In this document: in pieces, positions 1 to 64,000 of the stretch
Layout: each line of letters starts with the position of its first letter
How positions within the stretch are numbered: position 1 is the stretch's first letter
Source of the DNA: Bispira polyomma
Taxonomy: Eukaryota
Assembly (NCBI GenBank): GCA_965649765.1
Contig: OZ287750.1
Coordinates: 23,126,001-23,190,000, forward strand
DNA length: 64,000 bases
Direction: 5' to 3'
Notes under the pieces: generated by a model
Database searches by the model: none
What the model saw: the letters and a program-made list of their open reading frames with translations, nothing else
What the model was told of the DNA's origin: nothing
Program-made: the position numbers and the translations under genes

Positions 1-445
1 AATAGTAGATACTAAGTACAGCTGTTAAGTGTGTTAACTAACAGCTGTCACAAGTACTTGAAATGGTCAATGTCAAGTGCTTGAAATAGCCGATGTCAAG
101 TGCTTGAAATAGCGGCTCTCATTACTTTTAATAGTGGTTTTCAAGTACTTTAAATAGCAGATACTACGTACATGAAATATCCAGCTGTTATGCATGTTAA
201 CACATAGTTGTAAAGTACTTTAAATAGCCGATATCAAGTGCTTTAAACAGCAGGTCTTAAGTACTTTGAGATAGCAGAAGCCAAGTACTTTCAATAGTGG
301 CTTTGAAGTACTTGAATTAACAGCTCTGAAGTACTTTAAGTAATAGGGGTTCTTGAGTACCTTAACTAGCCACTCCTAAGTACTTTAAATAGTAGGTCTG
401 AAGTACTTTTCAATAGGAACTGTCAAGTACATCAAGTAGCAGCAA
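1..445. repeat. Degenerate ~23-bp tandem repeat (minisatellite)
   Basis: Recurring unit such as AAGTACTTGAAATAGCCGATGTC with palindromic AAGTACTT core, roughly 18 diverged copies, truncated by the window start. Confidence 0.8.
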
Positions 446-751
446 TAGATGATGAAATACTTCTGTTTGTGATCACAGATAATATGTATGTTTTATATGG
501 TCTTCTCTCTGACTACTGAATTTGTTTGTTGTCAATGTTCAGAAAGTGAGAATATGATAAGTGATTATCTACTGAGTTTTATTTATCAGGATAGCTTGGT
601 TAATAATATTTATAAAAATTTATTAATTATTTTAAAAGAAGTTTTTTTGTAATATAACTGAACTGAAGGTTTCAAAGCAATCAATATGCTGAGCTTTCTT
701 GCCATGTGATTGCTTTTGCTAGTTGTTGTCTATGCATATGGTATATACATC

Positions 752-970
752 TGGTCCTGTATTCTCCAAAAGAAAATCCAACTCTAAACTCAATTGAAGG
801 CTATATGTTGAAATCCTTGTGCATGAAATAAACCTCTACTTGTCGCCATTCATTTTAAGAAAGATTTTAGCACTGAATTCAAATTAGCAGTCAGACTTTA
901 CTTAACTTCCCCAAAGCCAGAGATATGGTGCCTTCAGAGTTTAACCTGAAATCTTTGGAGAATATGGCCG
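752..970. mobile_element. MITE, GG(C/T)CCGTATTC-type TIR family
   Basis: Ends GGTCCTGTATTCTCCAAA ... TTTGGAGAATATGGCC; related internal sequence recurs at ~21670-21905 and ~38976-39190. Confidence 0.55.
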
Positions 971-2479
971 TTGGAAGAAAGCAGCTCAAACGCACACTCA
1001 ACTGAGTGAGGCTATGCAAAGATTAAAAAAAAGAAATTTCTGTGAAAACTGTTTTTTTGAAAACTACTGTGAAAATCTGCTCACTGAGATCGTTGGAAAG
1101 AATAAGTTCTCTTGAAGACAACGTTAGTATACTGTAATCAATAAAAAATGCTTCAAAGTCATAAAACACAACGATAAAAAAATCATACTTTTGACAATAC
1201 TGGCATTTCGTTCACTAACCCCCAAAACAGGCCGGCATTTGTCTACCTTTGCAAACTTGACCGGCAATCTTGACCGGTATTTTTTCCACCGGTTTTTTTC
1301 CGTGCACCGTTTAACTCCTGTATTTGAAACTAACTCCTGTGTTTAACTCCTAAATTTGAAAGGAGCTTTTAGCAATGAATTTAAATATAAAAACAGATTT
1401 TCTGTATCTTGCCTCCTGCTAGAGTTATATGGAAAACCTTAGAGAATCGAGCTTTCATCTGAGTTTTGAGAATTCTTTGGAGTAATATAGGGCCACAGAT
1501 TTGACTATTGAAAAACTCATAATCCTGTGCAAGTTCTAAGGTTTTATCCCATGTCTGGCACACATAAGAATGTTTTAAAGAAGAAAAATCTGTGTACATT
1601 TTAGTGTGTTCCAATCCCGTTGGCTACAATTGCCGTCCAATAATGGCTAAATTCTGTCTGATGTGTTACTCTATATAACCAAACCCACTTTGTAGCCAGC
1701 GTTTTTCTATGACTTAACTGGGATCATCAAGCTTGTAAAGTATTCTGCTTAAAAATAACTTTGACTGGTTTAGTAGGATGTAAATAATTTTATTAACATT
1801 CAAGAAAGATAATCATTGTTCCCAGAATGTATGCTTCAGCTGGTCTTAAGCTTGTTGTCATGGGAACTCTTTGTTTTTGGTAGTGTGTATAAACATGTGA
1901 CCTGGATCATGTGACTTATAGAAGTAGATGACCGAGGTTATACTGTATAAAATAATTGTAGACCCAGCTAAAAGACTCTTTTTCTGGTCTACTTTTTATA
2001 AACTGCATTTTATGAACAAGCAATACGTGTGGACAATGTGAAAACTTCAGGTATTAACTACAAGATGCTTAAATTCACACTGTTGTGTTATATATTTAGC
2101 CAAATTGAACTTTTCTACCATAACATACATATTACCATGTGCTTTCTTTGTGTACAAAGAAGCCGATATTTTATATGTCAATGAGAGTATGCTTCCCTAC
2201 ATATTGTACACACAGTCCTGGAAAGGGAAGCTGTTGCCAAGGTAACCCATTGTCAACGAGGTATGAAAAAGAGTGTCTTAAGATGATAGTTGTTAGTTGT
2301 GACATCAATAGAATGGCTGTATTTTTCCCATCTTCTCACAAGGCAATAATACACTTTGGATAAATGTGTAGTTATGTTTTAATAACTGTGCTGTAGGATT
2401 TGTCGAGATCCCTTTTTAGCACATGCAACTATGTATATATATATATTTTTATTACCCTTTATCGCATTGTGGCAAGAGG

Positions 2480-3062
2480 ATCTTATGCTCACAATTAATT
2501 GTGTCGTTTCCACAAGATCATTAAATTGTTAGCACGAGATAATTAAGTTGTGAGCACAATATAAAATTGTAATAAATGAGATCTCCTTGTATTAACAAGA
2601 TAATTTTATTTATAAGCCCAAAATAATTAAATTGCGGGCACAAGTTAATTAAGGTGTGAGCACAAGATCATGTTGTTATATCAAGATCTATTTCATTATA
2701 ATGAGAAAATTAAGCAGTAAGAACAAGATAATCTTGTAATAAACGACATCTTATTCTCATAAAAAGATGATTTTGTGGTAACAAAAAGGTCTTTTTTATC
2801 AAGAAGATCATTAACTGTCTCATTGTCACAAGATTAACTTGTTCTCAAAACTTAATTATCTCATTATAAAAAGATGTATCTTGTGATAATAATTTTATTA
2901 TCTGGTTATAACGAGGTGTATCTTGTGATAACAAGATAGGTAAGTTGTTGGCATAAGACTATCTTGTGGGAACGAGATAATTAAATTGTAGGCACAAGAT
3001 CATCTTGTGGGAACGAGATAATTAAAATGTGGGCACAAGATCACATCGTTACCATGAGATAA
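2480..3062. repeat. Degenerate array of ACAAGATAATTAA/ATCTTGTG motifs, probably the internal repeat of a non-autonomous element
   Basis: Many copies of (C)ACAAGAT/ACGAGAT and ATCTTGT in both orientations; near-exact ~42-bp duplication at 2960-3042. Confidence 0.65.
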
Positions 3063-4030
3063 AGTGTACAAAATGTTTGTATATCCTAGAAGGGGCTCTG
3101 TAGATTTGTGTATAGGAGTGTAAGTTTTGATAAAATGTATCATAAAGTAGCCGTTACTTGTTAGCTGTAGATTTTAACCTACAATCAGAGAAGGTCACAA
3201 TTTTTGTTGTTGTATTTTTTTAGCAGGAGGATTTATTCATACGTCCATAGTGCTATTGGTTTGCAAACAAAACAAACACAAAAACTATTTTGTATTCTAA
3301 AAGTTTCTATTAATATATAGGTGGGATTTGTATTTACGTTTGTACATAATCACTATTGTAAATGCTTTAAACATGCATAGCTTTACGTAAATTATGAATT
3401 AATTAGTACAAATGACTAATAGTTAGTAATAAATAGTAAGCTTTCAGTGGTGTATAAAAATAGTTTTGAACTTGACATTTTTCTTATTTTTAAGACCATT
3501 TGGTGAAAATTCCTTTTTATTTAGTTTGGTACAATCATGAATAATCAAGTCATGGAAGTTTTTATTTCTATTTTTTAAGAGGGGTATAAAATTCAAGTAC
3601 AGAATTTTTTGAAAATGACTAATGTACTTGGAAATCCTAAGAGTAAGTTTTGGTAAATTTTAAACAGTTAAGTATTATCAACTAGAGTCTATACTAAATT
3701 AGCAATTCCATGTGTAAAAATAGTTTTTGCTGGGATCAGACCAAATAAATTACATGTACAGTGGATTCCCTAGACAAGTAGAATATCCAATATATCCACA
3801 GGTTTTGGTTCTAGTTATGGCGGTCTTCTTCTTTCACCTAATTTAACACAAGTATATTTTTTTACGAGAAAAAGTGGTTGCAGTTATGAAGCAATTCAAC
3901 TTCTATTACTTTCTAGTCTACTGTATGTGTGATAGTGTCTGACCTATTGGATTTCAGATGCCAATATGAATTTTGTGGATTAATGTCAAACTTGTAGTTG
4001 TCCACACTTCCTAGTGGCTTGCTGTTTATA

Positions 4031-4192
4031 CAGTAGAGCCTCTATTATCCAAACAGGTTGATTTTATTTGGATAATAGAAGAAGAATTTCTGTATAAAGC
4101 AATAGGCTAACATAAATTTGAAAAAGAGTGAAAATGAGTTCATCAAATCGAATGTTTGAATAATAGAAATTTGGATAACAGAGGTTCTACTG
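4031..4192. mobile_element. Tc1/mariner (Tigger/pogo-like) MITE, family A
   Basis: TIRs CAGTAGAGCCTCTATTATCC ... GGATAACAGAGGTTCTACTG, flanked by TA on both sides. Confidence 0.8.
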
Positions 4193-5802
4193 TACTTGAT
4201 GTCACATTGACTTATTGCAGAACTGTGAAAGTTTTGTTTCAGAACTCGTTCAGATTGTTGTTGCTAGTTCCTAAAACCAGTATTATTCGGTTCAAGTTTC
4301 CCAAAATACTAGAGTTGTATTTTATACATTGTTCTAAATAGATAAATTTCAATGAGACTGTACCAAAGATTTGTATGCACAATATACTGAACACTCTTGA
4401 ACTGTATCAGTTCTATTTAGTAAATGAGTTAAAACCTCAGTTGACATGCTGAGTATTATTACCCAGGACCCTTCTTTATTTAAGGTCTTAAACTTGTGTA
4501 TAACATGCATAGATTTGCATACACAGAGATACTACTAGGACAGATTTTGATATTATTGTAATTTTAAGTTTAATACCTGTGATAAATATGGGTCCTGTTC
4601 AGGTTAGAAATGAGTTTAAGGTCACAATGAAAATACATTTAAATCCTTCAAAGTAGAACTCTATTAGGTTGGGTTACATTATTAAAATAGAAGAAAATCT
4701 GTATGTTTACTGGGGCTTTTTCCTTTTGAAATCTACCCTGTTATTTGGAAATCTCCCTTAAGTAGAGCTATTTTTCTGAGGTTCTTTGTGATGAAGTATT
4801 GAAGGGGTTTCACTGTTTAAACTATACATGTAGATTGTTTCACCTTTATACAGTAAAACCTCTATTTTTCAGCAGTCAACTTGGGGAAGGGATCACTTGT
4901 CCTGATACTAGAATGTCTTAAAATAGAGATATTTCTGTAGAAAACAATGGGAAAATAATACGAGTTGATAAAAGTAAATGTTTAGGTGACAGAAGTTCAG
5001 ATAGTAGAGGTTTTAATGTATTTACTTTTTTGATTAGATTTACATTACAAACTAGTATCCTTGGTTTGATTGTGGTTTAAACGTTTTTGACACATTTGGC
5101 ACTAAATTTCCATAAATTTTTATGAAAGACTGTTCACTAAATGTTGTAGAAGTTTGGGAACATTGTTTTTGGCCAAATGTGGGCCAAAGTTCAGTTGATA
5201 TATAGATACATTGTTTCTTTGAAAATATGCACAAATATTGAAGGCAGTGATTCTTTTCTTTATTTGTAACAATGTTATTGTTTTGATCTTTTATTTAAAA
5301 GTCGCATTCTAGATATTGTGTACGAAATGTTAAACTCAGACATAAACTTTTTAAAAAAAAATTGTGTTTGCAAAAAGAGAAAGTAGCACCTGTTTTAGTT
5401 GTTTTATTTTGGCGTGTTGTTGCAAACATTTTTGTAATATAGAAGTCACAATTATAGAATTGTACCTAATAGATGTAGGCCCTAACTTATTCATATGTAA
5501 ATCTTCATTTTAAAGTGACATTAATTTTGAAACTAACGTTATTTTAGTATTTTATGTTCTCTGTATAACCTGTAACACTTGTACAAACATAAAACAAAGA
5601 CTTCTGACTGTCTAGAAAAGGTTGTGATGTTATTTTAACATAATCATGTGTAGTCTGTAATTCTGTTGATTTTAGCACTCGTATATACATTATTATTATC
5701 TGTTAAACATCTGAAAATAAAACTGTCCATTTTATTACCAGACATACTCTTTTTCCTTTGTCCAGTGAAAAAACAAGAACTTATATTATTCGTATTTGAT
5801 GG

Positions 5803-6442
5803 CTCTGGTGCTATAGTTACAAAAGACCTTAATCCTAACTTAGTATTAAAGCTTAATATTTTGGTCTTTTGATATAAAAGATTTTGGTCTTAGTGACAAT
5901 AAGAAAATATGTTTACCTAGTGTTCACTTCACTTTAACACTAAGACAACTGTGGGCAGTCTCAACTATTTTAGACATACAATTTAAGATTAAGTTAAGAC
6001 TAAGACCTTTGTGAATAAGGCCCCTTGGGGCCGTATTCACGAAAGGGATCAAATCAAGATCAGATCAAATTTGAGAAAAAAAAGATTGTAGATATTCGCT
6101 AAACATTTGATCTGATTAAGTTTGACCCAGCCAACTTGGTAGATTGAGTTCGGATTAGGACAGATCAAATATGTCTGACAGATGTTTGAGGGATGAAGAT
6201 TATAAAAAAAAAAAAACAGATGAAATATTTGATTGAGTTCGGATTAGGACAGATCAAATATGTCTGACAGATGTTTGAGGGATGAAGATTATAAAAAAAA
6301 AAAACATGAAATATTTGATATTTTCTGACTAAGAAATTCTTGCTTTGTGAGTACCGAATTGGTCCAAGGATCACTTAAAAGTTTTCTTTCAAATTTAATC
6401 TGATCTTCATCTGATCCTGATCCTTGTTCATGAATACCGCCC
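5803..6442. mobile_element. Two abutting GGGCC-type MITEs, the second with an internal 89-bp direct duplication
   Basis: Second element GGGGCCGTATTCACGAA (6026) ... TTCATGAATACCGCCC (6442); duplicated unit starts at 6142 and 6231. Confidence 0.6.
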
Positions 6443-8036
6443 AGGTATAGCTGAGAAAAATTTTGTACCAATAAAAGTGTGCATGGGTGGTGCTAGCTTC
6501 TGCCAACCCTTCGACTCGACCACCCAGTAAAAAGAATAGGAAAATCAACATACAGTTTGAAGTGGCTAAGGCCAGGGCTGGGCTGAAGCCAGCCCTATCG
6601 ATGTACCGATGAAGGTTCATAATGAAAGGTTAACTTTGAACTGTTGTGGCTAATAAACTTTAACAGTCAAATAAATTCTCAGTGAAAATTTTAATTTTAG
6701 ATTACTTGGCTTAAAAAAATTCTGGACAATAACCAAAAAATCCAGTAAAATCAAAATACCACACCTGTGATCTTTGCAACCGTTGATCTTTGCTAAAAAG
6801 CAGCCGAACTCAAAGATTTGGATATCTCTTGCAAAAATGAGATAAACTATGCAAAACAATGTAATACATGACAAATATTCAGTTTACAAATAAAGGAGGC
6901 TTGGAAAGATTACAGGTAAGAGATCTCACCTCCCAGCTTTGTAGTCTTGGCTTTAAACTAGGCCATAGGATGTATGTGGTAAAGTTGGCAGTGGACTTGC
7001 TGCAGGCCAATGGTTTGCAGGTCAGAAATCTTGTCCAACTAGTAACTACCCTGCCTGTTCTGGATTTCCTCCACTAATTAACTGATGTGTTGAATGATAT
7101 TGTACATAGTTGATGAAACCCACATTAAACCCACACTAAATCTAAATGCTAACAGATCAAGAGTTTGGGATAACAATGACTTTTTTCAACAAGATCAGTT
7201 CACAGCTTAAAAGATGGGTAAAACTGAAACTCCATGCACATATACGTGTAACTCAGTTGTCATTTCCTTTTAACCACAGGACACATTATTTGTCGTGAGG
7301 TTAATCACATGGCTTTGGAGACACTTTGTGGACAGTTTTTTTGCAAGCAGGTGTTTATAATCTAATGTCAGAAGCTACCAAGAATTGTGTTTTCATATTT
7401 GGCATACATATGCAGTTTGTTTCTGTGTCCCAAGTATTTAAAATTTGGTGTTAATCAATATAGAAATAAGGGAGTTCTTGCCAAATTTGCATTTTTTTTT
7501 TCAGCCGTTGTTTTGATGAATATTGATGGGACAATTTCCAAATAAGGATGCAATATTCAATAATCTTATTTCAAGTTTTACAAAAACAGTTACAAAACCA
7601 AAAAAAAAGATGGTCACCATAGCCATCGACATAAGAAAGGCTTTTACTCGTTTGAAGAAAAATACTGCAGATATCTTCACCAAATTTAATACCTGGGCTT
7701 ATCAAGGGTAAAGTTTCTGTGGAATTGATGTTCGGCCTCTTCCGAGATTGTTGGAATAGAGGTTGGAGGAGAGACATTCACAATATGATAAGGTGTACAA
7801 TTTTTACTGCTGAAACATGTCCTGTTTCTAATAGTCTGTGCAAAAATTTTCCCTATTTCTGATGGTCTGTGCTGATTTAGTGCAATTGGTAGTTTTTGTT
7901 TTCTAAGTATGAAGTCAGCTAAGGTAGAAAAAAGGAAAAATATTCATACTACATTGCACACAATTTATTATAAAACTAGAACACGACACTGAATGTTAAA
8001 ACAAAATGAAAAAAACAATTATGTAAAAACAGTATC

Positions 8037-8220
8037 CAGTAGAACCTCTATTATCTATACATTTTAGGAGTGCAAGATTGTGTTTGGATAATAGAAGGTT
8101 TATAAAATAGAAGAGGCTTTTGTGTACGAACCAATATAAAAAAAAATTTGTGAGAGTGGAAATGGGTTCATAAAATCGAATATTCAGATAATATAAGTTT
8201 GGATAATAGAGTTTCAGCTG
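8037..8220. mobile_element. Tigger-like MITE, family A
   Basis: CAGTAGAACCTCTATTATC ... GGATAATAGAGTTTCAGCTG-TA. Confidence 0.75.
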
Positions 8221-8399
8221 TATATCATTTTTATCACTATATAAAAATCATATACGCACAGCAGAATCCACAAACATATTGGGAAGTTTATTTCTCCTGG
8301 TGCCCCATTCCCGCACCCTTCCATAATTACCAAGGGACTCGCCATGTAATGTGTACTCACCAAGAGAGATATGGTTACCCAAGACGACTCACATACAAC

Positions 8400-10129
8400 T
8401 TCAGGTTTGTGTACTAGAACACTGACTGCATCACATTAGAATGAGTGGGTGTATAGGTGGAGTTGTAAGTAGTATAGGTGTATGTAAACACATGGACCCT
8501 GTTACCAAAGTTAGTAGTCGTACCCAGCTCTAAACCCCACAAGGTGTACACCACTGACGTGAACATCGCTATAAGACCCCCTTCATGAGTCGTGTACTGA
8601 CTCGTCCCTCTGTAGGAGGTCATACAAGTACAGCCCACTCTGTGCAACCAGTACCATCTAGGGTGATGTGAGTGGGTGGAGAACATGAGGAGTCTGTCCA
8701 CCCCATCTGGTCTCCTCTGAACTGTGTCCTTGACTTCTCAGAGAGTATACATCTATGGTGTTAGTAAGAGGGAAAAGGACATCAGAGTGAATCACTGTAA
8801 TAGCACAATCTCTCGCACCCATCTCTCTCCAATCTAAATTACTTGGTTTCCTGACCCTCTCCAGACTACTGTCAGTGATTCTGAAGGATGGCAAATTGAC
8901 ATCAGTGAGTCACCCTGTGGTATACCAGTGTTTGTAATGTAGTTTGACTATGGCAGCTTGTTTAGATGCAATAGCCCAGTCTCTCACACCATCGCTCCAA
9001 TGTAAATAACTTGTGGACACCAGAATGAGTGACTGGAACAACACAATCTTCCACACCATCTCTCTCCACTTGTGTTCCTGATACTTAACCCTCTCTAGAA
9101 CTCCTCTCAGTGATTCTAAAGGATGGTACATTGTCCAGTGACTCACTCTCTGGTTTACCGACTTTTGTTGGTTAATTTGATTATAGCAGCTTGTTTAGAT
9201 GTAATAACCCAGTCTCTCACACAGTCTCTCTAATGTAAATGACCTGTGCATCCGACACTAGACCGTCTCCAGATTCCTCTCAGTGATTCTAAAGGATGGT
9301 AAATTGTCCAGTGACTCACTCTCTGGTTTCCTGGCTGTTGTTGGTTTGGGTTGACTGTAGCAGCTGGTTCAGGTGTAACAAAGATGCAAGGTACATCTGA
9401 TGTGTGTTGTGGGGTCATGTAATTTTACTTCATCTTTTTCTTGTTTGATAGTAGTCCTAATTAGTCTCGTACCTGTTGGTGTAAGATCAGTCAATTTAGG
9501 AATGTAAAATATATAATGTATGGCTCAAATTCACAAGTTACAGTAACATAAAATCTGAAAATAAAACATGAAATTCTAGGTAACATATACTCTTGCAAGA
9601 ATAACTTACAATAAAATTATGAGACCACCAACCAATATTTTCAGAGGGTTTATTGACAATTTTACACTCATGAATTACAGACATGTAGCAAAATTTAGTT
9701 TCTTTCCTGTAATTTTATTTCTTCAAACCATAAGAATAAAACGGTTAGTTCATTATAGTTCAGTCATATCTATGTCTCATATCAAGTAATTCTTTTACTT
9801 ATTGTATTAAAAACATGGTGCACAAGAACACAATAAATCAGTATTACTTCAGCTTAACTAGGATATGTTAAAACAGATTGAACCAGGGGCTGTATTTACG
9901 AAGGGACTTAGCCAGGGCACAAAAGTATACTGAATTAAGCCTAAGACCTGGCTAAGTCCCTTTGTAAATACGAACCCAGATGTTTAGCTTTTTGTTTTTT
10001 TCAAATGATGTATGTACATATATTATTTAAATCTTACCAGTAAGTGTTTTTAAGTTTATCCGTATTAATATTTGCTTCTCCGAACTTTGATGCAGTAAGT
10101 TTGGTCACTTGTAAGATATGAGTATATAT
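8400..10129 (-). pseudogene. Possible decayed gene fragment with three diverged internal repeats
   Basis: Exon-like block 10129-10038 (AG...GTAAGA), acceptor near 9473, then protein-like frames with stops and frameshifts; the LPSFRIT-E/D-R/S-xLER unit occurs three times (~8860-8910, 9090-9150, 9265-9330); no family recognised. Confidence 0.3.
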
Positions 10130-13100
10130 CTGTTTAAATATTTCAGATATATATCATACAAATGCCTACATAATAATTTTACCAGAGCAGCCCCATACCC
10201 ACACACTGAACAAACGGTGTAAACTGTTTGAATATTACAGGTATATTAACTGTTGGCAGCACAGGTAAAACCTGACAATACCCGTTTGCACTTGAGTGGT
10301 CTGTTGTCTAAAGTATGTCCTCCATGATAGGAAGTCCATTCTTGTGTCAACTTTATCAAGTGTTCTAGTCTTTCTAAGCCTCAGTGTTTAAGTCAACATT
10401 TTTAATTGTACTACATCTAAGATTTCGTCTTTCTTTTTTAGTATTAATTATCATTTATTTTGTAAAACTCAAAAAGGGTATATGTGAGCAATGTAAGAGA
10501 ATTTATCATTTGTGTTGATAAAAAAAAATAATTAATTGACATACAATCACACTACTTTAAGTAGAACTCTGTTAACTAAATTTCCCTTTTATGTGAATAT
10601 ATTTTTGTAGTCCTACAAGGGCTTTTTCTTTTAAAATCTGTAATGTGGAAATCCTGCTTCAGTAGTAGGATTGATCCTAGTCTGTTGAGGTTCGACTGAA
10701 AGGGGTTTAACTATATACAGATAATTCTTTGGAGAAAACTCTCCAGGTTTTCTCTGAAATATGAAGATTATTAAAAACCACAGTACAATTTTAAGCCTTG
10801 GCAAGACTAAGGTAGACGTTTACCTAGTACAAAAAGATCTACTGGTTTGTTGGTTTTAATTCAAAGCCATTATTTCACATAAATGCATAACCTTTAGCCT
10901 GTGTTTGGCTCAATACACAGATCAACAGGCTTGGGCAGGAAATATACCTTTAAAGACAACATGTGTCAGTTTTTGTTAGATTTCAATAAGACCTTTGATA
11001 TACAGGTATCATATTTCAGGTATAGAAATGTATACTGATATAAGTTTTAGAACTGTGATTTTACCTTATGAGACTAAGTTACAATGTCTGTTTATCTTTG
11101 CTTTGAAAATGATAATAATAGATGTGCATATATATTAATTGCAGGTGGAAACTTAAGACAAACATAACTTACAACTAATGATAACTTGAGACACTTTAAA
11201 ATACTGTAATGTAAAACAATGTATCACTTATAATATATACATTTAACTGAAAAATAATTTTGGAAATATTTTTATTCATTTCATTATATAATGAAGACTT
11301 ATGAATGATTAAATCTATTCTTCTGCAACCTTAATGATTAGGTAATGGTGGATTTACTGGAGGTAAAAGCGAGGTATGCACAGGTGTGAGTTGCACAGTT
11401 AGTCATATAATTTAGACACATATATCTAAAATTTAGAAGATGGTAAAACCTCTACGGCATATAACTTTAATGTAGTGAAAAATAAGAGAAAAGACACTTC
11501 AAATAGGCTTTTTTACATGCAAAATTAAGTCTTTGTGATATGTGGAAAGCCTTCCATTTTCTATCCACATGTGGTCAAAAGTTTATGGAATTTCATGTTT
11601 TTTGTTGAATTTTGACCAAAGTGATTTTTTTAATATTAGGTCAGCCTTTGACCAACACAAAATTTCACAGATCAAATCATTCAATAGTATGAAATTATTG
11701 GGTAAATATGGTATTGGTTCATTGATGTGCTCAAACAGAAAATGGACTTTATTGTGTCAGAATTTCCCCATAAAACCAATAAATTCTATGACTTTGACCA
11801 AATTTGGATGAAAAATCTAATTATTTCCAAGGATTACTAAACATAATTTTACATGAACTTAATAACATAACATGTTGTGATTTTGGACAGTGAATTTAAT
11901 TAAACTAATTAATAATAAAATTTAGTTTTCTGTAGACACCCCTTTTCTTGAAGAATTTATAAAGACCATCCGGATGACAAATTTATGATGTACGAGATAT
12001 TTAGGATCCTTTTTTCTATTTCTAGGTTAAAGGAATACGATCAACTGGTGTTGTAGGAATTTAGCCCTAGACCAGGCAGTATATCTGTTTTGTAGATTAA
12101 GACATTATTGGAACCAATCCGAAATTAACTTTGAATTCGAAGTGATATTAAAATGAAGAAAAACCAATTTTTTTCATTAAATACTTATTTTTAAGTTGAA
12201 CATATCATTTTTTGTAGAATGTACTTTATATATCAATTTCACAAGTTCATTGAATTTACGGAATGTTAGTGGTATTTGGGAATACTTGGTTAGAAATGCA
12301 GACGACCCACTTCAATATTGGTCTCTGATTTATCATAATTCTGCAGAATGTCTGTAAAATTGTTGAATATTAATTATATACAGCAGTTTTACCATTTTCC
12401 TTAAATATATGAACGTTTACTAATTTAGCAGTCACAGGTTCAAATGTCTGTCCTGGCATATGATGGTGGTACTACTTTTCAGTCTGTTAAAAAAGTTGTG
12501 TATGTCTTTTACAAAAGGTGGAATAGACCAGATTCTGGTACATTGACCACACATGTTGGAAACTTGACAGTTGGTATTTATGATGGTAACCCCCTTTATT
12601 CGTTACAGACATTATGTAGAAATATATGGTGTATCAGGTGTGGGTACACACATGTACAAAGGTAGAATGCTAATCCTGAATGCTAATCCTGAATGCCAAT
12701 CCTGTTAACAATAACCAGCTATCATTCAATACCTCCAATTATGGGCTTTACACTTGCCATTGTTGCACTTGACACGTGTAGTGTAGTGGTACTTTAATTG
12801 CCACTGTGATCATCATACAAGTTGTTTGATAATCTATCTGTGAGGTACTTGTTGGCAAATACTTGCTACTATTTTGGCTCTTGACATTAGACACTGGTAG
12901 TGTAGTGATGTCTCATATGCTAATCATAATCTTTATCAATCATGGGTAGTTATTGTATTAGGCACTAATGGTGCAGTCATACAGTAACTTCTTCACTTTA
13001 GTTGGGTCTAGACATTTGTAATGTAGTTGGCTGCTATGCATTGATACGATTAACTGGTATTGGCCTTGACATGGATTGATTGTTAATAACTATCTTTACA

Positions 13101-13634
13101 AACTTTATCTTGGTTCATATTGGATTATGCTGATGACACAGTAACTTGTTCATTAATATTGGAATGTAGGACTGAGCTTCGTTGAAGGCTTAAGTAAATT
13201 ATATTTTCAGTGTACAGGTTTTGACCACCTAACCTACACTGGTTTTCTTTCTTTTTTTGTGTTATTTCAGTTACATACACCACACAAATATTGCTGGGGT
13301 TTACTTCACTAACCAACAATTAACCTGATTTTAATTTACATTTTCTATGTATATGCATAGCATGAATATACGGTATGACTTTCCAAACTTTTTATAATTT
13401 AAGGTATATGGATGCCAAACCTGACCATAATTGAACTAAAGACAGAGGCTAAGGAAGGACTATTTTATTAATTTCCCCAACAAGTTCACTATCCTGTCAC
13501 TAGAGATAAAACCTAATGATGGAAGATCACCATTTTATGTGGTCATCCAAGCCCCTGTGTATGCACCTGTACTTGGGAACCTCAGGCTGGTATCAACTCC
13601 AGCAATCAACATCATACGATAATTGAATTAAAGA

Positions 13635-14005
13635 GTAATGTTATTATTTCTATAGCACAACAATCGATAACCAGACATCCTCTGTGGTGTGCATCTTAGT
13701 CAATATGCAAAATAATAGTCCGATAGGAGATAAGGTTCACAATTAGAATTCAGTCATGACCAGCAGGCTAATGTTAAGGCTGAAAAGCGAGTTGATACAG
13801 ATGTGTTTTCCTGAAGTCGCTAATCCTTGTCTCAGTGTGAAGACTGATTGGGAGATTATTCTAATCAGCAGGTGCCGCAATTTTGAATGAGTTTGAACCG
13901 GCCAGTTTTTTTTGGTAAGAAGCCAGAGGTTGAGAGACGATTTCCTCTGGTAAGATAGCGGAGAGACAACATGGATGATAAGTAGGCTGGCTGCTGCACA
14001 TTGAC
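13635..14005 (-). mobile_element. L2-clade LINE 3' fragment
   Basis: Reverse complement matches the 3' end of the L2 at 36780-37157 (LYQLAFxP coding end, ATCGATTGT...CTATAGAA tail). Confidence 0.75.
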
Positions 14006-15013
14006 AGTCTCAAAAATTAGGACATTGACCTTAAATTTAATACGAAACTCAATGGGCAGTCAGTGCTTTTTTTTTTTGCTGGTTAATCATGATATTTCTG
14101 TATAGACTGTCCATAAAATTGTTAATTGTAGATATATACAGTAGCAGTTCACAGGTATCCTTGGGGTCCCTGGCAATGTATGGCTTGCATGCCCGCCTCC
14201 TAATGCTGCACTTGTAGGTTTAAATCTCAGCCCTAGTATGCATGAGAAACTTGACAGTTCTCTGCTGAAGGCTACTTGTTTTCAATTAGGAGACTTGACC
14301 AACTAACTATATCTACATGTACATAGTCATGTGACTGTATGGCCTCCATGGGCCGCTCCATTCTGTTCCTGTTTATTATTGTAATGTTGTTAAATGTAAT
14401 CTAATAATAAAATTGTTGATGTTACACAAAGTGAATTGTATAAAGCAAAAAGAAAAAATAAATTGGGTTTGTTAAAACAGCACAGCATTTGTATCCTGAT
14501 AATATTGTACAAACATGAATATAGATGTAAAAAGCACTTATTTAGGTCTATAAATAGAAGGTTTTGTAAAATACAACTGGTATCTTAGTATAAAAAAAAT
14601 GTGTACTGTATAAGCAGTGGAAATTATTACAAGGATTAAATTTTATAGTTGTTTTAGCTATATTCAGCCATAGTCAGTTCAAAAAGTAAAGAAATTCATT
14701 CCCTGTCAAAATTTAATTTGTATTAATCTTTCAACCTAAAAATTACTTTCAGTGAATATTTTTTTTAAATCGTAAATTAGTAAAATTTTGGTTTCGGGAA
14801 TGAAAATTGGGTTTCTAAAATTGAACGGCTAATTTTACACATGCATCTGTATGTTAGTGCATCTGTGTCTGCTTTTATTTATTGAAAGGGTCTCCGCATA
14901 AGTTAAATGTTCAACATTACAAAACTTGGAGGTCACTGCAACTGTTTATTAACATAGAGACTAGACACACAGATGTAGTAAATTTAAAAACAAATGGTCA
15001 AAACAAACATATA

Positions 15014-15183
15014 CAGTAGAACCTCTAATATCCGAACATGTCAGGAGAGCAAAGTATGGTTTGGATAATAGAAGATTCATAGAAGAGGAATTTTGGCATA
15101 AAACAAAAAATAATTTGGGACAGTGAAAATTAATTCATAAAATCGAATATTCTGACAATAGAAGTTCGGGTAGTAGGGTTTGT
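15014..15183. mobile_element. Tigger-like MITE, family A
   Basis: TA-CAGTAGAACCTCTAATATCCGAAC start and shared internal sequence; right TIR degraded. Confidence 0.7.
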
Positions 15184-15557
15184 TCTTTGCATGAGGTAGA
15201 AATCTGAGAATGATTTACATTCTCTTTAACATATATTGTCAAATAATAAATTTACAGTACAAAAGTTCATGCTATATTTAAGTTTATTATTGTTGGCTTT
15301 AATGAAACTATTCTATTATTTTTGTAAAACTTTAAAAATAGATTTGAATGAGAGTTCATGCGTCATTGTTTAATAGAAATTGTATATACAAACATTTTTA
15401 AAATGTAATTCTTATAATTTTATAGTCTCAGCCAATCAGATTCTATGACAAGAATATTCTAAGCCAATCAAATTGCTTGACTAAATTTTATCTAAGAATC
15501 TTTGTGATCATAATGTTTATTCAGTCGCTGTCCACAGTTGAATACAGGCTCAGGTTT

Positions 15558-15640
15558 TTATCTGAAGTTACACCACGTATAAATTACAGCCAACGATGCC
15601 ACAGTAGTAAAGATAGAGGAACTCTGTAGTCTTGTGAAAC
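15558..15640 (-). CDS. Two-Ig-domain cell-surface protein, last exon (GPI-signal-like tail)
   Basis: TTTTTCAG acceptor, phase 1; GFTRLQSSSIFTTVASLAVIYTWCNFR*; AATAAA on the minus strand at 15521-15516. Confidence 0.7.
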
Positions 15641-16622
15641 CTGAAAAACACAAAAAATCCAAATGAAGTTTAGATGAGTTAGAGGTTTATTCAATGATTT
15701 AATGTTGAAATGCCCCCTCCAATCAAACAATAAATATAAGTCTGAATATAGTTGGTTCAACTTTTTACAGGTAAAATTACCATAGTTAATTTATTCACTT
15801 TTAACTGCATTTCAAACATTCATAGCTTGTCCTTGTTCATGCCGTAAAGCCAAGTTAATGTTAACAGTTTAGTAATTAAATATTTATAAAGTATACATGT
15901 ATCTAGTAATAACCTATGTTTTCAATCTAAGAACACTAAATATTAAACTACACTGCACAAATACTCATGTTTCAATTTTAGATACTTTATAAGACTTTAA
16001 TTGTGGTTTGAATAGAGCAAAGCATGCCTACCAATGAAAGCACAACAAATACCAATTTAATTTAATCATTGGAGAGATTTTGGATACTGTAACTTTGTCT
16101 TTCTGCCTATTAAATCAGCTGTTCTAACTAAGTGAAATTTATCCCCCCCCCCCCCTTCCCCCCCCGAAACTTGTCCAGATAAGTTTTACAGACGAAAAAA
16201 GACAGGGACAGATGATATCTGGAAGACTTGCGATTGTGAAACGGAAACAGTCGGAAAATGGTAGAAAGAGTTACACTGGTAAATCAGAAATCCCGGAAAA
16301 CCCCAGAAACAGGCGGAAACAGCCGCTTAATGGGACGGAACAGTTATAGTAGTAATTCGGCAATACCCAGAAATAGGCGGAAGTATTTGTCCACTTTTTT
16401 CATGGTGGTGAGGTGGACGTTATGACCCTGCCAAAAACTGTCGCCTACCATTGCCGACTGCAGAAGGTTCGGGAGGGAAATTGAAGTTAAAAAAAGTTCA
16501 ATATAGGGTCCCCACTGCAAAGAGATTCTCATAACTTCTCTAACCACCCCTCTATACCGTCATAGTGTGAACCCATCATTAAGCATGCACTTATAAATAT
16601 ACACATTTAGCATTCAACTCAC

Positions 16623-16748
16623 CTGAGGACACAATAATCTCCTTCCTTGCAAAGGCCTCTACACCTGGTAAGTGTACCACACAGGCATAGAGGACAGCAT
16701 CAGAGCTTTCCATGGTGACTGGCAGGATACTCCAGGAGTCTCCAAATA
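16623..16748 (-). CDS. Two-Ig-domain protein, exon completing Ig domain 2
   Basis: TCTCCCCAG acceptor and G|GTGAGT donor, phase 1-1; LFGDSWSILPVTMESSDAVLYACVVHLPGVEAFARKEIIVSS with the YxC F-strand motif. Confidence 0.8.
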
Positions 16749-17012
16749 CTGGGGAGAAAGAAAAACACAGGACACCTCTACAGTGGAGCTTCTCTTATGT
16801 TAAAAACTCAGGGGAGAGCATAGATTATTTGTGGATGTGTTCATTAACTGAAACAGGTATTTCCAAATACTGGGGGAAAAGGAAGAACACAGGACAAATC
16901 AACAGTTATTAGAACTTCTTTTAAATGTTAACAACTAAGGGGAGCATAGTGTAATTCTGGATGTGTTTATTAAATGGAAGAGGTATTTCTAAATACTGGG
17001 GAAAAAATAACA
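16741..17012. repeat. ~120-127-bp repeat that triplicates a splice acceptor
   Basis: CCAAATACTGGGG(A)GAAA units at ~16742, ~16863 and ~16989. Confidence 0.7.
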
Positions 17013-17105
17013 TTGTCATATATATTTTGTGTATTATGCAACGAGTTCTTTAGCAAAATGTTCAGTAATGTATGAGTGTAGTATACTCATTTCTATAAAA
17101 TGATA

Positions 17106-17291
17106 CAGGAGAACCTCTGTTAATCATACATGTTGGGAGATCAAGATTTTGTTCGGATAATGGAAAGTTTATGAAATAGAGGAGGCATCTTTGTAAAAAA
17201 TAATAAGAAAACATAGATTTGGAAGAGTGGAAATGAATTCATGAATAAAATATTTGGATAAAAGAAGTTTGTATGATAGGGGTTTGTACTG
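17106..17291. mobile_element. Tigger-like MITE, family A
   Basis: TA-CAGGAGAACCTCTG ... AGGGGTTTGTACTG-TA. Confidence 0.7.
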
Positions 17292-17854
17292 TATTATTGT
17301 GTATAGTCAGTGCACCGTATATAATGGATGTAAGCACGTGCATAGCAACCGACAAAAATTCATAGTACCTAACAAAAAAATTAGCATTTTTATATGCAAA
17401 TGGCTTTGTATTGCTTTTAATTAATTATACTAACAATATTTCTATTTTCTACCAATAAAAGTCGCTGTTTTTACATATTTAAAACAGACGCAAAATGCCA
17501 ATCCTCAAATGTGGATGCTCCTCATTCATAGTTACATTGGACAAGTGGCAGCATTGCTATAAGCAATTGTGAAAAAATAAATGTTTAACCATAAGAAAAC
17601 TAACAAAACAAACTACAGCAGAACGTTTATTATTTTAACACAGAGTTTGATTTTGTCTGGATAACTGCATGTTCATCAAACGGAACAGGTATTTCAGTTA
17701 TAAAATTAAAAAAATAGTACCTTGAGAGCAAGTCAACATAAGTTCAAACAATTGAATCGTTGAGAAAGAGATGTTTAGCAAACATAGGCTACACTATATA
17801 TGATTTGTGATTTTAACTTGAAAAAATCAATACATGCACCAAAACCTGCTTAAA

Positions 17855-18044
17855 CAGCAAAACCTCTATTATATCCGAACTTCCAATTATCTGAATATTC
17901 CATTTTATTAACTCAATTCCACTCTCCCAAATTTTTATTTTCTTATTGATTAATACTGAAATACCTTTTCTATTTTATGAACATTCTATTATCCAAACAA
18001 AATATTACTCTCCCAACATGTTTCGGATAATAGAGGTTCCACTG
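17855..18044. mobile_element. Tigger-like MITE, family A (inverted)
   Basis: CAGCAAAACCTCTATTAT ... CGGATAATAGAGGTTCCACTG-TA. Confidence 0.75.
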
Positions 18045-18088
18045 TATTGCACCTGATATGATACACAGGATATATACAAGCCACCTAC

Positions 18089-18253
18089 GAGTCTGGTTAA
18101 GGTCAGAGTAAGGCCCAAAGGCCTCGTGTGTGACATCCACTTCCCCTTGTAGCCAAGTGAAGATCGCTTGGGGCCTGCTGTCATGTGACGTACATGTGAG
18201 GTTCATCTCGGAGTCTCTCTCTTGCTTGGATACACTTACATGACTGGGTCGCA
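18089..18253 (-). CDS. Two-Ig-domain protein, first half of Ig domain 2 (CD80-like C2-set)
   Basis: TATTTCAG acceptor and C|GTAGGT donor, phase 1-1; VRPSHVSVSKQERDSEMNLTCTSHDSRPQAIFTWLQGEVDVT... (LTCxS..SRPxAxxTW). Confidence 0.85.
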
Positions 18254-18811
18254 CTGAAATACACAACAGTTAAAGTACCATTTTCCATACACATGTGTAG
18301 GTAATCCGTTTCCACGAGGCAATATTATTTATTTTATAACATACCTTTTTATCAGCCTGATATTGATTTCATTATAAAAAGGGCGCCACCATCTTTAAAA
18401 GGGGCACCGCCATCTTAAAAATAATATGTAAGGCCTTTATGGAATGGTTAAAAGCAATCGACCTGTCCAAACTGAGGCATGTCCAAAATATTTTTGTAGG
18501 GGTGCCAAGTGGGCCTGAGTATAAGTAGCCATTAATAATATTATGCATTTTTAACGTGCTTTAGTGATGCTAGGCATCTTCTAAAGGGCAACAACAGAAT
18601 CAGTGGGCCAATCATGTAGTCCATAGATATAGCGAGGTCGTAAGGAAAGTAAGTAACGGAAATATGAGGTGACAATTATATTTTACACACAATGTGCATT
18701 ATTGCAAGTCTTAAATATATTATTGTTCCATAATGTTACGTGTACTTGATTGTGAAATAACATTCATAAATAATATGAATGAATTAATAAATAAATTGAA
18801 GTGTATACACT

Positions 18812-19330
18812 GTATACCAGAGACAATCAGGTTGGCTTCATACTCCTGTACACCCATCCTACACATACACAGAGAATCATACCTGAGACAGTCAGACTGG
18901 CTTCATACTCCTGCACACCCATTGTACACATACACAGGGAATCATACCTGAGGCAGTCAAACTGGCTTCCTACTCCTGTACACCCATCCTACACATATAC
19001 AGGGAATTATACCGGGGACAGTCAGACTGGCTTCATACTCCTGTACACCAATCCTACACACAGGGAATTATACCTGAAACAGTCAGACTGGCTTCCTACT
19101 CCTGTACACCCATCCTACATATATACAGGGAATTATACCGGAGACAGTCAGACTGGCTCCCTACTCCTGTACACCCATCCTACACATATACAGGGAATTA
19201 TACCTGAGACAGTCAGACTGGCTTCATACTCCTGTACACCCATCCTACACACGTACAGAGAATCATACCTGAGACAGTCAAACTGGCTTCATACTCCTGT
19301 ACACCCATCCTGCACATATACAGGGAATGA
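18812..19330. repeat. 65-bp tandem repeat x8 made of an exon 3' end plus its splice donor
   Basis: Minus-strand donor GT at 19268, 19203, 19138, 19073, 19012, 18947, 18882 and 18817 (period 65, one unit of 61). Confidence 0.95.
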
Positions 19331-19440
19331 TCCTCAACCTGCACATTCTTTACAGTCAGGTTGTACCTCATGGACATCATATACTTGGTGTCATCCACTG
19401 TGTCATTGTTTGCTGCAACGATGTGGGGTTCAGGGTTTTC
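19269..19440 (-). CDS. Two-Ig-domain protein, second half of Ig domain 1 (V/I-set)
   Basis: CTCACCTTAG acceptor, phase 0 to 1; ENPEPHIVAANNDTVDDTKYMMSMRYNLTVKNVQVEDHSLYMCRMGVQEYEASLTVS with LxVxxVxxEDxxxYxC. Confidence 0.9.
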
Positions 19441-20479
19441 CTAAGGTGAGACAAATTATAGTATAAATGGAAATTTTCACTGGGAATTAATTTCTAGCTA
19501 ATGAGTTAAAATAGTGCAAATTAATTCTAGTGAATGTCTTAAAAAATTGTAAATTTTCACTTATACAAAGACTTGCTTACAAGGCTTTACCGTTGGTGAA
19601 ATACTGTATGACTGTATTTTACACAGTCGCCATTCTGTTCAAAAGCTGTCAGCACTGTTTTTTTTAAACTGTCAGCTTCTTCATTTAATCCTAAATGTAA
19701 CCCACAGAGGGATGTGGTGAAAAAATCATAATGCCCTCATGGAAGGACCTTGCACAAGGTCTAACTTATACAGTCCTTCTAAAACAACGATCTATCTTGT
19801 GTTGCCAATTCTTATTGGTTCAAAAGTATTGTAAAATCTAGGACAACACCATATTTGTTATGTATGTCATATACCTCAACTGTTTGTATTTCTATGCTAA
19901 GTTATGTCTGTTACATATAAAACATATAGTATTGCATGAATATACTTCATATTTTTATAAATACAATTTGGAAAAAAAAGAGTAGTTGTAATTTAAATTA
20001 CTATGACATAAAAAATAATGTTTCTTATGTCTTGTTAAGTAGTTTCCCACAGTAAAGCGATATAATTAAAAGTATACCAAGATTTAAGTAACATTTTTAT
20101 AGTTTGTCATGTTTCTACCAGAATAACCTATTTCAAACCACGGATATGCTGGAAATTCAATTTACCACTCTTGGAGTTGTAGAAACACTCAGGCTTCAAC
20201 TTTGTGTTCCTACGTACGCCTCTACTCGTATACTCTGTTTGTCATGAGTTTTCCCTTAAATGACACCTCACATCTTCAGCTGCTTTCATGTCAGTATTTA
20301 CACTCATTCTTAAATGGGACCTGTTGTGTGCTATATTGACCCCCAATACTCTGCCTAAATATAAAAGCGGGAAGATAACCATTGTCAATGTCCCCAAGGT
20401 TATTTAGCCTGCCACTGGGGATAGGAAACAATGCCAGAGGACCATCATTTTAAGGAATGTAAATGTGTGTAGGTTTATA

Positions 20480-20705
20480 GTCTGATATCACCTCTGTTGA
20501 GGTCTCAGCTGACTTTGCAGTTTACACCCCCAGCCTGGGTTCTTCAACTTATTAACCATTGTTCAGTCTCAACTCCCTCAGAAAGCATACTAGCCATGCT
20601 GCCATATACAGCGTACAAAGACTAACACCTATTAGCAGCCAGGTACCCATTTATACACCTGGGTAGAGAGGGACAACTTTGTGTGTTTCTGCCTGTACCT
20701 GGGCA
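20480..20705 (-). mobile_element. SINE fragment with a CORE-like central domain
   Basis: CTCTCTACCCAGGTGTATAAATGGGTACC on the minus strand, a motif typical of invertebrate SINE central domains. Confidence 0.5.
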
Positions 20706-20899
20706 CACCCCCCCCCCCCCCCCCCACCTCTTTAAAGTCATCCCACCACTCACCCACTCTTTTCCAAGTCGCTTTGGAGCATCTAACAACCAACTTTTTG
20801 CGTTTACGTTCACAATATATTCTGGGAGTTGTCTCCCCCACCTTTCACACAATACTGGGGATCCACCTATGTTTTTAGTATTCCTGGTCGTACACTTGC

Positions 20900-21042
20900 C
20901 TTGATCCATTGCATCACTTCCCAGGACTGCTGTTCTCCTTCAATACCACAGTACACACTGAGAGTGGATCCCACAAGTCCAGACGTGTTAGTGGGAAGAG
21001 ACACAATGGTCGCTGTGTACACCTCCTCTTCTGTGCTGTGGA
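20900..21042 (-). CDS. Two-Ig-domain protein, first half of Ig domain 1
   Basis: VHSTEEEVYTATIVSLPTNTSGLVGSTLSVYCGIEGEQQSWEVMQWIK with B-strand Cys and C-strand Trp; ends at an AAG|GCAAGT GC donor in phase 0, matching the next exon; exact acceptor uncertain. Confidence 0.8.
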
Positions 21043-21121
21043 CTGGATCAGCCAAATAGATCAACCAAATATAGACCAGTAATTACCAAAGTTTAAAACA
21101 CATTTTATGTCATTTTTCAAT

Positions 21122-21605
21122 GGCCCCAGAAGCCTTGTGGTCACAAGTGTAGATTCACAATCCCTGGCCCCCTACTAATATAGGTTGGAATGCTGTTTGT
21201 TTCTTTATGTGTGAAAGTTTGTCAGGTATTTGCTGTAGGCCAGTGGTTTACAGCACTTCAGCACCGGTTTCCTCCACCATTAAAGCTGGCTGTGGTGATA
21301 TGACCTTAGCTGTTGAAAGCGATGTAAAAATCCAAAGTCATGTAAATTCAAATTTTTAATGGCCTTATATGGAATGTGGTGACCTAGTTGAAAAAAAAAA
21401 CATCTGCTGTAATATATCACTGGCCTCTAACCTCTTGAGGACAGTGAGATCGAATCCCACTGCTTCATTCAAGTGAGAAAGTTTACCAGGTAGTAGCTGT
21501 AGGTCCGTGATTTTCAGGTGTGCTGCTGGTTGCTTCACCAATAAATCTGGCCATCACAATATGACCATAGATGTTGAAAGTGAAGTAAAAGCCAAATAAA
21601 TTCAA
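21122..21605 (+). mobile_element. Two tandem decayed tRNA-derived SINEs (Meta/MESC-like tail)
   Basis: GGTTTCCTCCACCATTAAAGCTGG...GATATGACC...GTTGAAAG motif twice; A/B-box remnants in the second copy. Confidence 0.7.
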
Positions 21606-22111
21606 ATCCAATGGCCTTGTAACAATAATGCTTATTTGTAAAGCCTGTAAAGATTGAAAGTGGGCACCTGGTCCCATATTCGTTACAGAAATTCAAGTTC
21701 AACTTAACTCAAAAGTAGGCTATGTGTGTAACTTCTGTATATGGTAATTACCTATACTTTTGACCATTTACTTTTAAATTAATAGAACTTTCCGCATTGA
21801 ATTCAAATATGCAATTAGATTTGACTTAATTTCACCCCCAGCCACAAATTTGTGGAGACTTTAGATTTGAGTGTGAATTAAGCTTGAGAATTTTGGAGAA
21901 TGTAGAGTCACTATGGTCTAGTGGTTAGACAGAACAGCAATGTCAGCAAATATTACTAGAGTAAAACCTCTAAAGTGGCCTCCCATGGAGTAGTAGCTTG
22001 TTAGCGAGTTGGTTCAATGATTTTCAACAGTTACAATTTCAAGCTAAACCACATTGGAGGATAACATTGTTGGGCAAAATATGAACACAAAAACAATTTC
22101 CTTCTGGTAGA

Positions 22112-22363
22112 GGGGGCCGCGGTGGCCTAGTGGTTAGCAAGCATTGCGCTTCACAATCACTGGTCTCTCACCTCTGGGCGGCGTGAGTTCGAATCCCGTC
22201 GATGCCTATGTGGGAAAGGTGGTAGTTCCTTACTATGGGCCACTGGTTTCTCTGCAGAACCTTGACCGATTGTATGCAGTGTTTCCTCCAGCGTTTCCAA
22301 CTACCCGTCCCAATATAACCTACTAAAAGGTACTGGAGTGGATGTTAAATATCCAAATTCAAA
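22112..22363 (+). mobile_element. Young full-length tRNA-derived SINE with 14-bp TSD
   Basis: A box GGTGGCCTAGTGG, B box GTTCGAATCC, (AAATTC)n tail, TSD TTCCTTCTGGTAGA at 22098-22111 and 22364-22377. Confidence 0.92.
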
Positions 22364-24201
22364 TTCCTTCTGGTAGAATATAAAGGGGTTCAGGGAATCA
22401 AATTGCTTTAGATAGATGACTATTTAGCCTTATACTTTCCTAAATTCCAGTCATTTTCAGCAAGTTTTTATTGATTTAGCTTAAATATAAAGGGTGGCGA
22501 ATTTCAGATACAGTGGCAAATTTTAGATTTCTTACTCTATGTGAATATATCTACCAGCATTTCATTTGAACCGCTACTTTTATTTTTTATGTTTGTGTAA
22601 CATATCAGACAAAATGCATAAATCATAAAAACAGTTATTTTTTTCCCGACAAGAGGTGACTCAACTATTATTTTAAAGTTAATGTTATTACATCCTTTTT
22701 GTCACCAAACAAAAGAAAAGTAACAACTAGTAACAACATTTTTAATCAGCTAGTCTACTTGATAACCTGACGTACAAACAAACATTGAATGAATTAACAT
22801 ATATTGTGTATTCAGTGAATGTTCAGTCTAAATTATTTTTCAAATTAATGTGTCATCAGTCTATTAAAAAATTTAAAAAACCACCTAATCCCTGCCCATT
22901 GCTGCGGAAAATACTTAATCTAGACCCTTATTTTAAAAAATTTATTCATCTTACTATAAAAAGGACCCTGTAATTATAAGTTTACAAACTTTTTAAAAAT
23001 TTAATAAAAAAAACAGTAAATATGATTGAAAATATTTAACAGCAAGCAAACGTCACCTATTTTCACAAATGCCATCACTAAAACTGGAATGACGATATAT
23101 CCTGTCAGTAAGTACTTCATATTTACAAGATTTTTTTTTTCCACTAGTCGAAAAAAAAAATGAACGAAATAAAAAAATCAGCTCTGGCGTGGATATCCTC
23201 TATCTCAAATATGACCTGGAACCTTTTGACTTCACTTTTTTTTATCATTATTCTGTTGAGTGTTGCCGTCAAAAATATTATGATCTCACACCCATGACAC
23301 TGCAAACTGCGCATTATTTAAAGTAAGTTTGTCTCTTGTATTATAACTTACCTACATTAAGGCTTGCAACATTGATCACACTAAAATTTCTTTTTTTTTG
23401 GTGACCATTTTTAGATAAAATTGGTGCATTCAGTTTCTTCCACTTTACTACCAAAATTTCATTTACTTTATACCCATTTGATTTCTAACTGTCCTGGGAA
23501 AATGGTATTTTAGTATTGCAGATCTCCTTAGAATTGACTTTAAGGGTACCAGATTTTATAACAAGATGATAATTCAGCCTAGTGACACAGACTTTGTTTG
23601 CTGTTTATTTTGTAGTTAGGTTCATTATTGAGATATATTTGTAGATAAAAAATAACTGATTTTCTGTACATATTTCTGATAAGAGACCAACAGTAATTTT
23701 TTTTAAATAACTTATTTGCTGGGATGTTGCTTATCATGTTGATACTGGTGTGCATCAATGGCTAATTTGTGGTCCGTGCAGATTACTGCCTGGTAATATC
23801 CTGAACTCATAATTTGCTTGTGACTAATAAGTCAATAAGGACAGGATTAAGTGTCACAGAATGTACCAAAATATGTTAAAGATTGCTGGACAGCTATCTT
23901 AACAAGAGTTGTCTCTTTAAAAAATACATTAGCGCACAGTGACTGACATCCAGCAATTTGACCGGGTCGATTGTTTCCAACCAATCCATGTGGGCTTTAC
24001 ATATTATTTCCAACATGGCGGCAATGATCACCTGATAATATAAATCTAACACCCCTCAGTTTGGTCAGGTCAATTGCTTCTTACCAATCCATGAAGGCGT
24101 TACATATTTCTAACATGAAAATGTTTCCAGAATAAAATCAATATTAGGCAGCGCCTGATAAAGAAGGGACTCGTTACATTTCCCAGACTGTAACTGTAGT
24201 A

Positions 24202-24355
24202 TAGTAAAACCTCTATTATCTGCATATGTTGGGAGAGCAAGATTTTGTACACATATAATAGATGGATTCATAAAATCGATGAAATTTCTCTGTAAAAAAA
24301 TAGGAAAACATGTATTTCAAAGATAATAGAAATTCAGATAATGGCGGTTCTACTG
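24202..24355. mobile_element. Tigger-like MITE, family A
   Basis: AGTAAAACCTCTATTATC ... GATAATGGCGGTTCTACTG-TA. Confidence 0.7.
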
Positions 24356-25414
24356 TACTTTAAAATGCAAAGAGAATCTGATATATTTTTAACAACTGCC
24401 ACTTTTTAGAGAAATTAGGTTAATTTTGAAAAATTATATGTACGATTTAAGTTAAGAAATAGAACAAGCAGAATTTAATGGTAGTGAATTTTAGATTCAG
24501 GGTAAATTTTAATGTGTATGCCAACTGAACATAGCAGTCATGTTATAACTAATGTAGTGGTGAAATCACTATATGTGTTTGCCAGTAGTCTCCTTTAGAT
24601 GTGAGCAATTGTTCTTGTGTTCAACGACACAACAAGTGTTCTTATGTCCAATTTTATGTATATGACCATGCAGTATATACCCTTTTAACCTTGCTATTCG
24701 CAAAGATTTCTATTATTGCAGTACACTGTTTTATAGGCGATAACATGCTGTTTATGTTATTCATATGTTAATTTGGAAGCCAGTGTTGTTTTTTTAACTG
24801 TGAACTACACGCGAGAAGTATCGAAGGTATTAAAGTGTTATGCCAACAGTAAAGGCACTAATCAGCTAAAAGCAAAATACCTAATGGACCGTCCATGAAA
24901 GCTGAAAAGTGGTTCATGTACAGTCCAGAAAATAAACTCCCACTTGAGGTAGTAAAAGCATTACTCACAAGTCAACATTAGCTTTTGCAAAGAATAAAAT
25001 AAACTCTCCAAAATTTCAGCGTGTAAGTTTGTTTAGTTATTTGCCCTTTGTGTTACATGTATATCACTGGTAGAGTAAACCAGTACAGATCAGTTGGTCA
25101 AGATTTGTGCACTGCAGTGTGCTGGCCTTATGCAAGTCTTCTAAAGGTGTTTAAACATCAACCCAACTGAATATGCACTTCAGGAAATCAGACCCTGACC
25201 CTGCATATCTATACCCTAATGACTTGAGTTTGTACCAGATAAGACTCCCTGGTCAAACTTAAGCCTAAGGCCTGGTTTTCACAAAGACTCTAACTTTTAG
25301 CATTATAATTCTTGACTTGAACTAAAATTTTCAGAACAAGAATCATTGTGAATATTTGTGGCCCAGATCCATAAAGTCACACATCTCAATCTTTCAGGTA
25401 TTTTTTGCATTTTG

Positions 25415-25631
25415 TTGGGTTTTACATTGCTTTTAACAAATTAGGTCATATTGCGACGGCCAGATTTGATGGTGGAAAAAACCAGTGCTGAAGCCACTGT
25501 AAACTACGGACCTACAGCCAGTACTGGACAAACTTTCCCACATGAAAGAATGAATAAGATTTAAATCCACATTAGTGAGAGGCCAGTGATTGTAAAACAG
25601 GCATTTCCAACCACTAGGCCACCACGGCCCC
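25415..25631 (-). mobile_element. tRNA-derived SINE (Meta/MESC-like)
   Basis: Minus strand begins GGGGCCGTGGTGGCCTAGTGG; same tail as the other copies. Confidence 0.8.
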
Positions 25632-27175
25632 AAAAATAGGAGAAGCAGAATTTCATGATTCTGACTTTTAGATTCAGGGGTAAATGTTAAACATGTGTCT
25701 CAATGCTGTTAATATTAGGTCTGTTATTTCAGCTTCAGTTATTAACATTGGTATCAATGCTCATAGCTGACTATCCAATTGATTTGGTTTGAAGTCATAC
25801 CTCCTTATTATGTTGTATACAAACTGAACATAGCAGTCGTGTTCTAACTAATATAGTGGTAAATCACTGGGTGTTTGCCTGCAGTCTCTTCTAGATGTGA
25901 ACAATATATTTGTGTCTTAACAACATGGAAATTATCAGTATGTCCAAGTTAATTTGGATGACCATGAAGTGTGTCATTTTAAGTGCAGCCCACTAACTTT
26001 TCTCGATCGAGATAGTCCAGGCAAGATCTGATACATGCAGGTTCAGAATACCATGCCAGGCCACTACACTGGCTATCATGGTATTTCAGTACAAAGCCAC
26101 AAAAATTATTATTTCTAATTGAGTTCAGATAAAGATCTTAATTAAACTTATTTTGGAAAATATTCATGTTTTATATGAGATAAAATAAGCATTGAGCCTA
26201 CCTATATGATTGAATGCCAATGTATAACAAATGTCACTTACAAGAGAGGGAGCAATAACCCATGTGGCATTAATATGGTAAAATAATAAAGACGATTTAA
26301 AAAAAAAATATTTATATCTTTTTATTTAAATTCATAACAATATCAACAGCACATTTTAAACACAATGTATACATTATAACTCTTTATAACCTTTTTATAA
26401 CAAAAACACTATTTGACTTGTTTTCAGAGGTTGCGGGTGTTCTGTGGACCACAATACAGTTAAACTCATTAAAGTATTTAAGGAGAACCTCAAGAAACCA
26501 GGTGAAATACCTCCTTTTAACCAGGATTTCCACTTAACAGGGTAGATTTTAAAAGAAAAGAAAAAGCTTTGGTAAGACTACAGATTTTTCTCGATTTAAC
26601 AGAGTTCTACTTTGAGGGGTTTAACTGTATCAGAAATGTCTTGACAAAAAGTTATATTGTCACATCATACACGGTATAACGTCAGTTTCCTCCACCACTC
26701 GCCGCCCCCCTGCACCTCCACCCTTGCCACAGGCAACGGCAACAGTTAGTTCTTATTATTTCATAACAATATAAAAACACCAAGGTGACTTTTTTTTCTA
26801 AACCAGTAGAGTATCACGTAACACATGCAGGTGGTGGTACATTAAAGAGGCCATTAGGCCAAGTATTAATCTTTTATTCCCTTTCAACCTTTTATAACAT
26901 GTATGTACTATATGACACAACATGCAGTGTAATTTAATGGCATCTTTACGTACATTTAAGTACATATATTTTCTTATACATTCAGCCTATATACAGCTAC
27001 TGAATGGTCACAAAACTTATGAAAGCTAGTTGCCAAGTCAAAATGTTACTGTCACAGTAAAAATGTTTGTAAATTTGAATATTTGGATAATAGAAGTTTG
27101 GTTATAATAGTTATCTAGTGTATTTCAATAACTAAACACCTAATAATCATGCATATGGCACCACTACTTCTATTA

Positions 27176-27365
27176 CAGTAGAACATCTATTTTACGAACA
27201 TTTTGAGAGACTGTGAATTTGTTTGGATAATAGAAGGTCTGTAAAATAGAAGTGGCATTTTAGTATAAAACAACAGCAAAAAATAAGCTTGGGAGAGTAA
27301 AATTGAGGTTGTAAAATCGAATATTCGGATAATAGAAGGTTGGATAATAGAGGTTCTATACACTG
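27176..27365. mobile_element. Tigger-like MITE, family A
   Basis: TA-CAGTAGAACATCTAT ... GGATAATAGAGGTTCTATACACTG-TA. Confidence 0.7.
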
Positions 27366-27722
27366 TACTATTGTATATTTCTCCATGGGTATGGCAATAT
27401 TTAGCACAACCTGTGCATAGTACAAACTCGGACCATTCATCCACTCATTTTAAATAGACCAGTAGCACATCAATCAGTACACACATATCTACACAACTCT
27501 CATACAACTCACAAAAACACACACAGGATGAAATCAATTGGTACCCACGATTCTAGCTGCGGCTATCGCCAAGTGCCCTGGGTTTTTTTAGTTTTACTGG
27601 CTGGTGACTAATGGATAAATCATTCATGTGTCTTACTTAGCAAGATTGTTTACATGTGGATTTTACAAGCAACAATAGCTTTAAAATGTTACATTTTTAT
27701 AAGAAGAGATGTAATTTTACAA

Positions 27723-27941
27723 AATAGCATGAAAAACTTTTTGCCTCATTTACAAATATATCTTCAAAGTAATAAATCTTTTAAAAACTAATTTATTATA
27801 GACTATATATATGCAAATTGGTGATGTACTAATACATAATAGCATAAAAAACTTTTTGCCTCATTTACACATATATCTTCAAAATAATGAATGTTCTAAA
27901 AACTAATCTACACTATATATATGCAAATTAGTGATGTAACT
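27723..27941. repeat. ~115-bp direct duplication downstream of CHCHD7
   Basis: AATAGCAT..AAAACTTTTTGCCTCATTTACA...GCAAATT.GTGATGTA present twice. Confidence 0.8.
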
Positions 27942-28113
27942 CAAATATTTAATGTTATTTATAAATTTGTGGTGCATATCTGATGTCGATAATATCCATG
28001 TATGAAATGATACATGTTTGAATCTTTTTTCTTAAAACTAACGACTTCCAATTCTATTTTGCCAGAGTGGGGAGTACCAATCCCTTCTATCCACATATTA
28101 TCTATCACATGTG

Positions 28114-28224
28114 CTAGGTTTTGCCCATTTTGTCGAAAAATTCTTGTCTAATGTGCTCCCTTTCTTCTGGTGGAGGGAGGTGTGGCTTTATTCCAGCTTT
28201 CTGTCTTTGTTTACTCACTTGGTT
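28114..28224 (-). CDS. CHCHD7: CHCHD7/COX23 coding exon 3
   Basis: TTTTCAG acceptor, phase 0; NQVSKQRQKAGIKPHLPPPEEREHIRQEFFDKMGKT*, resembling the human CHCHD7 C-terminus (QRRKNGVKPFMPTAAERDEI). Confidence 0.9.
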   Translation of the reverse strand, partial: NQVSKQRQKAGIKPHLPPPEEREHIRQEFFDKMGKT

Positions 28225-28244
28225 CTGAAAATATAATGTAAATG

Positions 28245-29003
28245 TTTTTACTTCTATAGGACCAGAATGGATGACCAGGCATCCTCTGTGGCACACATCC
28301 CAATTAGTAAGCAAAAGAATAGTTCAACAGGGAAAAAGGTTTGTGATCAGAGTTCAGCAGACGCAAGTTAGGTGGAAAAGCAAGTTGATACAGATGAACT
28401 TTTTTCCTTAAGACTGTAATCCATATCACGGTGCAAATATAGGGACACTTAGCTGGTGCTGCAACTTTGAAAGAATTTGAACCAGTCAGTTTTATTTTTG
28501 TAAGAAACCAGATAAGAGGTGGAGAGACAATTTCCTCTAGTGAGATTGCTGAGAGGCAACACAGATAATAAATAAACTGGCTGCTACTGCAATGGTTTGA
28601 TTGATTGATTAGGGTTTAACGTCGCTTTCAACACATTGTGTAGGTCATATCATGACGGGGAGATTTTTTTAAACCAGCCAGTCTTTTGGGTAAAAAACCA
28701 GAGGTGGAGAGATGATTTCCTCTAGGGAGATTGCCGAGAGACAACATAGATGATAAGTAGGCTGGCTGCTGCTACACTAGTTTGATTAATTGGGATAAAC
28801 GTCCCTTGCAACGCATTGTATACGTCATATCACGATGGGGAGTTAACTGGTAGGGAAAAGCAGGGCATACTAGTTGGTCAAGATTCTATACTGTAAACCA
28901 CCAGGCTTTCGCAAGTGACTGCCAACTTTCGCAGCTGAGATTAGAACCTACAGCCTCAGAGGTAGAAGGTGAGTGTGTTATCCACTGCACTACTGAGCCG
29001 CCT
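28245..29003 (-). mobile_element. Composite of SINE and L2 3' fragments with an internal duplication
   Basis: On the minus strand: SINE (29003-28785), L2 piece (28775-28670), SINE tail (28660-28600), L2 3' end (28590-28245). Confidence 0.7.
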
Positions 29004-29405
29004 CTGAGAATTCTTTAGGAACCTACAGAAGCAAATTCAGGTTATACATTAAAGAAAAAAAAATTATCTTGTAATTCCAAGACAGCTGTTGATTTGTTTT
29101 GTCAATCGAGGTCAACATGTCTCTACTGCCTGATGGATTCATAAAGAGCTCATACATGATAGATAAAGGGATTTTGTTAATTTTCCTTGAAAAAGATATT
29201 TGGATTTTGTCCTGATCTTCCCCAAAAAATTTGAGATTTTGTACATTAGGATTTTGTCCGTTCACCAAGGAAAACACCCACCCACAACAAAAAGGACCAT
29301 GTTTGACAACCACTTACAGCTGTAGAATAAAAACAATTATGTACTTTTGCAACTTTACTGTCATACTTTTGGCTTCTTTCTACAAGTTTACACCATGGTA
29401 CATAC

Positions 29406-29501
29406 CCAGAATTTGACGCATGATTTGTAGTTTTCAATGTAGAGGTGACACTGTCTTGTATCTTCATTCATAGCTATGCAATCTATTGATTTGTGTGATT
29501 C
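29406..29501 (-). CDS. CHCHD7: CHCHD7/COX23 coding exon 2 (twin CX9C)
   Basis: TTTACAG acceptor and TGG|GTATGT donor, phase 0-0; ESHKSIDCIAMNEDTRQCHLYIENYKSCVKFW gives C-X9-C-X9-C-X9-C when joined to exon 1. Confidence 0.92.
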
Positions 29502-29569
29502 CTGTAAATAAGGTGATTCAAAACATTAGTCTGCCTCGAGTTTTGTGACTAGAAAATACAAACTTCTCT

Positions 29570-31370
29570 GATTGATGACACCCCATTGGGTGGTGTTTTA
29601 CACAACATTGTAGTGTCAGAAAAAGAAGTACTTGACCAGATATTAATGCCTAACTGTAACAAATCATATGGCCCCGATGGTCTTTCACCTAAATTTATAA
29701 AATTAACAAATCGCTCATTGGTAAAGCCGTTAACAAAATTATTCAACCTTTCATTGTCTACGGGGAAAGTTCCTAAGCTGTGGAAACAAGCTAATGTGGT
29801 ACCCTTACGTAAAAAAGACAGCAAAAATGTGTTAGGACACTATCAACCTGTATCTCTTCTCAGTATTTTGGGAAAGATGTTGGAGAGAATAGCTTTTAAA
29901 TACTTATATAATCATTTTAAAGACATTTTTTCACTATCAGTTTGGCAATCAGGGTTTTTGCCAGGTTCTTCAACAATTACCCAATTAATCGAAATATATA
30001 ATACATTTTGCTCAGCGGTATCTCAAAACAAAGAAATACGAGTTGTGTTTCTTGATATTTCTAAAGCCTTCGATCACGTTTGACATTGGGGATTGTTATT
30101 CAAACTGAAGAAATGAGGTATCAGTGGTACATTACTCCAGTTGTTTGAAGATTACCTAAAAGATAGGGTTCAACGAGTGGTTATCAATGGTCAATTTTCA
30201 GACTGGAGCAAAATATTTGCTGGGCTACCACAGGGATCAGTACTAATTTTGTTTTTAGTTTTTATTAATGATATTACAGAAGTTGTAAAAAATTGTAGCT
30301 TAAGACTTTTTGCTGACGATACTTGCCTCTTTATTGAAGTCGACAATCAAATAGATTCAGCAATTAAATTAAATGAGGACCTAAGAAATATTGAAAAATG
30401 GTCTCAGAATTGGCTTGTTACATTCAATCCTTCAAAAACCGAATCAATGATTATTAGCCTCAAACATCACAAAAGTGAAAATCCAAGGTTGTACTTGCAC
30501 AACACACCAATTGTAAATGTGGCTCAACATAAACATGTTGGGCTTTGGCTTGAGGAAAACTTGGGCTGGCATATGCATATACATGAAATCAACACTAAAG
30601 CTGGAAAGCGATTGAACATGCTAAAGCAGTTAAAATATCAAGTCAGCAGAATTACACTGGAAAAAATGTACTTTGCTTTTATTAGACCCATTTTGGAATA
30701 TGGTGATGTTGTTTGGGCTGGGGCTAGCCACTCTGATTTACGCATACTGGGATAAAACTTTGGAATGAACTTGACAACTCACTCAAATATGCAAAAACTC
30801 TCTCTACATTCAAATACATATTACGCAAATGACAATTTAAGGGTAATCAAAAAATAGTTAAGTTTCGTAAAAAAATTGTTTGCTGAAGGTGAACGGTACT
30901 GGAATGCAATTCATGCTAGAATGCGCATGAACTGTAGCCCTCTAAGGGACACCTCACAAAATATTTACATGTCTTGAGCAATTGCACTTGTGACTGTGGC
31001 TTATCTGATAAAAATATTACACATTTCCTATTAGATTGTATAAACTATGCTATACCCAGATAGTTAATGTTAGCTAAGTTATATGATATTCCTGCTGTTA
31101 CAACTGAAACTCTATTAATTGGTAGCCTTTACTTGACATTTGAACAAAACCAGACAATATTTCGAGCAGTTTAAGAATTTTTAAGGGAAACAAATCGGTT
31201 TCATAGTTTTTGATTGCTACAGTGCCCACACACCATCTTATCTTTTTATACATCATTCTGTTATTTTTCTCTTTTGTTTCTTTTGTATATATATCTTCTT
31301 GTGAGAAGGCTTTATAATAATCTTTTTGATTTTGCCTGATTGTTTTGTTCCAATAAAATATTGTTTATGA
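29570..31370 (+). mobile_element. 5'-truncated CR1-group LINE (disrupted reverse transcriptase) with 10-bp TSD
   Basis: GPDG, FLDISKAFD, PQGSVL and FADDT RT motifs with stops; C-terminal CxCG...HFLLDC; AATAAA near the 3' end; TSD AAACTTCTCT at 29560-29569 and 31371-31380. Confidence 0.9.
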
Positions 31371-31951
31371 AAACTTCTCTCTTACAAGCAAATACTAGTT
31401 GTTTGAAAAAATATTTAATTAAGTAGAATTATTGCACAACACTGAAATGTGTGTACAAACTCTGAAATGCTTGTAATGTCACCCTATCCACATCATAACA
31501 ATATTATTTTGGTCTAATTAAACAATTATCTTTTTTTGCATTAAAAATATTATCAAATTTTTGTGGAGGTCCATATCTTGTTTACAGATGCAGTACCACA
31601 ACAAATACCTCTAATTAAGCAGCCGTTATGTCCCTTTTTGTGATACCGTCGTTAAAATAACAGCAAGGCATCTTGCTAAATAGAAACAGATTATTCGGTC
31701 TAAGTACATAGTAAATTACTGTGTCAGATTTAAAACGATCTGCTACAGTAAAGAACTCTGTCCCTCAACACGCGTACATCAGTTAATCAAAGCATTGTTG
31801 AGGATAAAAAACTCGGTCTACCCCTGTCCCTAAATGATAAAAAGGGCTTTTCTGACAATAACGGATTGATTACTATTGCTTGCTTGTCCCATTTGTAAAC
31901 AATAGTCATATATTAGCATATTGGAAATAACAATTTTGTGTATGTGAGTGA

Positions 31952-32076
31952 TACACAGGTGGCGCTGGCTTTGGCCTACCCTTGGCCTCGGCCACTTCAA
32001 TGTTTACATTGACTTTCTTTTGATTTTACTGGGTGGCCTAGGCCAAAGGTAGGCCGAAGTCAGCACCACCTGTGTA
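31952..32076. mobile_element. Short hairpin MITE
   Basis: TACACAGGTGGCGCTGGCTTTGGCCTACCCTTGGCCT ... AGGCCAAAGGTAGGCCGAAGTCAGCACCACCTGTGTA; diverged copy at ~6480-6600. Confidence 0.8.
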
Positions 32077-32265
32077 CAGTAATAAAGTAATTTAATGCAG
32101 ATTAGGTTGCCTGTCATAAATCGGCCACCCCAATATAATAAATGTGTCATAACTTAAATTGATTTTATTTGTCTAAGAAAATACTGTAGTTTATTTGTTG
32201 TCAGTAATTTTTGCTATAAGCATAATTGCTAGGCAAGCAAGAACTGTCAGTGACTGGAATAGCCC

Positions 32266-32502
32266 ACTGCTTGTGGTTATAATTCGGTTGCCTGTCATCA
32301 ATTGGCCGCCATACAATAAATGTGTCACAACTTCAACTTAATTAAATTTATTGGCCTAAATACTGTACTTCCTTGAATATTAGTATTGTAATTGTTTTAC
32401 TTGATTCCTATGGTCCGTTTTATTCCTAGATTGTTAATAATTAACATTTAGAATGTGACGGGCGATTTACAACAGGCGGCCGAATTATAACCGGAGGCAG
32501 TA
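32266..32502. mobile_element. MITE with ~35-bp TIRs
   Basis: ACTGCTTGTGGTTATAATTCGGTTGCCTGT ... ACAGGCGGCCGAATTATAACCGGAGGCAGT. Confidence 0.7.
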
Positions 32503-32527
32503 CCACTGAGCCTGTATAACTGCAACA

Positions 32528-32822
32528 CCACAAAGTCGTTTAAGTTGGAAACTAGACCTGTCCATGCTCACCCGCACCCGTGTCCGCAGCTGTGTATATA
32601 TTCACGGGTGAAAGCTATATAGTTAACCATTTCCACCCGCATCCGTAAAGAAAGCTTCCAAACCCTTTCTCTATGGATACGGACATGAATGACGTAAATC
32701 GATTGTTTTTGCTATATGTGTGGTTAAATGTCTGGTTGTCACCCGTGAATATCTATGCGGGTGCGGACACGGGTGCGGGTGAGCACGGACAGGTCTAGTT
32801 CCCGACTTAGACGGCCCTGTGG
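32528..32822. mobile_element. MITE with ~60-bp TIRs
   Basis: ACTAGACCTGTCCATGCTCACCCGCACCCGTGTCCGCA ... TGCGGACACGGGTGCGGGTGAGCACGGACAGGTCTAGT. Confidence 0.85.
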
Positions 32823-33049
32823 CAGCACCTCAAGCATTGTTTGGACATCTGATTTTAACCTGCACCACACACCTTGCACCTTGTAAATATGATTTTAAAA
32901 AGCACAACGTTAACCACAGAAGATGCACAATTGACGAGATGGATGATGTCCTTTGTCAGCTAAACGCTGTGAATGTAAAGCAGTAGCCGCTTGAAACGCT
33001 TCAGAATACTATATTATCGCCCACAAATTAAATTATCATGCAAGCTCAC

Positions 33050-33166
33050 CTTGACACATGGGTTTCTTATCACATCGTCTTTACGACGCGCTTTACTCAA
33101 CTTTGTAGGAGGTGGTGCAGATTCTTTGCCTTTTGAAATAATACCATTCATGGTTGAATTTGACAT
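33050..33166 (-). CDS. CHCHD7: CHCHD7/COX23 coding exon 1
   Basis: ATG at 33166 with an in-frame stop upstream (alternative ATG at 33151); MSNSTMNGIISKGKESAPPPTKLSKARRKDDVIRNPCVK, then AAG|GTGAGC; NPC motif as in CHCHD7. Confidence 0.88.
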
Positions 33167-33199
33167 GTTCTTTTCTCAAAAAGTTGACAATTGCCACAA

Positions 33200-33700
33200 A
33201 CCATATTTGGTGTTTGGCGTCACGAAAACAAGAAGTGTTGTTCATTTTCGCAATTTTACATCTGAAACATACTTTTTCCAATAAACGACAATAAAATACA
33301 TTAAAAAAGTATCCAATAAATTACAATAATCATTTAATTGATTTATTCCAGTTGGTTTCATTTTAAAAAATTATAATTTGATACAAAATATTTGTGTCTT
33401 GATCGCAGTCTCGCGAAAACTTCCCCCATAATGCACTTTGACTTGTGTCCCAATTATTTGACGAGTGGATTATATATTTATTAAATATTGGATTGCATCG
33501 ATATCTAAGCATCTTTGTGTATATTTGGCTGACGTGAATGATGCATATTCCCATTATAAATGACAGATGGTAATTAGATAAGACACGTAACAACCAGTAG
33601 TACACAGTATTTTTGCCTGTAAAGGGCCCCTCAATTAAGCCGACGTTTAAACCCCATTTGGCCCCAATTTTACAACCGATCACTTTACCCTGGCTTGTAT
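33200..33700. promoter_or_regulatory. Putative bidirectional promoter for CHCHD7 and PR-PLAG
   Basis: Lies between divergent genes, locally CpG-richer; TCTCGCGAAA 33409-33418, CATCGATA 33496-33503, TGACGTGA 33530-33537; possible first-exon donor GTATGT at 33697. Confidence 0.55.
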
Positions 33701-34695
33701 GTAACGGGTTGGTTTTCCACTTTAGCGAAACTGAAACTGGGAAAATCTGTTATCCACCAAAATCTTTGGCAATAATTAATATAAACAAGCTGATTTTGTT
33801 GTTCAATTTTTTTTTTAATTCTTGAAACATAAAATTAACAACAAAACAGATAGTAAGTTCAACATTTATAGTCTTGCAAAATGAAATATGTTCTATCAGT
33901 GTCCATATATACAGTCAAACCACTTGAAGTACTAGAACTCTTATAAGTGGAATTATCTGTTAAGTAGAAGTTATTTTAATGTCCCATTACTATATTTTGA
34001 ATAAAAACTTACCCTGTTGAAAAGAATTAATGTATATTATTATGTATAGTCGGTAAAATAGAGGTGGCATTCTAGTATAAACAATAGTAGCAAAAAATAA
34101 GTTTGAGAGGGTGAAATTAAAATCGTAAAATCAAATATTCTGATAATAGAGGGTCAGATAATAGCGGTTCTACTGTAATATATATGGTTTTTACTGCTAT
34201 GCATTTCAATTGATGTGTGTGTAGAAATTTAAATGTTTTTTTGGTGGGTATACAAGAACCACAGATCTGAAATTAAGACCCCTTCTTGTAACATAATTGA
34301 CGTTAGTGATCAGGGCAATTACGAGTACATATATCTATATAGCTATGTCTTATAACATAACTTTTCTTAGCCTTTTGAATGGTATAGGATTGTGCATTTG
34401 TACTTTAATTTGAAGCAAACTATCAAACCTGTTACTTTATTTCCATATTTTTGTCAATTATATGTGCATCTTTTATTTTACATAAAAAGTTTGAATGTGA
34501 GTCATATTCTGACTTGTATATTGTATTTTTCACATAAATACATGTATACTATATTCATATTTACTAGACTATTACAATTCAAACTGGCAAAATTATAATT
34601 AAGGTATACTTTTACATATATGTTGTGACATGTGTGAAAGTTAATAATGCATACATTGTAAATTTTTTTTTCTTTTTCAGTTATTTGGCAAACCT

Positions 34696-34743
34696 ATGGT
34701 AATTAAGCTAGGTGGAATGATTTCTAGCAACCCCATTCTATAG
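34696..34743 (+). other. 15-codon uORF in frame with the PR-PLAG start
   Basis: ATG 34696, MVIKLGGMISSNPIL, TAG at 34741-34743, 12 nt before ATG 34756; inside the exon that begins at 34681. Confidence 0.55.
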
Positions 34744-34755
34744 GGACGAGAAACC

Positions 34756-34813
34756 ATGATTCCTTCCTCTCAACCAGATAATCCATTAGAAATCAAGTTT
34801 GATGACAAACTAT
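34756..34813 (+). CDS. PLAG1: PR/SET-domain PLAG-family zinc finger protein, coding exon 1
   Basis: Acceptor ends at 34680; ACCATG, MIPSSQPDNPLEIKFDDKL, then T|GTAAAT in phase 1, forming the W of LWCEEC. Confidence 0.72.
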
Positions 34814-35316
34814 GTAAATATTTTTTGTAGTTTTCTTTTTGTTATACTCAAATTAATTCGCTCCTGTAAACTAAGAATAACATATTATAATTAATGTACC
34901 TATTTTTACATATTTATCGTTCTTATGACTGTTATTTTAACACTTTTTTTAATACTTTAATTATACGTGTATATGTATTAGTTGCAAGTCTTATTATTGT
35001 GCCTGTTTCATTATATCATTAATGTAGTGAATACATCAAGAACAATTTCGCTTGGAAATAGTGTTTTTAAAATTTATATATACATGTATATATATCTTTA
35101 TTCCCCCCATCTACAAAGTTTCTAAGAAACTTATTGACAAGTAGATAGGGTTTGGAAATAAAAAAATAATTTTTACACTTTAAGTTTAGTACTTCAGGCA
35201 TTGTGAATGGAATGTTATTTCGTCCAAGGTTTACCATCTGTTGTTTGTTTTTAGGGAAAAGTAGAAAGAGGGTGAAAAATTGTTCTGTTAATTTTAATAC
35301 CTATTTTAATAAATAG

Positions 35317-35472
35317 GGTGTGAAGAGTGTGGCCAAAGTTTAGAGCAAGAATGTAAAACACATGGTTGCCACAGCATCATACGGGACAAGGCCATTCCAT
35401 CCCGAGCAAAGCTGACCACACCTCATCAGTTAACAGTGAGAAGGCTGGAGCTACGAACAGCTAACAACCATG
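35317..35472 (+). CDS. PLAG1: PR-PLAG coding exon 2 (PR zinc knuckle)
   Basis: WCEECGQSLEQECKTHG...IRDKAIPSRAKLTTP (PRDM knuckle CxxC-x7-CxxHG and SRAxxxxP); donor G|GTTTAG is weak but phase-compatible. Confidence 0.85.
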
Positions 35473-35715
35473 GTTTAGATTCTTCTAATACTGTAACAAT
35501 AGAACCTCCTATTATCCGATCATGCTGGGAGAGAGCAAAATTTTGTTCGGATAATAGAAGGTCCAATAAACTGTAAGAGGTATTTTAGTGTAAAATAATA
35601 GGAAAACATGAATTTCGGAGAGTAAAAATGTGTTCTCATAAAATTGAATATTTATATAACAGAAGTTCAGATAATAGATGTTCTACTTTCTAGCATATAA
35701 CATTCTTGCATGACA

Positions 35716-35932
35716 TGGTGGTGTAGTGGTAACATACTCTCCTACCACATCTACAGTTGTGGGTTCGAATCTCAGCCCAGGCATATGTGTGGGAAATTTG
35801 GTAGTCGTCTTGCTGAAGGCTTGGTGGTTTGAAAAAAAGCTAGACCTGCCATGTTTTACTTCTCTCAAACAGTGAACTGGCTGTCATGATATGACTCAAG
35901 ACATGTTCAAGTTGATGTTTAATTCAAAACTA
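35716..35932 (+). mobile_element. tRNA-derived SINE
   Basis: TGGTGTAGTGG A box, GGTTCGAATC B box, GATATGAC...GTTTAA tail. Confidence 0.75.
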
Positions 35933-35939
35933 AAGTAAC

Positions 35940-37158
35940 ATGACGAGTTGTTCGGTTTTTGTCTATATCTGACTCGGTTCTTCAATGGATTGAATCCTAT
36001 CTTGAATGCCGTGATCAAATCATCAGGGTCAACGGAGTTGAGTCATCTCTTTTTAATCTCCCTTTCGGTCTCCCTCAAGGTTCTGTTCTAGGGCCCCTTC
36101 TGTTCTCACTGTACACTACTCCCCTCGCAAGTATAATATCCTCACACCACAATATTAGCTATCACTTCTGTGCAGATGACACACAGATCTACTGCTCCCT
36201 CACTCCCAAAAATTGTTGTCAGATCCTGGAACAGCTTTCTAGCTGCCTGTCTTCGATTGAATCTTGGATAAATAATTCAAAATTGAAACTCAACCCTGAC
36301 AAAACAGAATTCCTACTTATTGGCTCCAAACATCAGAGGGAAAAGGTTCTTGACTTCTTCCCTGCTACTCTCCTTGGTAACAGCACTGTTCCTGCTGACA
36401 GTGCGAAGAACCTAGGAGTTACTTTTGACTCTGACTTCTCCTTCAAAAAACATGTCTCGAATATCTGTCGTTCCTGCTACGGCAACATCCGTGACTTCCG
36501 CAGGATTCGATGACATTTAACCCAAGAAAATGCCATTGCAGTGGCAAATGCCCTGGTATCAAGTCGACTAGATTACTGTAACTCACTACTATATGGAATT
36601 GGAAAGGGCCAATGAAACAAACTACAGAAAATACAAAATAACCTGTGCAGAATAGTAAGCCATGCTGGCCCTTGCACTAACACTACTTCCCTGCTGAAAC
36701 AATTACATTGGTTACCTATTGAGTTTTGCATTAAATTCAAGGTAATTGTCCTCATTTTTAAGACAGTCTATGTACATCAGCCTGCCTATTTATCATCTAT
36801 GTTGTCTCTCAGCAATCTCACCAGAGGCAATCGTCTCTCCACCTCTGGTTTCCTACCAAAAAAACAAGCTGGTTCAAAATCATTCTTAGTTGCAGCACCT
36901 GCTGAGTGGAATAGCTTCCCTACCAGTCTTCGGACTGAGACAAGCATCATGGGTTTTAGAAAAAGGCTCAAAACACATTTGTATCAGCTCGCTTTTCCAC
37001 CTTAGCATGCCATATGAGGGTCACGACTGAATCTCCGATCACGAACCTTTTCTGTCTACCGGACTATGCTCTTGCACACTGACTAGGATATGAGCCACAG
37101 AGGATGCCTGGTCATCGATTGTGGCGCTATAGAAGTAAAAACATTAACATTAACATTA
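35940..37158 (+). mobile_element. 5'-truncated L2-clade LINE (RT C-terminal part, with stops)
   Basis: PQGSVLGPLLFSLY, CADDTQIY, LKLNPDKTE, SRLDYCNSLLYG, LHWLPI; (AACATT)n tail. Confidence 0.9.
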
Positions 37159-37582
37159 TATAGCTATGTGGACACATTTATCTAAAACGATAATGCACAC
37201 CGGCTGTTGTTACTAAGACTTCCTGTATGTAAACAAACATTACAATGTTTTATAAATGTTCTGTGTTATGATTATTTTCAACACTCTAATTGAAACTTAT
37301 GCAGTCATGTTAGAATTGAGATAAATTAACCTACTCAATCCCAGTTTTATAATACTGGTCGGGTCATATTACTCATTGCATTACTCATTGCATTACAGAA
37401 CTTACAGACAGAAATTAATATTGAAAGGACATGCTACTTTATGCCTCTGAATTAAAGTACAGAATAATGTGACTCGAACACTATTATGACTGCCGTGTAA
37501 TGTTGTAACCATTTTGAAGCATTGGTAGCACAAAGTTAAAACTAGTTCTACTAACAAAGAGCACTTAACCTCTTGTTTTTAG

Positions 37583-37695
37583 TGTATGGTACTTTTGCAA
37601 AGAAAATCATACAGAAACGGACGAGATTTGGACCATTTGAAGGCGGTCATACAGAACAGTGGAATCACCAGCGAGAAGATAGACTTACTCTTAAG
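37583..37695 (+). CDS. PLAG1: PR-PLAG coding exon 3 (PR/SET)
   Basis: VYGTFAKKIIQKRTRFGPFEG...LTLK|GTATTG; PRDM10/15-like KRTxFGPxEG. Confidence 0.92.
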
Positions 37696-37734
37696 GTATT
37701 GTATTGTAGATGTTTAATGTGCTTTATTGATGGT

Positions 37735-38015
37735 AGGTACCTTCCAAAGCGCAACATTGACAGCACCTGCTGAGTGAAATAGTCTCCCTACTAGTCTTCG
37801 CAATGATACAAGGATTACAGGCTTCAGGAAAAAGCTCAAAACACATTTGTATAAACTCGCTTTTCTGCCTTAACTTTTATCTCCTGGTCACGACTGAACT
37901 CTGGTCACGGACCTTTTTCCCTGTTTTTTACGACTATTCCTTTGCTTAATGAATTGGATGTGCACTGCAGCTAGAGGATGCCTGGCCATCGATTGTGTAA
38001 AAATATTAACATTGA
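37735..38015 (+). mobile_element. L2 3' fragment
   Basis: Matches 36893-37150. Confidence 0.8.
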
Positions 38016-38774
38016 TAAACTATTAATCATGATCCTAATACATCGCCAATTTTGTCACCAGTAGATTTATTTAAACATATTTTTTTGTTTGGTGATAATA
38101 GTATGTATTAAAAAAAAAATTCCATAATAGACAGTACATGTATTTTTTATAAAAGAAAATAAAGTCTGAGAGCATGTACCTTTTTTGGTGATTAAAAGAC
38201 GGGATCGCCGTTGAATATAATGGAGATATATGCCATTCTTTGCGATACAGAAGAGCCCCTATCATTTTGGTGGTCGTACTGATGATGACTTCCTTCTGTC
38301 AATCAGTAATGATTGTTGGTTCTGGTTGTGGGTTTTTTTGCCCTTTAGAATTTGTTACAACATAAAATAAGTGCTAAAAAGGTCTGATATAATTATAATA
38401 ATATTATTCAAACACCTTGGGAGACTGATAATCTGTGTGGTTAATTGTATGTTCATAAAAAAGACGAGGCACTTCACTATAACGCCACAGGAAAATAAGA
38501 ATTTGAAACTAAGTTCAGAAAATTGAATATTCGGATAATAGAGGTGCATGTAATATACTGTAAAGCCTAAAATATCCTTTTCTGTTTGTATTGTATTTTG
38601 CATTTTTAACACATTTTATTGATAAGAGGCACCATCTAAAACGCAACAGCAGAATCAATTTACCAATCGAGAAGTCAAATTAAAATATTTTTTTGCACCT
38701 CCTGTCATCTGAACAAGATCTTGCTATTTCAGTTAGTTCGGATAGTAGAGGTTCTTGCTATGATCCATTTGTAG

Positions 38775-38927
38775 CTGTTTGCGGGTGGGGGCGAGGATTC
38801 CTACTTGGACTGTGCAGATGAGAACAGCTGTAACTGGATGATATTCGTGAGGCCGGCAAACAAACCTGAACATCAGAACATGGTGGCCTTCCAGTATCGA
38901 GGACAGATCTACTTTGTCTCCACTAAG
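38775..38927 (+). CDS. PLAG1: PR-PLAG coding exon 4 (PR/SET)
   Basis: LFAGGGEDSYLDCADENSCNWMIFVRPANKPEHQNMVAFQYRGQIYFVSTK; AG/GT, phase 0-0. Confidence 0.95.
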
Positions 38928-40628
38928 GTAGGTGTCATTGGGTGTTTTTGCAAATCTCCACTATTGCAAATATCCAGGGCACGTATTCTCCAAAAAAACT
39001 ACTGTATTTGGAAGAGGCTATTTAGAAGTTCCTGTTCACCTAAATTAACCTTGACTTTTCTGACTATTCATTTATAAGAGCTTTTATTGCTGAATTTAAA
39101 TATATACAGTCAAGTTTTACACAGCCTCACTCTAGCCAGAGTTATGGGCACCTCAGATTTTAACTTAAGTTTGACTTAAGGCTTTAGTAACATAAACACA
39201 AAAAACGATCCCGATAACCACGTTGTGTGTGCTTGAGCTTCTCAGAAACTGCACAAATTTTCCTTGGTGGCCTTAAACTTGATTTATAGATAACATATTT
39301 ACATTTTCATGGGTGGAAATGATAAAGAATGACATATATTTTAATTATATACTAATTCATATATTTTCGTATCATTTTAAGTGGTATCTTGAGACATAAA
39401 TACATATAGCAGTGTGTAATATTGTAACTAAAATGGGTAATATTTTTAAAGTACATGCTTTACAAACGTGACACAATTCATTTTCCAAGGAGGGATCAAT
39501 ACTGAAGTATTGTACATGACTAGAAAAAGGAAAACATCAGCAATATTTTGAATGAATTCGTTTTTTAAAAAAAGTACAAAAACGGGGATAATTTTAGAAA
39601 AACTTCAAAGTTACATTCTTCTAAATAGAAAGATATTTTGTATTCTTTGTTTATGTAACATAATAAGGCATATTTAAAAATGTAATTCATTCAAAACAAT
39701 ATACACATGTTTTAAAGTTGTGTAGTCTATATAATATCCTTATATATGCTGGATCAATACTTGTATTGTGTCAAAACAGAAAGGGCTCTCTGCGAGAAAT
39801 GTTTACAAATATGACGTTCTATGCAGAGTTTGAAACTGTGTGACGTCACAATACAAGAATCCTCGTATGGGTGTTTTTATGGTTTTTTAGCAAAGTATTG
39901 AAGTTTTAAATTGTCTGCACATATAAAAATAGTTAAAAACATATCTAAAGTGTCCTTTTAAAGCCATCATAGTTGTGATACAGAGTAGAAATGGCCATTC
40001 GTAAAGCATTATACTTTATCGCGACGTGTTTTTGTGTTTACGTTACTAACGCCTTAAACAAGAGATCTTTGGCCACTGGGGCAGTATTCACAAAATAGCC
40101 ATGACTTTGTCTTAGATCTAGTATACTTTTGTGCTAGGTTCAGGACAATGTCTAGACTAAGCCCTTTTGTGGATACCATCCCTGGGCCCGTATTCACGAA
40201 AGGACTCGGCCAAGTCTTAGGCTTTACTATAGTTATTAACAAAAATACCTCTTCTTTTGTATATGAACATTCTATTATTTAAACATATTCATTGTCACTC
40301 CCCCTAAAGTGTTCTAATAAGAGATACTGTACTGTGCATCTATGTATCTTATTTATTATAGTGGCATGCAACATACTTTACATTAATACGTACAATACAA
40401 AATAGCAAAACCAATCTTACCCAGCCTTTTGGTGGGCTTATATGTTGCAATTGTGTTTGACTAGTTAGTGTTTCTTAATAAATCCCTTTTGTTTATTCCA
40501 AGTACTTTCTACATATATTGTGAGTTCTTTTGGACAATACTGCATTAGTTTATAAATATCAAAGTCATGAAACCCTGGAAAAGTTTACTCATTTTATCGT
40601 ACTGTACAACTCTCTGTATTCACTGTAG

Positions 40629-40770
40629 GCTGTTGCCCCAGAGGAAGAGCTGAGGATCTGGTATGCCAAAGACTACGCAACACAGATGGGTGTGGATCTC
40701 CTGACGAGCTACGAAACTCCATCACCTCCCTCTCCCCCGTCACCATTCACAGCGAGTAACCTGCGTATAG
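40629..40770 (+). CDS. PLAG1: PR-PLAG coding exon 5 (end of PR/SET)
   Basis: AVAPEEELRIWYAKDYATQMG...; ELxxWY motif; phase 0-1. Confidence 0.92.
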
Positions 40771-41455
40771 GTAGGGGTCAGCATAACAAAAGTTGGAAGC
40801 TGCACATTACCTGACTTTTTACACATTGTCAAATAAACTTTTATAAATTTGGGCCCAAAGTCCCATACTCCTGTGAGTCGGCGGGTGATAGCGCTAATCG
40901 TCACAGCCTTACTCCTATTTGACCATATAAGGAAATTATTGTTCTTGTATTAGTGTATCATTAATTATTAATTTGATGCCGTCATTAGTGTTTAAAAACA
41001 TCTGTGTGAAAATGTTGATGTGCATCCAGACCCTTAATTGTGCATACAGACAAGCAAATTTCAAACCAAAACAAGTCAACATTTTCTAGGTAAAATAATA
41101 CAGAAAAAAATATAAGTACAAGATAAATATAGGTAAAGTAAAATATAGAGCAATGTTTCTTGTGCCATTGTTACAAGATTATACATTGTCTTAGCATTTA
41201 TTGGCAAAAAAATGTTTAAGAAATTCAGTGTAACCTCTATTTTTCTCAATTTCTGTTATCCAAATATTCGATTTTTTATGAATTCATTAAATACTTGGCA
41301 TTTTATTCACAGATTATCACTCTGCCAGTCTGTTCAGGTAATAGAGGTTCTACTATAATTGTATAATGTAATAAATTTATTTTCTGGCCAAGGTAAGTAA
41401 TTTAATGTAAACTTTGTTAAAATGATACCCCTGGAATTATTGTCTCTTTTTTTAG

Positions 41456-42944
41456 ATGAAGAGTTTTTAAAGCCCCCTACAAAAAAGAACAATAGATTGA
41501 GTGCAGAAAAAGGGAGGAAATATGTGATGGCCACAACTGAAGTTGCCGCAAAAGATGAACAAAGTGAAAACCTCATAACTTTAGCCAACATTGCCTTGGA
41601 TCCACCATCTTCAACCAGTTATACAGACCTGCAAACTGTGCAGTTCCCTTCTGTTAGTACCCCAGTACCTCTAGGTATTTTGTCTGTTCACCAAGGTGGT
41701 AGTCCCATGTCTGTACCACTAGTTACTACAGCTGCAGGAATCACACAGGTAGCATCAGGTAGTCAAGGTACGCTATCTCTACCACAAGGTATCACTTCTG
41801 TAGTGCCAACAGTAGCTCAAGTTTTACCATCATTACCTTCAGATAATGTGTCAGTAAACACACAAGTACCACAAGATTCTCAGTCTCTTTACACAACTTC
41901 AGTACCAGCTGGAAGTGTAGTGGTACCCCAAGCTACTGCATCACTGAACTCATTAGTACCACAAAGTACAACATCTCTACTGCAGATAGCTGTTTCAGTG
42001 CATCCAACCTCATTACCAACAGGTACTTTTTTACCGACACAAGGTACTCTGTCTGTGCCGCAAGGTACCTTTGCAGTACCATCAGACCATACTGCGGCTG
42101 TATATCAATCTGCAGCAATACAGAGTGCCAAGATAGACGATGCAGGAATTTTGACCATTGAAGAAAGCGCCATTGCTTCAGCTCCGACAACGTTAAACGT
42201 TGAAATATTGACTGATGAGGGAGGGGGGCCTATGATAAATCAGGTGCAGCTAAAGACTGCAATGAAAGACTCTTGGGAAAAAGGTGACATGATGGATAGT
42301 GAAAATGTTGAACTGACCATAGATGAATCTGATACCATTATTTTGACTTTAGACAGTGAGCCAGGTGCAGATCATGGGCTCAGTGATATAGATGATGCAG
42401 AAGTGGATGAATACATTGATACATCATCTGAAACTTGTAGTTATTGTGGGCAAAGCTTCCCGGCTCAAATCTATTCTAATCACGACTGTCCACGACAGAA
42501 GAAAGTGGGTCTGCGGAAAAGGAATATCACTAACAGGAGAATTGGCAAGGCTAAAGTGGATAATAAGCCCAAGAGAACTGCGAAACTCAAGTATGGACAA
42601 GCCAGAAAGCGCAGGGGATCGCTCACAATGGCAGTGAATAAGATGACAACAAAAAAAAGTTCAAAGAATGGAGGTAATGGTGAGGTTAACAGTCTGAATG
42701 AAGCAGATATTGTAGAGGCTTCTTCTGAAGGTGCTATTATTAACAATGACAATATGGTCCAAAGGGAAACCCAGAAATACCAGGACATCAGAAAGATCAA
42801 GGGCAGTAGGAAAAGGAAGTCGGGAGTCGTCAGAAAGAAGATACCACCTCCGTACTTTGAGTGTGACAGGTGTGAGATGATATTTAGTAGTCTAGACAAA
42901 CTACAAACCCACTTTTACTCCCACACAGGGGAAAAACCTTTTCT
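41456..42944 (+). CDS. PLAG1: PR-PLAG coding exon 6 (S/T/P/V-rich linker, basic clusters, zinc finger 1)
   Basis: Within the 508-aa ORF; TTTTTAG acceptor in phase 1; ends FECDRCEMIFSSLDKLQTHFYSHTGEKPF, CT|GTAAGT. Confidence 0.93.
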
Positions 42945-44974
42945 GTAAGTACTTCTGTGTTTTACTATGCATAGTCGATTTAACATGTAACGGTAGAACT
43001 TTGATTATCTAAGTACCTTGGGTCAGTGGTTCTGATATAAGGAATTGTTCATAAAATATAAGAGACATTGTACAATAAAAACAATAGGTAGGTGTACATT
43101 TTGGAAATTAAATAAATACATTCGAACATTCCTGTTATCAGAAATGGCACATAAAATAAAAAGTTTTAACAAGTGAATGACAGTTTGTCATATGTAGGAA
43201 AAACTACATTTAAAAATATTTAACAACTAGCCAACGTGACGTCCCTATCTGATAATAGAGGTTCGGATAATAGAGGTTCTACTGTATTTTCAATGGGTTA
43301 CTGTTTGTCAAAAATGTAAAGTTGAATGCCAGAGTATCTCTTTTCATTATTCACCCAGTTCTGTTGGTTGATTTGTTTGTCACTAGAATTACACACACAA
43401 AAACACAATTTTTTCATGACATTTGGTAGAAGAATGGGGCATAGGCCAAAGAACAATTCTTTAAATTTATGCAATGGATCTTGACAGAAGGACAGATTCT
43501 TATCTTATGACTAGGCTCTGTGGCCTTAGCATCTGTGATATAAAGGTGTGTACAGAGCTAATCTCAGAGGTGGATGGCATCTGTGCTATCTTTTTTGGTT
43601 CGAATATTGTGGCTGTATAGATGTCCCACAATGACTTTTATTCTGATACTGAGGTCAAGGTCTATTGAGATATTGACCTTTTTCCTTGTTGCCACCATAA
43701 AAATTAATGGACATCTATTTAAATTTTGATTTCATTGAACTTACAACATACAGCCAATTTGACCTCATTTTCAACGTGCAAGGTCAGCCATCTTGAATTT
43801 TGCATCTTTTTAAAAACTTTCTGTAGACTCCAAATAGAGTGATTTAAACCTCATTTTCGATTGGCAGGGTGTATTTTACGATATACGGCAACTTTTCCAA
43901 AATTTTACAATTGAGTGGGCCATCTTGAATTTCTCTGGAAAACAGTGTCTTAAGCTTTCTTTCGACGGGAATGTATTGCACACATTGAATTTCTGTGTCA
44001 TTATCGTCAAACAGCCTTTAGGGAAACTGCGCAGAATAATGCAACTTCTCAGATATCTTCAGGTTTAGGCGACCATCTTCTTCTGTTCGTTTGCATTGCC
44101 ATCTGGACATTTAAATTTTATACTTGCTGCAATAACCTTTTGTTCAACTCATCATATTGGTTTCTCGGGGAAGCATTGTTTTTTTCTTACAAAAGCGATT
44201 CTTTAGATTTAAAAAGCGTATTAACTGGTAAAACATTATATATTGTGCAGTTTTAAATGCTTGCTGAACAGAAAAAAATTAATCCATACAAAACACTAAT
44301 TCATACCAAAGTTACATAAAGTTTTAACAATGCCTTTTAAATACAATAAACACCGTAGCATTTCAATAATTAGCTTGATATTCCTGTTGCATAGATACAG
44401 GGAAGCTTTAGAATAATCAATCGAATAATACAACTGTTGTTTGTAGGCTCGGTTGTTCTATGGAACCCATGTAGTCAATAGGAGAACACTTAAACCTTAA
44501 TCTCTTTACATTTAATGGCATTGTATAAGTTTAAGGTGAGCAGCTAAGTGAGTAATGTGTAACTAATGAAGTAATCAGGTTATAAGTCGCAAACTATTAT
44601 TACTGGTAAGTTGATGTTTTGGTCTCATAAGTTGTGCAGTTTCTTTTTAAAATGCCACAACTTGTTCTATTTCCATAAAAGTACTGTCTACCAATTGGGT
44701 CATTTGGCCATGTGGCCCCCATAGGCCACTCCATTCTGTTCTTCTTGTCACTGTTGTGCCTTGTCTGAGCGCAGTCTAAGTTTCACAAGGTGTCAAAACT
44801 GCTGTTGGAAATTTGATTAAAAGAAATATAGTAAATTGAGTACATTTTGTGTGTTTAGTAAGATAATCTAAATTTCAAAACTGTACAGTTTTTGCTTCCT
44901 ATATAAATACTGCTCTAAGTATATCTCACATATATAGAATATTTATTTCCCAACTTGTTGTGTGGTTATAATAG

Positions 44975-45075
44975 GTGTCCCCATGAGGGTTGTGGAAAGT
45001 GCTTTGTGACTAAGTTTAAGTTGAAGCGGCATGTTACAACACATGGAGAAGGAGAAGTGTTTAGCTGTGCTTACT
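44975..45075 (+). CDS. PLAG1: PR-PLAG coding exon 7 (zinc finger 2 and start of finger 3)
   Basis: CPHEGCGKCFVTKFKLKRHVTTHGEGEVFSCAY; CX4C finger like PLAG1 F2 (CIQQDCTKAFVSKYKLQRH); phase 2-1 fits both neighbouring exons; absent from the ORF track. Confidence 0.92.
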
Positions 45076-45445
45076 GTGAGTAGAAGAACATGTACTATTG
45101 CTTCTGTAACATTTTTTCCTTGGCATTCAACCATTAAAAAAATCTATTTTTACATAAGATTGAAACTTATCTTCAAATTGTGATGTTTTGTTTACTGACG
45201 TTAGTATCATGAACGTATTATCATTGATAGTTTTACTCATTACATACAGATCACAATAAACTGAAAGTTTGAGTTAAAGTTGGTCAATACTGGATATAGT
45301 TCCTAATTTGCTAAACTGCTTACGTTTTATTACAGACCTTAAATTGAAAAATTTAACATCAACAGAATTTTTAATTAGTTAGACATTTGTTTAAAAGAAA
45401 CTCACTGCCTTGTTATATATACTAAAGTTAGTTTTTGAATTTCAG

Positions 45446-47154
45446 GTGATAAAACCTTTCGCAGGAAGGACCATTTGAAGAATCATCTGAAAGTACATGA
45501 TCCAAACAAGGACTTATACACCTGCGATATTTGCTTTAAGGAGTATGCATCTGTGTTTGCCTTTAAGACACACATGGCATTTCACAAGGCAGAGCAAGGA
45601 GAACTCCTGTGTTACGTGTGTTCCCAGGTGTTACCGAATAAAGAAGAACTCCTTCACCACTTGAAAGTCCATTCTGGGGCCAGATCAGTGAAAGACCCCG
45701 ATGCGAAGAAACACGCCTGTAGGTTTTGCGATAAAACATTCTACACAGCCAAGGATGTGCGGAGACATGCAGTTGTCCACACCAAGCAGAGAGAACACAT
45801 GTGCCACCTCTGTCCACGGAGATTCGGAAGGAAAGATCACTTGGTGAGACATATTCGTCTGGCCCATGGCAAAGATGTGCAAGATTCACTAAACATGGAA
45901 ATTCATGCCATAATGCCCCCGGTTATGAAAGTGACGAAGGAAAGCAAGAAGCAAGTGAAGAAGAAACAAAGAAACGTCAGTACAAAGAAGAAGCGGAACT
46001 CAGCCTCTACAGAAAATGGAGAGACTGGAGAAAGTTATAACCCTCCATCATTGGCCTCACTACAGAGTCAGCCAACTATAATACTACCACAAACCAAACT
46101 GGACAACTTGAACTACCAGCCTGAAACAGAGGAAGCAAACACAGACTATGTACTGGTTGAACCCAAAGCACAAGCCAGCTTTTTGCAGAGTCAACCTAAT
46201 TTCACGACCTCGCAGCAACAAGAAGCTCCCATACTGCAGCCAATAGCTAGAGTTCCAAATCTTACAACCCAGCCAACCGACCAGAACTTCATGGAGTTAC
46301 AGTTTATCATTGCTCAGAACTCCATGAACCTGCCCAAGACACAGCAGGTGGTACACCAGATGGCAGAGCAGACACTCGAACAAACTCAGACCATTGTTCA
46401 ACAAACAATTATATCAAAGAGCAAGACACAAAGAAAACCAAGGAAACAAAAGACGAAGGTAAAAGTCAGTACTACTCAGGGAAGTCTACAAGAGCCGCAA
46501 GCTATTCAGCAGGAAGCCACTCAGCCAGTCAGCATGCAACCATCAAGTTCGATAACTTTACCAAATGTCCAAAATATCTTCGAGAATCAGCCACAATTAT
46601 CAGCTCTTATAGGTGGCAGCAGCTTCAATTTGGATAACCTTAGCTTTTCAGGATTAACTTCTTTTAAGCCAAAGATACCATCTAAACAGACACAGGTTCA
46701 AGGTCATATTATCAGTAGAAACAGTGAAAGCCAGGTTAGTTTGAATACAAACCAAGACCAATTGACTAATGTATCGGGGCCAGTGTTTCCGGAATCTGCC
46801 ACAGCTATAAACAGTCAGCAACCGGCAAATATCTTAGAAGGGTCAAATATGCCACTGATATTCTCTATTAATCCAAGTAATATGGGAATGGCTGAGCAAC
46901 TTCAGTTTTATCAGTTTATTGCACCGGCAGACCCAGCCACCAACCAAACCGATCAGATCACAGAGAAGTCAAGTACTTTGGTGGTCAGTCAGCAGCAACA
47001 GGTAAACCAGACTCAACCGGTTGTTTCTGGTTACTCTGCACCAGTTCAAGTAACTAATGCTCAGTTTGAAGGGAATTTTCCACATAGTCTTGTTTCTCAT
47101 GATTCAGAAGCAGTCAGGCTATTTTTCCCAGACGAGCAAAACCCTGTTTTGTGA
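45446..47154 (+). CDS. PLAG1: PR-PLAG last exon (fingers 3-7 and Q/S/T/P-rich C-terminus)
   Basis: RKDHLKNHLKVHDPNK, FYTAKDVRRHAVVHT and RFGRKDHLVRH are PLAG1/PLAGL2 signatures; stop at 47152-47154; AATAAA at 47511. Confidence 0.95.
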
Positions 47155-48552
47155 TATTTAGCTTTTCTGTGTGCACTTTATTTTTGAAACGTGGAATTTA
47201 GCCGTAAAGACCTATTGTCGCTTGCAATTATATTTAGCAGTTGTATTTAGTACTGACAAAGTAGGTGGTTTAAGTTAGACCGATAACACTTAAAATTTTA
47301 CTTTTCCATTCTTTGAACTAGTTCAGATCTGGTTAAAATAGTTTTGTAATGTCTTTATTATAACATACTTCATGTAAATCTACAATTAAAACCTGGTACA
47401 CTCTTCTGAAGGAAGGCGATATCCCAGGCTTTTTTTATTTAATCATTTGATTTAAAATAACAGTTGTGAATGAGTCTGATAATATGAACATATGTTTTGA
47501 CCAAGTACATAATAAATATTTTTACGTGTTTGTTCTGTGCAATATACTATTAGATTTGTGAATCTTTTTTCAAATAGGATATCGAGATTTGTGATATACA
47601 AATATCCTACTAAAAGAAAAAAAAAAAGGATTGTGATTGGTAGATTTTACTTGTAAAATCTTATCATGTGGATTTTACGTTATTGTTATGTGATTGAGTT
47701 GGCTTTTTGGTTAATCATTAATTATTGAGGGTATATATGAATTCTTACAGAATACATGCAGATGGGTAATATATATACTATAATATGAAGTGTTTTTGTT
47801 TAAATATTTTCATAAATACATCTATTGCATTACTTGTGTGTATTTGTTTTACTACACAGTATTGTCAGTTACCTGTGAGTCCACTTTTTAGGGAAAGTCT
47901 GTAAATATACATATTGCAATATTTATCAATATATAAAGAGCTATTGCATGAGCATTTTAGAATTACATGGACCGACCAAATAGTAGGAAGTATAAAAATG
48001 ATGACCTTTGAAAAAAACCATTAAATCAGTTATAACAAGGTTCTAGCGACTATCGACATCATGAAGCTCAAAACTCCATACCAATAATAGAATTTGAAGA
48101 ACACCTACTACATACCTTCCTTCAGTAAATGTTAAAAAAACTGCCGCAATATACAAGTTAACCACACACTAATAAACTATGGTAAATATACCAGTTGATG
48201 GCATGCAGACAAGAAGCAAGATATTTCTGAATGCAACATACAATCCTATTTTTAGATTGCAACATCATTTTTAGAGTGCAACATCCTTGTTTTTTTGATG
48301 TCCTGTAAAAACAATTATATGTGTCAATTAAGAATGTTCATTTAACAGTACATGTCTTTTCATATTGTTTCATAAAAGTATAAGAGTCTCGCATTTGCTG
48401 CTGATGTTTCTCCCATACTTATTTTTTAGTGTATCAAATTTTAAGGGCGCTAGATTATATATGATAGTCTATATCAAAAAATCCTAATTGATAAAACCAA
48501 AAAAGTCAACAACAGAGGACTGGTAACCAAAAGACAACCATAGATTTTTATT

Positions 48553-49003
48553 TGATTTTGTTTTAACGTCGCTTTCAACACATTGTATAGGTTATATCAC
48601 GATGGGCAGTTTCAGTGCTGGAAGAAGCCATTGTATTCTAGTTGATCAAGATTCTACACTGGAAACTAGCGACTATCGACAAGTAACTTGAATTTGAATT
48701 TAGATATTTAATGTCCACTCTAGTACCTTTTAGTAGGTTATATTGGGACGGGTAGTTGGAAACGCTGGAGGAAACACTGCATACAGTCGGTCAAGGTTCT
48801 GCAGAGAAACCAGCGGCCCACAGTAAGGAACTACCACCTTTCCCACATAGGCATCGACGGGATTCGAACTCACACCGCCCAGAGGTGAGAGACCAGTGAT
48901 TGTGAAGCACAATGCTTGCTAACCCTATCGACAAGTAAGTGCCACTTAAAGCCTCGAATGAGATTCGAGGTGAGTGTGTTAGCAATGTGATACTGAGCCC
49001 CCC
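48553..49003 (-). mobile_element. Old SINE interrupted by a young 5'-truncated SINE (48687-48924)
   Basis: Inner copy nearly identical to the 22112 SINE but lacks the A box; TSD CTATCGACAAGTAA at 48673-48686 and 48925-48938. Confidence 0.88.
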
Positions 49004-49229
49004 AGAGAGGAAATGGATGTAAATCTATCAAAAGTACTTGGTTTAAACATATTTATTTAATTAATTGCCCATATTTAGTTGGTGTCTATTTATGTATAGT
49101 TTGAATGGACTTGTGCAACACAACCTCTATAGAGCAAGAAAATACCCATAGTACTCGCAGTGCAATTGGGCACTGATTAATGTGCTGTAACTTATAGAAA
49201 CAAATTTTGATTAATAAAATTTTAGTTAT

Positions 49230-49967
49230 AATAATAGAAGGCACTGGTTGTCCAAGTAGTTAGTAGGAGGACAGAAATGGGTCATGACGAGAAAGGCATC
49301 CTTAGAAGAAATTGGTTAAGATGGGGCGGAAAAGCCAGTCGGAACAGATGTGTCTTGAGTTTGCTCCTGAATTGATGAATATCTGTTAGGGATCTTATTC
49401 AGCTGGGAACTCCATTCATGTGGAACAGCAACTTGGTAACTGCGTCTACCCACCTGTCTATGTGGTCGGTTGGAGGACACATGCAGATAATCACTTACCA
49501 CGTGAGATTACTAGACTGAATCACCTGCCACTTGTGTAATTACTAGATTGACTAAGGGCGCGAAGGTAGGGAAATCGATGCAAATTTATGACCTTAACAG
49601 TGAGTAGATTATACTTGAAAATTGTTCGTTATTTATCAGGCAACAAATGGAGCTTTTCAAACTAAGAAGTAATGTGGGTTCTACAGCCCAGTTATAGGAC
49701 CGCTCGACAAAGTGCATGTTGGGGCATTCTGCAGCTTAGCCAGATTGGCTCTGCTATAACACCATAGAGAAAAGAGATGCAATAATCCAGGCGACTGCTG
49801 AGCATAGCGTTAGGAATCAAAATAGCAATGCCCTGATTGAGAAACCTACAGATTCTCTGCAAATCTCTGATATAATAGCAAGCATGGCAAATTTTAATTC
49901 CCTCAAAATAATATTGTATGTATGGGTCATTGGTTTTGACAGAAAAGCTAATGTCACGCTTCAACAT
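49230..49967 (-). mobile_element. Decayed L2-clade LINE fragment
   Basis: CHACYYIRDLQRI and SSRLDYC motifs with frameshifts. Confidence 0.75.
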
Positions 49968-51367
49968 ATATATTGCAAACGTTTAATTGGGTGAAACATA
50001 TCTTGCCTTAGATTAACATATAGTGGATAAATTATATACATCTTTATCAAGAGCTGAATACTGATATATATCAAGAGCTGAATACTGATATTGACTATCT
50101 GGTATAATATTTAATCTATATATCAGGATCTTAATTAAGTCCCACTAGATTTCATTTGTAGTCTTGACTGCAATACACTAATTTTTTTGTTCCCATCTCC
50201 ATGCAATTCTGGTGGTTTGGATGTGTAACACTTAAATTACTATCTTACCACTCGGTGGTCTTATGTCAAATGCAGATCAACTTAATTGAGTCTACGGAAA
50301 TTTATAAATTAAAGGCATGCTCGAATTTAATATGACTCTTAACCAGAAACTGTATTTGGATTTTAAACTTGGCCTATGTTAATGCACTGCAATGCATTTT
50401 ACAACTTCTAGTTTGAAAAATATACTGTATTTTGCTCAAGGTCAGTGTCATATAATGCATTATTTCATTTGTGTAAAGTGAGAGCAATTCAGCTAAGTAG
50501 ATATGAAAAGGGGATAAAAATGGCTGCTTATAAAACATATATTCAGTGCAAAACAAGGAATTACATGCACCTCACACCCCCTACACCCCCCCCCCCCCAC
50601 CCCCCACCCTCACTGCAATTTGCATCGATCAACTTGCACCCAAAGCATATTTTTAGAGATTTTAAAGTGAAACATTTTGTTATTCAATTTTTTTAATATA
50701 TATTGACAAATTTGTAATATAAATGATACAGACAATAAGCTTTGCCAGATTTAATACAATAACTGTATCAGTTTAAGTTGCTTAACACAGCATTTACTAT
50801 ACCAATGTTTAAGAATTTTTTTCCAGTGGCTTTAACCTACAACAAATAATTTGATTGTTATATTTCTAATAATTAAGATCATATTTAGCAATATGTCTGT
50901 GTTATTGCAAAATAACAATTGCATGCGTGATTTATCAAAATAATTTAATTTATACTCAAGTTTTACTAAAAATTTTCTTTTGAGTGTAAAGGGTGTTATG
51001 GTACGTTCGAGCAGCCTCGTGAATATGGTAATTACGACTGGTGAGCTCGTGATTACCAACTGAGAGCGTTCGAGGGTTTGTAAACACACAAGGCGTGAAT
51101 TTCTCTATGTCCACGTGGTGTTAGTATTTATAATGCATAAATGTAGTAAACATGAAGAAAAAGTTCAACCGGCTGTATTTAATTAAATTATTAGGGCGAT
51201 TTATGTTGATACTATTTTATAAAAAACTCTGTCATAATAAAACGGCAAGCAAATCTTTTTACTGGCAGCCATTTTGCCAGTGCTTTGGGTCAAGGCCACA
51301 TATTGGAAGTACTCTGGGAGCTTTCAACTTACGAGCCGTGTCCACCAGCTGTATGGCCGTTCTTGGC

Positions 51368-51993
51368 GGTATATACTATACCTCGGAATTGCGGCCCTAT
51401 TCCAGCCGCCCTAGAAGAGGGCGGCAGGGCGGCAACTTGATTAGGGTGCAACATGAAAAATAAATTGTATAAATGAATGTATCTATCTAAATACTTCCAC
51501 CAAAAATTTGGTTTTGGTATCACTAGAAAGCTCTTATAATGTACCTTGTGATAGGTTTGACTAATTATAATTCAAATAAAATGCTGATGAAGATATAGTT
51601 AAATTTAGATTGTATATTTAAAATTGCTCCCATTCTAACCTCCAGTCCAACCTGCCACCCTCTAAAGAGGCATAGCTCTACTCCAACTTCCATTCCAACC
51701 TTCAGTAGAGCCTGCCGCCCTGGTGAGAAGTATATCTCCATTACAACTCCTATTTCAACCTTTAGTTCAACCTGCCTCCCTGTAGAGGCAGAAACCCAGA
51801 AATTACTTAAGATAAAATTTGCAATAAAATAAGATGAGAAAGCTTATTTTATTGTGATTCCTGTGCATCAAAATCCGTTAAGAAACGGCTGAGATATTTA
51901 AACTTACATACAAGTATCAAGCTTAAATAACCAGGGCGGCAGTACAGGGCGGCATTCCGATTCCAGCTCTAATTCCGAGGTATAGTATATACC
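51368..51993. mobile_element. Non-autonomous DNA transposon with perfect 23-bp TIRs and 9-bp TSD (Merlin- or Mutator-like)
   Basis: TIR GGTATATACTATACCTCGGAATT; TSD GTTCTTGGC at 51359-51367 and 51994-52002; internal ~60-bp repeats at 51625-51790. Confidence 0.88.
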
Positions 51994-52314
51994 GTTCTTG
52001 GCGTTATTCACGAGGTGTGAGTTGATAAACACGGCTGGGAACAATGACACGAACGGCTCATAATATCCATTTTTTACAAGCTTTAGTGTGGAGCGGATGG
52101 ACCTTGAGTTTTGATATTTCAACTTTTTTTTTCCTTCTTTCCTTGTTGAATTTATAAACATTAACGTAAAGTAAGTTGTATAATAATGTCACAGAGTATC
52201 AAACATTTTATTCTGAATTAATGAGGGGAACTGTGTTATGCTGTTCTGTTTAATTTTTATGAGAAAAGGGTTATAGTGAGCGATATTAGGGATACGCCAA
52301 TTCGTAGTTCCGAG

Positions 52315-52340
52315 TGCGCATGCGTAGTTCAACGGAAGTG
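52315..52340. promoter_or_regulatory. NRF1-like and ETS motifs, candidate DHRS11 promoter
   Basis: TGCGCATGCG followed by CGGAAGTG in a locally CpG-richer stretch; the DHRS11 ATG exon has an upstream acceptor (56910), so a 5' non-coding exon is expected. Confidence 0.35.
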
Positions 52341-53449
52341 AAAATCTTTAGCGCACATAAACAAATGAACTTATATGACTTTGCAAAATATATTAAAATG
52401 TTAATTCTCAGTTATTATTTTAAATAATAGCCTTATATTTGGATATATGATGCATAAGTATTGGTTCTTTGTAAATATATTTACTTTATCATTAAAGGAT
52501 AACATTTCCATTGAACTTTTATACAAGCACGGTATTTTGCAAAATAAATAAAATGATTATTAATTAATTACTCAAAAAATACTGTAGGTAAAAATTTCAC
52601 AAAAAATATCATGAGAAAGCTTATTATGTTGCGATTACTATGATATTTTTTGCATCAAAATCCCTTGCGAAATGACAGAGATATCAAATTTTTTATACGG
52701 GCAACCCATCTCAAATTGGCTGTTGGCTGCACATTTGCCGTATGCAGGTGGTTCTTGTTTATGTACCATATATAAGACCGGAAGATTGTAAGTACGGCTG
52801 CGCAATCAGATCTACGAACTGGCTTATTTATTTGTGTTCCATTCGGCATGTAGACCATGAGACTGGCGTTAATAATACCGGTCGGCTCTCAAAATATATT
52901 CATGATCAATCTATTCTGCGGTATACACGCCACTGTTTGAGTATTACTTCATATTCTTACAACAGTGAATAAATTATTGTGGGTAGACATGTGTCTCTAT
53001 AGCCGTAAGATATGACCGTATGACTTTTTAGCGAGAATCGCTAGTCATACAGTCGTATCGGCTTCTATTTGAAAATCTTAGGGTTTCTAAACTTTGGTTT
53101 TATACTCTGTAAATAATTAACATTTGACTCTCCCCATGTTTCCCAAGTATTCTCTGTATATTGTACTAACAGTCTAAAATGTAATAATAAAACTAACCTG
53201 CACAAGTAAATTAATATTTAACTCGTTTGATGAAATATTTACAGCAACAAACTTTTGGCATCCATGTTTGGTTGTGGAAGTTGCTAAACCTCAAAATCTA
53301 CCGAAATTTGGTCAATGCTGTCTTTCATACGTAAAATTAATCTAAACCTATGATCTATGTGTAGTTATCTTAGAAAATAAGCAAAATGGTGTGAAATACC
53401 TTAATAGATGTCTTAGACATCAGAAATATACAATAGAAATGATTTAAAA

Positions 53450-54500
53450 AAAAAAAAAATCACATTTTTTTTCCTGTTTCTTATTGTCTTCTGTGAAATT
53501 AAAAAAAAAAATTAAAAATATTAATTAGTTTTAAGTTTAGTAAATATCTATCATAAATCGGATAAATAATATTTAGATCATAAATAATTTCTGTTAATAG
53601 TGTACAATATATTGAAAAAGTCATTTTCAATTTCTTACGTTTATCTTAGTAACAGTGTACATAAAAAAATATATAAAAAGCAAATGTATGATTGCTTATG
53701 TTTTTAAATTCATCAAACAGAATAGTTTTTTTCAAAGTTCTACACTGATTTATGTACTATTTAACAAGTACTATAAAAATATTGGCTACCCTTTTACTTG
53801 CAGTTAATCTTGTAAATTCTTTGAACCTGTCCCAAACATTATTTCGCAAATTGTAAATTTAATCTTGTACATCAATGTTAAGAAAGTTAAAATCCTATTG
53901 TTAAAAATTTTCCCAAAAGCTTAAAGGAAAATATCTATCCATACATCAAATGCTGTGAGATCTTTGATTTTTTTAATCAAAATTTCCTAATAAAGAACAT
54001 TGTTGTACTTATTTTTTGTAAATTTACAAATTATCTTGTCCCTTTATCTTGATGGAAGTAAAGTTACAAAGATTTTCGTTGTAAGGAACCTCTCTTATTC
54101 TTTTTATCCATAAAGTTGGAATTGCTGGTAACGTAATGTTAGAATTATATAAAGCAATATCCCAACTACATTTTCCTTTTTGATCGGCCTACGATAAGAA
54201 AAGCCTTTTCCATTTGTTAGGACAAAAATTAAATATTAAGACTGCGATATTCTTAAACTAGTGAGGTTTACCATTTGCACATATATAAATGTTTGAAACA
54301 TGCTTTTTTTAAATTTTGAACATTTTAGTGGCTTCTCTTCAATCTTTTAAAGATGTTTTTTAAAAGCTATTCCAATATTTATAATAAAGCACTGTATTTT
54401 TAGAACTTTTACATTAAAACTTGCTGCAACAAAGGTATAGTTTTTTATTGTTTAAGTACTTCTATTATGTTTCCACATGGGCAACTTACAAGGATTACAT
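53450..54500 (-). mobile_element. Possible heavily decayed L1/Tx1-like LINE 3' end
   Basis: Fragments QCSL...QHLMYG...SFWE...IMFG...ANIFIVLVK*YINQCR across shifting frames; A-rich end. Confidence 0.35.
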
Positions 54501-56923
54501 ATTAACCCTGTGACATTTAAGCAAATTTTCCCACCATTATAATATGTTAAACTTTATTTTGTTCTGAAATGTTACAATTATTGTGATATACAGACTTTAT
54601 GGGCGTGTATATATGTATATATTATCAATTTAAAAATAAAAAGTAAAAATTGAAAGACTATTTAAACTAGTTAGTTGAAGATACTTGTATATTTTAAGTA
54701 GATGATTACAGTCATTTATTTGTTTTGTTTTTTTTCAAATATATTTAGATTTTTTTCTAATTTTTTACATACAAATCTAAATTTACATGCATGTTTACAG
54801 TAACAATAACATATATATAGTATATATACATTTGCATATACAGAACACACACACTGACACACATCTAGTACAACCATTTGCTTACTCCCAGTAATTGAAA
54901 GTTATAAATTTCTGGTCAGTAATATTTCAATGGAATATTTTAAAGACTTTTTGTTATTTCAACTCCCTTTATAAACACATGTTCCCACATTGTCTATATG
55001 GTTTTAATTTTTTTTTGTACGATGTCTATATGTAGCACATTACCGCATGTATTCCTACTATGTAGTATATGCTTATGGACTTTACTACTAAGGTATTATT
55101 ATTATACGATAGATATAGTTTATGATTAATTAAAGCCATATTTAACATATATATCCTATATTTTTCTGCGACCCAATAATGAATTATTCAAATATCTTTG
55201 ATACTTGTTATTTAGTTTATTGCAGCATGTGTAATAAGGATTTAATATTATTATATATTTTTTACTGGTGTTTGTATATAATTTGGCAAGATATTAATTG
55301 TATTTATTGTATGGCTACCTTTTTACTTAACTTCACTGAGTGTTCTATACGAATACAAAATATTAATTTAAAGAGCTCACTGAATTCATAGAATTGTACA
55401 GAGATATGGAAATTATTTCAAAGGGCCATTTTCCCAATCCCCATTAATATATATACAGAGTAAATCAATGGAATTTGAGAAATAGGATATACACACAGTT
55501 TAACAGAGTTAGAGATATATAGTAATTTAAGAACTTCCTTACCATGTAAGAGCCAATTCTTTCTGAATCTTAACAGTTGGTTGAAATCCTCCAACATTTA
55601 TGCATATGCAAAAACGTACTGTTGGGAGAGCCAAAAGGTTTAGTTTTGCGAATAAGTTTTAGTATCTCCTGAAATTTTAGCAGCACACCCAAAAATGGCT
55701 GACAAAGTTGCTGTTTACAAATATTCTAGATAGATGTAGCAAAAGCTAGTGTTAATATTAAGACATGTGCAAATTTTATGTTTTAGACTGTTGGTACTAT
55801 ATACGTGGAATATAAAACCAGTAAGTTACCAAGATTATTTGTTTTTGTCCAAGAGTATAATGCCAAAGTTTAAAAACCCTGAGCTTTTCAAATGGAAGTC
55901 AATAGGACTGTTAGTGCGCGGATACGCGATTTCACTATACAGTCCTATTTTAGGGCTAGTGTCTCTAATATCTCAGATTGGATAACCTCCAGAATGGATT
56001 GAATTTAGAATGGCCCACTCACTTTCGAATGACCACCTGATTTTATGAAAAGCAATCATTATGAAATTTTCTACAACTTTTCAAAAATTGTTGAATATCT
56101 CATTAACTGTTGGGTGTAGAGACTTGGAATGTATTGTGAGCATTTAGCTAATTAGGGTCAGTGAATTGAATGTGCTGGTCAGAGTTGACCTTAGACGTGG
56201 TTACCGCAGCTAGCATCAGTCTGCTGTCTTATAGCCATGGCACAAGCCCACATAGAACTGGAATTTTTAATTCCTTAAATGACCTCATTGGTAATTTACT
56301 CCTATGCTAACATTTTTTAGACTCCTAATGATAAATATAACCAAAATAATGGTTGTTCAATATATTAGTAACAATGGTCAAAAGTGTAGTAATGCTTATA
56401 TAATAAAAATTCTATTTGAAATGTATGCTTACTTGTTATACTACAATAATTTCTTGTGTTTTATAAGTCTGGCATTTCCCCCCTTGCTAAAAATATCCCA
56501 ATGTGTAACTTTGACTACAAATTTGTTTCCAGACATTTTAAAACAGTCCTGTAAGACTACTATGCAATTGTTCCAAAAGGTTCATAGGGTGGACATTACA
56601 CATGCTAATGTGTGTTCTTCTATGCTATCCTGTTTCTTGTCATATGTTGCAGCTACTCTTAACAGGGCGTCCTATTTCTAGTTTTACTATACTGTGGGAG
56701 AAAACTTTGACCTACTTCCATAACGTCACAGCTGATGTTTTGCTACTACTTATTATTTACCTCACAATTTAAAACATATAATTAATTTTATGTCAAAAGC
56801 ACTATACTACAGGCACATAGATTGTATTCCAGTGTGTTGTAGGAGCTAGCTGCTAGACAAGGTCATCAAGGGGTTCAATAGGTTTAGAAATTTAAAATTT
56901 GTATCTTCAGCTCTCAAAACACC

Positions 56924-57055
56924 ATGGAACGCTGGGTTGGACGAGTTGTCTTAGTGACAGGTGCATCTGCAGGTATTGGAGCCTCACTTGCGGAAAGATT
57001 AGTGAAACATGGAATGAAGGTAGTGGGTTGTGCCAGGAATTTAGAAAAACTTCAG
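56924..57055 (+). CDS. DHRS11: Dehydrogenase/reductase SDR family member 11, coding exon 1
   Basis: MERWVGRVVLVTGASAGIGASLAERLVKHGMKVVGCARNLEKLQ|GTAAGC; TGxxxGIG and VVGCAR. Confidence 0.95.
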
Positions 57056-57526
57056 GTAAGCTGTATAGGAATATAATTGATTTTTATGTTAGTGTTGGGT
57101 ATTGGTCTGTTTTTTCCAGGTCGATTAATTGCTTAATTTTCTAACTGAAATATCAAGGTACTCGTCATGCCATCCTTGACTAAATATATCCTGACCTGGT
57201 GAGAATTTGGTTACTTTAGACGTTCAGCATTTAGTATGTACCAATAACCTACATATGACTTCCTGTAAACAAGTCGGTAAACAAAAACAAATTTAAAAGT
57301 GAAACAAATTGCTTTATGTAGCACTAGAACTATATATAATGACATAAAATGGTCAAAATAGTTTATTATTTGTAGTTGGGAAAAGTATTTGTTTAATAAG
57401 CAATTATATAAACTTAAGACTGTTCTGCCTCAATCTTAGAGTATCACCGACACATAATTGACCACCCACTACTAACAAGCATATAAGCAAAGGTTTCAAA
57501 GTCAGTTGATTGTAAATGTATTTCAG

Positions 57527-57730
57527 GAGTTGGGTAACAAAGTAAAAGGAGAAAAGGGCAGCTTTTATCCAATCAAATGTGATCTGAAGAAGGAAGAGGA
57601 AATTCTCGCCATGTTTGGAGAGATTAAAAAACAACATGGCGGAGTAGATGTGTGCATTAATAATGCAGGTGTGAGTCAGGAGGCTACACTGATTAATGGA
57701 GAGACAGAGAAGTGGAGAGACATACTGGAT
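57527..57730 (+). CDS. DHRS11: DHRS11 coding exon 2
   Basis: IKCDLKKEEEILAMF...GGVDVCINNAG...W; phase 0-0. Confidence 0.95.
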
Positions 57731-58402
57731 GTAAGTGACCGCTGTTTTATCAGGCCCAGCTTGATGTTTTTATATTGAAAAGGGTGTCGCCATTAAAAAG
57801 GGCGCCGCCATCTTAGAAATAATATGCAAGACCGTCATGGATTCATTGAAAGCAATCGACCCATCCAAACTGAGGGTGTCAGATTTGCCTGAGTATGTAG
57901 TGGCCTTATCAGTGTTATTGTTCACACTGTGGGCCTGTGTCTCTTTTAAAAGACAAGTTGTGTTCATTATCCACTTAAATATGTATATTGTAAAAAGTAT
58001 GGACTGGTGAAGCGTTTTTGTCATCTGCTCCAGCGCCCATGAAATTGCAATTGGAATTTTAGTAGTTACAGGAATTAATAACGTTTTTACTTAATCTTTC
58101 AGTAAAACAACCCTTGTGCTTCACTTGGATCATTTTCCTGTTATATTTTTGTTTTATACTGTGTATATCTCTTTGTAATGACCCCCAAGAGGACATCTTA
58201 TTTTTGTCCGAGTTTGGTTTCTGCTCATTTGAAGGAAAAGTATTGGAGTTATCCTCACCAAATTTATTATCTGGGTTTATCTTAGGTATAGCTTGCTTGG
58301 GATTTTGGGCATATTCTGAAAAAAATATGGCCGCTGTGCTGGCTCTACGTATGTACTAGAGAAGCTCTATTTCCTGTTTTAGTGTGTCTGAATATTTCTT
58401 AG

Positions 58403-58497
58403 GTAAATGTGCTGGCTCTGTGTATCTGTACCAGAGAGGCGGTCCAATCTATGAAATCCAGAGGAATAAACGATGGACATATCATACATATCAGCAG
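58403..58497 (+). CDS. DHRS11: DHRS11 coding exon 3
   Basis: VNVLALCICTREAVQSMKSRGINDGHIIHISS; phase 0-2. Confidence 0.95.
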
Positions 58498-58588
58498 GTA
58501 AGTAGACACAGACTTTTATATATATATATAGTATTACATAGCAGTACAGTAAAACTAAAAAATACTGAACGTTCTTAGGACCAGGGAA

Positions 58589-58812
58589 GGGGGCCACTGT
58601 GGCCTAGTGGTTGGAAGTGTTTGCTAATAATCACCAATGTGGGTTTCCAATCCTGTTGTTCTTTCATGTTGAAAACGTTTGTCAGGTACTTGCCAGAGGT
58701 CTTTGGTTTACAGTGGCTTCAGCATCCGGTTCCTTTCACCATTAAATATGGCCGTTGTGATATGACCTGAGCTGTTGGGAGCTATGTGAAATACCCAACT
58801 ACATTCAACTAA
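58589..58812 (+). mobile_element. tRNA-derived SINE
   Basis: GGGGGCCACTGTGGCCTAGTGG start and Meta-like tail; same family as the 25631 copy. Confidence 0.8.
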
Positions 58813-60323
58813 CTAAAATTCTGGGACCTGAGTTTACTATATGGAGGTAGCCAGATTTAACAACAAAAATTTTCGTTGTGAAGATTTATTCAGTGATAGA
58901 ATATTTTAAAATGTAGTTTATCCTATATATTACCCTATGAAAAGGTAGTATAACTTTAAATAAGTAAAATAATGGTCAAATATATACATTTTGTTATTTA
59001 GTTGTTACAATCTTTTATTATATATGCCATTTCTGATACATGTGACAAAACAGGAAGTCCTCATTTTAGTTTAAAATCTTCATTTCCGGTTTTACCGTAA
59101 AAAAAGCAAACAATGGCTGAATTTTCATTCGTTTTCTATTAAGTTTACATTTTATCAATAAAAAAGTCATTAGGAAGAAACAATGTGATTATTTAATATA
59201 TTTTGCTATTTTAATATTTTGAGTGAATATTCGTTTACTTTAATTTACGGCCGGTGGTTGTCACTATTCCAATCGCCACCAAATAGCCAGCTAGTTTTGA
59301 CTGCCCTAGTTTATAAGGTGCAGCTGATCATAAAATGACGAGTAAATGAAACTGAAACTCTGACATCAGAAAGCTGCCATTGTCAGGCTTGTGTTAACTT
59401 ATAACTATACTCTTACAGTAGTGATTATTTTAAGGGATATTTATGCTTTATGCTTCTATTATGTGAGCGAACTAATAGAATCAATTATATAAGCAGAACC
59501 AATCAAATTATATAACACTAACCACTTAAAGAAGGATTATCAAACTTGTTCACAAAATCCATATCCAAATATCAGAAATGCAGTCCCTTGTTTCTGCCAC
59601 TGTTTATGGCCTAGCAGCTCTACTGCTAATTTTCGGTGAATGCTAAAAACCCCATGGCTAAAGTATGCTGAATTGCCCACCCCCAACGAAAACAATGTAT
59701 GTACAAGAAATACAACTTGAGGTGAACAATTTATTTAATGATTCGTTGGGAATTTTTCCGATAGATCATTCTAGAAAAAAGAGACAAATCATATGACTAG
59801 AGGTGAAAATGGATTAAGATGTTAAAATAACATAGTGAACATTCTATTAATAAAACATGTATTTACATGACATTACAGACAATGCAAACTAAAATGTGTA
59901 CAAAGTACAGTTGTTGTTGTTTTGTATTCAAATTTATATGTTAACGATGTCAACCTTTTATCTGATGTTCAAGCACTCTGGTCAAGTACAACCAACCATC
60001 ACCAGTATCTGTCATTCCTCTGTTAAGTCGAATATGAAGGGACCGTAAATATTTGTTCTAATTAATAAAAAGTCTACTTAATGCGGTAAATTTTAATTAA
60101 AAATATAGCAACAGGACCTTAACCTAACTTCTACTTAACAGGTAATTTATCTACTTGTTAACAGGTAATTTTTTCTACTTATCAGAGTTTTACTTAAAGG
60201 GGTTTGACTGTATTTATTAGAACCCCAGCGACCGTATTCTAAAAAGTTTTTCTTGAGAATACGGCCGAAGGCACACCAACACTAGGCTGTTAGTTACAAA
60301 GGAAAGACACCTTGTACTTTCAG

Positions 60324-60450
60324 TTATTCTGGACATCGTCATGTACCGGGTGGTACAGCCATGTATAGTGCCTCCAAGTTTGCAGTGAGAGCCCTAACTG
60401 AAGGCCTACGCAATGAGTTACTAGAGGCTAAGTCTAACATACGAATAACT
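60324..60450 (+). CDS. DHRS11: DHRS11 coding exon 4 (catalytic YxxxK); the gene continues beyond the window
   Basis: [42 protein letters not shown]|GTGAGT. Confidence 0.95.
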
Positions 60451-61129
60451 GTGAGTTTACAGAAAGTAATATAAGGGGTACACCAAATGGTTTAGAATCA
60501 ATTACCTATGATCCTTTGAAAATTAGAAAGTTAATCAGGGTACACCACATGCTTCACAATCAATTACCCATAAATTGCTTGAAAATTAAACACAATTTAA
60601 TTAATAAGTAACCTTGATCCAAGGGTGGAGGTGATTGATATGATGATTATGATTTACTGTATCATATATTTTATCATACATAACAGTGACAATAACTACC
60701 CTTCTAGAGAACGCTGTATTTGTGTGAACATTTCACCCACCCATTTGATGGGTGAATATGTAGGGTAAACACTACATATTGTCTCTTGACTAACCTTGTT
60801 TACTTGTGACAGATATATTGTCCCTCGGGTGAATAATACGGGAGTTTGACCTATCAGTGTTCACTCGTACTTGTGTCCCTTGTCAGTGTAATATTCACTG
60901 AAGGTAGCCATACAGTTAACTACACATATAGCAAACGCAATCGAAATACGACATTACCCTCCATGTCCGTAAAAGAAGCTTTTCAGACCCATCTTTTAAG
61001 GGTAAGGACGGTAATAATGTAAATCCATTGTGTTTGCTATATGTATAGATTACCTTCCATAAATATTTAGACTGATAAGAACACGGGTACGGGTGAACAC
61101 TGAAGGTGAAGTTCCCACTTAATCCTTGC

Positions 61130-61338
61130 ATAGGTTTGTCACTAGTCAAGTATATTAGTTTGTCACTAGTCAAGTATATAGGTTTGTCACTAGTCAAGTA
61201 TATAGGTTTGTCACTAGTCAAGTATATTAGTTTGTCACTAGTCAAGTATATAGGTTTGTCACTAGTCAAGTATATAGGTTTGTCACTAGTCAAGTATATT
61301 AGTTTGTCACTAGTCAAGTATATAGGTTTGTCACTAGT
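61130..61338. repeat. 24-bp minisatellite x~9 with a 72-bp higher-order pattern
   Basis: Unit GTTTGTCACTAGTCAAGTATAT(AG/TA); variant order A-B-A-A-B-A-A-B-A. Confidence 0.95.
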
Positions 61339-63180
61339 ACGCAAGTCTTTCTGTGTCACGAGATTGATATCAAAGGCAAAGTCCCCCATTTCTGATTTTT
61401 AACCAGACCTTTGCGCATGCGCAAGGGTTGGTTTTCCCTGTCAAAGTTCTAGGATCTTGGGTAGGAACAAGTAAATCTCAGAACTGGTGGTGAGCTATGG
61501 TCTGAAATTCGCGTCGATTGTAGATATGGGCTTATTGTGCTCTGAGATTTTTTCGGGATCGATTGTCACAAAGGAAATATTTTATTTTTACTTTTTTTTG
61601 ATTTTTTAGCAAGGTTTACCATTAAAGTCGATTGGATTTGGCGCCTCGCTTTCGCCTCAAAATATTGTAGTTTATAGCTGTACTTTATTTGTAAATTTCT
61701 GTAACATTTTACTTGGTCAAGCTCTGTTTATAAATAGTAGTAAACAATAATTCAATATGGCTCCCGACTTAATTTATCTTAGGCGAGGCGGGATTGGCTA
61801 AAAGTCAGGGCATCTTCAATGCGCATGCGTAAATGCGCAAGTGTGTGCGCTGTAGGTGACCTATAAAAGGGGATTTCCCAGCAATAACCACGACTTTATG
61901 ACGGCTAGCAAAAACAATATACTTATTTGATCACGTTTTGTAAGAAAAGTTGGGATATGACAGCCTTTAGAGACAATGGCTGAATACGTAACAGTGCTTT
62001 CATATGGTTTATAAAAGGATATGATGGCCTTTCATTTGTGTTGCATCAATGGCAAATTATATGCTTTGATTATTTGGTTGTGTCTCGTACATTCGCAAGT
62101 TTTAACCATTTCTTTATGGGCTTATTTGACATTGAAAAAGATCGTTTTTGGCGAAAATTGGAGCTGTATTTTAATCTAGAGTTGTTAATATATTATTTTG
62201 TAATGTAAGAGATATAAAACGCATTTAGTTATTGAAGAAAATGGCAAATATTGAATTTACAAGACCCTCGAATCAACAATACCAAACTATATGCTTTGAT
62301 TTATTTGGTAAGTTTGTTTGTTTGATTGGTCCGTTATTTGATTCGATTATACATGGATGGGGGAGGGGGGGGGGACAACGATTCGTGGTGGATAGCATTT
62401 CGCCATTAATAGGATTAATACACCTAATCACTGTCGAAAATAAATTCCATTGAAAGGAAATTATATGCAGAATATAATACATAGATCGTTTTTGGAATCC
62501 ATTTCGACCGCCAACTAGTGACTGGGTCACTATTTTCGGAATCGACAGCAAACATCTGGTACGATTAATGCTTAGGTTAGTTGCACCTTAGAATTTGTTG
62601 TATAAAGATTAAGCGCTATAAAAGTACGATTAGATTAGATTAGAAATCGGGACATACCAAGAGACTGGAATATTTTTCAAAACGAAAAATCTGCCTAAAT
62701 GAAACAGGAAGGGAGAACCGCTAACTGTTTACAAATAAGAATACAAGTTAGAATGGACTTAAAATGTATTGTCATTACTCTACTTTTCTATTCATAAAAT
62801 CAAAAGTATATGGACATGTGATGCAGGAAGATATGTATACAACGAGTGATTTACAATGGCGACTACATCTGGGGCTTTTGTCTAGTTTCGCTAATTCATG
62901 TGCTTTCCTAATTACAAAAGTCTGTTAACTGCTTTTAATTTCATCTATTTTTGCTACTTCACATGCTTTCCTAATGAGTCGTACTAACAATGTTTGTTGT
63001 CGAGATCGGCAGTTTCTTTTGCACATGTGCATTGCTGTGAAATTTTATCAGGGAACTGTAGTTTTCATAGTACTCGCTAGACGTCGGTACACTGCAGAAA
63101 TAAGAAAGAAAGATGTTGGAAGGTAAACAACTGTACAAAAAAATTAAGAAAATAGTGGATTTTATTTATTACACCCTTAA

Positions 63181-64000
63181 ATTATTATTATTATTATTAT
63201 GGATTTTTAACGCGCTTTATTGATGCTAGGTATCTTCTAAAGCGCAACAGCAGAATCATTAGTCCAATCATTAAGTCCGTGGAAATTGCAAAGTCGTAAG
63301 GAAGGAAGTGGGAGCGTGCACGAGGAAAGCTAAGGTGGGTAGGCAAGATTAAAAAGATAGGTTTTAAGCTTTTTCCTAAAACCGATAAGCGTATCAACTG
63401 ATCTGAGGTCGACTGGGAGACTGTTCCATAACCGTGGAGCTGCAGTGGAGAATGCTCTGAAACCCGCCTTTCTGATTGGTCTGACCGAAGTGACAGAGAG
63501 TCTGTTTCCTCTCTTACGGTTACTGAAGGAAAGAAGGGAGGCAAGGTAGGGTGGCTGTTGAGTGACTACAGCCTTAAAAGTGGTAACGTGAATCTTAAAA
63601 CAAAATTCGAGATTCAATGGGCAACCAGTGTAATTTTTTGAGGTAAGGAGTGACATCTGTGCGACAACCCAGGCGAAAAATGACCCTACATAGGTAGTTT
63701 TGGATGGACTGGAGCTTTTTAATGTTTGACTTGTTTGCTTCGTACAAGAGAGAATTGCAGTAGTCGAGGCGGCTACTCACAAGGGCATTTGCCACAGTTA
63801 TCGCTGTGTCCATGGACAAGTGGTTTCTGATTCTTTTGATGTCATGTATGTGGTAATAGCAGGAGCGACAGATGTTGGCAACATGCGTATCGAACGAAAA
63901 AGCTGAATCAAAAGTGACACCCAGGTTTTTAGCATTTTCGGAAGGTAGTATGTCTTTTCCCAGCAGGGAGATGGGAAACAAAGATTTTAGGAGTTCACTG
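63181..64000 (-). mobile_element. L2-clade LINE 3' portion extending beyond the window
   Basis: KNLGVTFDS, SSRLDYCNSLLY, LHWLPI, KLKTYLFNLAYPP; (TAA)n tail at 63181-63199. Confidence 0.9.

What the first reader, a model, noticed from the sequence alone, without database searches (positions are those of the whole stretch)
28114..47154. CHCHD7 and a PLAG-family gene are head-to-head in an invertebrate, as at vertebrate PLAG1-CHCHD7
Seen in sequence: a 3-exon twin-CX9C gene (minus strand, ATG 33166) and a PLAG-finger gene (plus strand, ATG 34756) diverge from a gap of under 1.6 kb. CHCHD7 is almost invisible in the ORF track. Established: human PLAG1 and CHCHD7 are head-to-head on 8q12 and share a bidirectional promoter, known from CHCHD7-PLAG1 fusions in pleomorphic adenoma and the cattle stature QTL. 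Inference: the pair predates the protostome-deuterostome split, linking a growth-regulating transcription factor to a mitochondrial intermembrane-space protein under one promoter. The synteny also supports orthology independently of sequence. I cannot confirm whether this has been published.
Basis: partly seen in the sequence, partly recalled or inferred. Interest (0 to 1): 0.9.

Follow-up and report, generated by a model that had tools for sequence, protein, structure and literature searches.

The report
Ancient head-to-head PLAG–CHCHD7 gene pair
A worm keeps the growth-control gene PLAG and the small mitochondrial gene CHCHD7 head-to-head, as humans and cattle do; a second, distant invertebrate does too but the arthropods checked do not, so the pairing behind a human tumour fusion and a cattle height locus is probably as old as bilaterian animals.

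Summary
A 3-exon CHCHD7 (minus strand, ATG 33166, 107 aa) and a single-copy seven-finger PLAG gene (plus strand, ATG 34756) diverge with ATGs 1,590 bp apart. CHCHD7 orthology is strong: PDB profile hit E 7e-21 against 0.15 for the next, and introns as in mite CHCHD7. PLAG identity rests on arthropod homologues named PLAG1-like; no vertebrate PLAG sequence was in hand. The PLAG gene has 8 coding exons (1,306 aa) and an N-terminal zinc knuckle plus PR/SET domain that this finding does not mention (the scan noted it separately on this same DNA, s1-686130). New here: the same head-to-head pair, with the same introns, lies in a second, distant, unnamed non-arthropod genome (ENA ERZ25069859). It is absent at four arthropod loci. 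RPS20, TGS1 and POFUT1 are on the same chromosome but 20–71 Mb away, so only this adjacency survived reshuffling. Best reading: an ancestral bilaterian pair, probably held by a shared promoter, lost in the arthropods sampled. There is no RNA evidence and no invertebrate deuterostome or cnidarian was checked. Ancient head-to-head pairs are a known class; no paper on this pair in invertebrates was found.

The parts
33050..33166 (-). CHCHD7 coding exon 1 (39 aa, ends NPCVK, phase 0; second in-frame Met at codon 7)
   Evidence: same boundary in mite CHCHD7 and in ERZ25069859
29406..29501 (-). CHCHD7 coding exon 2 (Cys 2-4 of the twin CX9C, ends FW)
   Evidence: CHCH PF06747 E 6e-5; PDB best hit 2lqt CHCHD7
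28114..28224 (-). CHCHD7 coding exon 3 with stop
   Evidence: only PDB hit is CHCHD7 2lqt residues 52-77, weak alone, E 0.18; mite CHCHD7 E 3e-6
33167..34680 (.). Gap between the genes: inferred shared promoter, 5' UTRs and PLAG intron 0; CpG o/e about 0.95 over 33001-33700 against 0.45 for the window
   Evidence: rank 27 of 633 overlapping 700-bp windows
33423..33440 (+). ZNF143/Staf (SBS)-like site, next to a TCTCGCGA element at 33409
   Evidence: 11/12 match to the core of the published SBS1 probe, the only such site in 64 kb (probe from PMC3627581); seen by eye first; not found in the second genome
34681..34813 (+). PLAG first coding exon (ATG 34756; acceptor at 34680/34681; 15-codon upstream ORF 34696-34743)
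   Evidence: sequence; frame check
35317..35472 (+). PLAG exon 2: PRDM-type zinc knuckle
   Evidence: matches the N-termini of crustacean and insect PR-PLAG proteins, E to 5e-7, and L010 at 49%; those homologues score PF18445
37583..37695 (+). PLAG exon 3: PR/SET domain, first part
   Evidence: PF21549 positions 14-43
38775..38927 (+). PLAG exon 4: PR/SET domain core
   Evidence: PF21549 E 1.6e-16; PDB best PRDM10, then PRDM4
40629..40770 (+). PLAG exon 5: end of the PR/SET domain
   Evidence: PF21549 positions 102-122
41456..42944 (+). PLAG exon 6: long low-complexity linker and finger 1
44975..45075 (+). PLAG exon 7: finger 2 and start of finger 3
45446..47154 (+). PLAG exon 8: fingers 3-7 and a Q/S/T/P-rich tail with stop
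   Evidence: 294 homologues at E<=1e-20, many of the named ones PLAG1/PLAGL1-like; single copy in the genome

Best explanation
The locus is an inherited bilaterian gene pair: the single pro-orthologue of vertebrate PLAG1/PLAGL1/PLAGL2 (here still a PRDM-type protein with knuckle and PR domain) and the CHCHD7/Cox23 orthologue, transcribed away from one CpG-rich region at about 33.2-33.7 kb. SHOWN: both gene structures, CHCHD7 identity, orientation, the same pair in a second distant genome, and scrambling of other vertebrate neighbours along the same chromosome. INFERRED: (1) the pair predates the protostome-deuterostome split; (2) it persists because both genes use one housekeeping-type bidirectional promoter (possibly ZNF143-driven), so a break between them harms both; a functional link between the two proteins is not needed; (3) after the vertebrate duplications PLAG1 kept the CHCHD7 neighbour but lost the PR domain, PLAGL2 gained POFUT1 as partner, and a PLAGL1 form kept the PR domain in many chordates; (4) the sampled arthropods lost the link.
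For: CHCHD7: profile of homologues plus window exons hits PDB CHCHD7 at 7.2e-21, next 0.15; introns match annotated mite CHCHD7. PLAG; helices of fingers 3, 6 and 7 (RDHN, TKDR, RDHR) are the same in every homologue where the finger could be scored, and these are the fingers that read the PLAG1 site (PMC12764072). Second genome ERZ25069859: CHCHD7 exons 2 and 3 at HMM E 1.3e-9 and 1.3e-6 (E 4.5e-9 and 2e-5 with an HMM built without window sequence), opposite to a knuckle-PR-PLAG gene with the same splice sites. It is as far from the window in the finger tree (path 1.04) as other non-arthropod rows. RPS20 at C3:43.2 Mb, TGS1 at 94.4 Mb and a POFUT1 at 84.2 Mb share chromosome C3 with the pair at 23.16 Mb. 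The chance of one given divergent neighbour after shuffling within C3 is about 1.4-2.8e-4 (rough). Ancient pairs are mostly 5'-5' with short gaps (PMC3514665). An ESM Atlas chordate cluster named PLAGL1 (347 members) carries a PR domain in 98%.
Against: No CHCHD7 next to PLAG in Chamberlinius, Ephemera or Petrolisthes, each of which has a same-strand gene upstream, and no PLAG next to Galendromus CHCHD7; no gene is called within 10 kb of Procambarus PLAG. In the second genome the knuckle exon is 10.7 kb from the CHCHD7 ATG, PLAG exon 1 was not found, and no intergenic DNA or SBS site is shared. No RNA evidence. No vertebrate PLAG was placed in a tree. The host of ERZ25069859 is unnamed and may be another annelid, which would make the protostome side a single lineage. 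Genome-wide, 0.3-0.8 coincidental shared pairs would be expected under my rough assumptions.
Confidence: 0.72

Rival explanations
1. Ancestral adjacency kept without a shared promoter: slow rearrangement in these worms, or separate promoters or enhancers interleaved in the gap or in the introns.
For: Gap of 10.7 kb from knuckle exon to CHCHD7 ATG in the second genome and no shared non-coding sequence; the SBS site is not conserved; repeated loss in arthropods shows the link is dispensable.
Against: Other vertebrate neighbours are scattered over 20-71 Mb, so gene order here has been shuffled; orientation is kept in all three lineages; long 5' UTR introns can explain the distance, since the CHCHD7 ATG exon in the second genome begins at an acceptor.
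Confidence: 0.15
2. Coincidence: the two genes sat on one ancestral chromosome and became neighbours independently in vertebrates and in an annelid or lophotrochozoan ancestor.
For: Four arthropod negatives; no invertebrate deuterostome checked; about 0.3-0.8 such coincidences expected genome-wide; the second host may be an annelid.
Against: Per-pair chance is about 2e-4, against hundreds of known truly ancient pairs (595 in PMC3514665); same orientation; two genomes whose CHCHD7 exons are only 39% identical.
Confidence: 0.09
3. Wrong orthology: the plus gene is a PRDM10/15/4-type gene whose fingers only resemble PLAG.
For: Its PR domain is closest to PRDM10 and PRDM4 in PDB; the Atlas search with the fingers alone returned generic C2H2 clusters.
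Against: Seven fingers; 51-80% identity to the listed homologues against 32-38% to the next finger arrays in its own genome; a PR-bearing chordate PLAGL1 cluster ranks second for the crayfish orthologue.
Confidence: 0.04

Closest known systems
Vertebrate PLAG1-CHCHD7 head-to-head pair (human 8q12, cattle chromosome 14 stature QTL, sheep chromosome 9)
   Same: Same two families, same 5'-5' orientation, short gap; RPS20 and TGS1 on the same chromosome.
   Different: Invertebrate host; one PLAG instead of three; the PLAG carries a zinc knuckle, a PR/SET domain and a 470-aa linker before the fingers (1,306 aa); RPS20 and TGS1 are tens of Mb away; promoter sharing is untested.
Conserved ancestral microsyntenic pairs, CAMPs (Irimia et al. 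2012, PMC3514665), e.g. HSPD1-HSPE1
   Same: Unrelated genes, divergent, short gap, lost in some lineages.
   Different: Seen here in only three lineages (the paper's rule is four); a developmental transcription factor is paired with a mitochondrial gene. The paper's pair list was not available, so I could not check whether this pair is in it.
PLAGL2-POFUT1 bidirectional pair (PMC6642334)
   Same: A PLAG-family gene on a bidirectional promoter with a housekeeping gene.
   Different: Here a POFUT1 is 61 Mb away on the same chromosome, which points to CHCHD7 as the older partner.
PRDM family with zinc knuckle (PRDM4/10/15 type; Vervoort et al., PMC4760075)
   Same: Knuckle + PR domain + C2H2 array.
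   Different: The finger array is that of PLAG; the main text of the PRDM survey never mentions PLAG.

Membership tests
CHCHD7/Cox23 | Twin CX9C motif | tested here: met
   Cys 37, 47, 57, 67; the loop between the motifs is 9 residues, one shorter than in homologues
CHCHD7/Cox23 | Closer to CHCHD7 than to other twin-CX9C proteins (COX17, mS37, COX6B, CMC4) | tested here: met
   Exons 2 and 3 each have PDB CHCHD7 as best hit; profile E 7.2e-21 against 0.15; nearest named protein is mite CHCHD7
CHCHD7/Cox23 | Conserved gene structure | tested here: met
   Both phase-0 introns at the same codons as in annotated Galendromus CHCHD7
CHCHD7/Cox23 | Mia40-dependent import into the intermembrane space; role in cytochrome c oxidase assembly | not testable with these tools
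   From my own knowledge of the family; not tested
PLAG family | Seven C2H2 fingers | tested here: met
   aa 677-878; definition from PMC12764072
PLAG family | Conserved DNA-reading fingers 3, 6 and 7 | tested here: met
   Positions -1/2/3/6 are RDHN, TKDR, RDHR in the window and in the homologues, several of them named PLAG1-like; agreement with vertebrate PLAG1 is from memory only
PLAG family | Supported clade or reciprocal best hit with vertebrate PLAG1/PLAGL1/PLAGL2 | not tested
   No vertebrate PLAG was among the listed hits or in PDB; the tree holds invertebrate rows only
PLAG family | Low-complexity C-terminal activation region | tested here: inconclusive
   418-aa tail rich in Q, S, T, P; no activity test
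Mammalian PLAG1 architecture (fingers at the N-terminus, no PR domain) | N-terminal finger domain | tested here: not met
   Knuckle, PR domain and linker come first. It is therefore filed as a PR-bearing pro-orthologue and not as PLAG1 itself; arthropod PLAGs and a chordate PLAGL1 cluster share the PR domain
Bidirectional promoter pair | Head-to-head orientation with no gene between | tested here: met
Bidirectional promoter pair | Start sites less than 1 kb apart and shared regulation | not testable with these tools
CAMP (Irimia 2012) | Linked in four or more major lineages | tested here: inconclusive

The most novel reading that the evidence does not exclude
The last common ancestor of bilaterians had a CHCHD7-PRDM/PLAG unit on one ZNF143-type bidirectional promoter. 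PLAG genes are an unrecognised PRDM subfamily, and the vertebrate paralogues split the ancestral features: PLAG1 kept the promoter partner and lost the PR domain, while PLAGL1 kept the PR domain in many chordates. The promoter hit by the CHCHD7-PLAG1 tumour inversion and by the cattle stature variants would then have been constrained for over 500 million years.
Probability: 0.45. Interest if true: 0.65.

Novelty: new member of a known kind. Interest (0 to 1): 0.5.

Why it matters
PLAG1-CHCHD7 is a well-studied locus in tumour genetics and livestock breeding, but only in vertebrates. A deep origin would date the arrangement, identify CHCHD7 rather than POFUT1 as the ancestral partner, and give an invertebrate system with one PLAG gene in which to test whether a growth regulator and a mitochondrial assembly factor are co-regulated for a reason. 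The PR domain adds that PLAG factors probably began as PRDM proteins. The class of phenomenon (ancient head-to-head pairs) is well known, with hundreds of cases, which limits the surprise.

Tried and rejected
One slip: window:33366-33683 went into a Pfam scan (no match). Spliced models were searched exon by exon by reference; the joined search was left out, and joined frames were used only inside scripts to check the reading frame and count fingers. A seven-exon PLAG model was rejected once the knuckle exon was found. The CHCHD7 word search gave only four unnamed hits, and both PLAG searches were dominated by arthropods, so no named mollusc, brachiopod or deuterostome locus was reached. The metagenome scan gave 21 PLAG loci, most too short upstream, none with CHCHD7. 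The close relative L001 (80%) was not followed far enough upstream. The Zootermopsis protein was not on record. The SDR gene at 57.5 kb was considered as SDR16C5 (the vertebrate neighbour, from memory) and rejected: its best PDB hit is 1xg5/ARPG836, DHRS11 by my knowledge. No conserved intergenic DNA was found between the two genomes. Three searches for an invertebrate or PR-bearing PLAG returned no papers, a fourth on PLAG phylogeny none, and the microsynteny search showed no listed paper with CHCHD7. The supplements of PMC8851819 lack the gene names, and those of the Irimia and Vervoort papers are not held.
Full report
Observation. The minus strand holds three phase-0 exons (33166-33050, 29501-29406, 28224-28114) with canonical splice sites and a 107-aa open frame with a twin CX9C motif. 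The plus strand holds a gene from ATG 34756 to stop 47154. My first model had seven coding exons. Comparison with homologues revealed an eighth at 35317-35472, giving 1,306 aa without internal stop and seven C2H2 fingers at aa 677-878. The ATGs are 1,590 bp apart. Each gene has one copy in the 1.035-Gb assembly.

The small gene is CHCHD7. Exon 2 and exon 3 each have CHCHD7 (PDB 2lqt) as best hit. A profile of five homologues plus the two exons scores 7.2e-21 on CHCHD7 and 0.15 or worse on COX17, mS37 and COX6B chains. The nearest named protein is CHCHD7 of the mite Galendromus, whose two introns fall at the same codons.

The large gene is a PLAG-family gene with a PRDM front end. The last exon finds 294 proteins at E<=1e-20; the named ones are arthropod proteins, many annotated PLAG1-like or PLAGL1-like. 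The next finger arrays in the same genome are only 32-38% identical. The recognition positions of fingers 3, 6 and 7 are the same in the window and the homologues; these fingers read the PLAG1 site (PMC12764072). Exons 3-5 form a complete PR/SET domain, closest to PRDM10 and PRDM4, and exon 2 is a zinc knuckle. The same architecture occurs in decapods, a mantis shrimp, grasshoppers, Timema and a termite. An ESM Atlas chordate cluster named PLAGL1 has a PR domain in 98% of 347 members (a lead only). The main text of the standard PRDM survey does not mention PLAG (PMC4760075). No vertebrate PLAG sequence was available, so the link to vertebrate PLAG rests on database names, finger number and my memory of the human sequence.

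Host. The genome has erythrocruorin linker exons and no molluscan haemocyanin match (an uncontrolled blank). Its mitogenome has the blocks cox1-cox2-cox3 and atp6-nad5-nad4L-nad4, which I recall as annelid-type, but genes lie on both strands, which is unusual for annelids (PMC7682095). An annelid is the most likely host, as other agents also concluded; this is not proven.

Is the pair conserved? In mammals the genes are head-to-head 500 bp (human) and about 420 bp (sheep) apart, and a variant in the shared promoter affects cattle stature. I walked along an ENA contig (ERZ25069859, ctg23051) whose fingers are 63% identical to the window. It carries a knuckle-PR-PLAG gene with the same splice sites. 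On the opposite strand it carries a three-exon CHCHD7 (ATG at contig 199,237; exon 2 at 209,494; exon 3 at 210,908), with exon E-values of 1.3e-9 and 1.3e-6 and 39% identity to the window exons. The six ORFs tested between the two genes have no Pfam match. In a finger tree this sequence falls with the window in a non-arthropod group (99/98) but is as distant from it as the other members. In arthropods the link is gone. PLAG is preceded on the same strand by an UNC-93 transporter in a millipede, an RRM gene in a mayfly and a gene I read as SREK1IP1-like in a porcelain crab. Mite CHCHD7 lies between a retroelement/STAT and RXYLT1. The HMM that finds CHCHD7 in both positive genomes finds nothing at the three PLAG loci.

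Chromosome context. RPS20 and TGS1, which map with PLAG1 and CHCHD7 on cattle chromosome 14, and a POFUT1, the head-to-head partner of PLAGL2, all lie on the same chromosome C3 as the pair, but at 43.2, 94.4 and 84.2 Mb against 23.16 Mb. A second O-fucosyltransferase locus lies on C9. The linkage group is thus conserved while gene order is shuffled. A rough estimate gives 1.4-2.8e-4 for one given divergent neighbour by chance, and 0.3-0.8 chance pairs genome-wide (gene and pair numbers are my assumptions). A published survey found 595 ancient unrelated pairs, mostly 5'-5'. Inheritance is much more likely than coincidence.

Mechanism. An acceptor at 34680/34681 implies a non-coding PLAG exon upstream. 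CpG o/e is 0.95 over 33001-33700 against 0.45 for the window. At 33423 lies the only site in 64 kb within one mismatch of the core of a published ZNF143 SBS1 probe, beside a TCTCGCGA element. ZNF143 is reported at human bidirectional promoters (PMC3082894) and at nuclear-encoded mitochondrial genes (bioRxiv 10.1101/2024.03.08.583864). I saw these motifs by eye before counting them, they are absent from the second genome, and I did not test for a ZNF143 gene, so they are hints. The most likely mechanism is a shared housekeeping-type promoter that makes a break between the genes costly. Nothing here shows that the two proteins work together. One later Pfam scan included 33366-33683 from that stretch by my oversight.

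Verdict. It is a new example of a known class, and no paper on it in invertebrates was found in the library searched. The distribution is patchy and the deuterostome invertebrates remain unchecked. Interest 0.5.

Noticed in passing
window 35317-40770 (+): The PLAG gene carries a zinc knuckle and PR/SET domain. At the three positions I recall as the catalytic tyrosines of PRDM9, the window has F, F, Y, the ERZ25069859 orthologue has Y, Y, Y and decapods have none, so methyltransferase activity may vary by lineage.
   Followed up: partly
ESM Atlas: A chordate cluster named PLAGL1 (725 aa, 347 members) has a PR domain in 98% of members, which suggests that many vertebrates keep a PR-bearing PLAGL1.
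   Followed up: no
window 34696-34743 (+): A 15-codon upstream ORF, in frame with the PLAG ATG and ending 12 bases before it.
   Followed up: no
G000:C75 (L070, L071): The 15.5-kb mitogenome has protein genes on both strands (cox1, cox2, cox3, nad3 opposite to the rest), unusual for an annelid.
   Followed up: partly
window 29586-30755 and 35959-36513: Broken reverse-transcriptase (LINE-like) remnants in CHCHD7 intron 1 and PLAG intron 2, read from the ORF list; a MITE-like inverted repeat at about 32553-32800.
   Followed up: no
window 57506-57778 (+): Exon of a short-chain dehydrogenase closest to PDB 1xg5 (DHRS11-like by my knowledge), with YY1-like motifs nearby at 57633 and 57814.
   Followed up: partly
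window 17970-18266 (-): Exon with a weak C2-set immunoglobulin match (E 0.001), probably part of the next gene beyond CHCHD7.
   Followed up: no
L015 (JAAUXV010059322.1): A PLAG finger array from a metagenome that resembles vertebrate PLAG (from memory) more than the protostome ones, perhaps an invertebrate deuterostome; the contig has no upstream DNA.
   Followed up: partly
L034 4668-6059 against L035 1-1424: Two similar contigs of ERZ25069859, probably haplotypes, differ by an inversion of about 1.4 kb between PLAG and CHCHD7.
   Followed up: no
G000: At least 29 PR-domain exon matches in the genome, including a cluster on C14.
   Followed up: no

What the first reader, a model, noticed from the sequence alone, without database searches (positions are those of the whole stretch)
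34756..47154. PLAG orthologue with an N-terminal PR/SET domain: a PRDM-PLAG protein
Seen in sequence: eight exons splice in consistent phase (58+156+113+153+142+1489+101+1709 = 3921 nt, 1306 aa). They join a zinc knuckle and PRDM10/15-like PR domain to exactly seven fingers collinear with PLAG1 F1-F7, including the CX4C second finger, HDPNK linker, KDVRRH and RKDHL. Established: vertebrate PLAG1, PLAGL1 and PLAGL2 have no PR domain and start just before finger 1; PLAG1 has several non-coding 5' exons. Inference: PLAG may be a PRDM subfamily that lost its PR domain in vertebrates, and the non-coding 5' exons of PLAG1 could be relics. Automated annotation would probably label this gene PRDM10-like or split it.
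Basis: partly seen in the sequence, partly recalled or inferred. Interest (0 to 1): 0.85.

Follow-up and report, generated by a model that had tools for sequence, protein, structure and literature searches.

The report
PLAG genes carry an ancestral PR domain
This invertebrate (probably annelid) gene joins a PRDM-type PR/SET domain to the seven DNA-binding fingers of the PLAG growth and tumour genes; crustaceans, some insects and even bird PLAGL1 are built the same way, so the human PLAG proteins look like truncated members of an overlooked PRDM subfamily.

Summary
The eight-exon model is real: all introns GT-AG, 1306 aa, no stop. It encodes a zinc knuckle, a PRDM10/15-type PR domain, a C2HC finger and seven PLAG fingers. 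Orthology to PLAG rests on a finger tree (98/97 with vertebrate PLAGL1/PLAGL2-type arrays), identical base-contacting residues in fingers 3, 6 and 7, and CHCHD7 lying head-to-head as at human PLAG1 (lead from an earlier scan note on this stretch, tested here). The genome has separate PRDM10- and PRDM4-type genes. PR plus PLAG fingers recurs in 24 database proteins (crustaceans, hemimetabolous insects) and four unnamed loci with the same exons. So PR is most likely ancestral to bilaterian PLAG and was lost repeatedly (human PLAG1 and PLAGL1; apparently beetles, copepods), not once in vertebrates. It probably works as a PLAG-specificity transcription factor with a non-catalytic PR scaffold. No paper found describes this. 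Not shown: transcripts from this species, monophyly of these PR domains, or relic exons in mammals.

The parts
34756..34813 (+). Exon 1 coding part (ATG; 19 aa, ends in phase 1 in the Trp codon before the knuckle); an acceptor near 34680 suggests an upstream non-coding exon
   Evidence: sequence; N-terminus resembles locust PR-PLAG start
35317..35472 (+). Exon 2: PR zinc knuckle (CxxC-x7-C-x-x-H) and pre-PR segment with the ELR motif shared with bird PLAGL1
   Evidence: 156 nt also in L002, L003, L026, L052 and in this genome's PRDM10
37583..37695 (+). Exon 3: PR domain N-part (113 nt)
   Evidence: PF21549 14-43; 113 nt in L002, L003, L026, L044, L052
38775..38927 (+). Exon 4: PR domain core (NWM..QN.VAFQ)
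   Evidence: PF21549 52-100 E 1.6e-16; PDB best PRDM10 8e-10, PRDM4 3e-9
40629..40770 (+). Exon 5: PR domain C-end (LRIWY) and Pro/Ser linker
   Evidence: PF21549 102-122
41456..42944 (+). Exon 6: long Ser/Thr/Val-rich and acidic linker, C2HC finger (aa ~535), basic stretch, PLAG finger 1
   Evidence: 38% identical over 499 aa in relative L001
44975..45075 (+). Exon 7: PLAG finger 2 (CX4C)
   Evidence: 82% identical exon in L001
45446..47154 (+). Exon 8: PLAG fingers 3-7 and Gln/Ser-rich C-terminal region, stop
33050..33166 (-). CHCHD7 exon 1 (ATG at 33166, 1590 bp from the PR-PLAG ATG, head-to-head)
29406..29501 (-). CHCHD7 exon 2 (twin CX9C)
   Evidence: matches human CHCHD7 2LQT residues 20-51, E 0.077
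28114..28224 (-). CHCHD7 exon 3
   Evidence: only PDB hit is 2LQT residues 52-77, E 0.18, abutting the exon-2 match

Best explanation
The locus is this animal's single PLAG orthologue and keeps the ancestral bilaterian form of the gene: zinc knuckle + PRDM10/15-type PR domain + C2HC finger + seven PLAG fingers + Gln/Ser-rich tail, transcribed head-to-head with CHCHD7. It most likely works as a sequence-specific transcription factor: fingers 6-7 read the PLAG core and finger 3 the G-cluster (inferred from identical contact residues), the C-terminal low-complexity region activates (inferred by analogy with PLAG1), and the knuckle-PR module serves as a protein-binding scaffold rather than a methyltransferase (inferred: two of the three PRDM9 catalytic tyrosines are Phe). 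PR was kept in this lineage, malacostracans, polyneopteran insects and bird PLAGL1, and lost several times (human PLAG1 and PLAGL1; apparently beetles, moths, copepods, a millipede). Shown: gene model in DNA, domain identity, orthology, recurrence, purifying selection in birds. Inferred: splicing in this species, ancestry and number of losses, biochemical roles.
For: Gene model. Finger tree: window with hoatzin PLAGL1, a PLAGL2-like array and all invertebrate PLAG arrays, 98/97, apart from PRDM10/1/9 arrays. Contact residues of F3/F6/F7 identical in window, bird, shrimp, locust, beetle; these are the DNA-binding fingers of PLAG1 (PMC12317869). CHCHD7 head-to-head here and in L044, as at human PLAG1 (PMC9405559). 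Single copy; separate PRDM10- and PRDM4-type genes in the genome. 24 of 207 fetched PLAG-type proteins carry PR; one lies as an unbroken 826-aa ORF on a 3.8-kb contig while the shrimp gene spans 14.7 kb. Hoatzin PLAGL1 (last-exon ORF identical to XP_009934383.1) has six in-frame exons from knuckle to stop; PR exons 3-4 differ from godwit by 6 synonymous and 0 non-synonymous changes while introns are 77-89% identical. Window PR is 47% identical to the bird's against 40% to its own PRDM10.
Against: PR trees put PLAG-linked PR domains with PRDM10 (85-92/90-95) but do not resolve them as one clade (AU p 0.29-0.49, neither shown nor rejected). The closest relative L001 shows no PR exon in the 6.85 kb before its exon 6. 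Many PR-less database proteins may be truncated models, so the count of losses is soft. No named invertebrate deuterostome or cnidarian was examined. No human PRDM15 sequence was available for comparison.
Confidence: 0.86

Rival explanations
1. PR domains were attached to PR-less PLAG genes independently in annelid-like animals, arthropods and birds by exon shuffling from PRDM10/15.
For: PR monophyly not resolved against PRDM10; the first three intron positions and the 156- and 113-nt exons are shared with PRDM10 itself; many lineages lack PR.
Against: Bird and window PR share a motif and identity above that to PRDM10; they share the intron after the PR core, which this genome's PRDM10 has 8 codons later; the C2HC finger and CHCHD7 linkage go with the PR exons; three or more identical gains are less parsimonious.
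Confidence: 0.06
2. The PR exons and the finger exons are two neighbouring genes, or the main product is a PR-less isoform from an internal promoter.
For: No reads for this species; L001 lacks PR exons close to exon 6; PR-less isoforms are common among PRDM genes (own knowledge).
Against: Exon 5 read-through stops after 15 codons and exon 6 has a clean acceptor in matching phase; unbroken PR+finger ORF on contig L036; same exon chain in five other genomes. A minor PR-less isoform remains possible.
Confidence: 0.04
3. Same gene, but the PR domain is an active lysine methyltransferase.
For: PR strongly conserved in birds; the Y357-equivalent is kept and the bird and L003 keep Tyr at the Y276-equivalent; loss of single residues need not abolish activity (PMC5519329).
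Against: Window has Phe at the Y276- and Y341-equivalents; the Y341-equivalent is not Tyr in any PLAG-linked PR aligned.
Confidence: 0.15
4. The gene is the PRDM10/15 orthologue with PLAG-like fingers by convergence.
For: PR type and exon sizes match PRDM10.
Against: A separate PRDM10-type gene exists on contig C5; fingers group with PLAG 98/97; no collinear match between PLAG and PRDM10 or PRDM4 arrays; CHCHD7 synteny.
Confidence: 0.01

Closest known systems
Vertebrate PLAG family (PLAG1, PLAGL1/ZAC1, PLAGL2)
   Same: Seven collinear C2H2 fingers with CX4C finger 2, identical contact residues in F3/F6/F7, low-complexity C-terminus, CHCHD7 head-to-head (PLAG1).
   Different: About 670 aa N-terminal to finger 1 with knuckle, PR and C2HC; human PLAG1 codes only from exons 4-5 (PMC12317869) and human PLAGL1 from its last two exons (PMC5619815). 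Introns lie between F1/F2 and in F3 here, inside F2 in the bird. The C-terminal LPxF motif of many PLAGs is absent here.
PRDM10/15 subfamily (with PRDM4 as next relative)
   Same: Zinc knuckle + PR of the same type, first three intron positions and phases, a single finger after PR, probable loss of catalytic tyrosines.
   Different: Different finger array (no collinear match); fourth PR intron 8 codons apart; the genome holds its own PRDM10-type gene; not among the 14 subfamilies of Vervoort et al. (PMC4760075, no mention of PLAG).
FOG1/2 (ZFPM) as late-recognised PRDM factors
   Same: A known transcription-factor family recognised afterwards as carrying a PR domain (title of PMC7761934).
   Different: FOG keeps PR in mammals; PLAG lost it in the human paralogues, which would explain why it was missed.

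Membership tests
PLAG family | Seven C2H2 fingers collinear with PLAG F1-F7 | tested here: met
   Seven fingers; F2-F7 on the diagonal of position-specific profiles, F1 weak; tree 98/97 with vertebrate arrays on F3-F7
PLAG family | DNA-contact residues of fingers 3, 6, 7 | tested here: met
   RDHN, TKDR, RDHR in window, hoatzin, shrimp, locust, beetle
PLAG family | Microsynteny with CHCHD7 (PLAG1) | tested here: met
   also L044
PLAG family | Binding to the bipartite PLAG motif; C-terminal transactivation | not testable with these tools
   Needs binding and reporter assays
PRDM family | N-terminal PR/SET domain | tested here: met
   PF21549 across exons 3-5; PDB hits are all PRDM PR domains
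PRDM family | PR and C2H2 fingers in one polypeptide | tested here: inconclusive
   In-frame model and unbroken ORF in a crustacean contig, but no reads from this species
PRDM10/15 subfamily | PR domain grouping with PRDM10/15 | tested here: met
   Groups with this genome's PRDM10, 85-92/90-95, apart from PRDM4/9/1/2; support is below the starred threshold
PRDM10/15 subfamily | PRDM10/15-type finger array and one-to-one orthology | tested here: not met
   Separate orthologue on C5; arrays not collinear and apart in the tree
Catalytically active PR domains (PRDM9 type) | Tyr276, Tyr341, Tyr357 | tested here: not met
   Phe, Phe, Tyr in the window (residues from PMC5519329)

The most novel reading that the evidence does not exclude
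PLAG is an unrecognised bilaterian PRDM subfamily, sister to PRDM10/15; birds still make a full-length PR-PLAGL1, and the human oncogene PLAG1 and the imprinted PLAGL1/ZAC1 are genetically fixed PR-minus forms, with traces of the old coding sequence left in mammalian 5' UTR exons (the human penultimate PLAGL1 exon is ~475 bp, PMC5619815; the hoatzin one is 497 nt and wholly coding).
Probability: 0.6. Interest if true: 0.85.

Novelty: new variant of a known kind. Interest (0 to 1): 0.78.

Why it matters
It joins two families treated as unrelated, adds a subfamily missing from the two PRDM surveys read here, and shows that PLAG and PRDM10 labels in invertebrate and bird annotations are partly wrong. 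PLAG1 and PLAGL1 control growth, are rearranged or amplified in tumours and PLAGL1 is imprinted; if they are PR-minus derivatives, the PR-plus/PR-minus contrast known from PRDM2, PRDM3 and PRDM16 (own knowledge) can be tested directly with chicken PLAGL1, and the time of PR loss can be set against the origin of imprinting at the locus.

Tried and rejected
Locus L050 from the metagenome scan looked like mammalian PLAG1 and could be human; it was dropped after the first motif scan and not compared. The idea that the PLAG array derives collinearly from PRDM10 or PRDM4 fingers failed. ESM Atlas gave only generic PRDM or zinc-finger clusters. A PR-region search returned only five insect proteins. 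POFUT1 is not nearby; the CHCH family scan missed the split CHCHD7 gene. Viral scan blank. The tree had a mis-spliced row and was replaced. Ten paper searches found no description of a PR domain in PLAG; the library lacks most subscription journals and the supplements of PMC4760075 were not held.
Full report
Observation. Exons 3, 4 and 5, searched separately, cover consecutive parts of the Pfam PR profile, and exon 4 is nearest to human PRDM10 and PRDM4 in the PDB. The gene is single-copy in a 1.03-Gb assembly. The mitochondrial contig has the blocks atp6-R-H-nad5-F and cox1-cox2...Y-cox3, which I recall as annelid; the host is therefore probably an annelid (inference).

It is a PLAG orthologue. 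The best relatives of fingers 3-7 are proteins that NCBI names PLAG1-like or PLAGL1-like. Position-specific profiles from 46 non-redundant PLAG arrays score window fingers 2-7 best on their own position; finger 1 is weak. A tree of fingers 3-7 joins the window, all invertebrate PLAG arrays, hoatzin PLAGL1 and a PLAGL2-like array at 98/97, apart from PRDM10, PRDM1, PRDM9 and generic arrays (bootstrap not fully settled). Helix positions -1, 2, 3, 6 of fingers 3, 6 and 7 are identical from window to bird; these are the fingers that bind the PLAG1 site (PMC12317869). An earlier scan note on this stretch pointed to CHCHD7; I found three exons on the minus strand, whose second and third match residues 20-51 and 52-77 of human CHCHD7 (weak singly, but abutting, and the only hit for exon 3). 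Its ATG is 1590 bp from the PR-side ATG. Human PLAG1 and CHCHD7 are head-to-head 500 bp apart (PMC9405559). A second invertebrate locus, L044, has the same arrangement.

It is not PRDM10/15 itself. The genome has a separate PRDM10-type gene on C5 and a PRDM4-type gene on C1, assigned by PDB similarity and by finger motifs I recall. The PLAG array does not map collinearly on either. The knuckle-PR module, however, is PRDM10-like: it groups with that gene at 85-92/90-95 and shares the 156- and 113-nt exons and their phases. Whether PLAG arose by duplication of a PRDM10/15-like gene or by an early fusion is open.

The architecture is widespread. PR plus PLAG fingers occurs in Penaeus, Procambarus, Palaemon, Petrolisthes, Oratosquilla, Halocaridina, Hirondellea, Schistocerca, Anabrus, Timema and Zootermopsis; 24 of 207 fetched PLAG-type proteins have a PR hit. 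One lies as an unbroken 826-aa ORF on a 3.8-kb contig, whereas the shrimp gene spans 14.7 kb, so it is probably a spliced mRNA. Unnamed genomic loci L002, L003, L026 and L044 have the same four exons before PLAG fingers. UniRef calls two of the arthropod proteins PRDM10. Tribolium and a millipede have single-exon PLAG genes with another gene ending 2.3 and 4.3 kb upstream and no PR exon in 10 kb; copepod, beetle and moth proteins lack PR, though some models may be truncated.

A vertebrate keeps it. Locus L052, host DNA in a metagenome, has a last-exon ORF identical to hoatzin PLAGL1 XP_009934383.1. Upstream lie exons of 156, 113, 150, 120 and 497 nt, all AG/GT-bounded and in frame to the stop, encoding knuckle, PR, the C2HC finger and fingers 1-2. 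This PR region is 47% identical to the window's, more than either is to the window genome's PRDM10 (40-41%), and shares a distinctive motif in the knuckle exon. Godwit has the two PR exons that are not in assembly gaps, with 6 synonymous and 0 non-synonymous differences over about 260 sites while neighbouring introns are 77-89% identical; these are coding exons, not relics. Human PLAG1 codes only from exons 4-5 and human PLAGL1 from its last two exons behind a complex 5' UTR (PMC5619815). The human penultimate PLAGL1 exon is about 475 bp against 497 nt, wholly coding, in hoatzin; its untranslated 5' part is a candidate relic (inference, not tested; no human sequence was used).

Mechanism. Most likely a PLAG-specificity transcription factor whose Gln/Ser-rich tail activates and whose knuckle-PR module recruits partners. 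The positions of PRDM9 Y276 and Y341 are Phe in the window and Y341 is not Tyr in any PLAG-linked PR aligned; Y357 is kept. That argues against PRDM9-like catalysis without excluding another activity.

Limits. The joined protein was not searched in any database. Monophyly of PLAG-linked PR domains is neither shown nor rejected (AU p 0.29-0.49). The closest relative, L001, has no PR exon in 6.85 kb before its exon 6, which may be a long intron or a loss. No named amphioxus, echinoderm, fish or cnidarian locus was seen; L055 and L056 look deuterostome-like but are too short. One possibly human contig (L050) was set aside.

Novelty. The proteins sit in databases under PLAG or PRDM10 names, but the two PRDM surveys read (PMC4760075, PMC2082429) never mention PLAG and ten searches found no paper on a PR domain in PLAG, in a library that lacks most subscription journals. 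I class it as a new variant of known kinds: an overlooked PRDM subfamily that includes the PLAG genes. Interest 0.78.

Noticed in passing
L052:326-11278 (hoatzin) and L075:68216-77206 (godwit): Bird PLAGL1 has conserved, in-frame knuckle and PR exons that the older NCBI models (387 aa, last exon only) omit.
   Followed up: yes
L075 / P0394: The godwit 831-aa model is a chimera of a radial spoke protein 3 gene, two PR exons and the PLAGL1 last exon; a RhoGAP gene lies further upstream.
   Followed up: partly
window 28114-33166 (-): CHCHD7 head-to-head with the gene; also in L044.
   Followed up: yes
L001:1-6850: Closest relative (81% identical fingers) shows no PR exon within 6.85 kb before the exon-6 equivalent; long intron or loss.
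   Followed up: partly
G000:C14 27.13, 27.56, 27.80 Mb (L022): Three copies of a PR exon with a TGA stop; the one examined is closely related to the PRDM4-type gene on C1 (100/99), probably duplicated fragments.
   Followed up: partly
G000:C75: 15.5-kb mitochondrial genome with annelid-like gene blocks but genes on both strands (cox1, cox2, cox3, nad3 opposite to the rest).
   Followed up: partly
window 35959-36513 and 29553-30755: Decayed LINE-type reverse transcriptase fragments in intron 2 of the gene and in a CHCHD7 intron (recognised by eye from the translation).
   Followed up: no
window 34697-34744: Short out-of-frame upstream ORF just before the main ATG, after a good acceptor near 34680.
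   Followed up: no
L028, L039, L037: Beetle, millipede and scorpion PLAG genes are single-exon ORFs without PR exons in 10 kb upstream; retroposition or internal-promoter capture could explain PR loss.
   Followed up: partly
L055, L056: Short marine contigs with vertebrate-like PLAG fingers; L056 has the C2HC finger and no intron inside finger 2, possibly an invertebrate deuterostome.
   Followed up: partly
P0357 (Cephus cinctus): Sawfly protein with a knuckle-PR module that falls near insect PR-PLAG in one tree (long branch) but carries a different 12-finger array.
   Followed up: no
L050: Contig resembling mammalian PLAG1, possibly human; set aside and not compared.
   Followed up: no
window 18801-19466 and 60916-61389: ORFs made of tandem repeats, probably non-coding satellites.
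   Followed up: no
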